Below are positions 1 through 64,000 of a stretch of 64,000 nucleotides of DNA, piece by piece. The position numbers and the translations under genes were made by a program. The stretch's first letter is position 1, and each line of letters begins with the position of its first letter. A model generated the notes under the pieces. That model was given only the letters and a program-made list of their open reading frames with translations. It was not told where the DNA came from and made no database searches. The stretch lies in contig JBGTQK010000002.1 of assembly GCA_041941365.1 (NCBI GenBank), positions 158,419 to 222,418 of the forward strand, in the 5' to 3' direction. Source of the DNA: Cellvibrionales bacterium. GTDB taxonomy: Bacteria > Pseudomonadota > Gammaproteobacteria > Pseudomonadales > UBA7434.

Positions 1-973
1 AGGATGTCCCTTTCGTTACAGGTGTATATGGTTTCGACTTCTTACCTAATGCTATTAATGCATCTTCAAACCAATCTTTTGCAAGGTCACCTGCTAATAA
101 AACCAGCACTCCGCCTTCTTCAGAAATTTTTTGCATACATCGTTGCATATTCCAGCTTGGCTTTTCATTAATCTGGGTACCAATCAAATCTCTAACAGCA
201 GAACAAGTGTGCACTCTAACTAATGTTGGTGAATCTGAATCAATCTTTCCTTTCACTAATGCCAGATGGGTATCGTTGGTTATCATATCTTTAAAAGCAT
301 ATAACTCTAACTGGCCATAATCAGTATTAACTACTCCTTTTTGTACCGGCTCAATCGTTTTCTCATGCAATAAACGATAGTGAATCAAATCGGCAATCGT
401 ACCGATTTTTAGTTCATGCTTTTCAGCAAAAATATCCAGATCTTCTCGTCGAGCCATTTTTCCATCATCGTTAATTATCTCTACAATAACAGCCGTCTCA
501 TCAAATCCCGCCAATCTTGCAAGATCCACACTTGCCTCTGTATGCCCTGCACGAACCAGAACCCCGCCTGGCTGAGCCATAAGCGGAAAAATATGACCCG
601 GCTGCACAATATCATTCGGCTTAGCATTTTTGTTAGCTGCTGCTTTTATTGTAGTTGCTCTATCCGCTGCGGAAATACCCGTTGTTACACCACTTGCAGC
701 CTCTATCGAAAGCGTAAAGTTAGTTCCATGAGAAGCGCGATTATCATCTACCATTAAAGGCAAATCCAGCTGTCTACAGCGCGCTCTGCTCATTGGCATA
801 CAAATGAGACCGCGACCTTCTTTGGCCATAAAATTCACAGCCTCAGGCGTTATACATTCCGCTGCTATAACAAGATCACCTTCATTTTCTCTATCTTCAT
901 CATCCATCAGGATAACCATTTTACCAAGGCGCAGGTCAGTAATAAGCTCTTCTATAGTATTTAATGGGCGCAT
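1..973 (-). CDS. ribB: 3,4-dihydroxy-2-butanone 4-phosphate synthase with a C-terminal GTP-cyclohydrolase-II-like domain (RibB/RibBX type). The 3' end runs off the window.
   Basis: Manual minus-strand translation from the ATG at 973..971 gives MRPLNTIEELITDLRLGKMVILMDDEDRENEGDLVIAAE...RAGHTEASVDLARLAG, the DHBP synthase signature. It is absent from the ORF track because it is open at the window edge. It lies directly after ribE in the rib operon. The C-terminal part (LVRVHTCSAVRDLIG) lacks the Cys cluster of a true RibA. Confidence 0.85.
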   Translation of the reverse strand, partial: MRPLNTIEELITDLRLGKMVILMDDEDRENEGDLVIAAECITPEAVNFMAKEGRGLICMPMSRARCRQLDLPLMVDDNRASHGTNFTLSIEAASGVTTGISAADRATTIKAAANKNAKPNDIVQPGHIFPLMAQPGGVLVRAGHTEASVDLARLAGFDETAVIVEIINDDGKMARREDLDIFAEKHELKIGTIADLIHYRLLHEKTIEPVQKGVVNTDYGQLELYAFKDMITNDTHLALVKGKIDSDSPTLVRVHTCSAVRDLIGTQINEKPSWNMQRCMQKISEEGGVLVLLAGDLAKDWFEDALIALGKKSKPYTPVTKGTS

Positions 974-1006
974 AATTTTATAACTACTCTATGTGATCAG
1001 CTCTAT

Positions 1007-1606
1007 TTACTTAAGTTGTGACAAACGCTCAAGGTATCTGGCGATTATATCGACTTCAAGATTTACTTCAGTACCTACTTTATATTCCGAAAATAAGGTA
1101 TTTTCAAAAGTATGCGGGATAATATTAAGCTCGAAGACTTCATTATTCACTGAATTCACAGTTAAGCTTGTACCATCTACACATATGGAGCCTTTTTGAG
1201 CAATATACCTTGCAAATTCTTCGGGCGCAGCGATTGAAAAACGCCAGGAACGCGCCTCTTTATCAATACTCAATACTTTACCCACACCATCAACATGCCC
1301 GGAAACCAGGTGACCTCCCAACATAGCATCTGGTGTTAAGGATTTTTCAAAATTCACTGCAGAACCTTCGTTTAAACTACCAAGAGTCGTGCAATTTAAA
1401 GTTTCTACAGAAACATCTGCCCCAAAACTATCTTCATCCAATTGCTTTACTGTAAGGCAAACACCATTAACCGCAATACTGTCACCTAATTCTACCCGAT
1501 CAAAATCAAGCGCTTTTGATGAAAATATAAAATGCTTATCTCCATCAATTTCCTGAACAGAAGTCACTTTTCCTAACGCTTGTATTAAACCTGTAAACAA
1601 AATCAA
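1007..1606 (-). CDS. ribE: riboflavin synthase alpha subunit
   Basis: 199 aa. MILFTGLIQALGKV N-terminus and GGHLVSGHVDG second lumazine-binding repeat. Lies between ribD and ribB. Confidence 0.9.
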   Translation of the reverse strand: MILFTGLIQALGKVTSVQEIDGDKHFIFSSKALDFDRVELGDSIAVNGVCLTVKQLDEDSFGADVSVETLNCTTLGSLNEGSAVNFEKSLTPDAMLGGHLVSGHVDGVGKVLSIDKEARSWRFSIAAPEEFARYIAQKGSICVDGTSLTVNSVNNEVFELNIIPHTFENTLFSEYKVGTEVNLEVDIIARYLERLSQLK

Positions 1607-1621
1607 TACCTCACTAAAGCA

Positions 1622-2785
1622 TTAAATAATCTGTTTTGGTAACAATGTATACCATTGATCCTCACCTATTGACTGACACCCTTCACACACAAAAGTCATT
1701 GCATCAGACAACATTTTAAAATTTATATCCGCTAAGGGCCGTGCTTTTGAACCAAGTATTTTAGGTGCAACAAACAGCTCAAGCTTGTCAATCCAACCTT
1801 CTTGTAACACTCTACCTAAAAGAGTTGCACCTGCTTCAAGCATTACCTCGTTGTATTCTAACTCAGCCAAAACAGTGATAACGCTTTTGAGATCAAGCCC
1901 CTTTTCCAGCCCTTGTTGATCACTCGCAAAATCTACTTTTTGCAAAACGACCCCGGCATTTTCCAGTTCGGCTTTTTTGGAAAAATCAACTACACTCTTC
2001 TCGCTTTCGCCATAAAAAACAATAACTTTTCTACTTTTTGCTGATTCTACTATTTTGGAAGCTAGCGGTATTCTTAAATGGCTGTCTAACACAGCTACAG
2101 CAGGTTGTCTCATTACTGGAAAACCCACTTCATCTTCGCGCACATTTAAACGAGGATTATCTTGAAGTACCGTTCCAATTCCAGTCAATATTACGCAACT
2201 TTGTGCTCGCATATCCTGTACTACTTTTCTGGAATCCTTACCAGTTATCCAGTAACTCTCACCTGAATCCATCGCCGTACGCCCGTCAAGGCTGGTTGCA
2301 ATTTTTGCACGTATTACTGGCAATCCTTTCTGCATGCGCTTAAAAAAACCTTTATTAAGTGACATAGCCTCCTCACTTAACAATCCTCCTTTAACACTAA
2401 TACCGCTGGACTCCAGAATATTTCGACTTTTACCTAACATTTCTGGATTGGGGTCCTCAACTGCATATATAACTTCTTTAACACCAGCTTTTATTAATGC
2501 TTCAGTGCAAGGGCCAGTTCTTCCCGATTGACTACAAGGTTCCAGAGTTACATAAACTGTTGAATTTTGACTCTGCTCACCTGCTTCTTTCAAGGCAAGT
2601 ATTTCAGCATGAGGAAGCCCTGCTTTTTCATGCCACCCTTGACCAACAACCTTGCCATTCTTAACAATGACCGAGCCTACTCTCGGATTTGGCGTACTCG
2701 TATACACCCCCTGCTTTGCTAAATCCAATGCCATACCCATCATTCGATGGTCCTGATCATTAAATAAGGAATCTTCTGGCATCAT
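1622..2785 (-). CDS. ribD: bifunctional diaminohydroxyphosphoribosylaminopyrimidine deaminase / 5-amino-6-(5-phosphoribosylamino)uracil reductase
   Basis: 387 aa. Deaminase zinc motifs HAEILAL and PCSQSGRTGPC, followed by a reductase-like C-terminal half. nrdR-ribD order is conserved. Confidence 0.9.
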   Translation of the reverse strand: MMPEDSLFNDQDHRMMGMALDLAKQGVYTSTPNPRVGSVIVKNGKVVGQGWHEKAGLPHAEILALKEAGEQSQNSTVYVTLEPCSQSGRTGPCTEALIKAGVKEVIYAVEDPNPEMLGKSRNILESSGISVKGGLLSEEAMSLNKGFFKRMQKGLPVIRAKIATSLDGRTAMDSGESYWITGKDSRKVVQDMRAQSCVILTGIGTVLQDNPRLNVREDEVGFPVMRQPAVAVLDSHLRIPLASKIVESAKSRKVIVFYGESEKSVVDFSKKAELENAGVVLQKVDFASDQQGLEKGLDLKSVITVLAELEYNEVMLEAGATLLGRVLQEGWIDKLELFVAPKILGSKARPLADINFKMLSDAMTFVCEGCQSIGEDQWYTLLPKQII

Positions 2786-2815
2786 TGATCACCAATATTA
2801 CTATCAATTGCAGAT

Positions 2816-3292
2816 TCATTTATCACTGTTCAGCTCTGTTGATTCCGCCGAAAGCTTGTCGATTTCCTGACGGAATTCTTTTAGATCTTCAAAACTTCTG
2901 TAAACAGAAGCAAACCTTACATAAGCAACATGGTCGAGTTCACGCAACTGATTCATTACTGCCTCACCTATTTTTAGTGACTTCACTTCACGCTCACCTG
3001 TAGCCATTAAACTATGTTTTATACTGGCAATAGCAGCCTCTATTTGCTCTACACTGACAGGCCTTTTTTCTAACGCTCTCAATATGCCAGAGCGTAGTTT
3101 TTCATCATCAAAAGGTTGTCTTATGCCATTTTGCTTTATCACTTTTGGAAGTAGAAGTTCTGCAGATTCATAAGTTGTGAAACGCTCTGAACAGGACTGG
3201 CATTCACGTCTACGACGCACCTGGCCTCCTCCTGCGACAAGACGAGAGTCAATAACTTTAGTATCTTCTGCCGAACAAAATGGACAACGCAT
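2816..3292 (-). CDS. nrdR: transcriptional repressor NrdR
   Basis: 158 aa. [17 protein letters not shown] zinc ribbon plus an ATP-cone. Confidence 0.95.
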
Positions 3293-3313
3293 AACTTGAT
3301 ATCAGCTTATTAA

Positions 3314-4567
3314 TTATTTATAAACAGGATAACGCTGGCATAAATCAGCCACCTGATTTCTCACCCGTTCTATTACAGACTGTTCATTCACATCTTCTAA
3401 AATGTCACACATCCAGTGTGTTAGCTGTATACACTCATCTTCTTTAAAACCACGAGTAGTAATAGCCGGAGTTCCCACCCGTAAACCACTGGTTATGAAC
3501 GGAGAACGAGGATCATTTGGCACAGCATTTTTGTTCACTGTAATATGCGCACTTCCTAGCGCCGCATCTGCATCTTTGCCTGTATACTCCTTACCAATCA
3601 AATCCACCAGCATCAGATGATTTTCTGTACCCCCGGATACAATTTTAATACCTCGCTCCATAAATGTATTTGCCATAGATTTTGCGTTAGAAACCACTTG
3701 CTGCTGATAAACTATAAATTCTTCACTCATCGCTTCTTTAAAACTTACTGCTTTTGCCGCAATAACATGCATTAAAGGCCCGCCCTGGCCACCTGGAAAT
3801 ACTGCTGAATTAAACTTTTTTTCCAGCTCCGGATTTTCCTTGGCTAAAATAATACCACCTCGAGGACCACGTAATGTTTTGTGTGTAGTAGAGGTTACTA
3901 CGTCTGCATAAGGGATAGGGCTTGGATAAACACCTGCCGCTATAAGGCCAGCTATATGCGCCATATCCACTAAAAGATATGCCTCTACTTCATCTGCTAT
4001 TTTTCTAAACCTCTCCCAATCTACTATACCCGAGTATGCACTAAAGCCTGCCACTATCATTTTTGGTTTATGCTCTTTGGCTAACGCTTCAACTTGCTCG
4101 TAATCAATTAAACCGGTTTCTTCATTTAGCCCATACTGTACCGAGTTGTAGACCTTACCGGAAAAATTTGGTTTGGCACCGTGAGTAAGATGCCCCCCTG
4201 CATCAAGACTCATCCCCAATACCGTATCTCCAGCTTGCAATAAAGCCAGATAGACAGCAGCATTTGCTTGCGAACCAGAATGAGGTTGAACATTGGCATA
4301 CGCCGCATTAAACAGTTGCTTGGCTCGCTCAACAGCCAGATCTTCTGCACGGTCTACATATTCACAACCACCATAATAGCGTTTACCTGAATAACCCTCT
4401 GCATATTTATTCGTTAAGACCGTACCCTGCGCTTCCATAACACGCGGACTACAATAATTCTCGGAAGCAATCAGCTCAATATGCTGTTCTTGTCGACTTT
4501 CTTCAGCTGAGATAGCCTCAGCAAGTTCATTATCAAAACCAGCAATAGCCATTGTTTTATCAAACAT
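3314..4567 (-). CDS. glyA: serine hydroxymethyltransferase
   Basis: 417 aa. PLP-lysine motif [12 protein letters not shown] and full-length collinearity with GlyA. Confidence 0.97.
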
Positions 4568-4801
4568 TCAATAACTCCATTCAGTAACAACTAAAAAAGA
4601 TAACCACCTGATAAATTATCATTCAGGCATTAAATTAGTACGGATCAGGAAAGAAAAACAGGTCATTTTAAAGTACAGTGCCCCTAAAAACTACGTCAAT
4701 AATCATTGTTAGTCAGAGTAAATATGCCTAAATATGATACGGAATCAACTGTACATTTATGATACGCTAAAAAAATTGACTACATCAAAAACCTGGGGAG
4801 C

Positions 4802-5443
4802 TTGAGGAGAATGATAAGAGGCTATTTAAATAATATTCTCAGAGGAATCCGCTATATCTCGCTATGTCTAGCCTGTGTAATACTGTCAGCAACTGTATTT
4901 GCAGAAGAAAAGAATACCAACAAAAAAAATGTGCAGCCTGTTATAACAGCGGGAATCACTTTTGGTGGCGATGAAATCAGCAAAGAAGAAATTGAGAACA
5001 TATTCGGCGACGACGATACTGACTCTATCGACGCAGGTGAAATGATCTATTTCGCAGCCGGCGCAGCATTTAATATCACTAACACATTTCAACTACAGAC
5101 TACTTTCGGTATACACCTGGATTCAATCAATGGCAGTAATGGTGACACAGGCTTTTATCGCTATCCACTGGAAGTTATTGGCTTTTATAAAAATGACAAG
5201 TTCAGAATCGGTGGGGGTATCTCACATCACCTTAACCCAAAATACGAACGAGATGTTGATGGCGACCCAAAAATAAATGTTGACTTTGATGACACAACAG
5301 GCCTTGTTATTCAAGGAGATTATCTGATTACCAGGCAAATACCTATTGGAATTCGTTATATGGATATTGATTACGATGGAGGCGACTCTGTAAAAAGTTT
5401 TGACGGCAGCCATATTGGAATTGTTATTAGTTGTTTATTTTAG
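4802..5443 (+). CDS. small outer-membrane beta-barrel protein (hypothetical)
   Basis: 213 aa. Signal-like LCLACVILSATVFA|EE, alternating beta-strand pattern, and C-terminal ...IVISCLF ending in Phe as in OMP barrels. The track start at 4802 is TTG. ATG at 4811 is an alternative start. Confidence 0.55.
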   Translation: MRRMIRGYLNNILRGIRYISLCLACVILSATVFAEEKNTNKKNVQPVITAGITFGGDEISKEEIENIFGDDDTDSIDAGEMIYFAAGAAFNITNTFQLQTTFGIHLDSINGSNGDTGFYRYPLEVIGFYKNDKFRIGGGISHHLNPKYERDVDGDPKINVDFDDTTGLVIQGDYLITRQIPIGIRYMDIDYDGGDSVKSFDGSHIGIVISCLF

Positions 5444-5563
5444 CAAATATAATTATATTCGAACTATTAAAAACCTTTTTTATTTTAATCCTGTTATACA
5501 AATAGTACTATTAACAGTAGGCTCATCAATTCATCCCTCAGAATATCAAGCTGGAGAAACAAC

Positions 5564-7225
5564 TTGGCACAATACGTCTACACAATGAATCGTGTGGGGA
5601 AAATCGTCCCACCTAAACGTGAAATTCTAAAGGATATTTCTTTATCTTTTTTCCCCGGCGCCAAAATTGGTGTGTTAGGTCTTAACGGCGCAGGCAAATC
5701 GAGTTTACTTAGAATCATGGCCGGCATTGATAAAGAATATATTGGTGAGGCCAGACCTCAACCAGATATTAAGATTGGTTATTTGCCTCAGGAACCTGAA
5801 CTGGATTTAAATAAAGACGTTAAGGGTAATGTTGAAGATGGCCTTTCTGAAGTAGTCGACGCTCAAAAACGCCTGGAAGAAGTTTACGCTGCTTACGGTG
5901 ATCCCGATGCAGATTTTGATGCCTTGGCAAAAGAACAGCAACATCTCGAAAATATTATTGCTGCAGCCGACTCACACAATCTGGAACATAAGCTTGAAGT
6001 AGCTGCTGATGCTCTTCGTCTACCACCCTGGGATGCCGATGTATCTAAACTTTCTGGTGGAGAAAGACGCCGCGTTGCACTTTGCCGATTACTGTTATCT
6101 AATCCTGACATGCTTTTACTTGATGAGCCCACTAACCATCTTGATTCTGAAAGCGTCCACTGGCTTGAGCGATTTCTGGAAGATTTTCCAGGAACGGTCG
6201 TCGCAATTACTCACGATAGATATTTTTTAGATAATGCCGCTGGATGGATTCTGGAATTGGACAGAGGTAGAGGCATTCCCTATGAAGGAAATTATTCTTC
6301 ATGGCTGGAGCAAAAAGAACAACGCCTGGCAATGGAAGAAAAGCAGGAAGCCTCAAGACAAAAAACCATAAAATCTGAACTGGAATGGGTTCGCGCGAAT
6401 CCTAAAGGCAGACATGCAAAAAATAAAGCCCGCCTGGCGCGCTTTGACGAACTTAATTCACAGGAATTTCAAAACCGCAGTGAAACCAATGAAATTTATA
6501 TTCCACCCGGTGACAGGCTGGGAGACAGTGTAATTACGTTAGATAATATTTCCAAGTCTTTTGATGGCCGTTTATTATTTGAAAATCTCAGCTTTACTGT
6601 GCCCAAAGGCGCTATCGTTGGCATTATCGGTGGGAATGGTGTTGGTAAATCCACCCTTTTCAGAATGATTACAGGTATTGAAAAACCGGATAGCGGCACA
6701 ATTAAAATTGGTGAAACCGTTAAAATTGCTCATGTTGAGCAAATGCGAGATACCCTACAAGATTCGCAAACCGTTTGGGAAGCAGTTTCAGACGGCCACG
6801 ATATTATCAAAATTGGCAATTATGAAGTATCTTCAAGGGCTTATGTAGGACGTTTTAACTTTAAAGGAACAGACCAACAAAAACGTGTTGGTGAACTCTC
6901 TGGAGGTGAAAGAGGACGTTTGCAACTGGCTTGCACATTAAAACAGGGAGGCAATGTTCTACTTTTAGATGAACCTTCTAATGACCTGGATGTTGAAACA
7001 CTCCGTGCACTGGAGGAGGCACTCCTCTCATACCCTGGGTGCGCAATGATCATCTCCCATGATCGATGGTTCCTGGATCGGGTTTGCACACATATTCTAG
7101 CTTACGAAGATGACTCCGAGATCGTCTTCTTTGAAGGTAACTATAGTGAATACCGTGATGATTTAATCAATAGGAAAGGTGAAGCGGCTCAACCGAAGAG
7201 GGTCAAATACAAAAAGCTCGCTTAA
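5564..7225 (+). CDS. ettA: energy-dependent translational throttle protein EttA (ABC-F ATPase)
   Basis: 553 aa. Near-collinear with E. coli EttA from MAQYVYTMNRVGKIVPPKREILKDISLSFFPGAKIGVLGLNGAGKS, with two ABC cassettes. The start codon is TTG, with GGAG 7 nt upstream. Confidence 0.95.
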   Translation: MAQYVYTMNRVGKIVPPKREILKDISLSFFPGAKIGVLGLNGAGKSSLLRIMAGIDKEYIGEARPQPDIKIGYLPQEPELDLNKDVKGNVEDGLSEVVDAQKRLEEVYAAYGDPDADFDALAKEQQHLENIIAAADSHNLEHKLEVAADALRLPPWDADVSKLSGGERRRVALCRLLLSNPDMLLLDEPTNHLDSESVHWLERFLEDFPGTVVAITHDRYFLDNAAGWILELDRGRGIPYEGNYSSWLEQKEQRLAMEEKQEASRQKTIKSELEWVRANPKGRHAKNKARLARFDELNSQEFQNRSETNEIYIPPGDRLGDSVITLDNISKSFDGRLLFENLSFTVPKGAIVGIIGGNGVGKSTLFRMITGIEKPDSGTIKIGETVKIAHVEQMRDTLQDSQTVWEAVSDGHDIIKIGNYEVSSRAYVGRFNFKGTDQQKRVGELSGGERGRLQLACTLKQGGNVLLLDEPSNDLDVETLRALEEALLSYPGCAMIISHDRWFLDRVCTHILAYEDDSEIVFFEGNYSEYRDDLINRKGEAAQPKRVKYKKLA

Positions 7226-7586
7226 GCTAACAATCCTGAATGTATGTTTTGTTAAACAAAAGTATCACTTTCGTGGAACTATTTTGCTGTTCCATCTCGG
7301 ATAGCAATCACTATACGCCCAAAACATGTGCACCAGTTACGCTTTTTGACCAAACAACACTCCATAGATTCGCAATTACATTCACAAAGTCTAAGCTTTT
7401 ATTAACGGGGAAAGTGTTTTTATTAGCTATTACTTATTAAATTGACCAAGTTATGTAAGCTTCTCTACAACACCTGGGTATCTTATTCTGACAATATTTG
7501 CGATTGTAACTTGATATACAGTATCAGGCCCTCTTCCTCAAAACCAATTCAACTGCGTATACTGAAGAAGTGTCTGAGTAGCACCA

Positions 7587-9749
7587 ATGATAAGACAAAC
7601 AAGCCATTTTGCGAACAGTATAGAGACTGAACCGGATTCAAACTTCTCTACACTGAATACAAATACACACTCGGTTGTTTTTAATGATGAGCATGTAGAG
7701 CCATCTATTATTCTTGCTGTAGATCAGAACCTTTCATTTGTGGGTGAAAGCAATATTAATTTGTTAATCCCGAACTCAATTAATATATCGCTTTCAAAAG
7801 AATCCATATTTCATGAATTCATAAACGGCCTTATCCCGGAACAAAAAAGCAGCCTGATTGAAAATATTCAGCTGGTTATCAGAACCAAAACGCCTCAACA
7901 GTTAACCATAGTATCCAAATACATGAATGCTACGGAACGCTTTTCTATAAAAGTGTTGCCCGTTACTTTGGATAACCATGAAGCATCGAATTTTCTTCAG
8001 GACGATCCTGCAAACACACAAACTAAACAACACTGTCTTTTATTACTCGAAAGAATAAAAGAACTGCAATCAACGGCAAAATCTCACAATGATCTAGCAA
8101 AAAATTATTTGGAATTCACTTCAAATGCAATGGTAATCATTGATGCCACCAAAAATATAATCTTTGCGAATCAAGCATTCAAAAAAACATTGGGTATAGA
8201 CAGACTCACTTCAGGCAGTCTAGAAGATATTTTTTTATCCAATAACCTGGACAAAAAAACCAGTGATCATATATGGCACACATTATTTTACGAAAAACAC
8301 TGGAGTGGTGAGGTAAACCTGACATCAGGTTCAAAAAAGAATTGCTCTTTCTGGATTTCTGCTGAAGCTAAAGAAAATGAAAATGGATCAACGTACTATT
8401 ATTTTCTTTGCCATGAAATCGCATCAATAGGCAACATAAAAGAAAAGTTAGAACACAGCCTAACTCATGACCATACAACTGGACTCTTGAATCGATCTTC
8501 ATTTATTAAATCGCTTGATGAGCATATTAAAATTGCTAACGACAACAACAAAATTGGCGCTATTTTTTATATTGATATCGACTATTTTAAATTAATAAAT
8601 GAAGTTCATGGGGAAATCCTAGGTGATGTTGCTTTACTGAATGTTGCGACCCGTCTTAAAAAATCATTTAGAGAAGCAAGTCTGACATCAAGATTAAGCG
8701 GAGATTCATTTGCTATAGCCTTCAGTGATATTGGAGATTTTTCAAATGCCCACTTAATAGGAAAAAACATCCTAGAAAAAATCAAAACTCCTTTTCTAAT
8801 AGAAAATATCGAACTACAACTCAAATGCAGTATTGGCCTCGCTTCATTTAGCTCTGAGACCATCTCCAGTACAGAATTAATTAAACGTGCTGAAACTGCA
8901 ATGCATGCTGCAAAAGCGCTAGGGCGAAACAACCTGCAGTCATTTGATCATAGGCTCAGCCATGATCGATCAAAACAACTTAATATGCAAAATCATCTGA
9001 ATAATGCAATAAAAAACAAAGAATTCACTATGCATTACCAGCCCCAGTTTGATATGAAAACCAATAAACTGATTGGTGTAGAAGCTTTGATGCGTTGGTC
9101 TAACGAAGAACTGGGATCCGTTTCACCCGCTGTTTTTATACCTATCCTGGAATCGAGCGGTTTAATTTATGAAACCGGATTATGGATTATTGAAACAGTC
9201 TGTCGACAAATGAAAGTATGGAGAGAATTTTGCCAGATGGATTGCCCGGTCGGGGTTAATGTTTCTCGCTCACAATTAACAGAACCCAAATTTGCCAACT
9301 ATGTTATTGAAACACTCAATAAATTTGAAATTCCACCACACTTACTGGAAATTGAAATAACAGAAGAGGCCTGCACATCGAGTGAGAAAGTCATTCTGGA
9401 TACACTACAGAAGCTGCAAAGTCATGGCTGCAAAATTGCTATCGACGATTTTGGCACAGGATATTCCTCTCTCTCCAATCTACAAAACTTCCCTCTTGAT
9501 CGCTTAAAAATTGATAAAACCTTTATAGAAAAGGTGGATTATGATCAGAACTCTTACAACATAGCTTCGACTATTGTTAATTTAGGAAAAACGTTAAAGC
9601 TCGATATCATTGCTGAAGGTATTGAGACCAAGGAACAAATGAAACACTTACTTAAGATGGGCTGTAGAAATGCTCAAGGTTATTACTATAGCCGTCCTGT
9701 AAGTAATGTTGAATTTAATGAAAACTTTTTAAAGCCAAGAAAAAAATAA
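7587..9749 (+). CDS. PAS - degenerate GGDEF - EAL signalling protein (predicted c-di-GMP phosphodiesterase)
   Basis: 720 aa. The GGDEF position reads SGDSF (nt 8697..8711). EAL-domain motifs are intact: EALMRW, EIEITE, DDFGTGYSSL, EGIET, QGYYYSRP. A PAS-like region covers about aa 170-290. Confidence 0.85.
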   Translation: MIRQTSHFANSIETEPDSNFSTLNTNTHSVVFNDEHVEPSIILAVDQNLSFVGESNINLLIPNSINISLSKESIFHEFINGLIPEQKSSLIENIQLVIRTKTPQQLTIVSKYMNATERFSIKVLPVTLDNHEASNFLQDDPANTQTKQHCLLLLERIKELQSTAKSHNDLAKNYLEFTSNAMVIIDATKNIIFANQAFKKTLGIDRLTSGSLEDIFLSNNLDKKTSDHIWHTLFYEKHWSGEVNLTSGSKKNCSFWISAEAKENENGSTYYYFLCHEIASIGNIKEKLEHSLTHDHTTGLLNRSSFIKSLDEHIKIANDNNKIGAIFYIDIDYFKLINEVHGEILGDVALLNVATRLKKSFREASLTSRLSGDSFAIAFSDIGDFSNAHLIGKNILEKIKTPFLIENIELQLKCSIGLASFSSETISSTELIKRAETAMHAAKALGRNNLQSFDHRLSHDRSKQLNMQNHLNNAIKNKEFTMHYQPQFDMKTNKLIGVEALMRWSNEELGSVSPAVFIPILESSGLIYETGLWIIETVCRQMKVWREFCQMDCPVGVNVSRSQLTEPKFANYVIETLNKFEIPPHLLEIEITEEACTSSEKVILDTLQKLQSHGCKIAIDDFGTGYSSLSNLQNFPLDRLKIDKTFIEKVDYDQNSYNIASTIVNLGKTLKLDIIAEGIETKEQMKHLLKMGCRNAQGYYYSRPVSNVEFNENFLKPRKK

Positions 9750-9753
9750 CACG

Positions 9754-11112
9754 TTAATCAATAATTGAAAGCACATCACCTAGTACTTTCACTCCTATCA
9801 CCTCGATACCTGATATTTTTTGTTTCGGTACATTAGCAACTGGCACAATGGCTTTGGTAAAACCATGTTTTGCCGCCTCATGAATACGCTCGGGGCCACT
9901 TGGCACTGGACGAATCTCACCCGACAACCCTACTTCACCAAATACGACAAGGTTTCTTGGCAGACTCCTGTTTTTAAAACTTGAGATTATTGCAAGTAAC
10001 AAGGCTAAATCAGCGCTGGTTTCTAACACTTTAACACCGCCGACAACGTTTGTAAAAACATCTGAAGCACCCACAGCCAAACCTCCATGACGGTGAAGTA
10101 CAGCAAGCAACATAGCCAATCGGTTGTTATCAATGCCAACTGTCACTCGCCTGGGATTTCCAATAGCTGCCTCATCAACAAGCGCCTGAATCTCTACCAA
10201 CATTGGTCTACTGCCTTCCCAAAGCACAACCACCACACTACCGGGAGACTCCTGTTCAGCTCTACTTAAAAATATCGCTGACGGGTTCCTCACTTCTTTT
10301 AACCCTTGCTCAGTCATTGCGAATACACCAAGCTCGTTGACTGCACCAAAACGATTTTTTTGGCCACGTAATGTTCTAAATCGACTATCTGAACTCCCTT
10401 CCAATAAGAGTGAACAGTCAATCATATGCTCCAGTACTTTGGGACCAGCCAGACTGCCGTCCTTGGTTACATGCCCTACCAGAAAAACTATGGTTTGAGT
10501 TTGCTTGGCAAAGCGCGTAATAAACGCAGCACACTCACGAACTTGTGAAACACTACCCGGCGCTGACTGTATAGCTTCACTGTGCATTACCTGAATGGAG
10601 TCAATAACTATTACCTTTGGCCTGAGCTTTTCTGATTGCATAATCAGGTTTTCAACAGAAGTTTCTGACATCATTTGCAGGTTACCTGTTGCTATTCCAA
10701 GCCGATGAGCTCGTAAAGCAACCTGCTGAAGTGACTCTTCCCCGGTCACATATAATGCAGTATTCTTCTCCGCCAACTTGCACATCACTTGCAATAACAA
10801 CGTGCTCTTTCCCGCTCCAGGGTGACCACCAATCAATATAGCCGAACCTGCAACCAAACCTCCGCCTAAAACTCGATCAAATTCAGCCATACCACTACTC
10901 AGGCGGGGCACGCTGGCTAAATCAATGTTGTCAAGCGTTTGAACCACAGCTGCACTGCCTGCGTAACCGACCTGGCGTGATTGAGTTGAACCTTTGACCA
11001 GTTTGACTTCCGAGAGTGTATTCCATGCACCACAATCGACACACTGCCCCTGCCATTTTGTATATTCTGACCCGCAATCGCTACAAACGTAGGCTGTTTT
11101 AGTTTTTGCCAT
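9754..11112 (-). CDS. radA: DNA repair protein RadA/Sms
   Basis: MAKTKTAYVCSDCGSEYTKWQGQCVDCGAWNT zinc finger, Walker A GHPGAGKST, KNRFG motif, and a Lon-like C-terminus. The start was moved to the ATG at 11112. The track ORF is extended upstream to 11196. Confidence 0.95.
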   Translation of the reverse strand: MAKTKTAYVCSDCGSEYTKWQGQCVDCGAWNTLSEVKLVKGSTQSRQVGYAGSAAVVQTLDNIDLASVPRLSSGMAEFDRVLGGGLVAGSAILIGGHPGAGKSTLLLQVMCKLAEKNTALYVTGEESLQQVALRAHRLGIATGNLQMMSETSVENLIMQSEKLRPKVIVIDSIQVMHSEAIQSAPGSVSQVRECAAFITRFAKQTQTIVFLVGHVTKDGSLAGPKVLEHMIDCSLLLEGSSDSRFRTLRGQKNRFGAVNELGVFAMTEQGLKEVRNPSAIFLSRAEQESPGSVVVVLWEGSRPMLVEIQALVDEAAIGNPRRVTVGIDNNRLAMLLAVLHRHGGLAVGASDVFTNVVGGVKVLETSADLALLLAIISSFKNRSLPRNLVVFGEVGLSGEIRPVPSGPERIHEAAKHGFTKAIVPVANVPKQKISGIEVIGVKVLGDVLSIID

Positions 11113-11257
11113 ATTGAATTTGTCTCTATTTCTATCTCTCACCCCACATGTTACATTGAGGGCTACTTTTACTGTTTCATCGCTAGCAAGAAGCACTTGG
11201 CATTAGTATACTGGTCGGCCGAGAAAAACAAATTGCAAAAGCACTATAAGTTTACCG

Positions 11258-12382
11258 ATGTCTGATTCCATATTTCCTGAACGACCTGTTATTTTTTCTC
11301 CTTCCCTCGCAGCTACTATTGGGTTGGAATCTGCAATTTTATTGCAACACTTACAACAACTGAATCAATTAAGCATACAGATTTCAGAAGCCAACCTGTC
11401 TGCTGAATTCCGATGGACTAGCATATCCCTTGGAGAATTAAGCTTACATTTACCATTCTGGTCACCTGCTGCGATACGCAGAACATTACAAAACCTGCAA
11501 GATCTTGGCATGCTGCTATTGAATTCTTTCCCTGAGCATAGCAATACGCCTTTTATTTATGCCATTAATCAAAAACAGAATACAGCAGCTAACACTATCA
11601 ATAAAACGCAGCCTCCTGCCCCCGAATCTACCTCTCAAACAAGCACAGAAAGCCTTGGAGCTCATCGCTTGCCCGACAACTGGAGACCTTCTTATGCAGT
11701 AGTGTCAAAGCTTGGTGATGCCGGTATCCCACCAAACTATACACAGGATTGTATCGAAGAATTCTGTCTTTACTGGAAAGAGCGTAATGAAGCTTCTCAT
11801 GCCTGGTCCAGCAAATTTTTTCAACATGTCACAAGACGATGGCAGCAAGAGCAACAGAAACAGGCAGAACAATCCAAACCAAAACTTCAAGCCCCGCTGC
11901 AAAACATTAATCAATGGCATCCACATAAAGACGCAATTGAAATTCTTGAACGCATGGGTATACACCAGAATTTTATTGATGATGCAGTACCCGAATTTAT
12001 TTTATATTGGCGAGAGAGAGGAGAGCCTCAAAATACCTGGAATTCAAAATTTGTTAATCATGTAAAAAACCAGTGGGCAAGATACACCAACACATTAAAA
12101 TATGACACTGAACCAAGGCAAATAACTGCCAACTGGCAACCCGACAGTGATGTTTTTGATGTATTAAGCATTGCCAACATTGATCTTAATTTTGCCCGCA
12201 TGCTCATCCCCGAATTTGTGTTGTATTGGAAAGACCGTCAGGAGGCGCATCATTCATGGAATACAAAATTCCTCCAGTACGTTAAAAAAGCCTGGTCACA
12301 AAGATGCACGCCCACAGAAAATAAAAAAACTCGGGAACGCTCGCTTCAGGAAGACCTAACAGATCGCTCATGGGCGCACTAA
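11258..12382 (+). CDS. protein with an unassigned N-terminal domain and three tandem DnaT-type (primosomal protein I C-terminal, ssDNA-binding) domains
   Basis: 374 aa. There are three ~54-aa repeats (aa 142-195, 220-273, 293-346) with the pattern W.P...(20 aa)..EF.LYW..R.E....W..KF...V...W. This resembles the E. coli DnaT C-terminus WQPDADFIRLAALWGV...[30 protein letters not shown]. Confidence 0.7.
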   Translation: MSDSIFPERPVIFSPSLAATIGLESAILLQHLQQLNQLSIQISEANLSAEFRWTSISLGELSLHLPFWSPAAIRRTLQNLQDLGMLLLNSFPEHSNTPFIYAINQKQNTAANTINKTQPPAPESTSQTSTESLGAHRLPDNWRPSYAVVSKLGDAGIPPNYTQDCIEEFCLYWKERNEASHAWSSKFFQHVTRRWQQEQQKQAEQSKPKLQAPLQNINQWHPHKDAIEILERMGIHQNFIDDAVPEFILYWRERGEPQNTWNSKFVNHVKNQWARYTNTLKYDTEPRQITANWQPDSDVFDVLSIANIDLNFARMLIPEFVLYWKDRQEAHHSWNTKFLQYVKKAWSQRCTPTENKKTRERSLQEDLTDRSWAH

Positions 12383-12397
12383 GGTGCTTTAATCATT

Positions 12398-13054
12398 ATG
12401 AAATCATCTGATGAACTGATAAGACTTGGAAAAGACGATATAGTTAAAAAAGATCAGCCTTTATCTAACCCCCATAATCCCAAACAAGAATCGAATGACT
12501 ACTCAAACCTGATTGACACGATCAATCAGGTTTTTTCCTTATTCAGAATTAATTACCACAATCAATTCTATGCTGCCTTGCCAGATACAGAAAACCTTAA
12601 TCAGGCAAAAAAGCTGTGGCTTAACGCGTTAAAAAATTACTCAAATGACACACTGTTAAAGACCACACAACAAATTATTGAAAGCTCTGAATACATGCCT
12701 GCTCTTAATCGATTCATAGAACTATGCGATGTTCTTGAATTCAATTTACCAACAATAAGAGATGCCTATAAAGAAGCTTGCCTTGCCGGCACACCTAAAG
12801 AAAATATTAACTGGAGCCATCCCATTGTTTACTACGCCGGAAAGAAAACCGGCTGGTTCAACTTAAGAAATCTCAACGAAAAACAATCTTTCCCTGCATT
12901 TACCGAACACTACGAAACGCTTAAAAAGCAAGTAAGAGCTGGTGAAACACTTTCCCAACCTGAAAAAATCCTGATCGAAAAACAGGAATCATCTCCACTA
13001 GATTTAGATGAAAGTAAAAAAAGGATAAAAGATCTTATCGCTTCGTTAGATTAA
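12398..13054 (+). CDS. phage lambda replication protein P-like protein (putative replicative-helicase loader)
   Basis: 218 aa, collinear by eye with lambda P. INQVFSLFRINY matches IINGVFSQLLATF. KKLWLNALKNYS...MPALNRFIELC matches RRQWVLAFRENG...LPSPGQFVAWC. NWSHPIVYYAGKKTGW matches PWKSNAHYWLVTNL. VRAGETLSQPEK matches INRGEAIPEPVK. Starts 15 nt after the DnaT-like gene. Confidence 0.55.
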   Translation: MKSSDELIRLGKDDIVKKDQPLSNPHNPKQESNDYSNLIDTINQVFSLFRINYHNQFYAALPDTENLNQAKKLWLNALKNYSNDTLLKTTQQIIESSEYMPALNRFIELCDVLEFNLPTIRDAYKEACLAGTPKENINWSHPIVYYAGKKTGWFNLRNLNEKQSFPAFTEHYETLKKQVRAGETLSQPEKILIEKQESSPLDLDESKKRIKDLIASLD

Positions 13055-13067
13055 AATGTCAATATAT

Positions 13068-13094
13068 AAGGCAGAAATATTTCCTTCTTTTTTT
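13068..13094 (+). terminator. weak candidate intrinsic terminator after the DnaT-like/P-like pair
   Basis: AT-rich imperfect hairpin aaggcagaaatatttcctt followed by cTTTTTTT. It sits in the convergent gap before the xdhC-like stop. Confidence 0.3.
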
Positions 13095-13109
13095 ATTTTA
13101 CAACAATAA

Positions 13110-14156
13110 CTATGCGGCCACTTCACCATTGGAGATCAGTGCTGCATAACTTAACGCCTGGCCTGTTCCTTTATAAATAATAGAGTGACATTCAGCAAGA
13201 ATAGAAAGAGCTATACTTTCCGGCAAATCACAACCAATATCAAAACCGGCTGGCCCTGAAAATACAGCATCGATATTTTCCGTTTCTACTTTTGCAAGTT
13301 CTACTATTTCTTCTTTACGATGAGCGGGGCCAAGTAACGCTAAATATCTTAAAGAACAATCGTGCAAGGCATTTAATGCTTGTGCATCTATCGTTTTATG
13401 GTGAGACATCAATATTGCTGCATCAACCTTATTGTTAACTGCATAAGTTTTTAATTCTTTTCTTTGTTCCAACTTAACGATTGTGTTGACGTGTGGAAAA
13501 AAATCTTTTCGAGCATAACCTGGCCTAGGATCCCATAATGACACTTGCCATCCCAACTGTGTTGCAAATTGAGTCATAGGAATGGCATCAACTCCTCCCC
13601 CAATGATCAGGATATGGGGAGGCGGTGTTAGACAAACATAAAGCCAAATAGTATCTTCTCTCTTTATTATCTTTGTTTTTTGCTTATCTTTAGTTACTAA
13701 AGTTTTGCTGACTTTTGTATTTATCGCTTTCGAAGAATCAACAAAATTTTGCATCCAGCAACAGGCATCGCCTTTCGATAACATTTTGTAAACTTTATCC
13801 AAAGCAAGATAATGCGTTAATTTATTCACAGGTAATAGCTTAAGGTAAACCACTCCACCACACCCTACACCCAATTGATAGGCAACATCATCCTCATCCT
13901 TATCATCATAACGCAGGCTAACGGGCTCTCCTGTTACCATGACTTTTTGTGCGTGATTTCTAACGTTTTTTTCCAGACATCCGCCACTTAAAACCCCAAA
14001 CTGATGACCAAGATCACTAAATAACATCATAGCTCCCGCTTTCCGATAACAAGAGCCCTCCGTTTTATAAATCACACCTAACACCCACTCCATTTCATCT
14101 TTAAGGGGATACCACTTTTGCAAGAGGTGCAGTATATGATTACCTGTTTGTAGCAT
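13110..14156 (-). CDS. XdhC/CoxI-family molybdenum-cofactor insertion accessory protein
   Basis: 348 aa. N-terminal XdhC_CoxI-like segment (TEGSCYRKAGAMMLF...GVLSGGCLE) and a Rossmann-like C-terminal half (ILIIGGGVDAIPMTQFATQLGWQV). Confidence 0.75.
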   Translation of the reverse strand: MLQTGNHILHLLQKWYPLKDEMEWVLGVIYKTEGSCYRKAGAMMLFSDLGHQFGVLSGGCLEKNVRNHAQKVMVTGEPVSLRYDDKDEDDVAYQLGVGCGGVVYLKLLPVNKLTHYLALDKVYKMLSKGDACCWMQNFVDSSKAINTKVSKTLVTKDKQKTKIIKREDTIWLYVCLTPPPHILIIGGGVDAIPMTQFATQLGWQVSLWDPRPGYARKDFFPHVNTIVKLEQRKELKTYAVNNKVDAAILMSHHKTIDAQALNALHDCSLRYLALLGPAHRKEEIVELAKVETENIDAVFSGPAGFDIGCDLPESIALSILAECHSIIYKGTGQALSYAALISNGEVAA

Positions 14157-14282
14157 ATTTTACCCTTCCAAAATAAACTGTGTTTTAACAATCAAAAATA
14201 ATGAAGTTATTGCATAATACATTAATAACTTGTTTATTGTGCTAGCCTGTAAGTCATTTTCAACTAGCGCATCTTCATTAAC

Positions 14283-15272
14283 CTATTTTTTTGTCGCTGT
14301 AAAAATAGCTCGCAAAGGTGCAGGATAACCTTCTACGGTTTTATTCACATCGTCTTTATCCAGGAAATCTTTTAGCGACTGGAATGTCATCCATTCAGTA
14401 GAGCGCTGCTCCTCAATTGTTGTCTTATTTATATCCATCGGTTCAATATTGACAAAACCAGCCTTCAACAACCAAAAATGCAGTTCATCCACTGATGGTA
14501 AAAACCATACGTTACCCATTTTTCCATATCGCTCTCCAGGAACTAACACTTGACCTCTTTCCCCTTCTATCACTAAAGTTTCGAGCACCAATTGCCCACC
14601 CTTCACTAACGCATTTTTCAATTCCAATAAATGATCAAATGGAGATCGGCGATGATACAGAACACCCATTGAAAAAACCGTATCGAAAGCTTTGATATCA
14701 GTTGGTAGCTGCTCCATCCGTGCGGGCACAACCCAAACATTCGGATTTTTAATATAAAACTGCAATACCCAAAACTGCAAGACAAAAAGCGGAGTAGGAT
14801 CTATACCTATTACCAGGTCAGCGCCTTCGCCCGCCATGCGCCAGCAATGATAGCCACTACCACAACCGACATCTAACACTTTTTTTCCTAACAGCGGCTG
14901 AATTCTTTTTTTTAATCGATCCCATTTAAAATCTGAACGCCACTCAGTATCAATATAAACTCCACCAATATCAAAGGGGCCTTTCCTCCACGGATGAAAC
15001 TTCATTAATATGTTTTTTAACAATTTCTGATTTTCTTCTGTTAACCTGGCCTGTATCGTAATTGCAGATTGCATTAAATCAATTGACTCAATACTTAATG
15101 CCGGTAATTCCTCCATAGCATCTTGCCATCTGGGTAGATCACCATAACGTTTTACACTAAAACCCTGGGTAATTAGCTGAGGCAACTTTTCAGCGAACGA
15201 CTCCATTTCAGATTCTTGCAACCGCTCTATCAAAGCGGAATATTTTTTTTTATACATTGCCTCTATGTTCAT
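14283..15272 (-). CDS. cmoB: tRNA U34 carboxymethyltransferase
   Basis: 329 aa. SAM-MTase motif VLDVGCGSGYH. Collinear with CmoB and paired with cmoA. Confidence 0.92.
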   Translation of the reverse strand: MNIEAMYKKKYSALIERLQESEMESFAEKLPQLITQGFSVKRYGDLPRWQDAMEELPALSIESIDLMQSAITIQARLTEENQKLLKNILMKFHPWRKGPFDIGGVYIDTEWRSDFKWDRLKKRIQPLLGKKVLDVGCGSGYHCWRMAGEGADLVIGIDPTPLFVLQFWVLQFYIKNPNVWVVPARMEQLPTDIKAFDTVFSMGVLYHRRSPFDHLLELKNALVKGGQLVLETLVIEGERGQVLVPGERYGKMGNVWFLPSVDELHFWLLKAGFVNIEPMDINKTTIEEQRSTEWMTFQSLKDFLDKDDVNKTVEGYPAPLRAIFTATKK

Positions 15273-15294
15273 AAACTTATTTTTCTCTTTTTTA

Positions 15295-16026
15295 TTATTT
15301 TATAGCCACAATAGAAACAAAGTTAAAACACTGGAACCAGACATCAACTTTGGAAAAGCCTGCTTGCTTTAGCCGCTCAATATGCTTACTTAACCGCTCT
15401 GGTACTAACACATTTTCTATGGCTTCTCTTTTCTGGCTGATCTCCAATTCGGTATAACCATTTGCACTTTTATATTGATGGTGTAAATGAGTAAACAACT
15501 GATCAACAGAGCTCTCGCTAAAGGCTATTTTTTCGGAAAGAATTAACACTCCTCCCTCTATCATTCCATTAAATATAGTATTAATTAGGGTTTGTCTTTT
15601 ATCTAAAGAAACAAACTGCAATGTATAATTTAATGCAACAAACGATGTATTGTTTATTTCAATGTCGCAAATATCTGCACAAATCGTCTGTAAAGCAATC
15701 ACTTCATCCAACTTATTGATGATATGCCGCAATGATTCAATCATTGCTTTTGAATTATCGACTGCAACTATCTGACAACCTTCCGCAGCATTTTTTGCCA
15801 ATGCAAAGCTGGTAGCTCCAAGAGAGCACCCCAGATCGTATAGCTTCGTACCAGGCTTTGAGAATTGGCGACAGAGCACACCACTAATTGAAACAACTGT
15901 ACTGTATCCTGGCACAGATCGTTCAATCATATCGGGAAAGACTTTGGCAACTTCTTCATCAAATGTGAAGCTTGGCACTTTACCCATTGGGTATTTGAAT
16001 AATTGATCTGAATTGGAGTTAGACAT
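15295..16026 (-). CDS. cmoA: carboxy-S-adenosyl-L-methionine synthase
   Basis: 243 aa. FTFDEEVAKVFPDMIERSVPGYS and LYDLGCSLGA motifs. Lies upstream of cmoB. Confidence 0.92.
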   Translation of the reverse strand: MSNSNSDQLFKYPMGKVPSFTFDEEVAKVFPDMIERSVPGYSTVVSISGVLCRQFSKPGTKLYDLGCSLGATSFALAKNAAEGCQIVAVDNSKAMIESLRHIINKLDEVIALQTICADICDIEINNTSFVALNYTLQFVSLDKRQTLINTIFNGMIEGGVLILSEKIAFSESSVDQLFTHLHHQYKSANGYTELEISQKREAIENVLVPERLSKHIERLKQAGFSKVDVWFQCFNFVSIVAIK

Positions 16027-16077
16027 ATGATTACAGTTCAGGAAATATAATTAATTGAATTCTTTATTTTATAATCA

Positions 16078-16863
16078 ATGAAAACTTCTAACACATCAAC
16101 AAAAGCGGAATTTATTACTGAAAAGCCTTCAAAAAATGGCCAATATAAACCAATTTACAGCTTAACCCCCTATGGAGAAAGCGCTATTGTACTCAAATTT
16201 GAAAATGAAGACATTGGTGATCGCTCGTTACAATTTTCTCTACAACAGAACACCTTACTGCTTCATACAGCCTGCTTACAACAATTCATTAATAAAGAAA
16301 AAGCCAAACCGGGTATATACCTGCTTGATTGCGTACCTGGTAAAAATAATCTTACCTTTATCTTCAACCCTCTACAGAATACTGTACATTACTGGTTAAA
16401 GGAACTCGATAAATTTTGCCTCTCACAACTAAATAATTCCCATAAAATTGACGATAATTCAGCGCAGAAAACCATAGAGATCCCAGTAGTTTACGGTGAA
16501 GCTTTTGGACCAGATTTAAAATACATCGCTGAAGTTCATGGTCTTACACCTGACGAAGTAATTAACCTGCACAGCAACACAGTGTATACGGTTGCCTTTT
16601 TGGGTTTTCAGCCTGGCTTTGCCTATCTGGATGGGCTTAATCCGCAACTAATTACTCCTCGACGCTCTACACCACGTATTTGTATTCCTGCTAATTCAGT
16701 TGCTATTGGTGGCGATCATACCTGTATTTATCCTTCTGCTTCACCTGGTGGCTGGCATATCATTGGGCGTCGTATTTCCAAAGATAATCAACTTTTTGAT
16801 TGTTCTCGTCCTGCTCCATGCCTGCTTTCTCCAGGCGATAGAGTTCTATTTAAAGCAGTCTAG
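16078..16863 (+). CDS. pxpB: 5-oxoprolinase subunit B (allophanate hydrolase subunit 1 / KipI family)
   Basis: 261 aa. FLGFQPGFAYLDGL and GGWHIIGR motifs. Followed by pxpC and pxpA. Confidence 0.85.
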   Translation: MKTSNTSTKAEFITEKPSKNGQYKPIYSLTPYGESAIVLKFENEDIGDRSLQFSLQQNTLLLHTACLQQFINKEKAKPGIYLLDCVPGKNNLTFIFNPLQNTVHYWLKELDKFCLSQLNNSHKIDDNSAQKTIEIPVVYGEAFGPDLKYIAEVHGLTPDEVINLHSNTVYTVAFLGFQPGFAYLDGLNPQLITPRRSTPRICIPANSVAIGGDHTCIYPSASPGGWHIIGRRISKDNQLFDCSRPAPCLLSPGDRVLFKAV

Positions 16864-16867
16864 AAAT

Positions 16868-17863
16868 ATGATCAAGATAATCAAACCAGGATATTTAACA
16901 ACAATTCAGGACAATGGCCGTTCAGGTTATCGCCATCTCGGGATTAGCAGTGCTGGTGCATTGGATAAAAATGCCCTGTTCTATGCTAATGCTTTACTTG
17001 ACAACGAGGAGAGCGCTGCTTCCATTGAATTTCTCAGAGGAACTCTTGAAATCGAATTTTTAACTGACGCTGATTTCTGCTTTATCGGCCACCAGTTTTC
17101 ATCTGCCCTAACAACTCAACTCTGTACTGTTAATAATGAAAATATCAGCCATGTCGATAATGTTTCAGCTGAAATGGTGCATTCCGGCTGGGTATATTCA
17201 GCAAAAAAAAATCAACGCCTTATATTACAAACCACTGCTGAGAGCGGAACTGCCTATTTGAGCTTTAAAGGAGGCCTGGATGTACCTCTCATTTTTGGTT
17301 CACGTTCAACCGACCTGAATAACGGCTTTGGTGGTCTTAACGGACGAGCTCTTCAAGCAGGTGACATTATAAAAGTACAATCTAACGAATCCGATAATGT
17401 TATAAAAAATAAAGGTATTAGACTGGATAACCCTCCGAATTCCATACGCGTTATTCCTGGAATAGATTTTTCAATATTTGATGAACACGCAAAAAAGAAG
17501 TTCTGGGAATGTGATTGGAATATATCATCAGATAGTAACCGAATGGGATTAAGATTAATGGGAGAAATCATAGAGCCTCTTAGCCTAAGAGCTGCAGGTC
17601 AAATGCACTCACACGCTGTCATACCTGGCACTATTCAGATCCCACCAAGTGGAGAACCTATTATTCTTAATTCAGACGCACAAACAACTGGCGGCTACCC
17701 GCGTATCGGACAAGTGATTGCAGCAGATTTACCATATCTGGCACAAATTCCCATCAACTCCTCCTTTCAATTTACCCCATGCTCGTTAGAGACGGCTTTA
17801 CAGGCATTAAAAAAGCAGGAGTCTTCCAAACAACGCCTCTTACTCAATTTACATCCGTCATGA
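16868..17863 (+). CDS. pxpC: 5-oxoprolinase subunit C (allophanate hydrolase subunit 2 / KipA family)
   Basis: Starts MIKIIKPGYLTTIQDNGRSGYRHLGIS, with TTGGYPRIGQVI later. The start was moved to the ATG at 16868. The track ORF from 16700 overlaps pxpB. Confidence 0.85.
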   Translation: MIKIIKPGYLTTIQDNGRSGYRHLGISSAGALDKNALFYANALLDNEESAASIEFLRGTLEIEFLTDADFCFIGHQFSSALTTQLCTVNNENISHVDNVSAEMVHSGWVYSAKKNQRLILQTTAESGTAYLSFKGGLDVPLIFGSRSTDLNNGFGGLNGRALQAGDIIKVQSNESDNVIKNKGIRLDNPPNSIRVIPGIDFSIFDEHAKKKFWECDWNISSDSNRMGLRLMGEIIEPLSLRAAGQMHSHAVIPGTIQIPPSGEPIILNSDAQTTGGYPRIGQVIAADLPYLAQIPINSSFQFTPCSLETALQALKKQESSKQRLLLNLHPS

Positions 17864-18609
17864 CATTACTCACTTTAAATGCCGATCTCGGAGAAGGCGA
17901 AAAAAATGACGAAGAGCTAATGCAATATATCGATATAGCCAATATTGCTTGTGGCGGACACGTTGGCGACGAGCAGACTTTTACTCAAACAGCTAAACTG
18001 GCAAAAATAAATAACGTTTTTGTTTGTGCTCATCCAGCATATCCGGATAAACAATACTTTGGAAGAAAACCCTATTTTAATCTCAATCAAGAGTTAGATA
18101 CTCAGAAACTCCTCGTCACAGCATTTGATATTAGCTTACAAGAGCAAATTGATATGGCTCTACTTAAATGTAATGAATACAAAATACCTCTGTATAGTAT
18201 AAAACCTCATGGTCAGCTATATCATGATATTGCAACAAGCAGTGAAATATGTGAAAAATTTCTAACGCTCTATAAACAGAAATATAGTGATATTCCACTT
18301 ATTGGCCTTCCAACAAAACTGCTTATTGATTACTGTGATCGTTATTCAATTAAGCTTTTTAGGGAAGGTTTTTGTGACCGTCGCTACACTTGTGCAGGAT
18401 TATTGGCCTCTCGAGAACAAAGCGGGGCTGTAATAACTGATGTATCAAAAGCTGTAGAGCAAGCAATAAATATTGCTTCTTATAAAAGAGTAGATACTAT
18501 CGAGAATAAAACCATTAAGTTGGAAGTAGATACTCTATGTGTACACGGAGATACGCCCAACAGTCTCGCCATCACAAAACATATAGCAAACACCCTCAAA
18601 CAACAATGA
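17860..18609 (+). CDS. pxpA: 5-oxoprolinase subunit A (LamB/YcsF family)
   Basis: MTLLTLNADLGEG...NIACGGHVGD. The ATG at 17860 overlaps the pxpC stop (ATGA). Confidence 0.85.
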   Translation: MTLLTLNADLGEGEKNDEELMQYIDIANIACGGHVGDEQTFTQTAKLAKINNVFVCAHPAYPDKQYFGRKPYFNLNQELDTQKLLVTAFDISLQEQIDMALLKCNEYKIPLYSIKPHGQLYHDIATSSEICEKFLTLYKQKYSDIPLIGLPTKLLIDYCDRYSIKLFREGFCDRRYTCAGLLASREQSGAVITDVSKAVEQAINIASYKRVDTIENKTIKLEVDTLCVHGDTPNSLAITKHIANTLKQQ

Positions 18610-19433
18610 ATGAAGTACCCCCTATAATTTGTCCTTTCTGGCCGGCTCCAGATAATGTTTGTGCAGGTGTTAGTACAATTGAAGGCGGTGTTAGTAAAGG
18701 TAACTATACCTCATTTAACCTGGCTACTCATGTTGGTGATAGTATCGATAATGTTTATGAAAATAGAAGTCGTTTAAATCAAGCTGTTTCCACCTATTAT
18801 CGATTAAAAAACCCTAAGACTAACTGGAAATGGCTAACACAAACACATAGCTCAATCGTTTATGAAATAGGAAAAGAAAACAACCCAAACCATTTTCCTG
18901 AAGCAGACGCCAGCATCACTTCAGAAAAAGAACAGGTCTGCGTAATACTTACTGCTGACTGTCTGCCGATTTTACTTTGCGACTCAACTGGTCAACTCAT
19001 TGCTGCCATTCACGCGGGCTGGCGTGGCCTGGCTGATAATATAATAGAAAAAACTGCTGCTTCTCTCTTTCAAAGAAAAAAGGACGCTATTATTTTTGCA
19101 TGGCTTGGGCCAGCTATAGGACCTCAAAAATTTGAAGTAGGAGAAGATGTGTATTCAGTATTCTGTAGATCTGAAGAGAATAAATCTCCAGCAGATTCAA
19201 AAGTAAAAAAAGAAAAGCACGAGATGAAAAATGCTTTTATTAAATCAAAAAATGATATTAACAAGTATTATGCCGATATTTATCAAATTGCTACGCTAAA
19301 ACTAAACCATGCAGGCATTCATCATATTTATGGCGGAGGCTACTGCACACACACACAAAATCAATTGTTTTATTCTTATCGAAGACAAAAAATAACAGGA
19401 CGTTTTGCAAGCTTTATTTTTTTAAAACCCTGA
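18606..19433 (+). CDS. pgeF: YfiH/PgeF-family (peptidoglycan editing factor / purine nucleoside phosphorylase-like) protein
   Basis: The family's His/Cys/His pattern is present: THSSIVYEI, ADCLPILLCD, IAAIHAGWRG. The ATG at 18606 overlaps the pxpA stop (ATGA). Confidence 0.8.
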   Translation: MNEVPPIICPFWPAPDNVCAGVSTIEGGVSKGNYTSFNLATHVGDSIDNVYENRSRLNQAVSTYYRLKNPKTNWKWLTQTHSSIVYEIGKENNPNHFPEADASITSEKEQVCVILTADCLPILLCDSTGQLIAAIHAGWRGLADNIIEKTAASLFQRKKDAIIFAWLGPAIGPQKFEVGEDVYSVFCRSEENKSPADSKVKKEKHEMKNAFIKSKNDINKYYADIYQIATLKLNHAGIHHIYGGGYCTHTQNQLFYSYRRQKITGRFASFIFLKP

Positions 19434-19535
19434 ACTAGTTATAGACATTTTTCGTATTCACGATTAGACTCAAACGCTATCTGCAAGTAAGATAGCATCT
19501 ATCAAACCGTTTATTTTTTTGGGATTCTGACAATT

Positions 19536-20369
19536 ATGGATCGACAAACCATTCTTAATGAGATGAAAGTACAACCTCAAATTAAACCTGAATTTGAAGT
19601 ACAGAGAAGAATAGATTTCATCAAAAAAACCTTACAAAATGCAGGCCTGAAAACGCTTGTATTAGGAATCAGTGGTGGTGTTGATTCAGCAACCTGCGGC
19701 AGGTTGGCAAAACTTGCAGTTAAACAGCTAAATGAGGAACATCAGGATAATAATTATCGTTTTGTAGCCGTTCGTTTACCATATGATGTACAGAAAGATG
19801 AAGAAGATGCTCAATTGTCTATTGATTTTATTCAACCTTCTCACTGTATTACAACAAATGTAAAGCCGGGCGCTGATGCTATAAACAATACAACATGTGA
19901 AGCACTGAAAAAATTTGACTTACTTCCTAACGACCCAATAAAGTGTGATTTTGTAAAAGGAAATGTGAAAGCCCGAACTCGAATGGTACTTCAATATGAA
20001 ATCGCCGGTTTACTGGATGGACTTGTCATCGGAACTGATCATTCTGCTGAAAATGTGACGGGGTTTTACACAAAATGGGGCGACGGTGCTTGTGATCTTA
20101 TTCCTCTATTCGGTCTCAGTAAAAGACAGGTACGTCAAATTGGCAGTTTTCTGGGCGTACCAGAAAAAATCATTAACAAAACACCCACTGCCGATTTAGA
20201 AAGTCTTGACCCTCAAAAATCAGATGAAAAGGCGTTAGGACTGACTTATGATAATATCGATGATTTTCTGGAAGGAAAGCCTGTTGATGATTCTGTCACC
20301 GGAAAAATCATCAATATTTATCTTGCAACTCAACATAAACGTCAGCCAATCCCAACTATCTATGATTAA
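19536..20369 (+). CDS. nadE: NH3-dependent NAD+ synthetase
   Basis: 277 aa. PP-loop GISGGVDSA. Collinear with NadE. Confidence 0.92.
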
Positions 20370-20384
20370 TCGAAAACAAACAAC

Positions 20385-22064
20385 ATGGCCAATATAGATT
20401 CAGCCATACCATCTAAAAGCTTTTCTGATAGTCAACACTCGATTCTAACAGTATATATGCTATACCGTATAGGCATAGCAATCATATTTTGGGTTTTGTT
20501 TTTTACGGATACAGGCATTGGTTCAGATCGACCACTGTTCTTCAAGGGCGCCACTTTAATTTATTCAGCAATAAATATTTTGGTTTTATTTTTTATCTCA
20601 GTAAAAAAATGGAAGCCTAACACTTTTTATCTGCTGCTTATTATCGCTTCTGATTTATTTTTCATACAATACATTAGTGAAATTAGTGGTGATTTTGCTT
20701 CTGATTTTTCAGCAATCATTGTCGTTTCTGTTGCCGCAGGCACGATCTTTCTTTCAAAAAAATACTTCCTGCTAGTCCCTGCATTCTCAAGTATTCTATT
20801 GCTAATCTTTAGTATCAAAAACATCATCTACGATAATTCCGGGTTAAGCAGCATTGTCTCCACAGGCTGGTTGGGAATAATTCTTTTTACTGCAAGCGCT
20901 TTTATAAATTATCTTTCACAAAGAGTGAAAGCAAGTGAAGCAGAAATTTCTGAAAAGACAGAACACGCTGAATACTTGCAAGCTTTAAATCTTGAAATTA
21001 TTCAACGAATGCAAACAGGTATTCTTATAACAATAAAAAATGGCCAAATCATTACGATGAACAATTCTGCCAAAAATCTTCTTAATATTAATGCAGGGGA
21101 AAACACTTACAGCCTGGAAGATATATCTTCTGAAGCCATGAATCAACACCAAATAATATTTAGTGAAAAAAACAAAGACGCTATTAAAAAAACATCGCTT
21201 GATATTGAACACGAAGGTAAAAAAATTCGCTTAACATGGTCTAAATTAAGTGAGAATATCCATTCAGAAGCACTTATATTTTTAGAAGACCTTTCAAAAA
21301 TAGCCCAGGAAGCCCAGCAATTAAAATTATCATCTTTGGGAAAACTGGCTGCAAGTATAGCTCATGAAATACGCAACCCTATAGGTGCAGCCAGCCATGC
21401 GGCACAGCTACTTCAGGAAACAGCTACAACTGAAGAAGATAAGAAATTAAGTCAGATAATTGTTGACCAGGCTAAACGATGCTCAAACATTATTAATGAT
21501 GTAATGAATATTTCCCGCGGTAATCCGGCCAACATTAAAACCTTTGAATTAAATACATGGCTTAAAGAATTTATTCGTGATTACCAGTCTCTAAACAAGT
21601 CCAGCATCCACCTTATTTCAGAATCTAACGTTAAGGTAAAGTTTGACACCAATCATCTCCAACAGATTTTAACTAACCTACTTGATAATGCTATCCGATA
21701 TAGCCACATGCAAATAAAAACAAATGAGGCTTATATCTATCTCCACACAGATGGCGACAATAAAGTTATTCTAGATATTATTGACCCTGGGAAGGGTGTA
21801 GAAAAAAACTTAATCCCTCAACTTTTTGAGCCCTTTATGACAACCGAACAACAAGGCACAGGATTAGGATTATATATGTGTCGAGAGTTGTGTATAGCAA
21901 ATCAAGCCTCAATCTATTATATAGAATCAAACACTCTTCACTCTGAAATAAACAACCTTGAAATTGAAAACGAACTTGCAAATAAGTTATTATCAAGTAG
22001 TCACAGCTTTAGAATACAATTTCCTCATATTTCGAGAAGCACCATCTCGGAAAAATCTGATTAA
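20385..22064 (+). CDS. pilS: sensor histidine kinase PilS
   Basis: 559 aa. Multi-TM N-terminus, H-box SIAHEIRNPIGA, N-box LLDNAIRY, G-boxes DPGKGV and GTGLGL. Lies immediately upstream of pilR and next to the pilin genes. Confidence 0.8.
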   Translation: MANIDSAIPSKSFSDSQHSILTVYMLYRIGIAIIFWVLFFTDTGIGSDRPLFFKGATLIYSAINILVLFFISVKKWKPNTFYLLLIIASDLFFIQYISEISGDFASDFSAIIVVSVAAGTIFLSKKYFLLVPAFSSILLLIFSIKNIIYDNSGLSSIVSTGWLGIILFTASAFINYLSQRVKASEAEISEKTEHAEYLQALNLEIIQRMQTGILITIKNGQIITMNNSAKNLLNINAGENTYSLEDISSEAMNQHQIIFSEKNKDAIKKTSLDIEHEGKKIRLTWSKLSENIHSEALIFLEDLSKIAQEAQQLKLSSLGKLAASIAHEIRNPIGAASHAAQLLQETATTEEDKKLSQIIVDQAKRCSNIINDVMNISRGNPANIKTFELNTWLKEFIRDYQSLNKSSIHLISESNVKVKFDTNHLQQILTNLLDNAIRYSHMQIKTNEAYIYLHTDGDNKVILDIIDPGKGVEKNLIPQLFEPFMTTEQQGTGLGLYMCRELCIANQASIYYIESNTLHSEINNLEIENELANKLLSSSHSFRIQFPHISRSTISEKSD

Positions 22065-22091
22065 TAAATAACGAAAATCTACTTTTATATT

Positions 22092-23486
22092 ATGAATAAC
22101 AAACGAGTCCTTATAGTAGATGATGAACCTGATATATGCTCTCTTGTAGAGCTAACGTTAAAACGTATGGGTATAAACAGCAACTCATCGCCCTCACTGA
22201 CTGATGCAATTACCCTGCTAAAAAACAACCGATACGATTTCTGCTTAACTGATATGCGCCTACCCGATGGCGATGGGCTTGACCTGATTTCTCATATCGT
22301 GAAGTATTATCCGAATACACCAGTAGCAATGATCAGCGCACATGGCAATATGGATACTGCAATTGAGGCACTAAAAAGAGGGGCATTTGATTTTTTAAGC
22401 AAGCCTATTGAAATTAATGAATTGAAAGCACTGATTCTCTCAGGTATTGAATTGAACAAAACTGAATTCAGCCCTTCCACTTCTGTAGCCGAAAATGAAT
22501 TTATCGGCTCTTCTGACTCTGCAAAAAAACTACATGAAACCATTCTTCAAGTTTCCAGATCTCAAGCACCTGTTTATATATTTGGAGAATCAGGTTCTGG
22601 TAAAGAGCTATGCGCAAGAATAATTCATCAAAAAAGCAGCCGTAGCTCCGGACCATTTATTACAGTCAATTGCGGAGCAATTCCATCAGAACTTGTAGAA
22701 AGCGAATTTTTTGGGCATAAAAAAGGTAGCTTTACAGGCGCTCATGCTGATAAGGATGGCCTATTTATCTCTGCTCATAAAGGTACTTTATTTCTTGACG
22801 AAATTGCTGATCTCCCTCTCAGCATGCAGGTAAAATTACTAAGAGCAATACAGGAAAAATCTGTTAGACCTGTTGGAGGGAATGAAGAAATTAAATTTGA
22901 TGTAAGAATTTTAAGTGCATCGCATAAAAATCTGGCCAAACTTGTAGAGCAAGGTGTTTTCAGAAATGATTTATATTATCGAATAAATGTCATAGAAATC
23001 GTTGTTCCCTCATTGCGAGAAAGAATCGATGATATTGAACATATAGCTAATCGTATACTTGATAAAATTGCTGAAGAACAGCAAAGACCAAAACTTTCCA
23101 TTAGTGAAGCAGCAATTGAAAAGCTTAAAACTCACCACTTTCCTGGAAACATTCGAGAATTGGAAAATTCATTACAACGAGCATCTACTTTTTGTTCTAA
23201 TTCAACAATTACTGAAAATGAACTAGAGTTTCAAGTTATAGATACTCCCCCACCCTTCAATGCACTAACTGAATCAAACTTAAAAAATAATGAGCCTGAG
23301 CATCCAACATTTTCACAAAGACAACCAGATCAATCGTTAGATGACTATCTACAAGCTATTGAAAAAAGCGAGATTATTAATGCTCTTGAAAAATGTCGAT
23401 GGAATAAGACTGAAGCAGCAAAATATCTTGGTATGAGTTTTCGCTCATTTCGTTATCGATTATCAAAGCTTGATCTGGATGAATAA
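22092..23486 (+). CDS. pilR: sigma-54-dependent response regulator PilR
   Basis: 464 aa. Receiver domain, AAA+ motifs GESGSGKE, ESEFFGH and GSFTGA, and a Fis-type HTH (NKTEAAKYLGMSFRSFRYRL). Confidence 0.88.
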   Translation: MNNKRVLIVDDEPDICSLVELTLKRMGINSNSSPSLTDAITLLKNNRYDFCLTDMRLPDGDGLDLISHIVKYYPNTPVAMISAHGNMDTAIEALKRGAFDFLSKPIEINELKALILSGIELNKTEFSPSTSVAENEFIGSSDSAKKLHETILQVSRSQAPVYIFGESGSGKELCARIIHQKSSRSSGPFITVNCGAIPSELVESEFFGHKKGSFTGAHADKDGLFISAHKGTLFLDEIADLPLSMQVKLLRAIQEKSVRPVGGNEEIKFDVRILSASHKNLAKLVEQGVFRNDLYYRINVIEIVVPSLRERIDDIEHIANRILDKIAEEQQRPKLSISEAAIEKLKTHHFPGNIRELENSLQRASTFCSNSTITENELEFQVIDTPPPFNALTESNLKNNEPEHPTFSQRQPDQSLDDYLQAIEKSEIINALEKCRWNKTEAAKYLGMSFRSFRYRLSKLDLDE

Positions 23487-23550
23487 CTGGACAACTTGAA
23501 GATTACTGTTACAATCCCGGCTTTCTCATCGCCCATCAACAATAACTAAT

Positions 23551-23573
23551 AGCTATATTAAATAGCTTTTTTA
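23551..23573 (+). terminator. candidate intrinsic terminator after pilR
   Basis: agctat-attaa-atagct hairpin followed by TTTTT. The stem is short and AT-rich. Confidence 0.35.
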
Positions 23574-23639
23574 TTGCAAAGAGAAAAGTTAATTAGCACA
23601 GAAATGGATTTCCCAATAAAGCACAAGGAGTGTGTCATT

Positions 23640-24221
23640 ATGAAAAACCAATTAACCGATCAGCCATTCAAATTATTCCAGGGTTTTAGCCTATTGGAAC
23701 TGTTAGTTATCCTGGCAATCATTGCTATTCTTGCAAGTATAGCCCCTGCAAGTTTTAGTCATCTTATTAAACATACTCAATCAGACCTGATACAGGATAG
23801 GCTCAGTCGATCAATAAACAATACTCGTATCTCTGCAATTACCAAAAATACTATTGTTGTTTTATGCCCCTATGGTATTACAGGTTGTGAAAACAACTGG
23901 ATGAACGGCGCTATGATTATGACTGATAAAAATAACAACAGAGAATTAGACCCCGAGGATGTTCTTCTTGAAAAAATCGATTTCCCGGCAAACAAAACTA
24001 TGGAAATCACCTGGAGAGCTTCTGGCGGGAGAAATTTTTTAAGATTTTCTCCCACTGGAATAACCAGAGAATTTGGTCGTTTTATTATTTGTAGTAAGCA
24101 AAAACAGCCAGACCTTGCCAGAGGAATTGTGATTAACAGACAGGGTCGAGTCAGATTTTATAAGGATTACAATAAAGATGGCATCGTTGAAGACAAAGAT
24201 GGCACTGAAGCTAATTGTTAG
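23640..24221 (+). CDS. fimT: type IV minor pilin, GspH/FimT family
   Basis: Prepilin leader ...FQG|FSLLELLVILAIIAILASIA. AAGGAG lies 9 nt upstream of the ATG at 23640, whereas the track ORF starts at a TTG at 23574. Position after pilR matches Pseudomonas. Confidence 0.7.
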   Translation: MKNQLTDQPFKLFQGFSLLELLVILAIIAILASIAPASFSHLIKHTQSDLIQDRLSRSINNTRISAITKNTIVVLCPYGITGCENNWMNGAMIMTDKNNNRELDPEDVLLEKIDFPANKTMEITWRASGGRNFLRFSPTGITREFGRFIICSKQKQPDLARGIVINRQGRVRFYKDYNKDGIVEDKDGTEANC

Positions 24222-24227
24222 ATAGCG

Positions 24228-24608
24228 CTAACCCCAACAGTTTGCAACTGTGCCATTCTGAGCTGTTTTAATACCCGCTTGATTTAGCGTTAAATTACCG
24301 CAACCATCATTAGCCTGATCTCCCTGAGGCGCACAAGTAATGGTAAAGGTGGTTGCTGTTGGCTCAGGCATTGTAATATTGTAATAATCTGTGCTTGATT
24401 GAAAAGTCGTTCCGGCTGCTGCACCAACATAGGTGTAGTTTTTAGAATAATGTCGTTCCATCTGTTGACGTGCCGTCATTAATACAGAAGCACATTCAGC
24501 ACGACGAGCATCTCTGGTTTGACTTTGATAGGAAGGCAAAGCAATTGCCGCTACAATAGCAATGATAGCAACAACAATCATTACTTCTATTAAGGTAAAT
24601 CCGCGCAT
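24228..24608 (-). CDS. pilE: type IV pilin-like protein PilE
   Basis: 126 aa. MRG|[25 protein letters not shown], with a C-terminal disulfide pair C...C-W-G. It is the last gene of the minor-pilin operon. Confidence 0.8.
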
Positions 24609-24644
24609 TTTTTCTCCACCTGTAAAAACATTTTTAAATCTGGT

Positions 24645-24986
24645 TTATCTATAAAACTTTTCATAGATCAATTTTCTTAATTCATCACTTGCTTTTGACT
24701 TAAAGAAAATCTTTTTTATAACAGCATTATCTCGATCGGCAATGACCTCAATATTATCACCCATATCCAGATTTGCTGGTGTTCCCTGCTGGCCAGAACC
24801 CATATAAATCTTGATATCGTAAGCCATTCTATATTCTTTGGTTGGCTCTCCCATGCCTGCTGTTAGTATAGTATTGTTAGCAGTATCTACTTTAAGAATC
24901 ACTAACTCATACTCATCAAATGATGCATTTGCTTTAAAGCTTAAAAAAGATAGGATAAGCGCAAAAATAAACATCGTCTTTTTCAT
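24645..24986 (-). CDS. small secreted protein in the PilY2 position (hypothetical)
   Basis: MKKTMFIFALILSFLSFKANA|SF signal peptide. Lies between pilY1 and pilE. Assigned by position only. The start was moved to the ATG at 24986. Confidence 0.4.
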   Translation of the reverse strand: MKKTMFIFALILSFLSFKANASFDEYELVILKVDTANNTILTAGMGEPTKEYRMAYDIKIYMGSGQQGTPANLDMGDNIEVIADRDNAVIKKIFFKSKASDELRKLIYEKFYR

Positions 24987-25066
24987 AACATGCAATCTCA
25001 TTGGTTGTCTATTCATATCGTACCTTTTAATCTCTATCAATAAGTTTTACTCAAAATATCATTGAA

Positions 25067-28000
25067 TCATTTTATCTGGCGCCATCTTACTCTACCAATA
25101 GTTGGCGATGTGGATACCTGCGTATTGTCTTTTGCAGTAAGCACAACTGCTTCAAATTTATCTGGAGCACCGGAAGCAGCCAAAATTGGCTGGTTATTTT
25201 CCCCCGTTGACAGCCTGGAATCACTCGAATCTCCACCAGACCCCTCTGTTATCACACCGTCCCCATTGGTATCAAAAATAGGCCGACCGACTGCGCCGCA
25301 AGTATAACGGTTCATGGCATAAATATGGCCTTCTACCTCAGAGTCGCAGGAACTTGATTCAGGGCTTATTGTAGGAAATAGAACTAAAGCATCTACAACA
25401 ACACTGCTATTTACAACTCTTTCAGATATTTGGGTAGTACCACTTCCACTAACACCTGGCTCAAGGTTTATCTTACAACCATCTCCATCAGCAGGAACTG
25501 GATTGGCAGATAATGTATTATCTCCCTGTAAAGTTTGCTCTACCAGATCATTATCATCGATACAGGCAGTTGTTAATGAAGTGCACTCATCTCTATCAAC
25601 AATGGCATAAAATGCCTGTTGATCTATCGACGATAAATCACTTTGGCTCATATAACTTCCTGTACCAAAATAGACTATTCTGGATTCACGGCTACCATCA
25701 GGCCCTACAGTTGGAAAAGAACCCACTGAAGGTCTGCTTGAAATCGGTTGTTCCCCAGGGGTTTCAAACATTTTTATTGCTTTCCAGTCGCCTTTGCTTT
25801 TACTGGATAGATCAAATTTCCACAGATTACCCTGCAAATCACCAGCATAAACATAATCTGCTGTCCATCTATCGTTATCCGTACTTGAGCCTTCTTTTGT
25901 GCTGAAATTGTTCACATCAATATCTGACACAGCAATCGGAGCCCCTAAGCCATTTGGTTTGCTGGTATCACCTGGCAAGGTTATCTTTTTAAGTACATTA
26001 CCATTATTAGCCGCTAACACATAGAGCACAGCTTCTCCTGTTCCCTGATGCCCATCAGCCTCATTGGAATTATAGCCATTGGCCAATAGTACAACCCATC
26101 GACCATTTGTACCCAGATTGGATTTAACAATAACAGGTTTACCAAATGTATACCCCATATCTGCATCATCTTCATCACTAAACTCCCATATCACAGATGC
26201 AGCTGCGTTATTCTCGGTAACATTCTGAGGGCTGGTGATATCCAGCGCATAGTAGCCCTGCCCACCAGTACGCAAACCACCCACTAACATCGTTCTCCAT
26301 TGGCCACTAAAGTAAGCATCCTGTGTATCAATAAATCCGTCAACAAATGGATAATAAGAAAAACTTGGGTCAGTAAATTTATGCAGATTTTCAAAAACCT
26401 CGTAAGGAACATAAGCAAATTGTTCTTGGCCAGTTTCCGCATCATAAGCATGCAACATTCCATCATTAGCACCTACATATAACATAGGGTCTCGCGATGG
26501 TATCGTATAGGCCTTGCTTTCCAGATCATCAGGAAAACGGTATCTGAGTCCATCGCCAACAAAAGAAGGGTTAGAGTGAACAATTGCTCCAACTCTGGTT
26601 ACAGATTTCTCGTCGTAAGGTAATCTTGTCCTAAATGTTCCTCCATTCTCTATCTCATTTGATGCATCACCTCGAATATAATCCAATCTGCTTTCTCCTA
26701 TGGCCGCACTATCACCATTACGAAGATACACTTGGTGTGTCGTCGTATTCAGATCAGCCCATCTGAATTTAATACCGTCACCACGATCATTACCTTTGTT
26801 ACCAGAACCTATTCTGTTAAAAGTTAAAATCTCTCTGGAATCGGGGCTGAGGTCAGAGGGTTCATTTTCTTTATAGGCATTCCATTCTGGCGTCGCCGAA
26901 CATTTGCTGCCAATTGATTTTGCATCACAATCATTTGAATCGGCATCCGGATCGTCCACTTTCGAACCGTCGGAAACTTCAAAAGCCTCTATATCACCAG
27001 TCCAGGTTTTTGGATCAAATTTAGCAAGAAAAAGTTTACTACCCGATTCTAATAAAGTACCAGAAATGCCCACCGCTTCGTTAGTACCAGTATTGGAAGG
27101 GATACTGCTAATCATTGCTTCAACAGCGTCAACCAATTCGTTAGAGTCTGTCGCAGACAAAAATCTTCCTCGTCCATTTATTGCCGAATGCCATAAATCG
27201 TCAATTGTCGTCGCATTACTAGTGAACGTTGTAGGCCACTGTATAGTGCCATCTAACAAACCTTGATAAGTTGCGTCGTCCTGCTCAAGTGTACCTTCTG
27301 CACCAAATGAAATAGCATATGAACGCATATGCTGCCAAGTTGCAGGATCTACCTCTGGATTAAAGAAATCATCTTGCGCGCTTTCAGGATAAGGGTTCAC
27401 AGGGTCGTCAGATGAATGTAGATCCGTTGCCCAGTAATGGAAAGTCAAATCTGAAAGGGATTGCGTGTCAGAGGCATTTGGAAAAATAGGATTTTGAGCT
27501 GTATTGTAAACCGTATCATCTGGTAGTGTGACACCGTCTTCATCTGGCTGATAGTTTGAAGGTTGAGTAAACGATCCATTATAAAAACCATCAGTAATTA
27601 ATAAGTGAATATTGCTTCTACAACCCAATATATCTCCTGTTTCATCTTCAGGGTTTTCATAATAGGGGTTATCAGTTTTAAAAAACTCCCCTGCTGAATA
27701 AACAGATCGTCTTAATGGCGTACTTCCATTTGTAGGAATTGAACGCACCCAATCATACAGATTTTCTCGCTCAGTAGTGTCTAACGTTGAAAGCCTGTTT
27801 TGTAATGAAGAGGATACAGGCCCTGATTCGATTATATTTTCATTAATTCGCGCACGCGCTACCCGCAATGTCGGATCAGCATTTTCCAACCCTAATAAGA
27901 GAGCAGATTTATTGGCATCCATACGCGTCGCATAGTATTGAAACCAGTTCGCAAAGTTGGTTTGCTCACTTGCAGACTGGCTAGTCACTTCCACACGCGT

Positions 28001-28687
28001 ATAACAACTTTCTGCTTCTGCATGAGTAGGATTATCCTCATTACAACCTGTTCCTGAATTAAACTGGTAATAAAAAGCAGGGTTCCCGACAAGTTGAAAT
28101 CCCAGAAAAACAGGAACATCAAAACAAAAGAAAATGCCACATATTGTGATTGTATCCCACACAGGTTGATACGAGCCACAGAGCTCAGCCCTGTTGCAGG
28201 GATCAAAAAAACTAATATCTACATCGACCATTACTATGTCGTCAGAGCCTGATAAATTATATCTATGTCTCCATACTGCAAAAAAGTCGTCACTCAAATC
28301 AAAAGTGCGTTGATCACTAGGGCTCTTAGCGTAATACCCTCTAATTGCGGCATTAAATTGAGCATCCCCCTCAGAAATACCTAAATGATCAATGGGGGGC
28401 TTATATGTTGTCGTTGGGTCATAATACATTTTGTTATAATGTGACGAAAAATAATAAACCTCATTCCTATCATTTGTCCCGACATTATCGGAATTACCAA
28501 GCGACATACTGCCCGAATCATCCATTGTCAATATAAGATTTGAAGGCTCTTCTCTAGAACCAATTAGCGGCAAATCAAATAGATTCAGGGTAGTTTGGGA
28601 GAAAACCATTTCTATATGAAAAACCATAAACAGTAATGAGTACTTCATCAGTGAAGAGAACGTTTTTTTAACCTTTGCAGTTTTCAT
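25067..28687 (-). CDS. pilY1: type IV pilus tip adhesin / biogenesis factor PilY1
   Basis: About 1200 aa. N-terminal vWA-like region with MIDAS-type DDSGS (nt 28508..28522) and NFANWFQYYATR. YIRGD motif. C-terminal PilY1 propeller region with the EF-hand-like loop DTNGDGVITE (nt 25244..25273). The start is uncertain: the ATGs at 28687 and 28648, the repeat-borne ATGs, or the track TTG at 28750. Confidence 0.85.
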   Translation of the reverse strand: MKTAKVKKTFSSLMKYSLLFMVFHIEMVFSQTTLNLFDLPLIGSREEPSNLILTMDDSGSMSLGNSDNVGTNDRNEVYYFSSHYNKMYYDPTTTYKPPIDHLGISEGDAQFNAAIRGYYAKSPSDQRTFDLSDDFFAVWRHRYNLSGSDDIVMVDVDISFFDPCNRAELCGSYQPVWDTITICGIFFCFDVPVFLGFQLVGNPAFYYQFNSGTGCNEDNPTHAEAESCYTRVEVTSQSASEQTNFANWFQYYATRMDANKSALLLGLENADPTLRVARARINENIIESGPVSSSLQNRLSTLDTTERENLYDWVRSIPTNGSTPLRRSVYSAGEFFKTDNPYYENPEDETGDILGCRSNIHLLITDGFYNGSFTQPSNYQPDEDGVTLPDDTVYNTAQNPIFPNASDTQSLSDLTFHYWATDLHSSDDPVNPYPESAQDDFFNPEVDPATWQHMRSYAISFGAEGTLEQDDATYQGLLDGTIQWPTTFTSNATTIDDLWHSAINGRGRFLSATDSNELVDAVEAMISSIPSNTGTNEAVGISGTLLESGSKLFLAKFDPKTWTGDIEAFEVSDGSKVDDPDADSNDCDAKSIGSKCSATPEWNAYKENEPSDLSPDSREILTFNRIGSGNKGNDRGDGIKFRWADLNTTTHQVYLRNGDSAAIGESRLDYIRGDASNEIENGGTFRTRLPYDEKSVTRVGAIVHSNPSFVGDGLRYRFPDDLESKAYTIPSRDPMLYVGANDGMLHAYDAETGQEQFAYVPYEVFENLHKFTDPSFSYYPFVDGFIDTQDAYFSGQWRTMLVGGLRTGGQGYYALDITSPQNVTENNAAASVIWEFSDEDDADMGYTFGKPVIVKSNLGTNGRWVVLLANGYNSNEADGHQGTGEAVLYVLAANNGNVLKKITLPGDTSKPNGLGAPIAVSDIDVNNFSTKEGSSTDNDRWTADYVYAGDLQGNLWKFDLSSKSKGDWKAIKMFETPGEQPISSRPSVGSFPTVGPDGSRESRIVYFGTGSYMSQSDLSSIDQQAFYAIVDRDECTSLTTACIDDNDLVEQTLQGDNTLSANPVPADGDGCKINLEPGVSGSGTTQISERVVNSSVVVDALVLFPTISPESSSCDSEVEGHIYAMNRYTCGAVGRPIFDTNGDGVITEGSGGDSSDSRLSTGENNQPILAASGAPDKFEAVVLTAKDNTQVSTSPTIGRVRWRQIK

Positions 28688-28697
28688 ATCATATAAT

Positions 28698-28733
28698 CTC
28701 ATCAAAATGCTCATCAAAATGCTCATCAAAATT
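28698..28733 (-). repeat. 12-bp tandem repeat x3 at the pilX-pilY1 junction
   Basis: Plus strand reads ctcatcaaaatg ctcatcaaaatg ctcatcaaaatt. On the coding strand each unit carries an in-frame ATG and encodes ILMSILMSILM in the long ORF. Confidence 0.9.
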
Positions 28734-28756
28734 AAATTCACTAAACGCAACTATCG

Positions 28757-29302
28757 CTATTCAATATTGTCAGAGCAGCCACCTGGACATACAAACAAAC
28801 TTTCTAACATTGCTTCTGAGGGTGTGTTTCCACCTGTAGAATAAGAAGTTAAACGAAACAGCAAACGTGACCCCGGGTCATAGGCCTCATAACCTGCTTT
28901 TACGTCAACATTGGAACTTCCATTACCTATGAATTCAGCAATACAGCGTGGCTGCTGATTAGTTGGTAACTTGGGATCAATAAAAGACTCAGTTCCGTTA
29001 TTGTCCCAATAATTTGCATCATCTCTCCAGCCTTCTGGTAAAGAACCTAAATTGCTTGCTGTTATTTCACCTTGCTGTTGAATCATACTTTCACAACTGA
29101 CCAATCCTGTTTCCGCACCATGAAACGCCAGACTTGCACTTTGCATATTGCTCACAATCTTTTCATCCAGTATTGTTGTTTGCATACTGCTGACACCAAC
29201 CAGAGTAATAATAAATAAAAGAATTAAACCTATTAATAGAACAGCACCTGTTTGCTTTTTTCTTTTATGTACTGAATATTTTTTATGTTTAATAAAAATC
29301 AT
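28757..29302 (-). CDS. pilX: type IV minor pilin PilX
   Basis: 181 aa. N-terminal QTGAVLLIGLILLFIITLVGVSSMQTTILDEKI is typical of the PilX N-terminal domain. Lies between pilW and pilY1. Confidence 0.75.
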   Translation of the reverse strand: MIFIKHKKYSVHKRKKQTGAVLLIGLILLFIITLVGVSSMQTTILDEKIVSNMQSASLAFHGAETGLVSCESMIQQQGEITASNLGSLPEGWRDDANYWDNNGTESFIDPKLPTNQQPRCIAEFIGNGSSNVDVKAGYEAYDPGSRLLFRLTSYSTGGNTPSEAMLESLFVCPGGCSDNIE

Positions 29303-29326
29303 TAAGGACTCCTGACAGATCGGCTA

Positions 29327-30235
29327 TCAAATACCGCGTATATCGATTGTTTGAGAAAAAACCTGCCGCGCCTTACCATCTGAGGGGGTAATCTGTTCAC
29401 CTAAAAAATCAAGTGTCACTTCACCGTCAACTAGAGACGCATTTTCAGATGCTGCCAATAAACCAAGTCTGACGGCACTTACATTTTTCCAATCATCAGT
29501 GGTCATTGATGCACTATCTTTATATTGCGCAGGCAAAAAGCGGTCAGCAATCTCTACCTCCGGATTACCCAGACCATACAATACTTTCATATCTTCAATA
29601 CCCGCCACCAATGCTACTGCTGTTCCTGAAGTTGGCGTATTAGTATCTGTATCTACTACATCGACCTTGCAATACAACTGATCATCACTACTAACAAAAA
29701 AAGAAGTTACTGCCACTATATTCTGTGCAGGATCAATTTGAATTCCTTCACAATCCAGTAAAAGCCCATCGCTATCTCCTTGATAACGAATGGTTAAAGT
29801 ATCCGTATTTGATTTAACAGTGACACTACCTAATCCTGTAATTGCACTTCCCGAGACGACTGCGTCTGCTTCAAAACCAGAATAGGCTTCCCATGGAGAA
29901 TCTTCGGGGTTACTATCAGAAGTTCCTTCTTTTGCAACTAACACTTTATTAATAAGACTGCTGGCAAAAACATCATCAACACTTTCACTTAACTCTCCAG
30001 GGTTTATGTAACCAGCAACCCTAACACTTGAAGCAATAAAATAGATAGCAAAACGTGCACCTTCCTGCATTGAAGATTGTGCCTGAATCACATCATGAGA
30101 TTGTCGGCTACCCACAAAAACCTGTATAGCGGCAGCTGAAATAAATAAGCCTAGCCCTAACGAAACCATTAATTCAATTAGCGAAAGGCCAATCTGATAT
30201 CTTTTTGCTGAAATTAATTGATTAATAGAGCTCAT
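29327..30235 (-). CDS. pilW: type IV minor pilin PilW
   Basis: 302 aa. Leader ...QIG|LSLIELMVSLGLGLFISAAAIQVF. Position is as expected. Confidence 0.8.
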   Translation of the reverse strand: MSSINQLISAKRYQIGLSLIELMVSLGLGLFISAAAIQVFVGSRQSHDVIQAQSSMQEGARFAIYFIASSVRVAGYINPGELSESVDDVFASSLINKVLVAKEGTSDSNPEDSPWEAYSGFEADAVVSGSAITGLGSVTVKSNTDTLTIRYQGDSDGLLLDCEGIQIDPAQNIVAVTSFFVSSDDQLYCKVDVVDTDTNTPTSGTAVALVAGIEDMKVLYGLGNPEVEIADRFLPAQYKDSASMTTDDWKNVSAVRLGLLAASENASLVDGEVTLDFLGEQITPSDGKARQVFSQTIDIRGI

Positions 30236-30264
30236 AACAATTCAATTACCATTTACTGAAATTA

Positions 30265-30843
30265 TTAAATTTGTACCGTTAGAACAAAACAAGACTTATT
30301 TCCGGAAACACCATTAATACATTCTGCTCCAGCACCACCTCCCGAACTGCCACGTTCTTCACTCCAATATATTGATACTTCATATTCAGCAGTGATAGTG
30401 TCGCCAAAGGTATTTGAATAACGATCGATTAATCTGACAAAACCCTCGCCATTTGGTAAATTCGAGTTCTCAATACTTTCTGTCCACTGCAAAGCATCAT
30501 GAGAAGCCATTTGTTCAGTCGTACATATTGAAGAATTACAGTTGTTACCGCCTCCAATAGAATTTGTATCAAGATTTGAATATCCATATCCCAATAATGC
30601 CTCTTTTCGGTTAGCTTTCATTCGATCCGCAATATCATTCAAGTGAAAATCGGCTACCGTTCTGAAATATAAATTATTGGATTCAGTAACACCTACCGAC
30701 TGCATGCCTACAACGCCCATAATACCTATTGCCATCACAAACACTGTCACCATGACTTCAATGAGTGAAAACCCTTTTTGCCGAGGATATTCAAAAAATA
30801 TTTTTTCTGTTTCAATACTTAAGTTCATACTATGCTTCTTCAA
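30265..30843 (-). CDS. pilV: type IV minor pilin PilV
   Basis: 192 aa. ...RQKG|FSLIEVMVTVFVMAIGIMGVVGMQ. Position is as expected. Confidence 0.8.
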   Translation of the reverse strand: MKKHSMNLSIETEKIFFEYPRQKGFSLIEVMVTVFVMAIGIMGVVGMQSVGVTESNNLYFRTVADFHLNDIADRMKANRKEALLGYGYSNLDTNSIGGGNNCNSSICTTEQMASHDALQWTESIENSNLPNGEGFVRLIDRYSNTFGDTITAEYEVSIYWSEERGSSGGGAGAECINGVSGNKSCFVLTVQI

Positions 30844-30868
30844 CTTTTACCTTTTTCAATTCTCAAAA

Positions 30869-31432
30869 CTAACAACCTGGATCACCCTGAAAACGTATTC
30901 CACCAGTTGTATTTATTTCAACAGGTTTGCCAGGAATAGTTGAGCTGGTGTCCTTATCACAAAGACCAATCATTAATGCCCCGGCAGGCTGTAACAGACC
31001 ATTCTGATTAAAAGTAATTGTTCCTGAGCTGGAATCATCAACACCTACTCTAATTTTGTTATTAGGGTAGAAAACATCAACAAGCGTGTCAGTGCCTGCG
31101 TCATAGGAAGCGTTTGTATTGGCATCTGAAAATATGATCCAGCCTTTATCCCAATCTGAACCTCCTGAACAAGAATTTTGATCTGTACTTGCACAAATCA
31201 CAGCAGTACTATTTCGATACAAAGCCTCAGCTCTGGCTTTCTTTATACCGGCTGCCAATGCATCTCGATGCGTATCGATGCTCGAACTAACGATAACAGA
31301 CTGGAAGCTGGGACCAGCTATGGCTGCGATAACACCTGCAATCGCTAAAACAATCATTAGCTCCAATAACGTAAATCCATTAGAGAATACGAAACGATTG
31401 TTTAATATTTTTTTGATTTTTCTCTGTTTCAT
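30869..31432 (-). CDS. fimU: type IV minor pilin, GspH/FimU family
   Basis: ...SNG|FTLLELMIVLAIAGVIAAIAGPSF. First gene of the operon. The start was moved to the ATG at 31432. Confidence 0.75.
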   Translation of the reverse strand: MKQRKIKKILNNRFVFSNGFTLLELMIVLAIAGVIAAIAGPSFQSVIVSSSIDTHRDALAAGIKKARAEALYRNSTAVICASTDQNSCSGGSDWDKGWIIFSDANTNASYDAGTDTLVDVFYPNNKIRVGVDDSSSGTITFNQNGLLQPAGALMIGLCDKDTSSTIPGKPVEINTTGGIRFQGDPGC

Positions 31433-31485
31433 TACGACTTGTTTACTGTAGCTAATCAATTCAAAAATCTCTTATAGCACTTTAT

Positions 31486-31514
31486 ATTAAAAATATGTAA
31501 CCAGCCTATCTCAA
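31486..31514 (-). promoter_or_regulatory. candidate sigma-70 promoter for the fimU operon
   Basis: On the minus strand: TTGAGA, 17 nt, TTTAAT, about 50 nt upstream of the fimU ATG. Pattern match only. Confidence 0.3.
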
Positions 31515-31581
31515 AAAGATAAACCGGTTCTTTCTCAACTATAGTCTGGGTCGTAAATAAGAATATCGCCAGTTAATCCAT

Positions 31582-31590
31582 GACGAACGG
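31582..31590 (-). promoter_or_regulatory. AlgR-type (LytTR response regulator) binding-site candidate upstream of fimU
   Basis: The minus strand reads CCGTTCGTC, identical to the 9-bp AlgR core site defined at P. aeruginosa algD. It lies about 150 bp upstream of the fimU ATG. Confidence 0.4.
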
Positions 31591-31680
31591 TAGTAATTAA
31601 CCGATAAACGTTAAGGCTGGGTAGAAATACCCAAAAATAATGGGATTATTCAAGAGGTAATATAAGAAACAGCTATGATT

Positions 31681-32622
31681 TTACTGAATGATTCGCAGCT
31701 CTTTGGGAAGAGAAAACGTAATATTTTCAGGCGTTCCAGCAAGCTCTTTGGGTGGCTCTGCTCCATGTTGACATAAAAAATCAACAACTTGTTTAACCAG
31801 AACTTCCGGGGCAGATGCACCCGCTGTTATTCCAATAGACTTTTTATCTTTTAACCATGAGATTTGAATATCTTTTTCTGAATCAATAAGAAAAGATTTG
31901 GCACCAAACCTCTCGGCAAGTTCACGTAATCGATTCGAATTCGAACTATTGGGCGACCCTACAACAAGAACCAGATCACATGCTTTGGCTAATTCTTTTA
32001 CTGCATCCTGACGATTTTGTGTCGCATAACAAATATCATCTTTTCGTGGACCAGAGATCGCAGGAAACTTCTTTCTTAGGGCATCGATCACCAGAGCTGT
32101 ATCATCCATCGATAGGGTTGTTTGAGTTACATAAGATAATGCCAATTCATTTTCTACTTGTAAGCTCGCTACATCTTCCACAGTTTCTACCAGATAAACA
32201 TCACCGCCTTTACTGTGATCATATTGTCCCATAGTCCCTTCAACTTCTGGGTGACCTTGATGTCCAATCAAAATACACTCTCTTCCTTCACTGCTGTACT
32301 TGGAAACCTCCATATGCACTTTGGTGACTAACGGACATGTCGCGTCAAACACTTTTAATTGGCGGCGCCTGGCTTCCTGACGAACGGCTTGCGATACACC
32401 ATGCGCACTAAATATAACAATGACATCATCGGGCACTTCATCCAGCTCATCAACAAATATTGCTCCACGGTTTTTAAGTTCATCTACCACAAATTGATTA
32501 TGCACTACTTCGTGTCTCACATAAATTGGTGCGCCAAAAATATCTAATGCCCGATTAACTATATCGATTGCACGGTCTACTCCTGCACAAAAACCACGAG
32601 GATTAGCCATTTTTAATTGCAT
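31681..32622 (-). CDS. ispH: 4-hydroxy-3-methylbut-2-enyl diphosphate reductase
   Basis: 313 aa. [19 protein letters not shown]. Collinear with IspH/LytB. Confidence 0.96.
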
Positions 32623-32651
32623 CTCTTAGCTCCAATTACATTTACAGTTAA

Positions 32652-33095
32652 TCAATTTTCACTATTTACAGAGTGAATTTTAAATTTAAAGTAAATATCT
32701 TTTCCAGCAAGTGGGTGATTAAAATCCACTTCAACTTTTTCGTCAGATACTTTTTTTACAACACCGGGAACCTCTGAACCCGACTTATCAGTAAATGCTA
32801 TAACAATTCCTTCTTGCAAGTCACAGTCATCCGAAAAAACATTTTGTGTAAAATATTGTATGTTATCTTTATTATGCACACCAAAAGCATTTTCAGAAAT
32901 GATTTTTACCTCTTTTTCCTGATCTGCAATACATCCTAATAACTCTGCTTCAAAACCAGGCAACATATTACCATCACCAATGACCATCTCTACCGGTTCT
33001 GAATCATAATTTGAATCAATAACTTCTCCATTCTCTAACGCTAAAGAAAAGTGAAGCACTACTTTACTTTTTTCTCTGATGATATCAGATGTCAT
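32652..33095 (-). CDS. fkpB: FKBP-type peptidyl-prolyl cis-trans isomerase
   Basis: 147 aa. FKBP fold motifs. Conserved lspA-fkpB-ispH order. Confidence 0.85.
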   Translation of the reverse strand: MTSDIIREKSKVVLHFSLALENGEVIDSNYDSEPVEMVIGDGNMLPGFEAELLGCIADQEKEVKIISENAFGVHNKDNIQYFTQNVFSDDCDLQEGIVIAFTDKSGSEVPGVVKKVSDEKVEVDFNHPLAGKDIYFKFKIHSVNSEN

Positions 33096-33112
33096 AATTT
33101 AACAACCTCAGT

Positions 33113-33622
33113 TCAATGCTCTGAATTATTTTCACCAAAAAACATATCCAATAACATAAAACCTGCGCCGACAGTAATTGCCGAATCAGCTATATTAAAG
33201 GCAGGAAAATAATTATCATTGTAATAAAAAAGCAAAAAATCTATTACTTTACCGAGGTATATACGATCAATCAGATTACCTAGAGCACCACCTAATACCA
33301 AAGACAATGCAATCAGCAACCATTTTTTTTCTGGCTTAAGTCTGGAAATCCAGATCAGCAAAACAATACTGACAACCGTAGAAATCAATACGAAAAACCA
33401 ACGTTGCCAACCACCCGCATTAGCCAGAAAACTCCACGCTGCACCTTTGTTATAAACCAGTGTAAAATCAAATACTGGCAGAACGTTAACTCGTTGATAT
33501 TCATCGAAGCTGATGAAAGCCCAGTATTTTGTAGCCTGGTCAAGCAAAACAACAAACAATGCAATACCGTACCAGAACCAGAGCTTGTTATAAATTGCCG
33601 TTTTTGAACCTTGATCAGGCAT
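33113..33622 (-). CDS. lspA: lipoprotein signal peptidase II
   Basis: Four TM segments and motifs [10 protein letters not shown] and FNIADSAI. The ATG at 33622 overlaps the ileS stop. The track ORF extends to 33652. Confidence 0.9.
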
Positions 33623-36476
33623 AAGCACGCACCTCACCTTCTCCATCCACATTTTCTACACATCGCCCACACAATTCCGGGTGCTTATTATCAACACCAA
33701 CATCTGGACGATAATGCCAACATCTCACACATTTCTTGTCCATAGATTTTTCAATAACAACCTTCAAACCCTCAACCTCTGTCTGGAGCGCATTTTCTCC
33801 AGCCAAATCTAACGATTCAAGCCTGGCAGAAGAAGTAATTAATACAAAGCGCAATTCATCTCCAATTTGTGAAATAGATTCTAATAATCCTGGCTCTGCA
33901 TAAAGTGTTACAACAGCTTCCAGAGAAGCGCCTATAACACCTTCTGCCCGCTTGCTTTCTAACGCTTTATTAATAGCAATTTTAACACGGCATACATCAT
34001 CCATTAAAGCTTCTTCTCTTGAACCTTTTTCCAATAAAGTTTTTAATGGATATAACTCTTCAAGGAATATTGATGAAAATCCCGTTTCCCAGGTTGAATT
34101 ACCTGGAATAAACTCATAGATTTCGTCAGCCGTAAAACTCAAAATTGGCGCAATCCATCGAGAAAACGCCTGCACTATGGTGTAAAGTGCAGTTTGCGCT
34201 GAACGCCGTGCAACACTATCCGCTTTAGTGGTATATTGCCTGTCTTTGATGATATCCAGATAAATACCACCCATATCCACAACGCAGAAATTATGTAGCT
34301 TCTGATAAATCAAATGAAACTGAAACTGATTGTAATGCTCGATAATTTCGTCCTGTAATTTAGTCGCCTGATTGATCGCCCATTTATCCAGAAGCAACAG
34401 ATCATCATCTGCTAACAAGTCCGTATTGGGATCAAAACCTTCAAGATTTGAAAGCATAAAACGCGCAGTATTACGAATTCTTCGATAAGAATCTGAAACT
34501 CTTTTGAGTATCTCATCGGACAAAGACATCTCGCTGCTAAAATCAGTAGCCGCCACCCATAAGCGCAATATATCTGCACCCAAATCATTCATAACTGCCT
34601 GGGGCTCTATCGTATTGCCTAACGATTTAGACATTTTCCGGCCATCAGCATCAATAGTAAAACCATGAGTTAACACTGCTTTGTAAGGTGCTTCTCCATA
34701 CATGGCAATTGCAGTCTTAAGTGATGACTGGAACCACCCTCTATGCTGGTCAGAACCTTCAAGATATAGATCAGCTGGACAATGTAAGCCGTCCACTTTA
34801 TCCAATACAGAATAATGGGTAACTCCAGAATCAAACCATACATCCAGAGTATCCGTTACTTTACGATATACATCAGCCTCACTACCTAATAACTCTCCAT
34901 CATCAATCTCATACCAGGCATCAATCCCTTTCTCTTCTATTTTTAATGCAACAGTTTCTATTAACTCAACAGTTTTAGGGTGTAATTCCTGTGTCTCTTT
35001 GTGAATATACAACGTGATAGGTACTCCCCATGTGCGCTGCCTCGATATACACCAATCCGGACTGGAATCTAACATACTATCTATGCGAGCTCTTCCCCAA
35101 CCCGGCTTCCACTCAACACCATCACAGGCTTTTTTAACATCATCCAATAAGCCCTGCTTATCCATACTGATAAACCATTGAGGAGTAGCCCTAAAAATTA
35201 ACGGTGTTTTTGTTCGCCAACAATGCGGAAAACTATGCACAATTTTTTCTTCAGCACATAGTCTTCCATTTTCTTTTAACAAATCAACAATACTCTGATC
35301 GACTTTATATACATGCTCTCCAGCAAATCGCTCTGTACTTTCGTTATAAACTCCGTTTTCACCAACCAGGTTTAAGGTCTCTATACCGTATTTTCTGCTA
35401 ACCACAAAGTCATCCATGCCGTGATCAGGCGCTGTATGCACACAACCCGTACCTGCATCAGTTGTTACATGGTCACCCAAAATCAACGGCACAGTTTTCT
35501 CGTAAAATGGATGCTTCAACAGATAATTTTCAACTGCTGCACCATTAAACGTCGCAACCACTTTAGCAGACTCTAGATCAAAACGCTTTATCACTTGTTC
35601 TTGCAAAGCTTCTGCAACAATTAAACGCTTTTTATTATTCTCTTCGTCACTTCCAAAATGATCCGATGTCCCCTCTATAACAACATAATTCAATTCGGGA
35701 TGAATAGACACAGCCTGATTTGCCGGCAATGTCCACGGCGTAGTTGTCCATATCACAATATTTAATTCACCTTCTCCGCCAATCCCGCCTACTGCTTCAG
35801 AAAAAGCACTCTCGTCATTGACTGCAAATGCCACATCAATCGCAAACGAAGTTTTATCCTGATATTCAACTTCAGCTTCTGCCAGTGCCGAACCACCTAC
35901 CACACTCCAATAGACCGGCTTAAAACCTCTAACCAAATGACCACGCTCAATTATTCTTCCTAACGCCCTGACAATGTTTGCTTCTGTCTTGAAATTCATT
36001 GTCAAATACGGATTATCCCAATCACCCAAAACACCCAGACGTACGAAACCTTTTTTCTGGCCTTCCACCTGCTTATTTGCGTATTCACGACACTTTTTAC
36101 GAAAGGTTGCGTAGTCAACCTTGACACCTGCCTTACCTATTTTTGTTTCCACTTTGTGTTCAATAGGCAAACCATGGCAATCCCACCCGGGCACATAGGG
36201 AGAATCATAACCTTGTAATGTTTTGGATTTAACAATGATATCTTTTAAAATTTTATTCAGTGCATGTCCCAAATGTATATCGCCATTGGCATAAGGTGGG
36301 CCATCATGCAAAATATATTTTTCCCGACCTGCAAATTGCTCACGAATTTTTTGATACAAATTCGATGCCTGCCATTTTTTTAGGCGAGCAGGTTCGCGTT
36401 GTGCCAGATTTGCTTTCATCGGAAAACCGGTTTTAGGCAAATTTAAGGTATCTTTGTACTGATTGTCGTTACTCAT
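33615..36476 (-). CDS. ileS: isoleucine--tRNA ligase
   Basis: 953 aa. HIGH-type [14 protein letters not shown], and a C-terminal zinc-binding Cys cluster. Confidence 0.98.
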
Positions 36477-36527
36477 TACTTGTTTCTCATAACTACACTT
36501 TGTTACCCAGCCCGTTAGTCATATAAC

Positions 36528-37472
36528 TTAAAGACCAAGTAGCTGTTTTGCGTTTTGTATATCATTCTGGATTTGACTTTTTAGTTCATCCAGACCTGAA
36601 AACTTTTTTTCATCCCTGATTTTTTGTATAAACCGGGTAGAAATCCGCTTACCATATAAATCGATATGCTCTTGTCCAATTAAATGCACTTCGAGTATGG
36701 CTTTAATACTGTCTTCAACCGTTGGCCTTGTACCTATGTTAACAACAGCCGGCAACCAGTCTTCATTGTCAGCTATTCGAGTTTGCGCAACATATACACC
36801 TGACATTGCTGTTCGTAAACGATGTAACTCTACATTAGCTGTAGGTAAACCCAAAGTACGGCCTAACTGCTTACCATACACAACGCGACCCGTAATTTCA
36901 TAATCTCTACCAAGAAGGCATTTAACAGAAACAAAATCTCCAGCCTCCAATAATTGTCTTATCAACGAACTCGAAATACGCTGGTTTTCTTCAAGTTGTG
37001 TCGGCATCGCTTCAACTTTAAAACCGTATTCCATCCCCATTGCCTGAAGGAATGTAAAGTCGCCTTGACCATCTCGACCGAACTTAAAGTCATCACCAAT
37101 AATACAATGCTTACAATTAAAGCCGTTAACCAAAACGCTCTGTATAAATGATTCCGCAGATGTGTTTCTCATCCTATCGTTAAACGGTACCAGTAACATC
37201 GCATCCAAACCGAACTGTCTGCAAGCTTCAAACTTTTCCCGAAAACTCATCAATCTGGCCGGTGCTGATAAAGGTGCAAAATATTCTCTGGGCAAAGGCT
37301 CAAAGGTAACTATCGCCGATAAGGCTTCATTCTGTTTTGCCAGGGCCATAACATGCTTTAATACCGCTTGATGTCCTTTGTGCACCCCATCAAACGCACC
37401 TATGGTTACCACGGCAGACTGCATTAATTCAGCCTTTGATGATAATGAATGAATACCTCTAAACAATCTCAC
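36528..37472 (-). CDS. ribF: bifunctional riboflavin kinase / FAD synthetase
   Basis: 314 aa. Collinear with E. coli RibF (M.LFRGIH.LS...IGAFDGVHKGH). GTG start. Confidence 0.95.
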   Translation of the reverse strand: MRLFRGIHSLSSKAELMQSAVVTIGAFDGVHKGHQAVLKHVMALAKQNEALSAIVTFEPLPREYFAPLSAPARLMSFREKFEACRQFGLDAMLLVPFNDRMRNTSAESFIQSVLVNGFNCKHCIIGDDFKFGRDGQGDFTFLQAMGMEYGFKVEAMPTQLEENQRISSSLIRQLLEAGDFVSVKCLLGRDYEITGRVVYGKQLGRTLGLPTANVELHRLRTAMSGVYVAQTRIADNEDWLPAVVNIGTRPTVEDSIKAILEVHLIGQEHIDLYGKRISTRFIQKIRDEKKFSGLDELKSQIQNDIQNAKQLLGL

Positions 37473-37678
37473 GGACTTTGCGATTTACCTGATTTATGCC
37501 TCCTCAATGATTGTTATGCATTAACATAACATTAAAAAATAGCCATTTAAGGAGCACGATTATTTAAAAACAAGCGATTATAAACGCAGATACAAACCAG
37601 AAAACTTGGCAGACATGAGGACCCGACATTTTCACGCCGAATTTTCGGCATTTCGGGTTATTTGATGAAAAATAGAAA

Positions 37679-39334
37679 TTATTGTCGAGTCAGCTCAGAC
37701 TGAGAGTTCGCTGCCCGAAAATCTCGAGGCCTCAAACCTAATACCAGAGCAACCATAATAAATGCTAATAGCCCCGATCCACAGAGCTGAGCTAAAAACA
37801 GTACCCTGTTTAAAAAATTCGCCTCAACCCAAAATTGTCCTTCTGGCATCATTACTAACAGCGCTCCCCCCATAAATATTGCAGCCACTAAAATCTTAAT
37901 GGTGAAATACAAAAAATGAGTGTTTAACAAAGGTTTTTCTGCAAAGAACTGCTTTTTCCTGACCAAGCCCCTATACAGTAAATAGGCATTGAGCATTGCC
38001 GAAAGCGATGTCGCCAACGCCAGGCCTGTATGACCTATACCAAACTTGAAGTGCATTAACGCCACAAGCAAAAGATTAAGCAACATATTGGCTACCATTG
38101 CGATAACACCTATCTTTACTGGAGTGCGGGTATCCTGTTGTGAAAAATAAGTGGATGCCAATACTTTTATCAACATAAATGCCGATAGACCTAATGCATA
38201 AGCCTGCAAACTGAAAGCTGACATATTAACATCGTTAGGCGTCATCGCATCATATTGAAATAAAACAAACAAAATAGGTTCAGCTAAAATAATCAATGCT
38301 ACTGTTGCCGGCAGAGCTATAAACAAAATGCAGCGCAGCGCCCATAACAAGGTTTGACGAAATTGCTCTGCCGTCTGTTCATTTTTATTTTTTAAATCAA
38401 TCATGGATAGTGCAGGTAATATAACTGTTGCAATCGCAATACCAAACACACCCAGGGGTAGCTCTACCAGTCTGTCTGAATAATATAACCATGAAACACT
38501 ACCACCAGGCAAAAATGAAGCAAGCACAGTATCTAACAATAAATTTATTTGGCTTACCGATACAGCAAATATTGCTGGCAACATCAACTTTATTATCTTT
38601 TTTACCCCTGGATGACCAAAGTCTAAAACAGGCTTTGGCAGTAAACTTAAATTAGCCAAAAAAGGTATTTGAAAAAATAACTGGATAAAACCCGCAAACA
38701 AAACTCCCCAGGCCAGGGCAAACACTGGTTCATCCAGATACGGTGATACCCAGAGCGCAAAGGCGATTAATGTAAAATTAAGCAATACAGGCGTAAATGC
38801 CGGAACAGCGAATCGACCATAACTATTGAGTATGCCGCCAGCAAAGCCTGTAAGCGAAATGAGAAAAAGATAAGGAAACGTTATCCTCAACATCGAAGCC
38901 GTAATATCAAATTTATCAGGCTGATCAGCAAAACCCGGCGCAAAAACAAAGGTTACAAGTGGTGCTGCCAAAATAATAAAACTGGTTAGCAATAACAATG
39001 TGCCAGACAACGCGCCACAAACAGCATTAATCAAGCCACGTACTGCTTCCAGGTTATTCTCTTCATTCTTCGAACGTTTATATTCTGCCAAAACAGGAAC
39101 AAAAGCCTGTGCAAAAGCGCCTTCAGCAAACAACCTGCGTAAAAACTGTGGAATTTTAAATGCAATAAAAAAAGCGTCAGCATTATCACTTGCACCTAGC
39201 ATGCGCGCAAAAACCACATCACGAATTAAACCGGCAATACGAGAAAGCATTGTCATTGAACCAACAACAATACTGGAGTTTATTAAACTTGGTGGTTTAA
39301 TTGGAGGTTTAGTGGATTCAGTCGTTTCCTTCAA
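37679..39334 (-). CDS. murJ: lipid II flippase MurJ
   Basis: 551 aa. Polytopic, with SMTMLSRIAGLIRDVVFARMLGA near the N-terminus. TTG start per the track, so the exact start is uncertain. Confidence 0.92.
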   Translation of the reverse strand: MKETTESTKPPIKPPSLINSSIVVGSMTMLSRIAGLIRDVVFARMLGASDNADAFFIAFKIPQFLRRLFAEGAFAQAFVPVLAEYKRSKNEENNLEAVRGLINAVCGALSGTLLLLTSFIILAAPLVTFVFAPGFADQPDKFDITASMLRITFPYLFLISLTGFAGGILNSYGRFAVPAFTPVLLNFTLIAFALWVSPYLDEPVFALAWGVLFAGFIQLFFQIPFLANLSLLPKPVLDFGHPGVKKIIKLMLPAIFAVSVSQINLLLDTVLASFLPGGSVSWLYYSDRLVELPLGVFGIAIATVILPALSMIDLKNKNEQTAEQFRQTLLWALRCILFIALPATVALIILAEPILFVLFQYDAMTPNDVNMSAFSLQAYALGLSAFMLIKVLASTYFSQQDTRTPVKIGVIAMVANMLLNLLLVALMHFKFGIGHTGLALATSLSAMLNAYLLYRGLVRKKQFFAEKPLLNTHFLYFTIKILVAAIFMGGALLVMMPEGQFWVEANFLNRVLFLAQLCGSGLLAFIMVALVLGLRPRDFRAANSQSELTRQ

Positions 39335-39414
39335 ATCAGGCTCTAAATGATTTTAATGTTTTAAAATAGTGTATTGAGCTTATGCTAAAGCATACCATGC
39401 AGCAAGGTATGCAA

Positions 39415-40428
39415 TTAAAAACGACTGCCTGTATACCAGGGTACTGGGCGTGCTCCCTCATCCAGTTTGTCGACTACAGCAAGCACCAATGCAAATAAGG
39501 CCATACGGATAACAACGCCGTTATCCGTTTGCCTGAAAATAGCCAGATTGGGATTTTCGTTTAAATCGGTATCCAGCTCATTGGCTTCTGCGCGCGAGTC
39601 TCTTGGTAATGGGTGCATAATCACTGTGTTAGGCTCACAATGCTGTGTATAAACGGCTTGATTCAACCTGAACTTACCCCTGTAACGGTCAGCTTCTTCC
39701 TGAGAACCAAATCGCTCCTCTTGTATACGTGTTGAATAGGCAATATCAACATGCGAAATACTTTCTTCCAGCATTTGAGAAACAGAAACAGAATGCCCTG
39801 CAGCTTTCAGTTTTTCTATGACGTAATCCGGCATTGACAATGCTTCGGGTGAAATCAACTGCAAAGAGACACTTTTATAACAGCAAAGTAACATGGCTAA
39901 CGAATGCACTGTGCGGCCATACTTAAGATCACCGATCATCGCTATGCGTAGCCCATCCAGACTACGCCCTTTTGCCGTCATCTCTTTTTGAATGGTATAA
40001 AGATCCAGTAACGCCTGTGTTGGATGCTCGTTCGTACCATCACCGCCATTCACAACAGGCACACGACTGGCTGCAGCAAATTCACTAACCGAACCTTCTT
40101 TGGGGTGACGCATGGCAATGACATCACTATAGCCACTTAACACTCTGGCTGAATCATATAACGACTCACCCTTGGCAAATGCAGAGCTTTCAAAACCGGT
40201 TGTTTCGCGCACCTCACCACCCAGCAAATTAAAAGCACAACCAAAACTGACTCGCGTACGAGTGCTAGGCTCAAAAAACATATTACTTAAAATGGCGCCC
40301 TCTAACACTCTTGTTATTTTTTGTCTGTGCGCATAGGGCTCCATCAATCGAGCGACTTCAAAAATCCTTTCTATATCCTGTCGCTCGAACTGGTCAATTG
40401 AAAGAATATGGCTACCGGTAAAATTCAT
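39415..40428 (-). CDS. pyrB: aspartate carbamoyltransferase catalytic chain (E. coli-like type)
   Basis: 337 aa. Motifs STRTR, HPTQ, IGDLKYGRTVHS and HPLPR. The 3' end is taken from the ORF track. My manual reading of the A-run at 39416..39421 left me unsure of the exact stop, and the alternative end is about 39379. Confidence 0.85.
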   Translation of the reverse strand: MNFTGSHILSIDQFERQDIERIFEVARLMEPYAHRQKITRVLEGAILSNMFFEPSTRTRVSFGCAFNLLGGEVRETTGFESSAFAKGESLYDSARVLSGYSDVIAMRHPKEGSVSEFAAASRVPVVNGGDGTNEHPTQALLDLYTIQKEMTAKGRSLDGLRIAMIGDLKYGRTVHSLAMLLCCYKSVSLQLISPEALSMPDYVIEKLKAAGHSVSVSQMLEESISHVDIAYSTRIQEERFGSQEEADRYRGKFRLNQAVYTQHCEPNTVIMHPLPRDSRAEANELDTDLNENPNLAIFRQTDNGVVIRMALFALVLAVVDKLDEGARPVPWYTGSRF

Positions 40429-40437
40429 GGATTCGAT

Positions 40438-41448
40438 TTATTCACTTATACAAGTATTACCATTAGGGATCAGGAAATCAGTTGTTGGATTCGCCATTAA
40501 CTCGCACCAGGTACTGGCATCAACGGCCACAGCACCGCCATTACTATCAACAGCTGTCAAATCAAATGTTTTAGAACCAGTCGGTTCAGCTGTAATACTA
40601 ACTTCTGAGCCTGTTGCAGTTGTTAATTCAATTTGCCCTTCTTTTGAAAAGGAGCCATCATCTGCCAAAATATCTTCGCCTGTATCTACATTAAAAATTG
40701 TGCCTAAAGCTCCACTATCTATTGTAAAACCTAACTCTAAAGAATTTTGCGGGGCGTTACCGTTATTGATGTCTACAGGTGTAGTATAGTTAATGCTATT
40801 CGTTGTAAATGTATAGGTAGATTGCGTTTGTTCAAATGGACTCAGGGTATCAAAATCAACTTGTAAATTACCTCCATCTATGATCAACCAATTAAGCTCA
40901 TCAGCATTAAAATTTATATTATAATTTATTGTCCCATTTACCGTGATACTACCATATTCAAGAAAACGAAAATTATTAAATGTAATCTCTCCAACATAGT
41001 TTGAAGTACTCGCATCCGTTCCTGTTTGAAAAGTAAAATCTATTGCCCCTGCAACAATAAAACGCTCAACATAACAATTAACAAAATTGACATTATAAAT
41101 CTTAATATCTATAGGGTTATTTATTTGCCCTATGGCAAGCGGATCATTACTTGAGACTTCCGTTAAACTTCCTATATCACAGGCAAATAATGGTAATGCT
41201 TCTGTACCTGTTTCTAGCTCATTTACTATAAATGCAATAAACTCAAAAATAAGCTCCGGGTACACAAAGGCTTCCTGCAATGCCCTGCCAACTGACAACC
41301 TGTCTTCAAGGCCATCTAACTCCGAAGAGCCACCACCCGATCCATCGCTATCAGAACCGGATACTGCATTCGGATCACCCGAACTACAGCTTATCAGACC
41401 TCCGATAAGCAACGCATAAAGAGCAATACACAGGAATCTTGATTTCAT
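40438..41448 (-). CDS. hypothetical lipoprotein (Asn/Thr-rich, beta-rich)
   Basis: MKSRFLCIALYALLIGGLISC|SSG lipobox, then a Gly/Ser/Asp linker. I recognise no family. The start was moved to the ATG at 41448. The gene ends 9 nt before the pyrB ATG. Confidence 0.6.
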   Translation of the reverse strand: MKSRFLCIALYALLIGGLISCSSGDPNAVSGSDSDGSGGGSSELDGLEDRLSVGRALQEAFVYPELIFEFIAFIVNELETGTEALPLFACDIGSLTEVSSNDPLAIGQINNPIDIKIYNVNFVNCYVERFIVAGAIDFTFQTGTDASTSNYVGEITFNNFRFLEYGSITVNGTINYNINFNADELNWLIIDGGNLQVDFDTLSPFEQTQSTYTFTTNSINYTTPVDINNGNAPQNSLELGFTIDSGALGTIFNVDTGEDILADDGSFSKEGQIELTTATGSEVSITAEPTGSKTFDLTAVDSNGGAVAVDASTWCELMANPTTDFLIPNGNTCISE

Positions 41449-41662
41449 AAAATGGCCATATTGGAAAACTTCATCAACTGGCAAGTCTAACTTTTTTTAG
41501 GCGCCTAGCCAATCTACTTTCTCTGCAAATCTCGCACAGTTAATGCTTTATTTGCAATAATTCCGGCTATATTTTCCTCTATTTAAGTTACTTTCAATAG
41601 TTGTACTTTAAATTTAAAATGCTCATTTATTTTGACATAAGTAAGAAGTTTGTATTTTTGCT

Positions 41663-42316
41663 ATGAATAAACCCGGTCTTTTTGTCGTTGGACTCACTGG
41701 TGGTATTGCTTCGGGCAAATCAACTGCCGCTAATTACTTTCGTGATTTAGGCGTTACCGTAATTGATGCGGACCAGATAGCCAGAAATGTCGTAGAACCA
41801 GATCAACCTGCTTACCTTAGCATTGTAGATCGCTACGGAGCAGGCATACTCAACAAAGATAAAACGTTAGATCGTGATAAACTCAGAAATATCATTTTCC
41901 CCGATGGCTCGCCCAACAATAACGAAAAAAAATGGCTGGAATCTGTTACGCATCCTGCAATCCGGGATGAAATGTTTCGACAGCTTAATCTACCATCAAA
42001 AAAACAGGAAACCAGCTATCGCATACTTGAAGTACCATTATTAATGGAAAATCTTGAACACTACCCGGTAGATCGCATATTATTGATTGACAGCGAACAC
42101 GAAGACCAAATTCAAAGAGGCAGTGAGAGAGACGACAAAACTGCTGAACAAATACAATCTATAATCAACGCGCAAATGCCAAGAAATGAAAAAAAAGAAC
42201 TGGCACATGATATCATCATTAACAATTCAACTTTAGAGCATCTAAAACAAGCAGTATCCGATTTAAATATTTATTACAACGAACTTGCTGAAGAAAAAAT
42301 ATCAAATTCGAAATAA
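41663..42316 (+). CDS. coaE: dephospho-CoA kinase
   Basis: 217 aa. P-loop GLTGGIASGKST. Confidence 0.9.
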   Translation: MNKPGLFVVGLTGGIASGKSTAANYFRDLGVTVIDADQIARNVVEPDQPAYLSIVDRYGAGILNKDKTLDRDKLRNIIFPDGSPNNNEKKWLESVTHPAIRDEMFRQLNLPSKKQETSYRILEVPLLMENLEHYPVDRILLIDSEHEDQIQRGSERDDKTAEQIQSIINAQMPRNEKKELAHDIIINNSTLEHLKQAVSDLNIYYNELAEEKISNSK

Positions 42317-42356
42317 TCTTTAGTCATTTTAAACGGGGAAAACAGAGGCCATAGTT

Positions 42357-43142
42357 ATGTACAAAATAATTAACGCACCAGAAAAAGATTGCCCATTAAT
42401 GGTTTTTTTACACGGCTGGCCCGATAACGACACACTGTGGCAACACCAGATAGAATACTTTAAAAAGAACTACCACTGCGCTGTTTTTGATTACTCTCAG
42501 TTTGCAACACATACGCCAAACCGACTTTCTGTATCTTTGGATGATCTGGAAAATGCCATTATTGAGCAAATCAGCTCTATATTGTCTGATATGAATAAAA
42601 AATCTTTTATTCTTGTAGCGCACGACTGGGGGGCTTATCTTGCCTATCGTGTACAAGACAGACTACCGAAGCAAACCGAAAAACTGGTTACACTGGATGT
42701 ATCCGGAAATGTCAGCTCGTTGAATATTTTCAATATGTTTAAAGTGACTATCTATCAATGGTACCTGGCTTTTATGTACATGATTGGCGACTGCACACCC
42801 AGGCTTTCAAATTATTTTACTCAGGCTTTAGCCAGAATTATGCGATGCCCATCAAGGGATCTGATAAACACTCATTCGAACTATTATTATTTCAGCTTTT
42901 GGAAAAATTTCTTTACAGGCAAATGGAGCAAAGTCTTTTTTGACTACCGACCGGACTGTCCACAATTATTTATTTATGCAGGGGTTTCACCTATTAAGCT
43001 CCACACACAAAACTGGTTAGAGCATACAGATAAAAGAAACGACTCAAAAGTCATAAAAATGCCGAACCACAGACATTGGTTTCTTCTGGAAAACCCGGAA
43101 CAAACCAACACCTGGATTGAAGAGTGGCTACAAGGAAAATAG
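42357..43142 (+). CDS. alpha/beta hydrolase, epoxide-hydrolase/haloalkane-dehalogenase-like
   Basis: 261 aa. HGWPD oxyanion motif, Asp nucleophile elbow AHDWGA, and a C-terminal NHRHWF His. Confidence 0.7.
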   Translation: MYKIINAPEKDCPLMVFLHGWPDNDTLWQHQIEYFKKNYHCAVFDYSQFATHTPNRLSVSLDDLENAIIEQISSILSDMNKKSFILVAHDWGAYLAYRVQDRLPKQTEKLVTLDVSGNVSSLNIFNMFKVTIYQWYLAFMYMIGDCTPRLSNYFTQALARIMRCPSRDLINTHSNYYYFSFWKNFFTGKWSKVFFDYRPDCPQLFIYAGVSPIKLHTQNWLEHTDKRNDSKVIKMPNHRHWFLLENPEQTNTWIEEWLQGK

Positions 43143-43195
43143 TACTAGCAATTAAGTGAAGCTGTAGAGTATTTACTTAAAAATCTCCGGGGTTA

Positions 43196-44473
43196 TTACT
43201 TCATGCGATTAACCACTAACGCCAATGTTGCAGCCATTAACCCTGCTGCTATTCCATTAAACATTGGAACATTCTCTTCAGCTGGAGAGGTAGGTTCTTT
43301 TACCCATGGCCCTGTAACTTCATAGGTTACACCCGGGTTTCGCTGAGAACTAAAATACAACCTTGTTCCATCCGGAGATAACGCCGGGCCAGTAATTTCT
43401 GAATCCGGCACATCGGGTATCTGCACTACCGGTTTCACTATGCCGCTTGAGGTTAAACCAACAATCTGCATATTACCGCCATCTTCTGCTACAAACACAT
43501 CGCCTGAAGCCGAAACACAAACATTATCTACACCTGATAACTCCGGATTACTACTGGTAGCCAAATCATAAAAGATTGAAATTTCCTGGGTAACTGTATC
43601 GATTTTCCAGACTCGATTACTTCCCTTGGTAGTGAAGTAAACCAGACCATTCTCATACCAGCAGCCTTCGCCACCATTAAATCTTGTCGCTTCAGGCACC
43701 TGGTTACGCGTCGGATTAAAGATAGTAGCTTGTGGTCGTGGGACAGTGTGCCATGCAAGCCCTCTAATCTGGCCAGGCGCTATTGATCCTAGATTCTGAG
43801 GATCAAGTATTTCTGCCGCCTCCAATCTACCACTGGATAAATCCGGGTAGTTGTCTGGTATAAATCGATAAAGCAAACCATCCGATTCATCTTCTGTTAG
43901 ATAAATAACCTTATGTACAGGGTCAACTGCAGCTGCTTCATGCTTGAATTTACCCATAGCAGGGCGCACAATACCTTGTGAGTTAGGGGTATAAGGGTCA
44001 CATTCCCAGACCTCACCTAAAGGAACTTCTTCGCAAGATAACCAGGTTCCCCATGGTGTAGGACCACCTGCACAATTAACGTTAGTTAAACGCAATATTG
44101 GATAGGCATCAACAATATTTCCTTGTGCATCAAAACGCACGGCATTTACACCACCAAGGAAAAAAGGAATTTCAGCATTCGATACATAAATCCAGCCACC
44201 GTCTTCCGTAGCGAAAGTCGCGCCTCCGTCAGGAAAATTATGCCAGATTTGATTTGTACCCGTTACAGCCCGACCACTAATAGCAATAATACGCCCGGTA
44301 AATCCTGGAGGAAGCATCAATCCATTACCATCTGGAGGTAATAATTCGCCAAAATCCTCTATAGCACTTGCTATAAGGGGAGAGCCTATAGCTGTTGAAC
44401 CACCGAATAAGCTAAGACCGAGTCCGCCAAAGACACTGTTTTTAACAAACGATCTTCTGGATATTTTACTCAT
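43196..44473 (-). CDS. Tat-exported PhoX-like / DUF839 beta-propeller protein with a C-terminal hydrophobic anchor
   Basis: 425 aa. Twin-arginine leader SRRSFVKNSV...ASA, the CAGGPTPWGTWLSCEE motif typical of the PhoX/DUF839 family, and a C-terminal GIAAGLMAATLALVVNRMK. Confidence 0.7.
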   Translation of the reverse strand: MSKISRRSFVKNSVFGGLGLSLFGGSTAIGSPLIASAIEDFGELLPPDGNGLMLPPGFTGRIIAISGRAVTGTNQIWHNFPDGGATFATEDGGWIYVSNAEIPFFLGGVNAVRFDAQGNIVDAYPILRLTNVNCAGGPTPWGTWLSCEEVPLGEVWECDPYTPNSQGIVRPAMGKFKHEAAAVDPVHKVIYLTEDESDGLLYRFIPDNYPDLSSGRLEAAEILDPQNLGSIAPGQIRGLAWHTVPRPQATIFNPTRNQVPEATRFNGGEGCWYENGLVYFTTKGSNRVWKIDTVTQEISIFYDLATSSNPELSGVDNVCVSASGDVFVAEDGGNMQIVGLTSSGIVKPVVQIPDVPDSEITGPALSPDGTRLYFSSQRNPGVTYEVTGPWVKEPTSPAEENVPMFNGIAAGLMAATLALVVNRMK

Positions 44474-44714
44474 GATTTGTTTACCATTGAAAGCATCTGA
44501 AAAGCATATGACCTATGCCAACCAGAACAATTTTGAAACAGGGAATAATCTAATGAAATAGATAGCGAAGCATTCTATTTGCTCTATATGTCTCTTTTAT
44601 TACAATAAAGCAACAAATTAATCTTAATTATCGACATAGAATTGAAAATGAATATTTCTTTATTTACATCTTGGACTCGTTATAATCAAAACTCAGCTAA
44701 CTATCTTCAGGCCT

Positions 44715-44924
44715 ATGACCGCTAAAAATACGATAAAACAACTTTCTGTTGAATGTCCAACCTGCCATGCAACAGTTGTATGGTCAGAAGAGTTCAAGTA
44801 TCGCCCTTTTTGTTCCAAGCGTTGTAAAGATGGCGATTTTATTGGCTGGGCAAACGAAGATAACAAAATAGCTGGCTCATCAAACTTTGATGATATTTTT
44901 AGCGAGAGCCTGGATAAACATTAA
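44715..44924 (+). CDS. yacG: DNA gyrase inhibitor YacG
   Basis: 69 aa. Zinc finger CPTC...(17 aa)...CSKRCK followed by DFIGWANE. Confidence 0.88.
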   Translation: MTAKNTIKQLSVECPTCHATVVWSEEFKYRPFCSKRCKDGDFIGWANEDNKIAGSSNFDDIFSESLDKH

Positions 44925-44941
44925 TAGCCTTTTTTGGCTAT
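44924..44941. terminator. short hairpin filling the yacG/mutT convergent gap
   Basis: atagcc-tttttt-ggctat, a 6-bp stem spanning exactly from the yacG stop to the mutT stop. Possibly a bidirectional terminator. Confidence 0.3.
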
Positions 44942-45334
44942 TCAATATTTCTCTAACAAATGCTCTATGATTTCATCGTTGGCTTTTGGAAAGCTATAGT
45001 CATCTAACTGCGCTAATGGCATCCACTTTATTTCCTGACCTTCCTGACCTTTTGGGTAGCCAGTGAATTCAGTTACTTTATACACATCAAGCAGAACAGC
45101 TTTATCACTATAATTGTGTTTTACAATCAATAACGGTTGGCTTACTTTTATTGTTATATCCAACTCTTCTTGCAATTCTCTTGTTAATGCTTGTTGAGTT
45201 GTTTCACCTTCTTCTATCTTACCTCCTGGAAACTCCCACAACCCTCCCTGATGAACGTGCGCAGGACGTAAAGCAATTAGCACTTCTTTTTTATCATTAA
45301 GGATAACACCAACAGCGACACGTATTTCATTCAT
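44942..45334 (-). CDS. mutT: Nudix hydrolase, MutT-like 8-oxo-dGTP diphosphatase
   Basis: 130 aa. Nudix box GGKIEEGETTQQALTRELQEELDI. Position near secA. Confidence 0.8.
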   Translation of the reverse strand: MNEIRVAVGVILNDKKEVLIALRPAHVHQGGLWEFPGGKIEEGETTQQALTRELQEELDITIKVSQPLLIVKHNYSDKAVLLDVYKVTEFTGYPKGQEGQEIKWMPLAQLDDYSFPKANDEIIEHLLEKY

Positions 45335-45357
45335 GGATTTTGTCGTTATTCTATTAG

Positions 45358-46614
45358 TCAGGTACGATATTCCGCATTAATTCGAATATAATCATGAGAT
45401 AAATCGCTGGTCCATACGGTTTCGCTGTATTCACCTCGACCCAAATCAATCGTTAGAATAATTTCTTTTTCTTCCATTATACGTGTAGCGATAGACTCAT
45501 CATAGCTGAAGGAACGACCTCCATTTTCACAAATACAGTGCTCCCCCATACTGATTGTTATTTTATTAATATCCAGCTTATCTTTACTTGAAATATCCGC
45601 CGATCCTATTCCAGAACGTCCAACAGCTGCAAGAATTCGCCCCCAATTGGGATCACTGGCAAAAAAAGCCGTTTTAACTAATGGAGATTCTGCAACCGCA
45701 TAAGCCACTTGTAAACATTCATCTTCGTTTAAACCACCTTTTACATGAATGGTTATAAACTTTGTCGCCCCTTCTGCATCACGAATAATTGCTGTTGCCA
45801 AATCTTGCAGCAATAATGTCAAACCATGCTCAAAAATCTGATAAGCTTCCGTTCCTTTATGAACTTTAATGGAAGATTTTGCTGTAGCTGCAAGTACACA
45901 AGCATCGTTTGTTGAGGTATCTCCATCTACAGTAATACGGTTAAATGACTTTTTTACTGCCGCCATTAACAACTCATCCAATAAAGCCTGCTCTATTTGA
46001 GCATCAGTTGCGATATAGGAAAGCATAGTTGCCATGTCAGGCTTGATCATACCAGCACCTTTAGATATACCAGTAAGATTTATTTTCTCCCCTTCTATAT
46101 CAATCTGACGGGAAACCAGCTTTGGGCAAGTATCAGTAGTCATAATCGCATTTGCTGCAATCTGCCAACCATTTTCGTTAAGACTATCTATTAACATCTG
46201 GGAGCACTGTTCTATTTTTTCAACAGGTAATGGCTCACCTATCACACCTGTCGAAAACGGAAGTACATTAAATGGAGAAATAGCAAGTTTTTCAGCGATT
46301 GATTGACAACTGCGTTGAGCAGCTTCATATCCTTGTTCACCTGTTCCTGCATTGGCGTTTCCCGCATTAATCAGACAATACAACGCTTCGCCGCATGAAG
46401 ACCACTCTGAAAGATGCTTTCTTGCTAAAACAACAGGCGCTGCACAAAATAAATTCTGGGTAAATACCGCTGAAACAGAACTTCCTGCTTCAATTTCCAT
46501 TAACGCCAAATCAAGCTGGGGCTTTTGATTTTCGCCTGCTTTTTTTATGCCAGCAGCAACACCTCCCCAACGAACACCCTTAATAGACAATATATGTGAT
46601 GCTTCTTCTAACAT
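45358..46614 (-). CDS. argJ: bifunctional glutamate N-acetyltransferase / amino-acid acetyltransferase
   Basis: 418 aa. Autoprocessing site DMATMLSYIATD and C-terminal YIRINAEYRT. Confidence 0.93.
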   Translation of the reverse strand: MLEEASHILSIKGVRWGGVAAGIKKAGENQKPQLDLALMEIEAGSSVSAVFTQNLFCAAPVVLARKHLSEWSSCGEALYCLINAGNANAGTGEQGYEAAQRSCQSIAEKLAISPFNVLPFSTGVIGEPLPVEKIEQCSQMLIDSLNENGWQIAANAIMTTDTCPKLVSRQIDIEGEKINLTGISKGAGMIKPDMATMLSYIATDAQIEQALLDELLMAAVKKSFNRITVDGDTSTNDACVLAATAKSSIKVHKGTEAYQIFEHGLTLLLQDLATAIIRDAEGATKFITIHVKGGLNEDECLQVAYAVAESPLVKTAFFASDPNWGRILAAVGRSGIGSADISSKDKLDINKITISMGEHCICENGGRSFSYDESIATRIMEEKEIILTIDLGRGEYSETVWTSDLSHDYIRINAEYRT

Positions 46615-46624
46615 TACAATGCTG

Positions 46625-49366
46625 TTAGCTCATTTTACCGTGACAGGCCTTATACTTTTTACCAGAACCGCAAGGACAAGGTTCGTTTCTGCCAATTTTA
46701 CGACCTGTTCTAACCATAGGCTCATTTGTATTTGAAGAAGCTGCTGTTTGTTCCTGGCTTTCTCCTGTAGCTAGGGAAGCCCCTGGATGACTGGCAGTAA
46801 TCTTCTGGCTTTCTTGCTCATCTCGTCTTTGTTTTTCTATTGCATCCGGATCATCTTGTGGTTTAATTTGCACTAAAGAAAGAAAACGAATAAATTCAAG
46901 TTTGACATTTTCTAACATCGATTGGAATAATTCAAAAGCTTCCCTTTTATATTCCTGCTTGGGATTTCTACCCGCATAACCTCTCAAACCAATACCTTGA
47001 CGCAATTGATCCATTGTAGCCAAATGCTCTTTCCACAATTGATCTAACACTTGCAACATGATTTGTTTTTCAAAACGTCTGGCAGCATCCCCCAAAGGCT
47101 CTATCTTTTCAAGATACTTTTCTTTTACAGCTTCAACGATTCTTTCTCGCAAGCTTTCTTCAACAAGACCTTTTTCAGCATCCAGCCATTTGGCAATGGG
47201 TAATTCTATATCGTAGTCACTCTTTAGCCCTTCTTCCAGACCAGGAATATCCCATTGTTCCTCCAGACTTTGTGGTGGTATAAATTGACTGATAGAGTCA
47301 TTCACAACATCACCGCGAATACTATCCATCATCTCTACGATATCTTCTGAAAGCAGAATGTCATCTCGTTGCTGGTAGATAATCTGGCGCTGATCATTTG
47401 ATACATCATCAAATTCAAGAAGCTGTTTACGAATATCAAAATTTCGCCCTTCAACTTTGCGCTGGGCTTTTTCTATTGCGTTAGACACCATTTTATGCTC
47501 TATCGCTTCCCCTCGCTCCATTCCTAACTTCTTCATAAAGTTGCGAACACCGTCTGAAGCAAATAAACGCATCAGGTTATCTTCCATAGAAAGATAGAAA
47601 CGTGTAACACCTGGATCACCCTGGCGACCTGCTCGCCCTCTCAACTGATTATCTATACGACGCGATTCGTGCCGCTCGGTTCCGAAGATATGCAAACCAC
47701 CGGCATCCAGCACTTGTTGCTGACGCAGCTTCCAAGCTTCTGTTCGCTCGGCAATTTCCTCCTCACTTGCATTTTCCAACTCAGCCAGCTCCGCTTCCAG
47801 ATTGCCACCTAACACTATATCAGTACCACGACCCGCCATATTAGTAGCAATAGTTACTGTACCTGGACGACCTGCCTGGGCAACTATTTTAGCTTCGCTC
47901 TGGTGAAACTTTGCATTTAGCACCTGGTGAGGGATTTTTTCTTTCTTTAAAAATTTCGATAAAATTTCAGAAGTTTCAATAGAAGCTGTACCCACCAGAA
48001 TTGGTGCGTTAGATTCAATCGCTTCACGTATATCTTTTACTACTGCTTCAAACTTCTCTTCTACTGAAAGATAAACCAGATCGTTAAGGTCTTGCCTTTC
48101 AATTTTCTTATTGGTAGGAATAACAACGACATCGAGATTATATATCTGATGAAATTCTGCCGCTTCTGTATCGGCAGTACCAGTCATACCGGAAAGCTTT
48201 TCATAAAGACGGAAATAATTTTGAAACGTTGTTGATGCCAACGTTTGACTCTCGGCCTGAATTTTTACGTTTTCTTTCGCTTCTAATGCCTGATGCAAGC
48301 CATCTGAAAGACGACGACCGGCCATTGTGCGCCCGGTATGCTCATCTATTAATACGATAGAGCCATCCTTGACAATATACTCCACATCTTTTGTGAAAAG
48401 ATGTTGTGCCCTTAATGCTGTACTTACATGGTGTAACAACCCAAGGTTTTTTGCGGAGTAAAGGCTATCCCCTTCTTCAAGAAGTTGATCTTCTATTAAC
48501 AAACTCTCAACAAACTGATGACCTGCTTCAGTTAACTCGACGGTTCGGCTTTTCTCATCAACAACAAAATCGCCATCCGGTTCTATTTTTTCTTCGAATT
48601 TCTTTTTCTCGGGAATATCGGTTGAACGCTTTAACTTTGGCACTATCGCATTAATTCGCTTGTACATCGCCGAACTATCAGCACTAGCCCCTGAAATAAT
48701 TAAAGGTGTACGCGCCTCATCAATCAGGATAGAGTCGACCTCATCAACAACTGCAAAGTTAAGCCCTCTCATCACCCTGTCTTCTAACGAAAAAGCTGTG
48801 TTATCCCTTAAATAATCAAAACCGAACTCATTATTTGTACCGTACGTTATGTCACATTGGTAAGCTGCTTTCTTGGATTCATAATCCTGTCCAGAAAAAA
48901 TAACGCCTACACTGAGACCCAAAAATTCATAAAGCGGTCTCATCCAGTTCGCGTCACGTTCAGCCAGATAATCATTTACCGTAACAACATGCACACCTTT
49001 GCCCGATAATGCATTCAGATAAACCGGTAATGTGGCTACCAGTGTTTTACCCTCTCCTGTTCGCATTTCTGCAATTTGCCCTTCATGTAAGGCTATACCA
49101 CCTATAAGCTGCACATCAAAGTGGCGCAAACCAAGAGCACGTGTACCGGCTTCTCTGACTGTCGCAAATGCTTCAGGCAATAAATCATTCAATGACTTTC
49201 CATCTGCCAATGCTTGTTTTAATACTGCTGTTTTTGTCTTTAATGCCTCATCATCCAATTGCTGGTACTCTTCAGCCAGCTTATTGATTTTATCAACCAG
49301 CTTACCCATTCGCTTAAGCTGGCGGTCATTACGAGTCCCAAAAACTGATTTAAAAATATTAACCAT
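46625..49366 (-). CDS. secA: preprotein translocase ATPase SecA
   Basis: Starts [20 protein letters not shown]. Walker A MRTGEGKT and C-terminal zinc motif [14 protein letters not shown]. The start was moved to the ATG at 49366. Confidence 0.98.
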
Positions 49367-49560
49367 AGTAATCTTGATGTAATTGTATTTTGTTATGCCT
49401 GGGGTAGGCTGGAAACCTATGCAAACGACTGCATGCAAATGATTTTATTATCCTGCCACCAGAAAGGGGGCAAAGCATACCATGCTGGCAAAATATCAGA
49501 TAGAAAACAGGTGGGGATTATTGATGAATAATCAAGTCCTGACGCATTAAAAAAACACGC

Positions 49561-50526
49561 TTATAGACTTGAACGATAGATGTAACGCTCAGGATTAATA
49601 TGTTTTCCGTTTTTTAACACTTCAAAATGCACATGAGGGCCAGTTGATCGACCTGTACTACCAATTAAGGCAACTGCTTGCCCTTTCTTAACCGCATCAC
49701 CTACCTCAACCAGATTCCTTTTATTATGGCCGTATCGAGTCACGATTCCACCGCCATGGCTGATCTCAACCATATTACCGTATCCATAGCGCTTTTCAGA
49801 GGCTGTCACAACACCTCCTCCTACAGCGATGACTTCACCACCATCTTTACTCGCAAAATCGACACCATTATGCCAGGCATCCTTTTTGGTAAAAGGGTCC
49901 TTTCTCATACCGAACGCCGATGACATCCAACCTTTTTTAACAGGCCTTCCTGTCACCAATCCTTCTGACCTCACCTGCTTGGCCAACATCTGGCGATCAA
50001 GCATAGACATTTGATATTCTCTATCACTCAACAAATAATCAAATTCTTCAAGCAAATTATAAAGATTGACTGAATCACTGGAGAGGATGTTTTTCTCGGC
50101 TGACGACTTGTCATCTTTCTTGGCATCAACTGTATCAACCCCTATTTCAGGACCACCGACAGGTAAACGACTAAAATCAAACTCTCCATTATCCAGCTTG
50201 GCTGCTCGGGCGACTTTTTCACTGAGTGCATCCAGCTTGATCAAACGCGCTTTTAAACTCACTACTTGCTGAGTTAAAGCTTCCACTTCGGCATCGATTT
50301 TAAACTTGGCTTCGCTATATTCTGCTTTATTAGCGTGTAACTGATCGTGGAAAGACTTTTCACTGTTATATTTTCCAACCACACCACCCAAATAGGCAGA
50401 CACGCTCATACAACCAATAAAAGCCAATAGCAATAGACTTGAGATAACTAACGAGCGCTTGCCGAACAACTCAATGACTCGTGAAGTATGGTTTGAATTC
50501 CTTAATAAAATTACTTTCATTGACAA
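49561..50526 (-). CDS. M23-family murein endopeptidase with an N-terminal TM segment and coiled coil
   Basis: 321 aa. HNGVDFAS and GPHVHFEV metal-binding motifs. Confidence 0.85.
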   Translation of the reverse strand: MSMKVILLRNSNHTSRVIELFGKRSLVISSLLLLAFIGCMSVSAYLGGVVGKYNSEKSFHDQLHANKAEYSEAKFKIDAEVEALTQQVVSLKARLIKLDALSEKVARAAKLDNGEFDFSRLPVGGPEIGVDTVDAKKDDKSSAEKNILSSDSVNLYNLLEEFDYLLSDREYQMSMLDRQMLAKQVRSEGLVTGRPVKKGWMSSAFGMRKDPFTKKDAWHNGVDFASKDGGEVIAVGGGVVTASEKRYGYGNMVEISHGGGIVTRYGHNKRNLVEVGDAVKKGQAVALIGSTGRSTGPHVHFEVLKNGKHINPERYIYRSSL

Positions 50527-50720
50527 TTATTTTCTATTAATTCGAGTTTGCCGCTAAAAACAGAAAAGCCTGTTGAAGCTTTTTTGACTATCCTATTAGT
50601 ACAGCAGATGAACGAGCGTTCTGCGAATAGCCAACAACAATTAGCTGAATATATTTTCTCATAGACTCTACATTGTGAACGGCATCACTAAATGAATGGC
50701 ACCTGACAAATACAGTCAAA

Positions 50721-50738
50721 CCGCTTTGGGAAAAGCGG
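50721..50738 (-). terminator. weak candidate terminator after lpxC
   Basis: The minus strand has ccgcttt-tccc-aaagcgg followed by TTTgactgtaTTT, about 50 nt after the lpxC stop. Confidence 0.3.
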
Positions 50739-50787
50739 CATCATATCAATGAGTGGAATGAGGAAGCAAGGGAGTCATTAAAAGTGT

Positions 50788-51696
50788 TTACGCACCGACA
50801 GGAACTGCGTAAGAAATAGGCGCTTCCTGCTCTTTATCAAAAATCACTGTTTCCCATGCATCTGGTTGAGCAATCAGCTCTCTTAACAGACGGTTATTCA
50901 GTGCGTGGCCAGATTTATAAGCATTGAAGTTACCAATAAGACTCCGACCCAATAAATAAAGATCACCAATGGCGTCGAGTACTTTATGGCGAACAAACTC
51001 ATCTTCGTATCGCAAACCATCTTCATTAAGCACCCGATAATCATCAATAACTATCGCATTATCCATACTGCCACCTAACGCAAGACCTTGTGAGCGCAGG
51101 AATTCAAAGTCTTTCATAAAACCAAATGTTCGCGCCCGACTGACTTCACGAACAAAAGAAGTGGAGCCAAAATCGACTTCTGCTGAAGCCGTGCGACCCT
51201 TAAATGCCGGGTGATCAAAATCAATGGTAAAACCCACCTTAAAACCAGCATGCGGTGTAAACGTAGCTCGCTTATCGCCTTCAGTTACAGTAACCTCGCG
51301 CTTTATACGAATAAATTTCTTCGGTGCTTCTTGTTCTTCAATACCAGCTGACTGCAATAAAAATACAAATGGACCCGCACTGCCATCCATAATTGGCACT
51401 TCTGCCGCATTTATATCGACATAAATATTATCGATACCTAAACCCGCAAGGGCCGATAACAAATGCTCTACAGTAGATACACTTGAGCCATCATAAGAAA
51501 GCGTGGTAGAAAGTTGAGTGTCTGAAACGTTTTCAGCTAATGCAGGAATGGATACAACAGGATCGAGGTCAGTACGACGAAATATAATACCAGTATCAAC
51601 GGGCGCAGGACGTAAAGTAATAAATACTTTTTTCCCGGTATGTAAACCAACACCCGTAGCACGGATGCTATTTCGAAGAGTACGTTGTTTGATCAT
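50788..51696 (-). CDS. lpxC: UDP-3-O-acyl-N-acetylglucosamine deacetylase
   Basis: [23 protein letters not shown] as in E. coli LpxC. The start was moved to the ATG at 51696. Confidence 0.96.
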
Positions 51697-52154
51697 TTGC
51701 AACTCCAATTTGTGTGCTTAGCGCTTTTTGCTTTACGAATCCGGTTCAAGTCCATAAACCTAAATACTTTTCCTTATGTTTTCACAAAGCACTTCTTTGA
51801 TCCCATACTGAGAGTAACAAAGATTGTGATAATCGGGATTATATTTAAGTTATCCCTCGTTATCCTTCCAGATCATCAGCAAGGCTGCTGATGGTACTGC
51901 CAATGCGCAATTAAATAAAAGCGTATGATCAAATATAAGCGATAAATCTCCTCTTCATTTGTGTCATTTGTCAGTCTTATGACTAATTTGCCATTCAGCT
52001 TGGCAGTTTGTCACAAGGAAATACCCAACAATTTTACAATGACACTTTTTTGTATGATTAGCCAACAAATCTGGCAGTGTGCCCAGTAATTTAAACCCTG
52101 GAGACATAGAATAAAACCTGGTTTCAATATAGGTGACATATGTCGCCAATTTTT

Positions 52155-52201
52155 TTTCGAGCGCAGCTTTTAATGAAATTCAATGAAAACTGCACTCGAA
52201 A
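52155..52201 (-). other. long stem-loop immediately downstream of ftsZ
   Basis: Arms ttcgagcgcag and ctgcactcgaa, plus an inner tttt/aaaa extension. The single mismatch is C.A on the plus strand but G.U on the minus (ftsZ-sense) RNA. On the minus strand it is followed by an A-run, not a U-run. Confidence 0.5.
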
Positions 52202-52228
52202 GTAGGGTTCTGGCAGATTACGACTATA

Positions 52229-53410
52229 TCAATTTGCCTGACGTCTTAAAAAAGCTGGAATATCAAGGAAATTCTCGTCTTTCTTATCGGCATCTTTAGC
52301 AACTTGCTCATTACTGACAACTGAGCGCGCAACCTTGGGTCGAGTTTCATCGTGACGCATACTCACTGGCAAGTCATAATCAGCGTAATTAGGCTCGCCA
52401 AATCCCAATGTTGGCGCAGCTTTTGGCACGTCTCGAACAGCTGTTTCTTTTACAGAATCTGACAAGCCGGTTGCAACGATGGTTACTTTTATTTCGTCTG
52501 TAAGGTCAGGATCAATTACCGTACCTACAACAACAGTTGCATTATCTGAAGCAAACTCATCAACTGTATCACCAACCTCTGCAAACTCACCTAACGATAA
52601 GTCCATACCTGCAGTGATGTTTACCAGAATTCCTCTAGCACCCTGAAGATTAACATCTTCCAGTAGCGGACTTTTGATAGCAGCTTCAGCAGCTTCTCTT
52701 GCTCTGGTATCCCCCTGAGCACTGCCTGTTCCCATCATTGCCATACCCATTTCTGACATTACAGTACGGACATCAGCAAAGTCGACATTAATCATTCCAG
52801 GTCGGATAATCAAATCTGCTATACCTTGCACAGCGCCCAACAACACATCGTTTGCAGATTTAAATGCTTCCAATAAGCTAGTATTCTTACCCATTACTGC
52901 CAATAATTTTTCGTTAGGAATTGTAATTAATGAATCGACATGCTGTTGCAATTCCATAATACCCATTTCTGCAAACTGCATACGCTTTTTGCCTTCAAAA
53001 CTGAATGGCCTTGTTACTACAGCCACAGTAAGTATACCCAGATCTTTAGCAACCTCTGCGATCACAGGTGCAGCCCCGGTTCCTGTACCACCACCCATAC
53101 CAGCTGTTATAAAAACCATATCAGCACCATGCAATACTTCTGCAATACGATCCCTGTCTTCTATAGCTGATTGTCGCCCTACATCAGGATTAGCACCAGC
53201 TCCCAACCCTTTTGTAATATTGCCACCTATTTGAAGAACAGTTTTTGCCGCCATATCAGTTAGCGCCTGAGCATCTGTGTTAGCACAGATAAACTCTACA
53301 CCTTCAATATCATTAGCAATCATATGTTTTACTGCGTTTCCGCCGCCGCCACCTACTCCGACGACTTTTATTACTGCATTTTGTGGTAAATTATCAACTA
53401 ACTCAAACAT
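52229..53410 (-). CDS. ftsZ: cell division GTPase FtsZ
   Basis: 393 aa. GGGTGTG tubulin signature and a C-terminal [11 protein letters not shown] peptide. Confidence 0.98.
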
Positions 53411-53436
53411 AACCAGACCCTCGTTTTGATGAAAAA

Positions 53437-54666
53437 TTAAAAATTACTTGAAAACCAAGATTTCATTTTTGAAATAATTCCTTCAGCAGTTATTCCCTTT
53501 ACAGGAATACCGCTTGTTTCATTTTGAAAACCATAGAGCAACAAACCAACAGCTGTTGCATATACCGGATTTTTCTCAATATTATGAATACCAATAATGC
53601 CTTGAGGCGTACCTAACCTAACCGGCACATTAAATATTTCTTCTGCGAGCTCAACAGCACCTTTCATTTTTGATGTACCACCAGTCAACACGACACCAGC
53701 TGCAATTAAATCCTCATATCCACTGCGTCTTAGCTCAGCCTGAACCAAAGTAAATAGCTCGTCATATCTAGGCTCCACAACCTCAGCTAATGTTTGCCTT
53801 GAAATTTCTCTTGCAGGTCTATCACCCACACTCGGAACCTTAATCATTTCATCTGCTGTAGCTAATTGAGCAAGCGCACAAGCATGCTTAATTTTTATCT
53901 CTTCTGCGTATTGAGTAGGTGTTCTTAGTGCCATTGCTATATCGTTAGTAACCTGGTCTCCGGCAATTGGAATGTTTGATGTATGCCTGATTGCTCCATC
54001 GGTAAACACGGCTATATCTGTCGTTCCACCACCGATATCTACCAGACATACCCCCAACTCCCTCTCATCATCTGTTAGCACAGAATAGCTCGACGCTAAT
54101 TGCTCAAGAATTATTTCTTCTACATCCAACTCACATCGATTTATGCACTTTTCGATATTCTGTGAAGCGTTCATGGCACACGTTACCAGATGAACTTTTG
54201 CTTCGAGACGAACACCGGACATTCCCAACGGTTCTTTTACTCCCTCTTGGTTATCAACAACGTATTCCTGAGGTAAAACATGCAGAATTTTTTGATCGGC
54301 AGGAATTGCAACCGCTCGCGCTGCATCTAACACTCTATCTATATCGTTTTGTACAACTTCGTTTTCTCTTATCGCAACAATTCCGTGCGAATTCAGGCTT
54401 CTTATGTGATTGCCAGCAATGCCTGTATAAACAGAATGAATATTACAGCCAGCCATCAACTCTGCCTCTTCAATAGCACGCTGTATCGAATGCACAGTTG
54501 ATTCGATGTTAACAACAACCCCCTTTTTCAATCCCTGGGAAGAACTGGCGCCCACTCCTATAATTTCGATTTCTCCATCGTCACGTTGTTCACCAACGAT
54601 AGCAATGACCTTGGATGTCCCAATATCCAATCCAACAATCATTTTTCCTGAAATAATTTCAGACAT
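53437..54666 (-). CDS. ftsA: cell division protein FtsA
   Basis: 409 aa. Actin-fold motifs GLDIGTSKV and DIGGGTTD. Confidence 0.97.
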
Positions 54667-54677
54667 AGTTTTTGCCT

Positions 54678-55598
54678 TTATCTATTTTCAGCATTAAATT
54701 CAAATGGTGATACATTCTCGGTAACACCCTGGTGATGCACAGCATCAATGGCTATTTTTTTGGTGGAATCCTCAAGAAGACCCTGATCACGCCAGGAAAT
54801 AGCAAAACCACTGTTATAACGAAGATCAGCTACTGCCATTTGCTGCCAATCCTCTATCAAGCCATTATCTATTTGCTCAATTAGCAGCACTAAACGATCT
54901 TCAATATTTTCAGTGCCCAACTCAATACGAACCTTGTTTTGCAAAGTCAGCCAGATATCCTGGCCTGTCGTTGTTCCTATTTCTGTAATTTTCAATTGAT
55001 GCGACTTAAGAAGCTTTTGTAGTCGGTTAAATATTTCAACCCACTCAAGTAGTTTTTTAGTTTCACTTACTTTTAACAACTTGTTGCGAAACATCGGCAA
55101 ACTTGAAAAAGCTTCAGTTTCTAACAGATCAATTATTTCTCCTGATTCTGTAAGCAATTGGTATTCATTTAGCCTCGCTACCGGCACATTTTCGTCTATC
55201 GTTACCACTAGACTGTTTGGCCATTGCCGTCTTACAGAAGCACTACTTACCCATTGATGCGCTTCTACTTTATTTCTTATCTCACCAAGTTCTAACGACC
55301 AATATCTTTCACTTTGATAATCAACTAATAGCTGCTCTAGATCTTTTTTATTTAATCCACCAGCTAATAGACTGATATTTTCACCCACCACTGGTTGAAT
55401 GCCATAAATTTCAATTGCTTCAAGTTTTTGCGAGCCAATATACTTAACACCGAGAAAAATCCCGTATCCTGCAATTAATAAAAAGAACAATGGTGTAATA
55501 TTTCTAACAAAGAAACGAACTGGTTTTAAAATACCATTTTCATCCAGTTGAAAACGGGAGCTCCTGTTACTTGCACCTTTTCTTGTTCTTATAATCAT
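54678..55598 (-). CDS. ftsQ: cell division protein FtsQ
   Basis: 306 aa. Single TM segment, then a POTRA-like region ([15 protein letters not shown]). Its ATG overlaps the murC stop (ATGA). Confidence 0.85.
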
Positions 55599-57019
55599 TT
55601 TGATGCCGCCATAGTTTTTACAAAATCAGATGCCAATCGTCCAATATCGCCAGCCCCCTGGAAAATGACTATATCTTCTTCCTTTATCAAATCAGTCAAG
55701 ACCTTATGCAGCTCGACCTTATCTTCAATAAAGACCGGATCTACTTTTTCATTTCGACGAATACTCCTTGCCAGACTCCTTCCATCTGCACCTTGTATTC
55801 TTTCTTCTCCGGCAGAGTAAACCTCTAACAAGACAAGTGTATCAACTTCACTTAAAACTCTTACAAACTCATCGTATAAGTCATTTGTTCTGGAAAACCG
55901 ATGCGGCTGAAACACCATAAGAAGACGCCGTGAGGGCCAGGCTTCCCTTGCAGCAGCAACTGTAGCGGCAATTTCAGTTGGATGGTGTCCATAGTCATCG
56001 AGCAAGCCAAAAGCTTTATTCTGGATCAAGAGATTATCTGAAAATTGAAAACGCCTTCCTACACCAGTAAAACGTTCTAACGATTTTAGAATAACTCCTA
56101 TTTCTACACCTTCTTCTCTTGCAACGGCAAATGCTGCGGTTGCATTCAAAGCATTATGCTTACCAGGCATATTGAGTGTTACATACACTGGGTTTTCCTG
56201 CCCTGAAAACTGAATATGAAACTCACTTCTCAAACCAGTAGTAGAGTAATTTAAAACCCTGTAGTCACACTTTTCTGAAAACCCATAAGTTTTTACAGGA
56301 CGATGAAAATCATCTAACAATGAAAGTATGTTTTCATCATCACCACAGACTACTAGCAACCCATAGAATGGAAGGTTATGTGCAAACTTTACAAATGTAG
56401 CCTTTAATTTATCGAACTCTCCTTCATATGTACTCATATGATCTGCTTCGATATTTGTAATAACGGAAATCATTGGCTGCAAATGCAAAAAGGAAGCATC
56501 GCTTTCATCAGCCTCGGCAATCAAATAATCACCCGATCCCAGCTGTGCATTAGCATTTGCACTATTAAGCAAACCACCAATAACAAAAGTTGGTGCTACA
56601 CCTGCCTCACCAAAAATTGATGCCAACAAACTTGTTGTGGTTGTTTTTCCATGTGTTCCAGCTACAGCTATACCAAATCGATAACGCATCAGCTCTGACA
56701 ACATTTCTGCTCTAGGCACTATCGGTATACCTTTTTGTTTAGCCGCAATAACTTCTTGATTCGTATTATTGATTGCAGAAGAAATAACAACCACATCAAC
56801 GTTTTCAATATTTTTTTCATCATGAGAACAAAAAATACTTGCACCCAACGAGCTTAACCTCTCAGTGACATGGCTAGAAGCCAAATCAGACCCACTTACT
56901 TGATAGTTCTGATTTATAAGCACTTCAGCTATGCCACACATTCCGGCACCACCAATACCTACAAAATGGATCTTCTGAATCCTTCTCATAGATTGATTTA
57001 ATGGCTTGTTAACCGGCAT
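55595..57019 (-). CDS. murC: UDP-N-acetylmuramate--L-alanine ligase
   Basis: [18 protein letters not shown] and GTHGKTTTT. The ATG at 57019 has GGAG 7 nt upstream. The track ORF extends to 57046. Confidence 0.93.
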
Positions 57020-58109
57020 AGACATACTCCGCGCAACAGTCCGCAATAATCTTTGTCGCTTCTACTTTCGCCCATGATCGAGACTGCGCGCTTTTTTCGC
57101 TTAACTTTTCCCGATCCGATAACAGCTCAACAAGCTTATCTGTTAGTACTTCTATATTTAGTTGAGATTCCTCTATACATTCAGCAGCCCCAACAGCAAC
57201 CAAATGCTGAGCGTTGTGGTATTGGTGATTGTCAATAGCGTAAGGATAAGGAATAAATACTGCTGGCAATCCAACAGCTGAAATCTCACTAACAGTTAAT
57301 GCGCCTGCTCGAGCTATTATTAAATCTGCTTTTGCATAAATACTCGCTATGTCATCGATAAAATCTATCACCTCACAATGAAATTGATCATTTGTTATCT
57401 CGGCATAAACCTTTTTGACACTATTAACATCTCTCTCGCCCGTCTGATGCAAGACAAACAACCCTGAAGAATAAACATCTTTATTGATTAATTTGATAGC
57501 TGCTGGAACAACATCATTCAATGCTTTCGCTCCGAGACTTCCTCCAACCACTAACAAATTAAATGTATGCTTATCTCCTTTTGCCTCTTTCTTTATTTCC
57601 ATAAATTCAGGTCTTAAAGGGTTGCCCGATTCAACAACATTGCTTTTTCCAGCAAAAACACCAGGAAAAGCGACAAATATTTTTTTAGCAAATCTTGCCA
57701 ATACCTTGTTTGCTGTTCCTGCTATTGCATTTTGCTCTTGCAAAATGAGAGGCTTTCTACTAATTACAGCAGCTATACCCGCTGCTACTGAAACAAAGCC
57801 CCCCATTCCTAACACACACACAATATTTTTTCTTTTAATTAAACGAACTGTCGTTGCAGTTGCAGAAAAGAGCAAAAATACTGATCGTATCTTCTGAAGT
57901 AAACTTGCGCCTCTTACGCCTTTTACTTTAATCACGTTAAATGGAATTTTATTTTCAGGTACCACTTTTGACTCTAAGCCTTTATGAGTACCAATCCATT
58001 CAACATCAATACTATTTTTCCTTAATTCATTTGCAACAGCCAAGCCTGGAAAAACGTGCCCACCTGTTCCACCCGCAGCTATTAACACTTTATTTGTCAG
58101 ATCAGGCAT
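57009..58109 (-). CDS. murG: undecaprenyldiphospho-muramoylpentapeptide beta-N-acetylglucosaminyltransferase
   Basis: 366 aa. [16 protein letters not shown]. Confidence 0.95.
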
Positions 58110-59346
58110 ACACTTTACCTCTTGAACGAGGTAGCTTTTCTTTCCTTTTAACTTCTTTCTTAATCGTATTACCTTTACGTGTTTGTTTTCTCTTTAATAA
58201 AGCTTTACTTTCCACATCCACTCTAAAAATAATTGCTATAAACATACTTGTTACCAGTAAACTACTGCCACCATAGCTAATCAAAGGTAACGTTAAACCT
58301 TTTGTGGGCAACAAACCTATATTGACACCAACATTAATAAACATTTGTAGCGCTAAAATAATCGTTGCACCGTAAATTACATATGCTCCAAAAAGCATCC
58401 CTGCGGTTTCTGCATTTCGAGCTATTTGAATAAATTTATAAATCATAAAAGTGTAAACTGACAATACGGCTATACAGCCTACGAAACCTAACTCCTCAGC
58501 CAATATGGCAAAGACAAAATCTGTATGCGCTTCTGGCAGAAAAAATAACTTTTGGACACTATTACCTAATCCAAGACCGAACCATTCTCCTCTACCCAAA
58601 GCGATAAGGGATTGCACCAGTTGGTAGCTTTTACCACTCTCATGCTCCCATGGATTTAAATATGCAATCAATCTATCCATACGATACTCAACATCAACCA
58701 CCATAAAATAGATTGCAACAAAACTCATGACGATCAATAAAACAAATTGAGTTAACCTCACTCCCCCTAAAAAAAGCATACCTAACGCGGCACTTAACAA
58801 AACGACAACTGAACCAAAATCCGGCTGCAAAATTAAAAGCACAATCATTAAAATAACAACACACATTGGATTGATAAAACCCGCTATATGACTTCTAACT
58901 TTTTCTTGCTGTCTCACAAGATAGCCAGCTAAATACATTACCAGGCCAAATTTGGCAAACTCAGAAGTTTGTATTGTTAACGACCCTAATGCTACCCAGC
59001 GTGATGCTCCTTTTACTTCCTTACCAATACCTGGAATGAGCACCATCATTAAACTCAGAAAACCGGCTATCAATAAAAAGACAGAAAATTTTTCCCAAAA
59101 AGAAATTGGAAACTGGAATACTACTATTGCAGCAGTTAATGCAATGCAGATATAAAAAATGTGCCTGTAAAAATAAAACAATGGCTGACCATAAAAATGA
59201 CCGGCATAATCGAGCGATGCCGAAGTAATCATCACTAAACCTAATGCTGCAATAGATGCAACTGCAAGCAAAAGAAAATAATCCAATCCTTCATTAATAT
59301 TCTGGTTTGCGAACTGAGTTGATTTAGCCTGGGTTCTCATCCGCAA
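58102..59346 (-). CDS. ftsW: peptidoglycan glycosyltransferase FtsW (SEDS family)
   Basis: 414 aa. Polytopic, with LPEAHTDFVFA and LPLISYGGSS motifs. Confidence 0.93.
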   Translation of the reverse strand: MRMRTQAKSTQFANQNINEGLDYFLLLAVASIAALGLVMITSASLDYAGHFYGQPLFYFYRHIFYICIALTAAIVVFQFPISFWEKFSVFLLIAGFLSLMMVLIPGIGKEVKGASRWVALGSLTIQTSEFAKFGLVMYLAGYLVRQQEKVRSHIAGFINPMCVVILMIVLLILQPDFGSVVVLLSAALGMLFLGGVRLTQFVLLIVMSFVAIYFMVVDVEYRMDRLIAYLNPWEHESGKSYQLVQSLIALGRGEWFGLGLGNSVQKLFFLPEAHTDFVFAILAEELGFVGCIAVLSVYTFMIYKFIQIARNAETAGMLFGAYVIYGATIILALQMFINVGVNIGLLPTKGLTLPLISYGGSSLLVTSMFIAIIFRVDVESKALLKRKQTRKGNTIKKEVKRKEKLPRSRGKVYA

Positions 59347-60701
59347 TCCTTCTCTGGCAATTTATTTACGGTTTGTGAAAAGAAATCCCCTCGCTTTTCA
59401 TAATTAGCAAACATATCCAGACTTGAGCAAGCTGGAGAAAGCAGTACTATATCGCCCTTAAAAGCGTTGATATAGGCCATATGGATCGCTAGCGACAGAT
59501 CATCAACCCGTTCAAAATCAACTGAATGCTCACTTAAAGCATTCGTTATTTGTGTTGCATCCTGACCATAAACAAAACATTTAACTTTCTTGCCTTTTAA
59601 CTCTTCGGCTAATGGCTTGAAGTTAGCTCCTTTTGAAACCCCTCCAAGTATTAGAAATAATGTACCACCAAACTCATCACAATACCCTTTAACCGCCGCT
59701 ACAGTTGCCCCCACATTAGTCGCTTTGGAGTCATTAAAAAATTGAACACCCTGCAACTCTTTCACAAACTGACAACGATGAGACAGCCCTTCAAATTTTC
59801 TAACAGCATCAATAGATTTAGCTCTATTGAAACCTGCCACTTCAGCTAACGCCAGAGCCGCCATAATATTGATAGCATTATGCTTTCCAAAAACTTTTAT
59901 CTCGGAAGTATCCAGTATTTTATCTTCGCCTTTAGCTATATATTCTTTGTCATTTTCCTTTATTAAACCCCATTCATCGTTACCCTGATTATTCAATCCA
60001 AAACCTATTTGTTTTAAACCAACTCTACTCAATGGTGCCGTTAATAAATCATCACGATTGTAAATCGCATACTCAGCACCGCGATATATTTTCTGTTTAA
60101 CCTGATGGTAAACCACCATTGATCCATGTCTGTCTATATGATCTTCTGAAAGATTCAAAATGCATCCTGCCAACAAATTAAAGTCTGAGGCCCTCTCAAG
60201 CTGAAAACTCGAAAGTTCCAAAACATATAACTCTTTTTCTTCCATTAATAAATCCAGCATCGGAATACCAAGATTCCCACCTACCCCTGCATCAATATCG
60301 TTAGTAGCAGCCATATTGCCTAATAAAGTAGTTACTGTACTTTTTGCATTGGATCCTGTTATTGCTATGACTGGCGCCTTCACCTCATTAAAAAATAAAT
60401 CCACATCGCCACTTATAACTGCTCCATTCTGTTTAGCCTGAATCAGAACAGGATCTTCTATCGATATACCCGGGCTTAAATATATATCACTTGCCTCATC
60501 TATAAAGTTTCTTGCCTCTGAACCAAAAACAAATTTCACATCAAAAAACTCTTTTTTAATTGCTTCTATATTGTCAACCGTATCTCTCGTATCAACAGCA
60601 CTAAAGCTGAATCCTTTAAACTTTAAAAAGCGCATAGTAGAAAGGCCAGTTACACCCAGTCCGACTACCACTCGCTTTTTATCTGTTTGAATAAGATTCA
60701 T
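59337..60701 (-). CDS. murD: UDP-N-acetylmuramoylalanine--D-glutamate ligase
   Basis: 454 aa. ITGSNAKSTV P-loop. Position between mraY and ftsW. Confidence 0.93.
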   Translation of the reverse strand: MNLIQTDKKRVVVGLGVTGLSTMRFLKFKGFSFSAVDTRDTVDNIEAIKKEFFDVKFVFGSEARNFIDEASDIYLSPGISIEDPVLIQAKQNGAVISGDVDLFFNEVKAPVIAITGSNAKSTVTTLLGNMAATNDIDAGVGGNLGIPMLDLLMEEKELYVLELSSFQLERASDFNLLAGCILNLSEDHIDRHGSMVVYHQVKQKIYRGAEYAIYNRDDLLTAPLSRVGLKQIGFGLNNQGNDEWGLIKENDKEYIAKGEDKILDTSEIKVFGKHNAINIMAALALAEVAGFNRAKSIDAVRKFEGLSHRCQFVKELQGVQFFNDSKATNVGATVAAVKGYCDEFGGTLFLILGGVSKGANFKPLAEELKGKKVKCFVYGQDATQITNALSEHSVDFERVDDLSLAIHMAYINAFKGDIVLLSPACSSLDMFANYEKRGDFFSQTVNKLPEKDCG

Positions 60702-60728
60702 ATAATTCTATTTACTTTATCTAACACA

Positions 60729-61811
60729 CTATCTAATTTTCAAAGTGGATAAGCCTATCAATACAAGTATCACTGTTATAATCCAGAAACGAACAATCAC
60801 TCTAGGCTCTGGCCAGCCCTTTAATTCATAATGATGATGCAAAGGCGCCATTCGAAAGACTCTTTTTCCTGTCAACTTGAATGATGCCACCTGAATAATC
60901 ACCGATAATGTCTCCATAACAAATATTCCTGACATGATAAAAAAAACGATTTCATGTCGAGTGATCACTGCCATCAAACCTAGCGCTGCTCCCAGTGAAA
61001 GCGCGCCTACATCGCCCATAAATATTTGAGCCGGATAAGTGTTAAACCATAGAAAACCCAAACCTGCACCAAATAAAGCGCCACAAAATATGACAAGCTC
61101 ACCAGAACCCGAGATATAAGGTATATGCAAGTAGCTGGAAAATTCTGTATGGCCTGCAAGATAAGCTATAACCCCCAAAGCAGAACCCACCATTACCGTC
61201 GGCATAATTGCAAGACCATCTAGTCCATCCGTTAGATTAACCGCATTACTCGCTCCCACAACAACAAAGTAACCCAATATGATATAGAACCACCCCAGAT
61301 CTAAAGAAAAATCTTTAAAAAATGGCACTATCAATTGATGCTCTGCAGGTGTAGATGATGTCGAGTAAAGAAAAATAATTACTGCTAACGCTGAAACTGA
61401 TTGCCAAAAATATTTCCATCGCGCCTCCAACCCTTTCGAATTTTTTTCAATGATTTTTTTATAATCATCGATCCAGCCAATCAAACCAAATAAAACAGTT
61501 GTAGCCAATACCGCTTGAACATAACGATTTGCAATATCTGCCCACAATAAAGTACTTAAACAAATGCTGAAAATGATTAAAGCGCCACCCATTGTAGGTG
61601 TACCCGCTTTATCTAAATGTGATTCCGGACCATCATCTCGCACTGACTGCCCTAATTGGCGACGAAGTAACGATCGTATTATGGTTGGCCCCATCAGCAA
61701 TGAAATACCCATAGCTGTCAATACTCCAAGGATTGCTCTCACTGTCAAATATTGGAACATTGAGAAAGCGCCATAAAATTGTTGTAAATACTCAGCCAGC
61801 CAAATCAGCAT
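60729..61811 (-). CDS. mraY: phospho-N-acetylmuramoyl-pentapeptide transferase
   Basis: 360 aa. MLIWLAEYL..., [13 protein letters not shown], and [11 protein letters not shown]. Confidence 0.97.
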
Positions 61812-61868
61812 GCTTGTTTCTCTATAATTGATACAACTCTACAAACCACAACTTTTGCTAGAAAAAAC

Positions 61869-63389
61869 CTAAGCCGCATAACGTTGCTCCAGGGCTTTTT
61901 GTGCAACTTGATAGTCATCAAATTCATATTTTTTACCTGCAATTAACTGATATTTCTCATGCCCTTTACCAGCTATTACAATGATCTCTCCTTCCGAGGC
62001 TTGCAATACAGCTTCAGAAATCGCTTTTGCTCGATCAAGCTCTACGGTTACTTTTGAAAGATTCTTAATACCAGACTTTATCTGTTCAACAATTGATAAA
62101 GGATCTTCTGAACGAGGGTTGTCATTGGTTAGAAATACCTTTGCAGATTCTCGTTCTGCTACGGCACCCATTTCAGAACGCTTTCCTTTATCACGATCGC
62201 CGCCACACCCAAAAATACAACTGATTCGATTTGATGCATAATCTGTATGTGCTTTTATTGATTTAAGTAAATTCTCAAGAGCGTCTGGTGTATGAGCAAA
62301 ATCAACAACAACCAAAATATCATTCTGAATAGGGTATTCAGATAAAGTAACGATTTGCATTCTTCCTGCCGGAAGTTGAATATTGCTTAAAACGCTAACT
62401 ATATCTTTCAATCCATATTCTTTAAGTAAAACAGCAATAGCTGCCAGTAAATTTGATAAGTTGAATTCGCCAAGCAGAGAAACAAAAACTTTTTGAGTTT
62501 CATCAAATGCCGTTATATCTGCTTTTATGCCACTTAAAGACATTGTTATGTTTTTTGCATAAACATCTGCTTCCTCTGACTTCAAAGAATAAGTTACGCA
62601 TTCTTTTTGCAGTGAACGTTCTTTAGCATTATTGAGCTCATACAACTCTCTACCAAATTTATCATCAATATTGATTACTATTCTTTTTACAGATGCAAAT
62701 TCAAAAAGACTTTTTTTGGCATTTTTATATTCATCGTAAGTTTTGTGGTAATCCAGGTGATCACGGGTTAAATTTGTTATGAGGGCTGTTTTAATTTTAA
62801 TATCAGCAACACGGAATTGATCGAGCGCATGAGAGGAAACCTCTAATGCTGCATGAGTACAACCATTAGTTTTTAATTTATGTAAATGTTTTTGCGAAGC
62901 TATTGCATCTGGAGTTGTGTAGCCAGTATCTATTACACCCTGACTTTCATCAAAAAAACTGGTAACACCTAAAGTACCGATTACTGCACTTTTTCTTCCT
63001 AACGCTGCTTGCATAGATGAGATAAAATATGCGCAGCTTGTTTTTCCATTTGTACCAGTTATCCCGACTATTTCCATTGATTCTGAAGGTGATTGATAAA
63101 ATTTATTCGCAAAACCTGAAGTCTGTTTTTTTAAATCAGGAACCGATATTACAGGAATTTTGTACTCATCATTTTCCAGTTCTTTTTCTTCGCCACCCTC
63201 AAAAAAAACTGCAACTGCTCCCCTTTCTATCGCTTCATCAATATAATCAAGACCAGAAGTTTTTATTCCATTTAAAGCGATAAATACGTCACCCGGTATT
63301 ACCTTTCTGCTATCCAGACTTAAACCCTTAACTTCTATATTTTTATATCGTTCTTGTTTTAAATCTTTATATATATTGACTAACTTCAT
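61869..63389 (-). CDS. murE: UDP-N-acetylmuramoyl-L-alanyl-D-glutamate--2,6-diaminopimelate ligase
   Basis: 506 aa. GTNGKTS, LTRDHLDYH, DFAHTPDAL, GCGGDRDKGKR, and the meso-DAP-specific DNPR motif. This makes it MurE, not MurF. Confidence 0.93.
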   Translation of the reverse strand: MKLVNIYKDLKQERYKNIEVKGLSLDSRKVIPGDVFIALNGIKTSGLDYIDEAIERGAVAVFFEGGEEKELENDEYKIPVISVPDLKKQTSGFANKFYQSPSESMEIVGITGTNGKTSCAYFISSMQAALGRKSAVIGTLGVTSFFDESQGVIDTGYTTPDAIASQKHLHKLKTNGCTHAALEVSSHALDQFRVADIKIKTALITNLTRDHLDYHKTYDEYKNAKKSLFEFASVKRIVINIDDKFGRELYELNNAKERSLQKECVTYSLKSEEADVYAKNITMSLSGIKADITAFDETQKVFVSLLGEFNLSNLLAAIAVLLKEYGLKDIVSVLSNIQLPAGRMQIVTLSEYPIQNDILVVVDFAHTPDALENLLKSIKAHTDYASNRISCIFGCGGDRDKGKRSEMGAVAERESAKVFLTNDNPRSEDPLSIVEQIKSGIKNLSKVTVELDRAKAISEAVLQASEGEIIVIAGKGHEKYQLIAGKKYEFDDYQVAQKALEQRYAA

Positions 63390-63391
63390 AA

Positions 63392-64000
63392 TTAAGCCGC
63401 CCCCTTATCTAAAGTCAGGCTCGGCTTAATATAATTTTTTTCTTTAACATTTTTTCCAAGTAATAACTCGTTTGGTTTATCAGGTTTAACATCCATAATT
63501 CTTAGTGCTGACTGCACAACCTTGGAAAAAACCGGAGCCGCTATTTCTCCACCATAATATTTGTCACCCTTTGGATCTTCTATGGTGACAACTGCTACGA
63601 TTTTTGGATTATAGGCCGGCACCATGCCTGCAAAGGTTGCACGATAACTATCTTTCAAATATCCTTGCTTACCCACACGATGACTTGTTCCGGTTTTTCC
63701 TGCGACACTAAACCCGGGTATTTGAGCTAATACTCCCGTTCCATGCTCTACGACATCTTTCATCATTAACTTTATATCTCTAGCAACTTCTTTAGAAAAG
63801 ATACGTTGGCCATCTACTGCATCCTCAATCCTGTCTTTACTTTTGATCAATGAAATTTCTTTTCTTAAACCACCTGAAGCAATACTGACATAAGCCCTTG
63901 CTAACTGTAGTGCGTTTACCTCCATTCCATGCCCAAATGAAAGTGCAGCACGTTGAATCTCACTCCACTTCTGGTAATTAGGTAAAAAGCCAATACTCTC
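63392..64000 (-). CDS. ftsI: peptidoglycan D,D-transpeptidase FtsI (PBP3). C-terminal part only; the 5' end lies beyond the window.
   Basis: The frame is open to the window edge. KTGT motif (AGKTGTS). Lies immediately upstream of murE. Confidence 0.9.
   Translation of the reverse strand, partial: ESIGFLPNYQKWSEIQRAALSFGHGMEVNALQLARAYVSIASGGLRKEISLIKSKDRIEDAVDGQRIFSKEVARDIKLMMKDVVEHGTGVLAQIPGFSVAGKTGTSHRVGKQGYLKDSYRATFAGMVPAYNPKIVAVVTIEDPKGDKYYGGEIAAPVFSKVVQSALRIMDVKPDKPNELLLGKNVKEKNYIKPSLTLDKGAA

Follow-up and report, generated by a model that had tools for sequence, protein, structure and literature searches.

DopC-DopE beside radA in a low-GC Cellvibrionales bacterium: a probable resident helicase-loading pair of phage origin

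Two adjoining genes of a Cellvibrionales bacterium, dopC and dopE, are most probably (we put the probability at about 0.7) phage replication genes of the O-P type that became fixed in a Cellvibrionales-type ancestor, have been inherited vertically beside radA, and act as a helicase loader (DopE) with its adaptor (DopC). Loading of the replicative helicase is essential, and bacteria were long credited with DnaC/DnaI for this step and later mostly with DciA; DopE is a proposed third solution. The stretch of DNA analysed here (64 kb, hereafter the window) joins the empty dciA site and the putative replacement genes on one piece of DNA. The idea of a domesticated loader is supported but is already published, as the DopC/DopE pair of Cellvibrionales and some Oceanospirillales (Brézellec et al. 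2017, Genome Biol Evol 9:1561; PMC5509034), whose carriers include Saccharophagus degradans, Cellvibrio japonicus (CJA_3124) and Teredinibacter turnerae; later literature on DopC/DopE consists of citations of that prediction only. The present locus adds a divergent member from a low-GC lineage and leaves the general picture unchanged.

The coordinates are collected in Table 1. The two genes are co-directional and 15 nt apart, and the positions in the ORF list agree exactly with those given by an earlier reading of the bare sequence (the sequence-only reading), which had also placed the pair among core genes: radA diverges on the left, and an XdhC-like gene, cmoB and cmoA lie on the right. The radA product has the Pfam matches typical of RadA (zinc ribbon, KaiC/RecA-like ATPase, Lon_C/ChlI), and its true start is at 11112, not at the listed GTG at 11196, because the conserved N-terminus MAKTKTAYVC begins at residue 29 of the listed ORF. 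In the radA-dopC spacer a simple sigma-70 scan finds no consensus promoter, and the counts of the promoter/terminator scan are within chance. The Pfam scan covers 46 large ORFs of the window (44 besides the pair; ∼10 kb at 54678-63925 lies outside it), and, the pair's own matches aside, no phage, integrase, DciA (PF05258) or DnaC/IstB domain is found among them, every match of the 44 other ORFs being to a housekeeping family. No tRNA gene is present in the 64-kb window, no att-like repeat is seen, and the scanned part holds no phage gene besides the pair. The scanned ORFs thus bear out the absence of phage genes in the earlier reading, which had reported no integrase, repressor, structural gene or att-like repeat. 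The GC content of dopC-dopE resembles that of its flanks; the source lineage is low in GC (∼0.38-0.40) and missing from the species-representative genome set.

Table 1. Features of the dopC-dopE locus and of the usual dciA site (positions in the window)
Feature	Position	Strand	Remarks
radA	9754-11112	-	divergent core neighbour anchoring the conserved radA-dopC-dopE block
radA/dopC divergent intergenic region	11113-11257	.	145 nt; presumed promoter-bearing
dopC	11258-12382	+	374 aa, comprising winged helix, linker, DnaT units 1-3 and tail
DopC N-terminal winged helix-turn-helix domain, aa 1-108	11258-11581	+	AlphaFold, Foldseek, PHROG
DopC linker, aa 109-130	11582-11647	+	disordered, poorly conserved; pLDDT < 50
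DnaT-type unit 1, aa 138-203	11669-11866	+	Pfam DnaT; model helices 146-154, 159-176, 183-206
DnaT-type unit 2, aa 216-283	11903-12106	+	model helices 224-232, 237-254, 258-282
DnaT-type unit 3, aa 290-353	12125-12316	+	Pfam DnaT; model helices 297-305, 310-327, 334-350
DopC C-terminal tail	12317-12379	+	conserved motif LTDRSWA at 12356-12376
dopE	12398-13054	+	218 aa; helicase loader of the lambda P type
DopE short N-terminal helix, aa 4-12	12407-12433	+	predicted counterpart of lambda P domain I (N-terminal lasso)
DopE helical domain, aa 28-115	12479-12742	+	predicted counterpart of lambda P domain II; pLDDT 91-97
DopE helical domain, aa 120-180	12755-12937	+	predicted counterpart of lambda P domain III; invariant WSHP.VY.AG motif
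DopE C-terminal helix, aa 203-217	13004-13048	+	model; aligned to lambda P ∼212-227
secA	46625-49438	-	
empty ancestral dciA slot	49439-50787	.	between secA and lpxC
lpxC	50788-51708	-	

The assignment of DopE to the lambda P family is carried by several comparisons. The protein matches Pfam Phage_lambda_P (PF06992) over residues 42-187 (profile 3-161 of 162) at an E-value of 4.2e-10 and 40.1 bits, above the cutoff of 26, as well as PHROG 109 ‘P-like helicase loader’ (E 9e-22), and a profile of DopE relatives aligns with lambda P over 181 columns that join DopE 36-218 to P 34-227 (hhalign 89%, E 2.4e-6) at an identity of ∼15% in that alignment. The AlphaFold model of DopE (pLDDT 87) has its only significant structural matches (Foldseek, E 5e-5 to 4e-4, probability 1.00) in the lambda P chains of PDB 9oa1, the DnaB-lambda P complex. 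Collinearity with lambda P had been judged by eye, and both hhalign and the fold comparison agree with it, C-terminal helix included. As a search of PDB sequences with the DopE profile does not retrieve lambda P at E ≤ 1, the Pfam, hhalign and fold comparisons are needed for the link; the best match in that search is SPP1 G39P (1no1, E 0.07), which DopE also weakly resembles in Pfam (E 6e-4). No ATPase, P-loop or IstB-like AAA+ domain is found in DopE by Pfam, which returns only Phage_lambda_P and the weak G39P match, and in this DopE differs from the AAA+ loaders of the DnaC/DnaI kind.

Lambda P has a four-part layout that includes a lasso at the N-terminus and another at the C-terminus, its domain III sits on the C-terminal tier of DnaB, and the role of its C-terminal lasso has been described (PMC12661323). 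The model predicts that DopE keeps this layout: a lasso helix at either end and, between them, two helical domains followed by a linker. The N-terminal helix is of low prediction confidence; its segment, M.D..EL..., is conserved in part of the family, and 35 of 78 related loci encode it in overlap with the 3′ end of dopC. Residues 28-115 align to lambda P 34-111 and contain the family motif INQVF..FR(I/L)NYHNQ, and a non-helical stretch (181-202) precedes the C-terminal helix in the model.

Pfam DnaT (PF17948) is found three times along DopC (E 6.1e-68, 224.9 bits, cutoff 25), in agreement with the three copies of the DnaT C-terminal domain recognized earlier. The best stretch lies in unit 2 (residues 218-279 on profile 5-67 of 69), and unit 1 aligns to residues 83-153 of E. 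coli DnaT, its ssDNA-binding C-terminal domain (hhalign 81%, E 1.2e-5). The length range and architecture of DopC are common to all 120 homologues listed, 115 of which have three units and 5 of which have four. In the mature preprimosome of E. coli, a filament of four DnaT C-terminal domains runs round the lagging-strand ssDNA, and the first of them is docked on PriA (PMC13377028); the three (rarely four) units of DopC look like a single-chain form of this filament, a likeness that the text of the 2017 DopC/DopE paper (PMC5509034) does not mention. A search of PDB sequences with DopC does not retrieve DnaT and gives chance matches to thymidylate synthase.

The description of the first gene as a DnaT-domain gene holds for these three units but overlooked the N-terminal ∼108 residues, which form a winged helix, and because the protein begins with such a replication-initiator domain it is not a DnaT orthologue. 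The AlphaFold model of this part (pLDDT 82-95) has helices at 15-21, 23-38, 58-64 and 70-83 and strands at 53-57, 86-88 and 98-103. Foldseek places it closest to winged-helix regulators and to the N-terminal domain of the staphylococcal plasmid initiator RepA (4pql, 4pt7, 5kbj), at probabilities of 0.96-0.99 with weak E-values of 0.2-0.7, and it matches PHROG 11233, 6493 and 428 (replication-initiator, DnaD-like) at E 7e-9 to 9e-6. Neither Phage_rep_O (PF04492) nor HTH_36 is matched by the N-terminus in hmmscan, so that the HTH_36 assignment reached by HHpred in the 2017 paper was not reproduced; the O-like protein of phage Ab31 matches PF04492 at 4e-19 in the same run. The whole-chain fold search of DopC was used solely for calling the winged helix: its E-values are weak (at least 0.18; model pTM 0.33), since the model consists of small domains strung together. 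The linker that follows varies in length and sequence in the homologue alignment and holds few acidic residues. DopC gives no significant sequence or profile match to DnaD domains themselves, and tblastn of DopC against cultured phages finds nothing.

The C-terminal tail is conserved, with D[RT]SWA in the last 25 residues of 120/120 DopC homologues listed and in 77/80 genome loci. The same motif ends several phage proteins: in L091, a homologue of the lambda O C-terminal domain encoded just 5′ of the phage P-like gene that is closest to dopE; in Pseudomonas phage Ab31 (L081), the O-like initiator, whose gene likewise lies just 5′ of a P-like one; and in L086-L089, proteins that contain two DnaT units. 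It is missing from the phage initiators that adjoin P-like genes in L093, L096, L103 and L106. Lambda O itself ends ...LDLTNTDWIYGVDL, and the DopC tail L-T-D-R-S-W-A resembles these last residues, L-T-N-T-D-W-I-Y-G-V-D-L, as well as other O-family ends. The loci of proteins with two DnaT units (L086-L090) hold no DopE-like gene detectable by tblastn, and for this reason the partner of the tail could be DnaB or something else. To our knowledge, the initiator-loader contact of lambda O and lambda P is structurally unmapped. The occurrence of the tail in DopC and in phage initiators beside P-like loaders is absent from the text of the 2017 paper.

Outside bacterial chromosomes, the nearest architectural match, which probably also shows what the ancestor was like, comes from two viral contigs of IMG/VR, in which a Phage_lambda_P gene is immediately preceded by an HTH_36 + DnaT-domain gene in L095 (UViG 2693429862_000001) and by a DnaT-domain gene in L106 (UViG 2523231066_000003). 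These pairs differ from DopC-DopE in that they have one DnaT unit instead of three, lack the D[RT]SWA tail (the L095 protein ends DFDDDQWIDGVDEVL) and are surrounded by phage genes; identity between DopE and their P-like proteins is 30-35%. Viral winged-helix/DnaT-domain genes beside P-like genes are likewise absent from the text of the 2017 paper. In cultured phages, tblastn with DopE finds P-like genes only 22-36% identical, mostly in Pseudomonas phages. Judged from such sequence comparisons, the pair appears to descend from a phage initiator-loader module of the O-P type, because the DopC N-terminus is initiator-like and viral contigs pair DnaT-domain initiators with P-like loaders; the contigs further suggest that the DnaT domain probably came in with the phage initiator and was not a later exchange. 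DopC itself is not called a member of the lambda O family, since no profile similarity between the two is detectable by hhalign and neither HTH_36 nor Phage_rep_O is matched; DopC and lambda O have no PHROG family in common among their matches.

Comparison with named systems places the pair more closely. The relatives of the window pair are exactly the DopC-DopE clade, the T. turnerae DopC (P0194) being among the matches, and as in published members a P-family gene directly follows a gene with an N-terminal HTH and DnaT C-terminal-type domains in a chromosomal, non-prophage context free of iterons and DnaA boxes; unlike those members, the window copy is divergent, low in GC and has its own right flank. 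With the lambda O-P module it shares the order of initiator and loader and a DopE collinear with P in the same four-part layout, whereas DopC lacks the Phage_rep_O N-terminal domain and the O C-terminal domain, has three DnaT units instead, and lies at a site with neither iterons nor prophage. A phage replication module beside an origin-bearing O gene is accordingly not what the locus presents, the scanned part of the window holding no phage genes and the locus no iterons. The E. coli dnaT-dnaC operon likewise has a DnaT-domain gene followed by a phage-derived helicase-loader gene, and DnaT's C-terminal domain is homologous to each DopC unit. DnaC, however, belongs to the AAA+ (IstB-like) ATPases and has no relation to lambda P, whereas DopE has no ATPase domain. 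Of the earlier dnaT-dnaC-style description the P-type loader in the dnaC position stands; the resemblance is one of parallel and not of shared operon ancestry. E. coli DnaT has a single C-terminal domain, an oligomerizing N-terminal domain and an acidic PriB-binding linker; in DopC three units are joined covalently, the N-terminus is a winged helix and the linker is not acidic, and as the DnaT N-terminal domain is also absent an E. coli-like PriA/PriB route is not assured. In Bacillus subtilis, DnaD combines a winged-helix N-terminal domain with a helical ssDNA-binding C-terminal part and serves as adaptor from DnaA/PriA to the loader-helicase. DnaD/DnaI is a functional analogue only: the DopC N-terminus matches DnaD-like PHROGs, but the loader family differs. 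In Vibrionaceae, the virus-derived, non-homologous loaders VdhL1/VdhL2 replaced dciA together with a co-transferred gene that is weakly lambda O-like (PMC11087808); they belong to a different family with marginal PF06992 similarity and are scattered and repeatedly transferred, whereas DopE is clade-wide and vertical.

Vertical residence is borne out by the relatives, for which we took the best 80 loci of 576, all from Cellvibrionales-type genomes. In 60 of these 80 radA adjoins dopC divergently and in 8 more it is 2.2-4.9 kb away, so that intact, full-length dopC and dopE occupy the same place in 68/80 species-level genomes of several families; the block is hence not strain-variable. The window RadA is 62-76% identical to the products of radA beside dopC in these 68 loci, and distances between the DopC and DopE proteins follow those of RadA (Mantel rho 0.79 and 0.77, respectively, p 0.001, 61 loci and the window). 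Many residues of both proteins are invariant across homologues. The best non-self identities are 54% (DopE) and 55% (DopC), the named relatives are Halieaceae, Porticoccaceae, Cellvibrionaceae or ‘Pseudomonadales’ MAGs, and the nearest (L002, L003) are unclassified MAGs with a RadA identity of 73-76%; the right flank of XdhC-like gene, cmoB and cmoA is shared with 0/80 related loci. The synteny, the co-divergence with RadA and the absence of phage genes and tRNA agree with a domesticated module, as the sequence-only reading had proposed, and not with a prophage remnant.

The usual site of the canonical loader gene is likewise contained in the window. In beta- and gammaproteobacteria, dciA lies between secA and lpxC (PA4405 in Pseudomonas aeruginosa; PMC5109545). 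Here, this slot is empty: the interval contains an M23 peptidase gene at 49561-50526, with Peptidase_M23 as its sole Pfam match, and a gap of 261 nt with no ORF longer than 43 aa, and dciA is not found in it. The DopCE clade is without dciA and dnaC/I, and dopE is the single gene that tracks this loss (PMC5509034). The empty slot and a clade-wide loss tracked by dopE alone therefore point to a general loader.

These observations bear on what else the pair could be. DopC-DopE might serve restart only, reloading DnaB at abandoned forks with or without PriA while oriC uses another loader or none; the most conserved part of DopC is indeed the DnaT-type domain, with its known role in the PriA/PriB/DnaT preprimosome, and proteins with two DnaT units occur in Mu-like viral contigs, Mu replication relying on the host restart primosome. 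The empty dciA slot, the clade-wide loss that dopE alone tracks and the action of lambda P at the origin speak against such a restriction, and we know of no alternative loader in DopCE genomes. Restart-only service, which is among the options raised by the 2017 paper (PMC5509034), is thus unlikely. An anti-phage benefit, in which a resident P-type loader and its adaptor hold DnaB so that phages cannot capture the helicase, was suggested by the same authors as an added advantage (PMC5509034), and lambda P does out-compete DnaC for DnaB (PMC5509034, PMC12661323); as the explanation of the pair we consider it very improbable, since the locus is not in a variable island but strictly syntenic and co-diverging with radA across families, and since the ancestral loader is missing from its usual site in the lineage.

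Both genes have phage relatives and their order recurs in viral contigs, which would suit a lambdoid prophage replication module left behind beside radA by chance and now inert, but this idea is close to refuted by the full-length, intact genes in the same place in 68/80 genomes, by the many invariant residues of both proteins and the correlation of their distances with RadA, and by a neighbourhood with no other phage gene, att-like repeat or tRNA and a GC content like that of the flanks. Scarcely any probability attaches to a second chromosomal origin, with DopC still acting as initiator at an ori-lambda-like site in or beside dopC: the DopC N-terminal domain resembles phage and plasmid initiators, and lambda's own origin sits within gene O, yet there is no iteron family in 11100-13100 (the direct repeats are weak two-copy matches only), no DnaA box (TTATCCACA, ≤1 mismatch) in 11100-13100 and hence none in the radA/dopC intergenic region (11113-11257), a count of such boxes at chance level in the whole window, and a GC skew that stays negative through the locus (size between -0.04 and -0.23). 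In 13 DopCE genomes, moreover, the skew minimum lies at gidA-dnaA (PMC5509034).

For the preferred reading, a resident loader with its adaptor, DopE most likely works like lambda P and fills the role of DciA/DnaC in the lineage. DopC would serve as adaptor and deliver DopE-DnaB to DNA: its tandem three-helix DnaT units may wrap ssDNA as a pre-assembled, single-chain filament of DnaT C-terminal domains, one unit may dock on PriA at abandoned forks, the winged helix may bind duplex DNA or a partner protein, and the LTDRSWA tail may be a docking peptide for DopE or DnaB. From these parts we infer DnaB binding, loading at oriC, PriA-dependent restart and the role of the tail. A more specific version is offered tentatively, with the odds somewhat against it, namely that DopC combines a single-chain DnaT filament with a DnaD-like winged helix for both DnaA-dependent initiation and PriA restart, and that an O-derived L-T-D-x-S-W-A peptide captures the P-type loader-DnaB complex. 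If so, a single module of two phage-derived proteins would stand in for DciA, and perhaps for DnaT/PriB, across a bacterial order, and the peptide would also be the contact point of lambda O and lambda P. The comparisons sharpen the targets to the tandem units, set against the DnaT filament of the 2026 preprimosome structures, and to a candidate initiator-loader motif.

A perfect 12-bp hairpin is present inside dopE at 12505-12533. It is rejected as a functional element and treated as a by-product of coding, because it is not consistently kept in 79 homologous segments and overlies conserved codons.

The pair of open reading frames lies on the forward strand with 15 nt between the genes, and both profile searches are positive: DopC matches PF17948 (DnaT) in three stretches (E 6.1e-68), and DopE covers PF06992 (Phage_lambda_P) almost end to end (E 4.2e-10, 40.1 bits against a cutoff of 26). 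Thus, the co-directional order of a DnaT-domain gene and a P-like gene proposed in the sequence-only reading is confirmed by ORFs and Pfam alike. In PHROGs, DopE matches the 'P-like helicase loader' family (E 9e-22), and DopC matches several families labelled 'replication initiation protein' or 'DnaD-like helicase loader' through its first ~120 residues and also its DnaT units; no model for either protein was found in NCBIfam. The window pair is a new, divergent member of the published DopC-DopE system. Brézellec et al. (2017, PMC5509034) sought a gene common to all Cellvibrionales and to those Oceanospirillales lacking both dciA and dnaC/dnaI, and recovered a lambda-P-like gene, named dopE, that was proposed to encode a third type of helicase loader. 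The gene always directly upstream, dopC, encodes an N-terminal HTH and the DnaT C-terminal motif; DopCE loci lie in non-prophage context without iterons or DnaA boxes, and the GC-skew minimum of DopCE genomes is at gidA-dnaA (PMC5509034).

Coordinates of the features (window positions unless a locus is named)
Feature	Position	Strand	Description
dopC	11258-12382	+	374-aa ORF
dopE	12398-13054	+	218-aa ORF
dopC-dopE gap	12383-12397
Inverted repeat in dopE	12505-12533		12 bp, 5-nt loop
Left of dopC, in order			riboflavin synthase (ribE-type), ribD, nrdR, glyA, outer-membrane beta-barrel gene, ABC-F ATPase, GGDEF-EAL, radA
Right of dopE, first block			xdhC-like, cmoB, cmoA, pxpBCA-type, Cu-oxidase_4 family gene, nadE, pilSR, minor-pilin/pilY1 cluster
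Right of dopE, second block			ispH, FKBP-type isomerase, lspA, ileS, ribF, murJ, carbamoyltransferase-family gene, coaE
Right of dopE, third block			mutT-type, argJ, secA, M23 peptidase gene, lpxC, ftsZ, ftsA
GGDEF-EAL gene	7587-9749		720 aa
radA, mechanical ORF	9754-11196		opens at GTG 11196
XdhC/CoxI-family gene	13110-14156
ORF	24645-25040		131 aa
ORF	40438-41484		348 aa
secA-lpxC interval	within 46625-51708
Gap in secA-lpxC interval	50527-50787		261 nt
Two-DnaT-domain, tail-bearing gene	L086 2862-3659		viral contig
Two-DnaT-domain, tail-bearing gene	L087 5974-6618		viral contig
Two-DnaT-domain, tail-bearing gene	L088		viral contig
Two-DnaT-domain, tail-bearing gene	L089 5995-6531		viral contig
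Two-DnaT-domain, tail-bearing gene	L090		viral contig
O-like initiator gene	L081 3105-3914		Pseudomonas phage vB_PaeP_Tr60_Ab31
lambda O gene	L083 187-1086

The kinship of DopE to lambda P is remote but consistent, as a plain sequence search of the PDB with DopE does not retrieve lambda P. With a profile of 20 relatives on the DopE side, hhalign aligns DopE 36-218 to lambda P 34-227 over 181 columns, C-terminal helix included (15% identity, probability 89%, E 2.4e-6). Compared with solved structures, the AlphaFold model built from the same 20-relative alignment (pLDDT 87) gives three significant matches and no others, each a lambda P chain in complex with E. coli DnaB (9oa1; E 5e-5 to 4e-4, probability 1.00), so that the collinearity with lambda P first seen by eye holds in both profile and model. 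Lambda P consists of an N-terminal lasso (1-29), domain II (~30-119), domain III (~120-192) and a C-terminal lasso (193-233) (PMC12661323). The same order of parts is predicted for DopE, whose model begins with a short helix (4-12), continues with two helical domains (28-115 and 120-180) and, after an extended linker, ends with a helix (203-217).

The AlphaFold model of DopC has four parts, namely a winged helix-turn-helix (~15-103), a disordered linker (109-130), three three-helix units (146-206, 224-282 and 297-350) and a floppy tail. In a fold search the N-terminal domain groups with winged-helix regulators and with the N-terminal domain of RepA initiators from staphylococcal plasmids. The E-values of this search are weak, since the chain is made up of small domains strung together; profile comparison with lambda O proper detects no similarity. 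One unit aligns to residues 83-153 of E. coli DnaT, the ssDNA-binding C-terminal domain, and no part of DopC aligns to the DnaT N-terminal domain. Sequence and model therefore point to a replication-initiator-like protein bearing DnaT-type units. The three DnaT domains of the sequence-only reading stand, and an orthologue of DnaT is ruled out by the winged-helix N-terminus and the missing counterpart of the DnaT N-terminal domain. Among 120 listed homologues, 115 carry three units and five, of the Teredinibacter group, carry four. In preprimosome structures of 2026, about four DnaT C-terminal domains line up as a filament that surrounds the lagging-strand ssDNA, with two nucleotides at each domain-domain interface and the first domain seated on PriA (PMC13377028). 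By analogy, the three or four covalently linked units of DopC would resemble a ready-made short DnaT filament.

The DopE relatives found all fall within the clade (Halieaceae, Porticoccaceae, Cellvibrionaceae, Simiduia, Ca. Reddybacter and 'Pseudomonadales' MAGs), with 54% as the highest non-self identity, and DopC relatives, Teredinibacter turnerae among them, align over their full length. In the best 80 species-level loci, radA is divergent and no more than 800 nt from dopC in 60, and lies 2.2-4.9 kb away in eight; four show another context and eight are too short to show any. The pair is thus conserved beside radA in 68 of 80 loci. Pairwise distances of DopC and DopE track those of RadA (Mantel rho 0.79 and 0.77, p 0.001; 61 loci and the window), as vertical inheritance predicts, and the nearest relatives by DopC, DopE and RadA alike are two unclassified MAGs (L002 and L003). 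To the right of dopE, xdhC, cmoB and cmoA are absent in each of the 80 loci, so that synteny is conserved exactly up to the dopE stop codon. The gene scan, which covered all but the last ~10 kb of the window, bears out the core-gene flanks and finds no integrase, repressor or structural gene in the scanned part. The window contains no tRNA gene, and no GC anomaly, iteron family or DnaA box was found at dopC-dopE.

The dciA gene of beta- and gammaproteobacteria lies between secA and lpxC, as PA4405 does in P. aeruginosa (Brézellec et al. 2016, PMC5109545). In the window this interval holds the M23 peptidase gene and a gap without any ORF longer than 43 aa, and nothing else. The usual site is therefore empty of the ancestral loader within the very 64 kb where its proposed replacement, dopC-dopE, is encoded.

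The most likely mechanism is one in which DopE opens DnaB and DopC delivers the complex to DNA. By analogy to lambda P, DopE would bind and open the host DnaB hexamer, and DopC would deliver DopE-DnaB to ssDNA; abandoned forks, where PriA would probably take part, are one target, and a DnaA-opened oriC is possibly another. The strongest rival restricts DopC-DopE to replication restart; next comes a role chiefly against phages. Survival as an inert prophage remnant and, last, a second origin at the locus are both close to excluded, because synteny, conservation and the lack of origin signals speak against them. The domesticated loader or restart module of the sequence-only reading is essentially right, given synteny, co-divergence with RadA and context, and had already been published as DopC-DopE. 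Later papers cite the 2017 proposal only, and no experimental test of DopCE was found; the remaining interest lies in its function still being a prediction and in sharper hypotheses on DnaT units, tail and viral pairs. The text of PMC5509034 contains neither the counts of three or four DnaT units, nor the D[RT]SWA tail, nor viral pairs of HTH_36/DnaT and P-like genes.

The motif D[RT]SWA closes all 120 listed DopC homologues. It also ends a 154-aa protein of L091 that is homologous to the lambda O C-terminal domain (46% identity to O 191-269, E 1e-21) and whose gene lies just upstream of DopE's nearest P-like counterpart in phages, and the O-like initiator of Pseudomonas phage Ab31 (C-terminus ...NDTSWAVGLEQDLF), likewise encoded just upstream of a P-like gene. 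Lambda O itself ends in ...LTNTDWIYGVDL, and an acidic, tryptophan-containing C-terminal peptide is common to several initiators encoded just before P-type loaders. Initiator-side proteins may use the DopC-type tail peptide to grip the loader or DnaB, which we offer as a hypothesis since several other phage initiators adjoining P-like genes lack it. Small proteins of two DnaT units with an LTDRSWA-type tail occur in viral contigs L086-L090, adjoining Mu-type GemA and Mor genes in L087 and L089, and NinG and DNA methylases in L086. No DopE-like gene is detected by tblastn in the L086-L090 stretches, and Mu-like phages may carry a primosome adaptor of their own. A Phage_lambda_P gene is paired with a single gene for HTH_36 and DnaT domains in viral contig L095 and with a DnaT-domain gene in L106. 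The DnaT domain was probably already part of the incoming phage initiator and was later multiplied; the alternative, a replacement of O features after domestication, is less likely.

In 35 of 78 related loci (L001, L004, L006, L017, L018 and others) the DopE match starts within the dopC match (about 10001-10083); the overlap is about 83 nt in the loci inspected, and the DopE N-terminal 'lasso' segment is encoded there in another frame over the DopC tail, whereas the window has separate genes. About 107 nt inside dopE, over conserved codons for LIDTINQVF, lies a perfect inverted repeat with a T-rich tail (AAACCTGATTGA cacga TCAATCAGGTTT TTTCC) that scored terminator-like in the scan. A similar palindrome occurs inconsistently among homologues (e.g. 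L057), so the repeat is probably a by-product of coding, an attenuator being conceivable. The conserved RadA N-terminus, MAKTKTAYVC..., starts at ATG 11112, and the radA-dopC spacer is therefore 145 nt and not 61. The insert between radA and dopC is ~2.3 kb in L008, L040, L042, L057, L075 and L077 and 4.5-4.9 kb in L025 and L059; loci with a 2.2-4.9 kb insert are mostly labelled Porticoccaceae or Porticoccus. Beyond radA, a signalling protein classed as GGDEF-EAL by reading its sequence is encoded at the same place in L002 and L003 only (41-47% identity), which helps to place the organism. Between dopE and cmoB, the XdhC/CoxI-family gene is solitary: subunit genes of xanthine dehydrogenase or CO dehydrogenase are absent from its surroundings. 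Pfam gives no match for two of the ORFs, one of 348 aa beside the aspartate/ornithine carbamoyltransferase-family gene and one of 131 aa that closes the pilY1/minor-pilin cluster.
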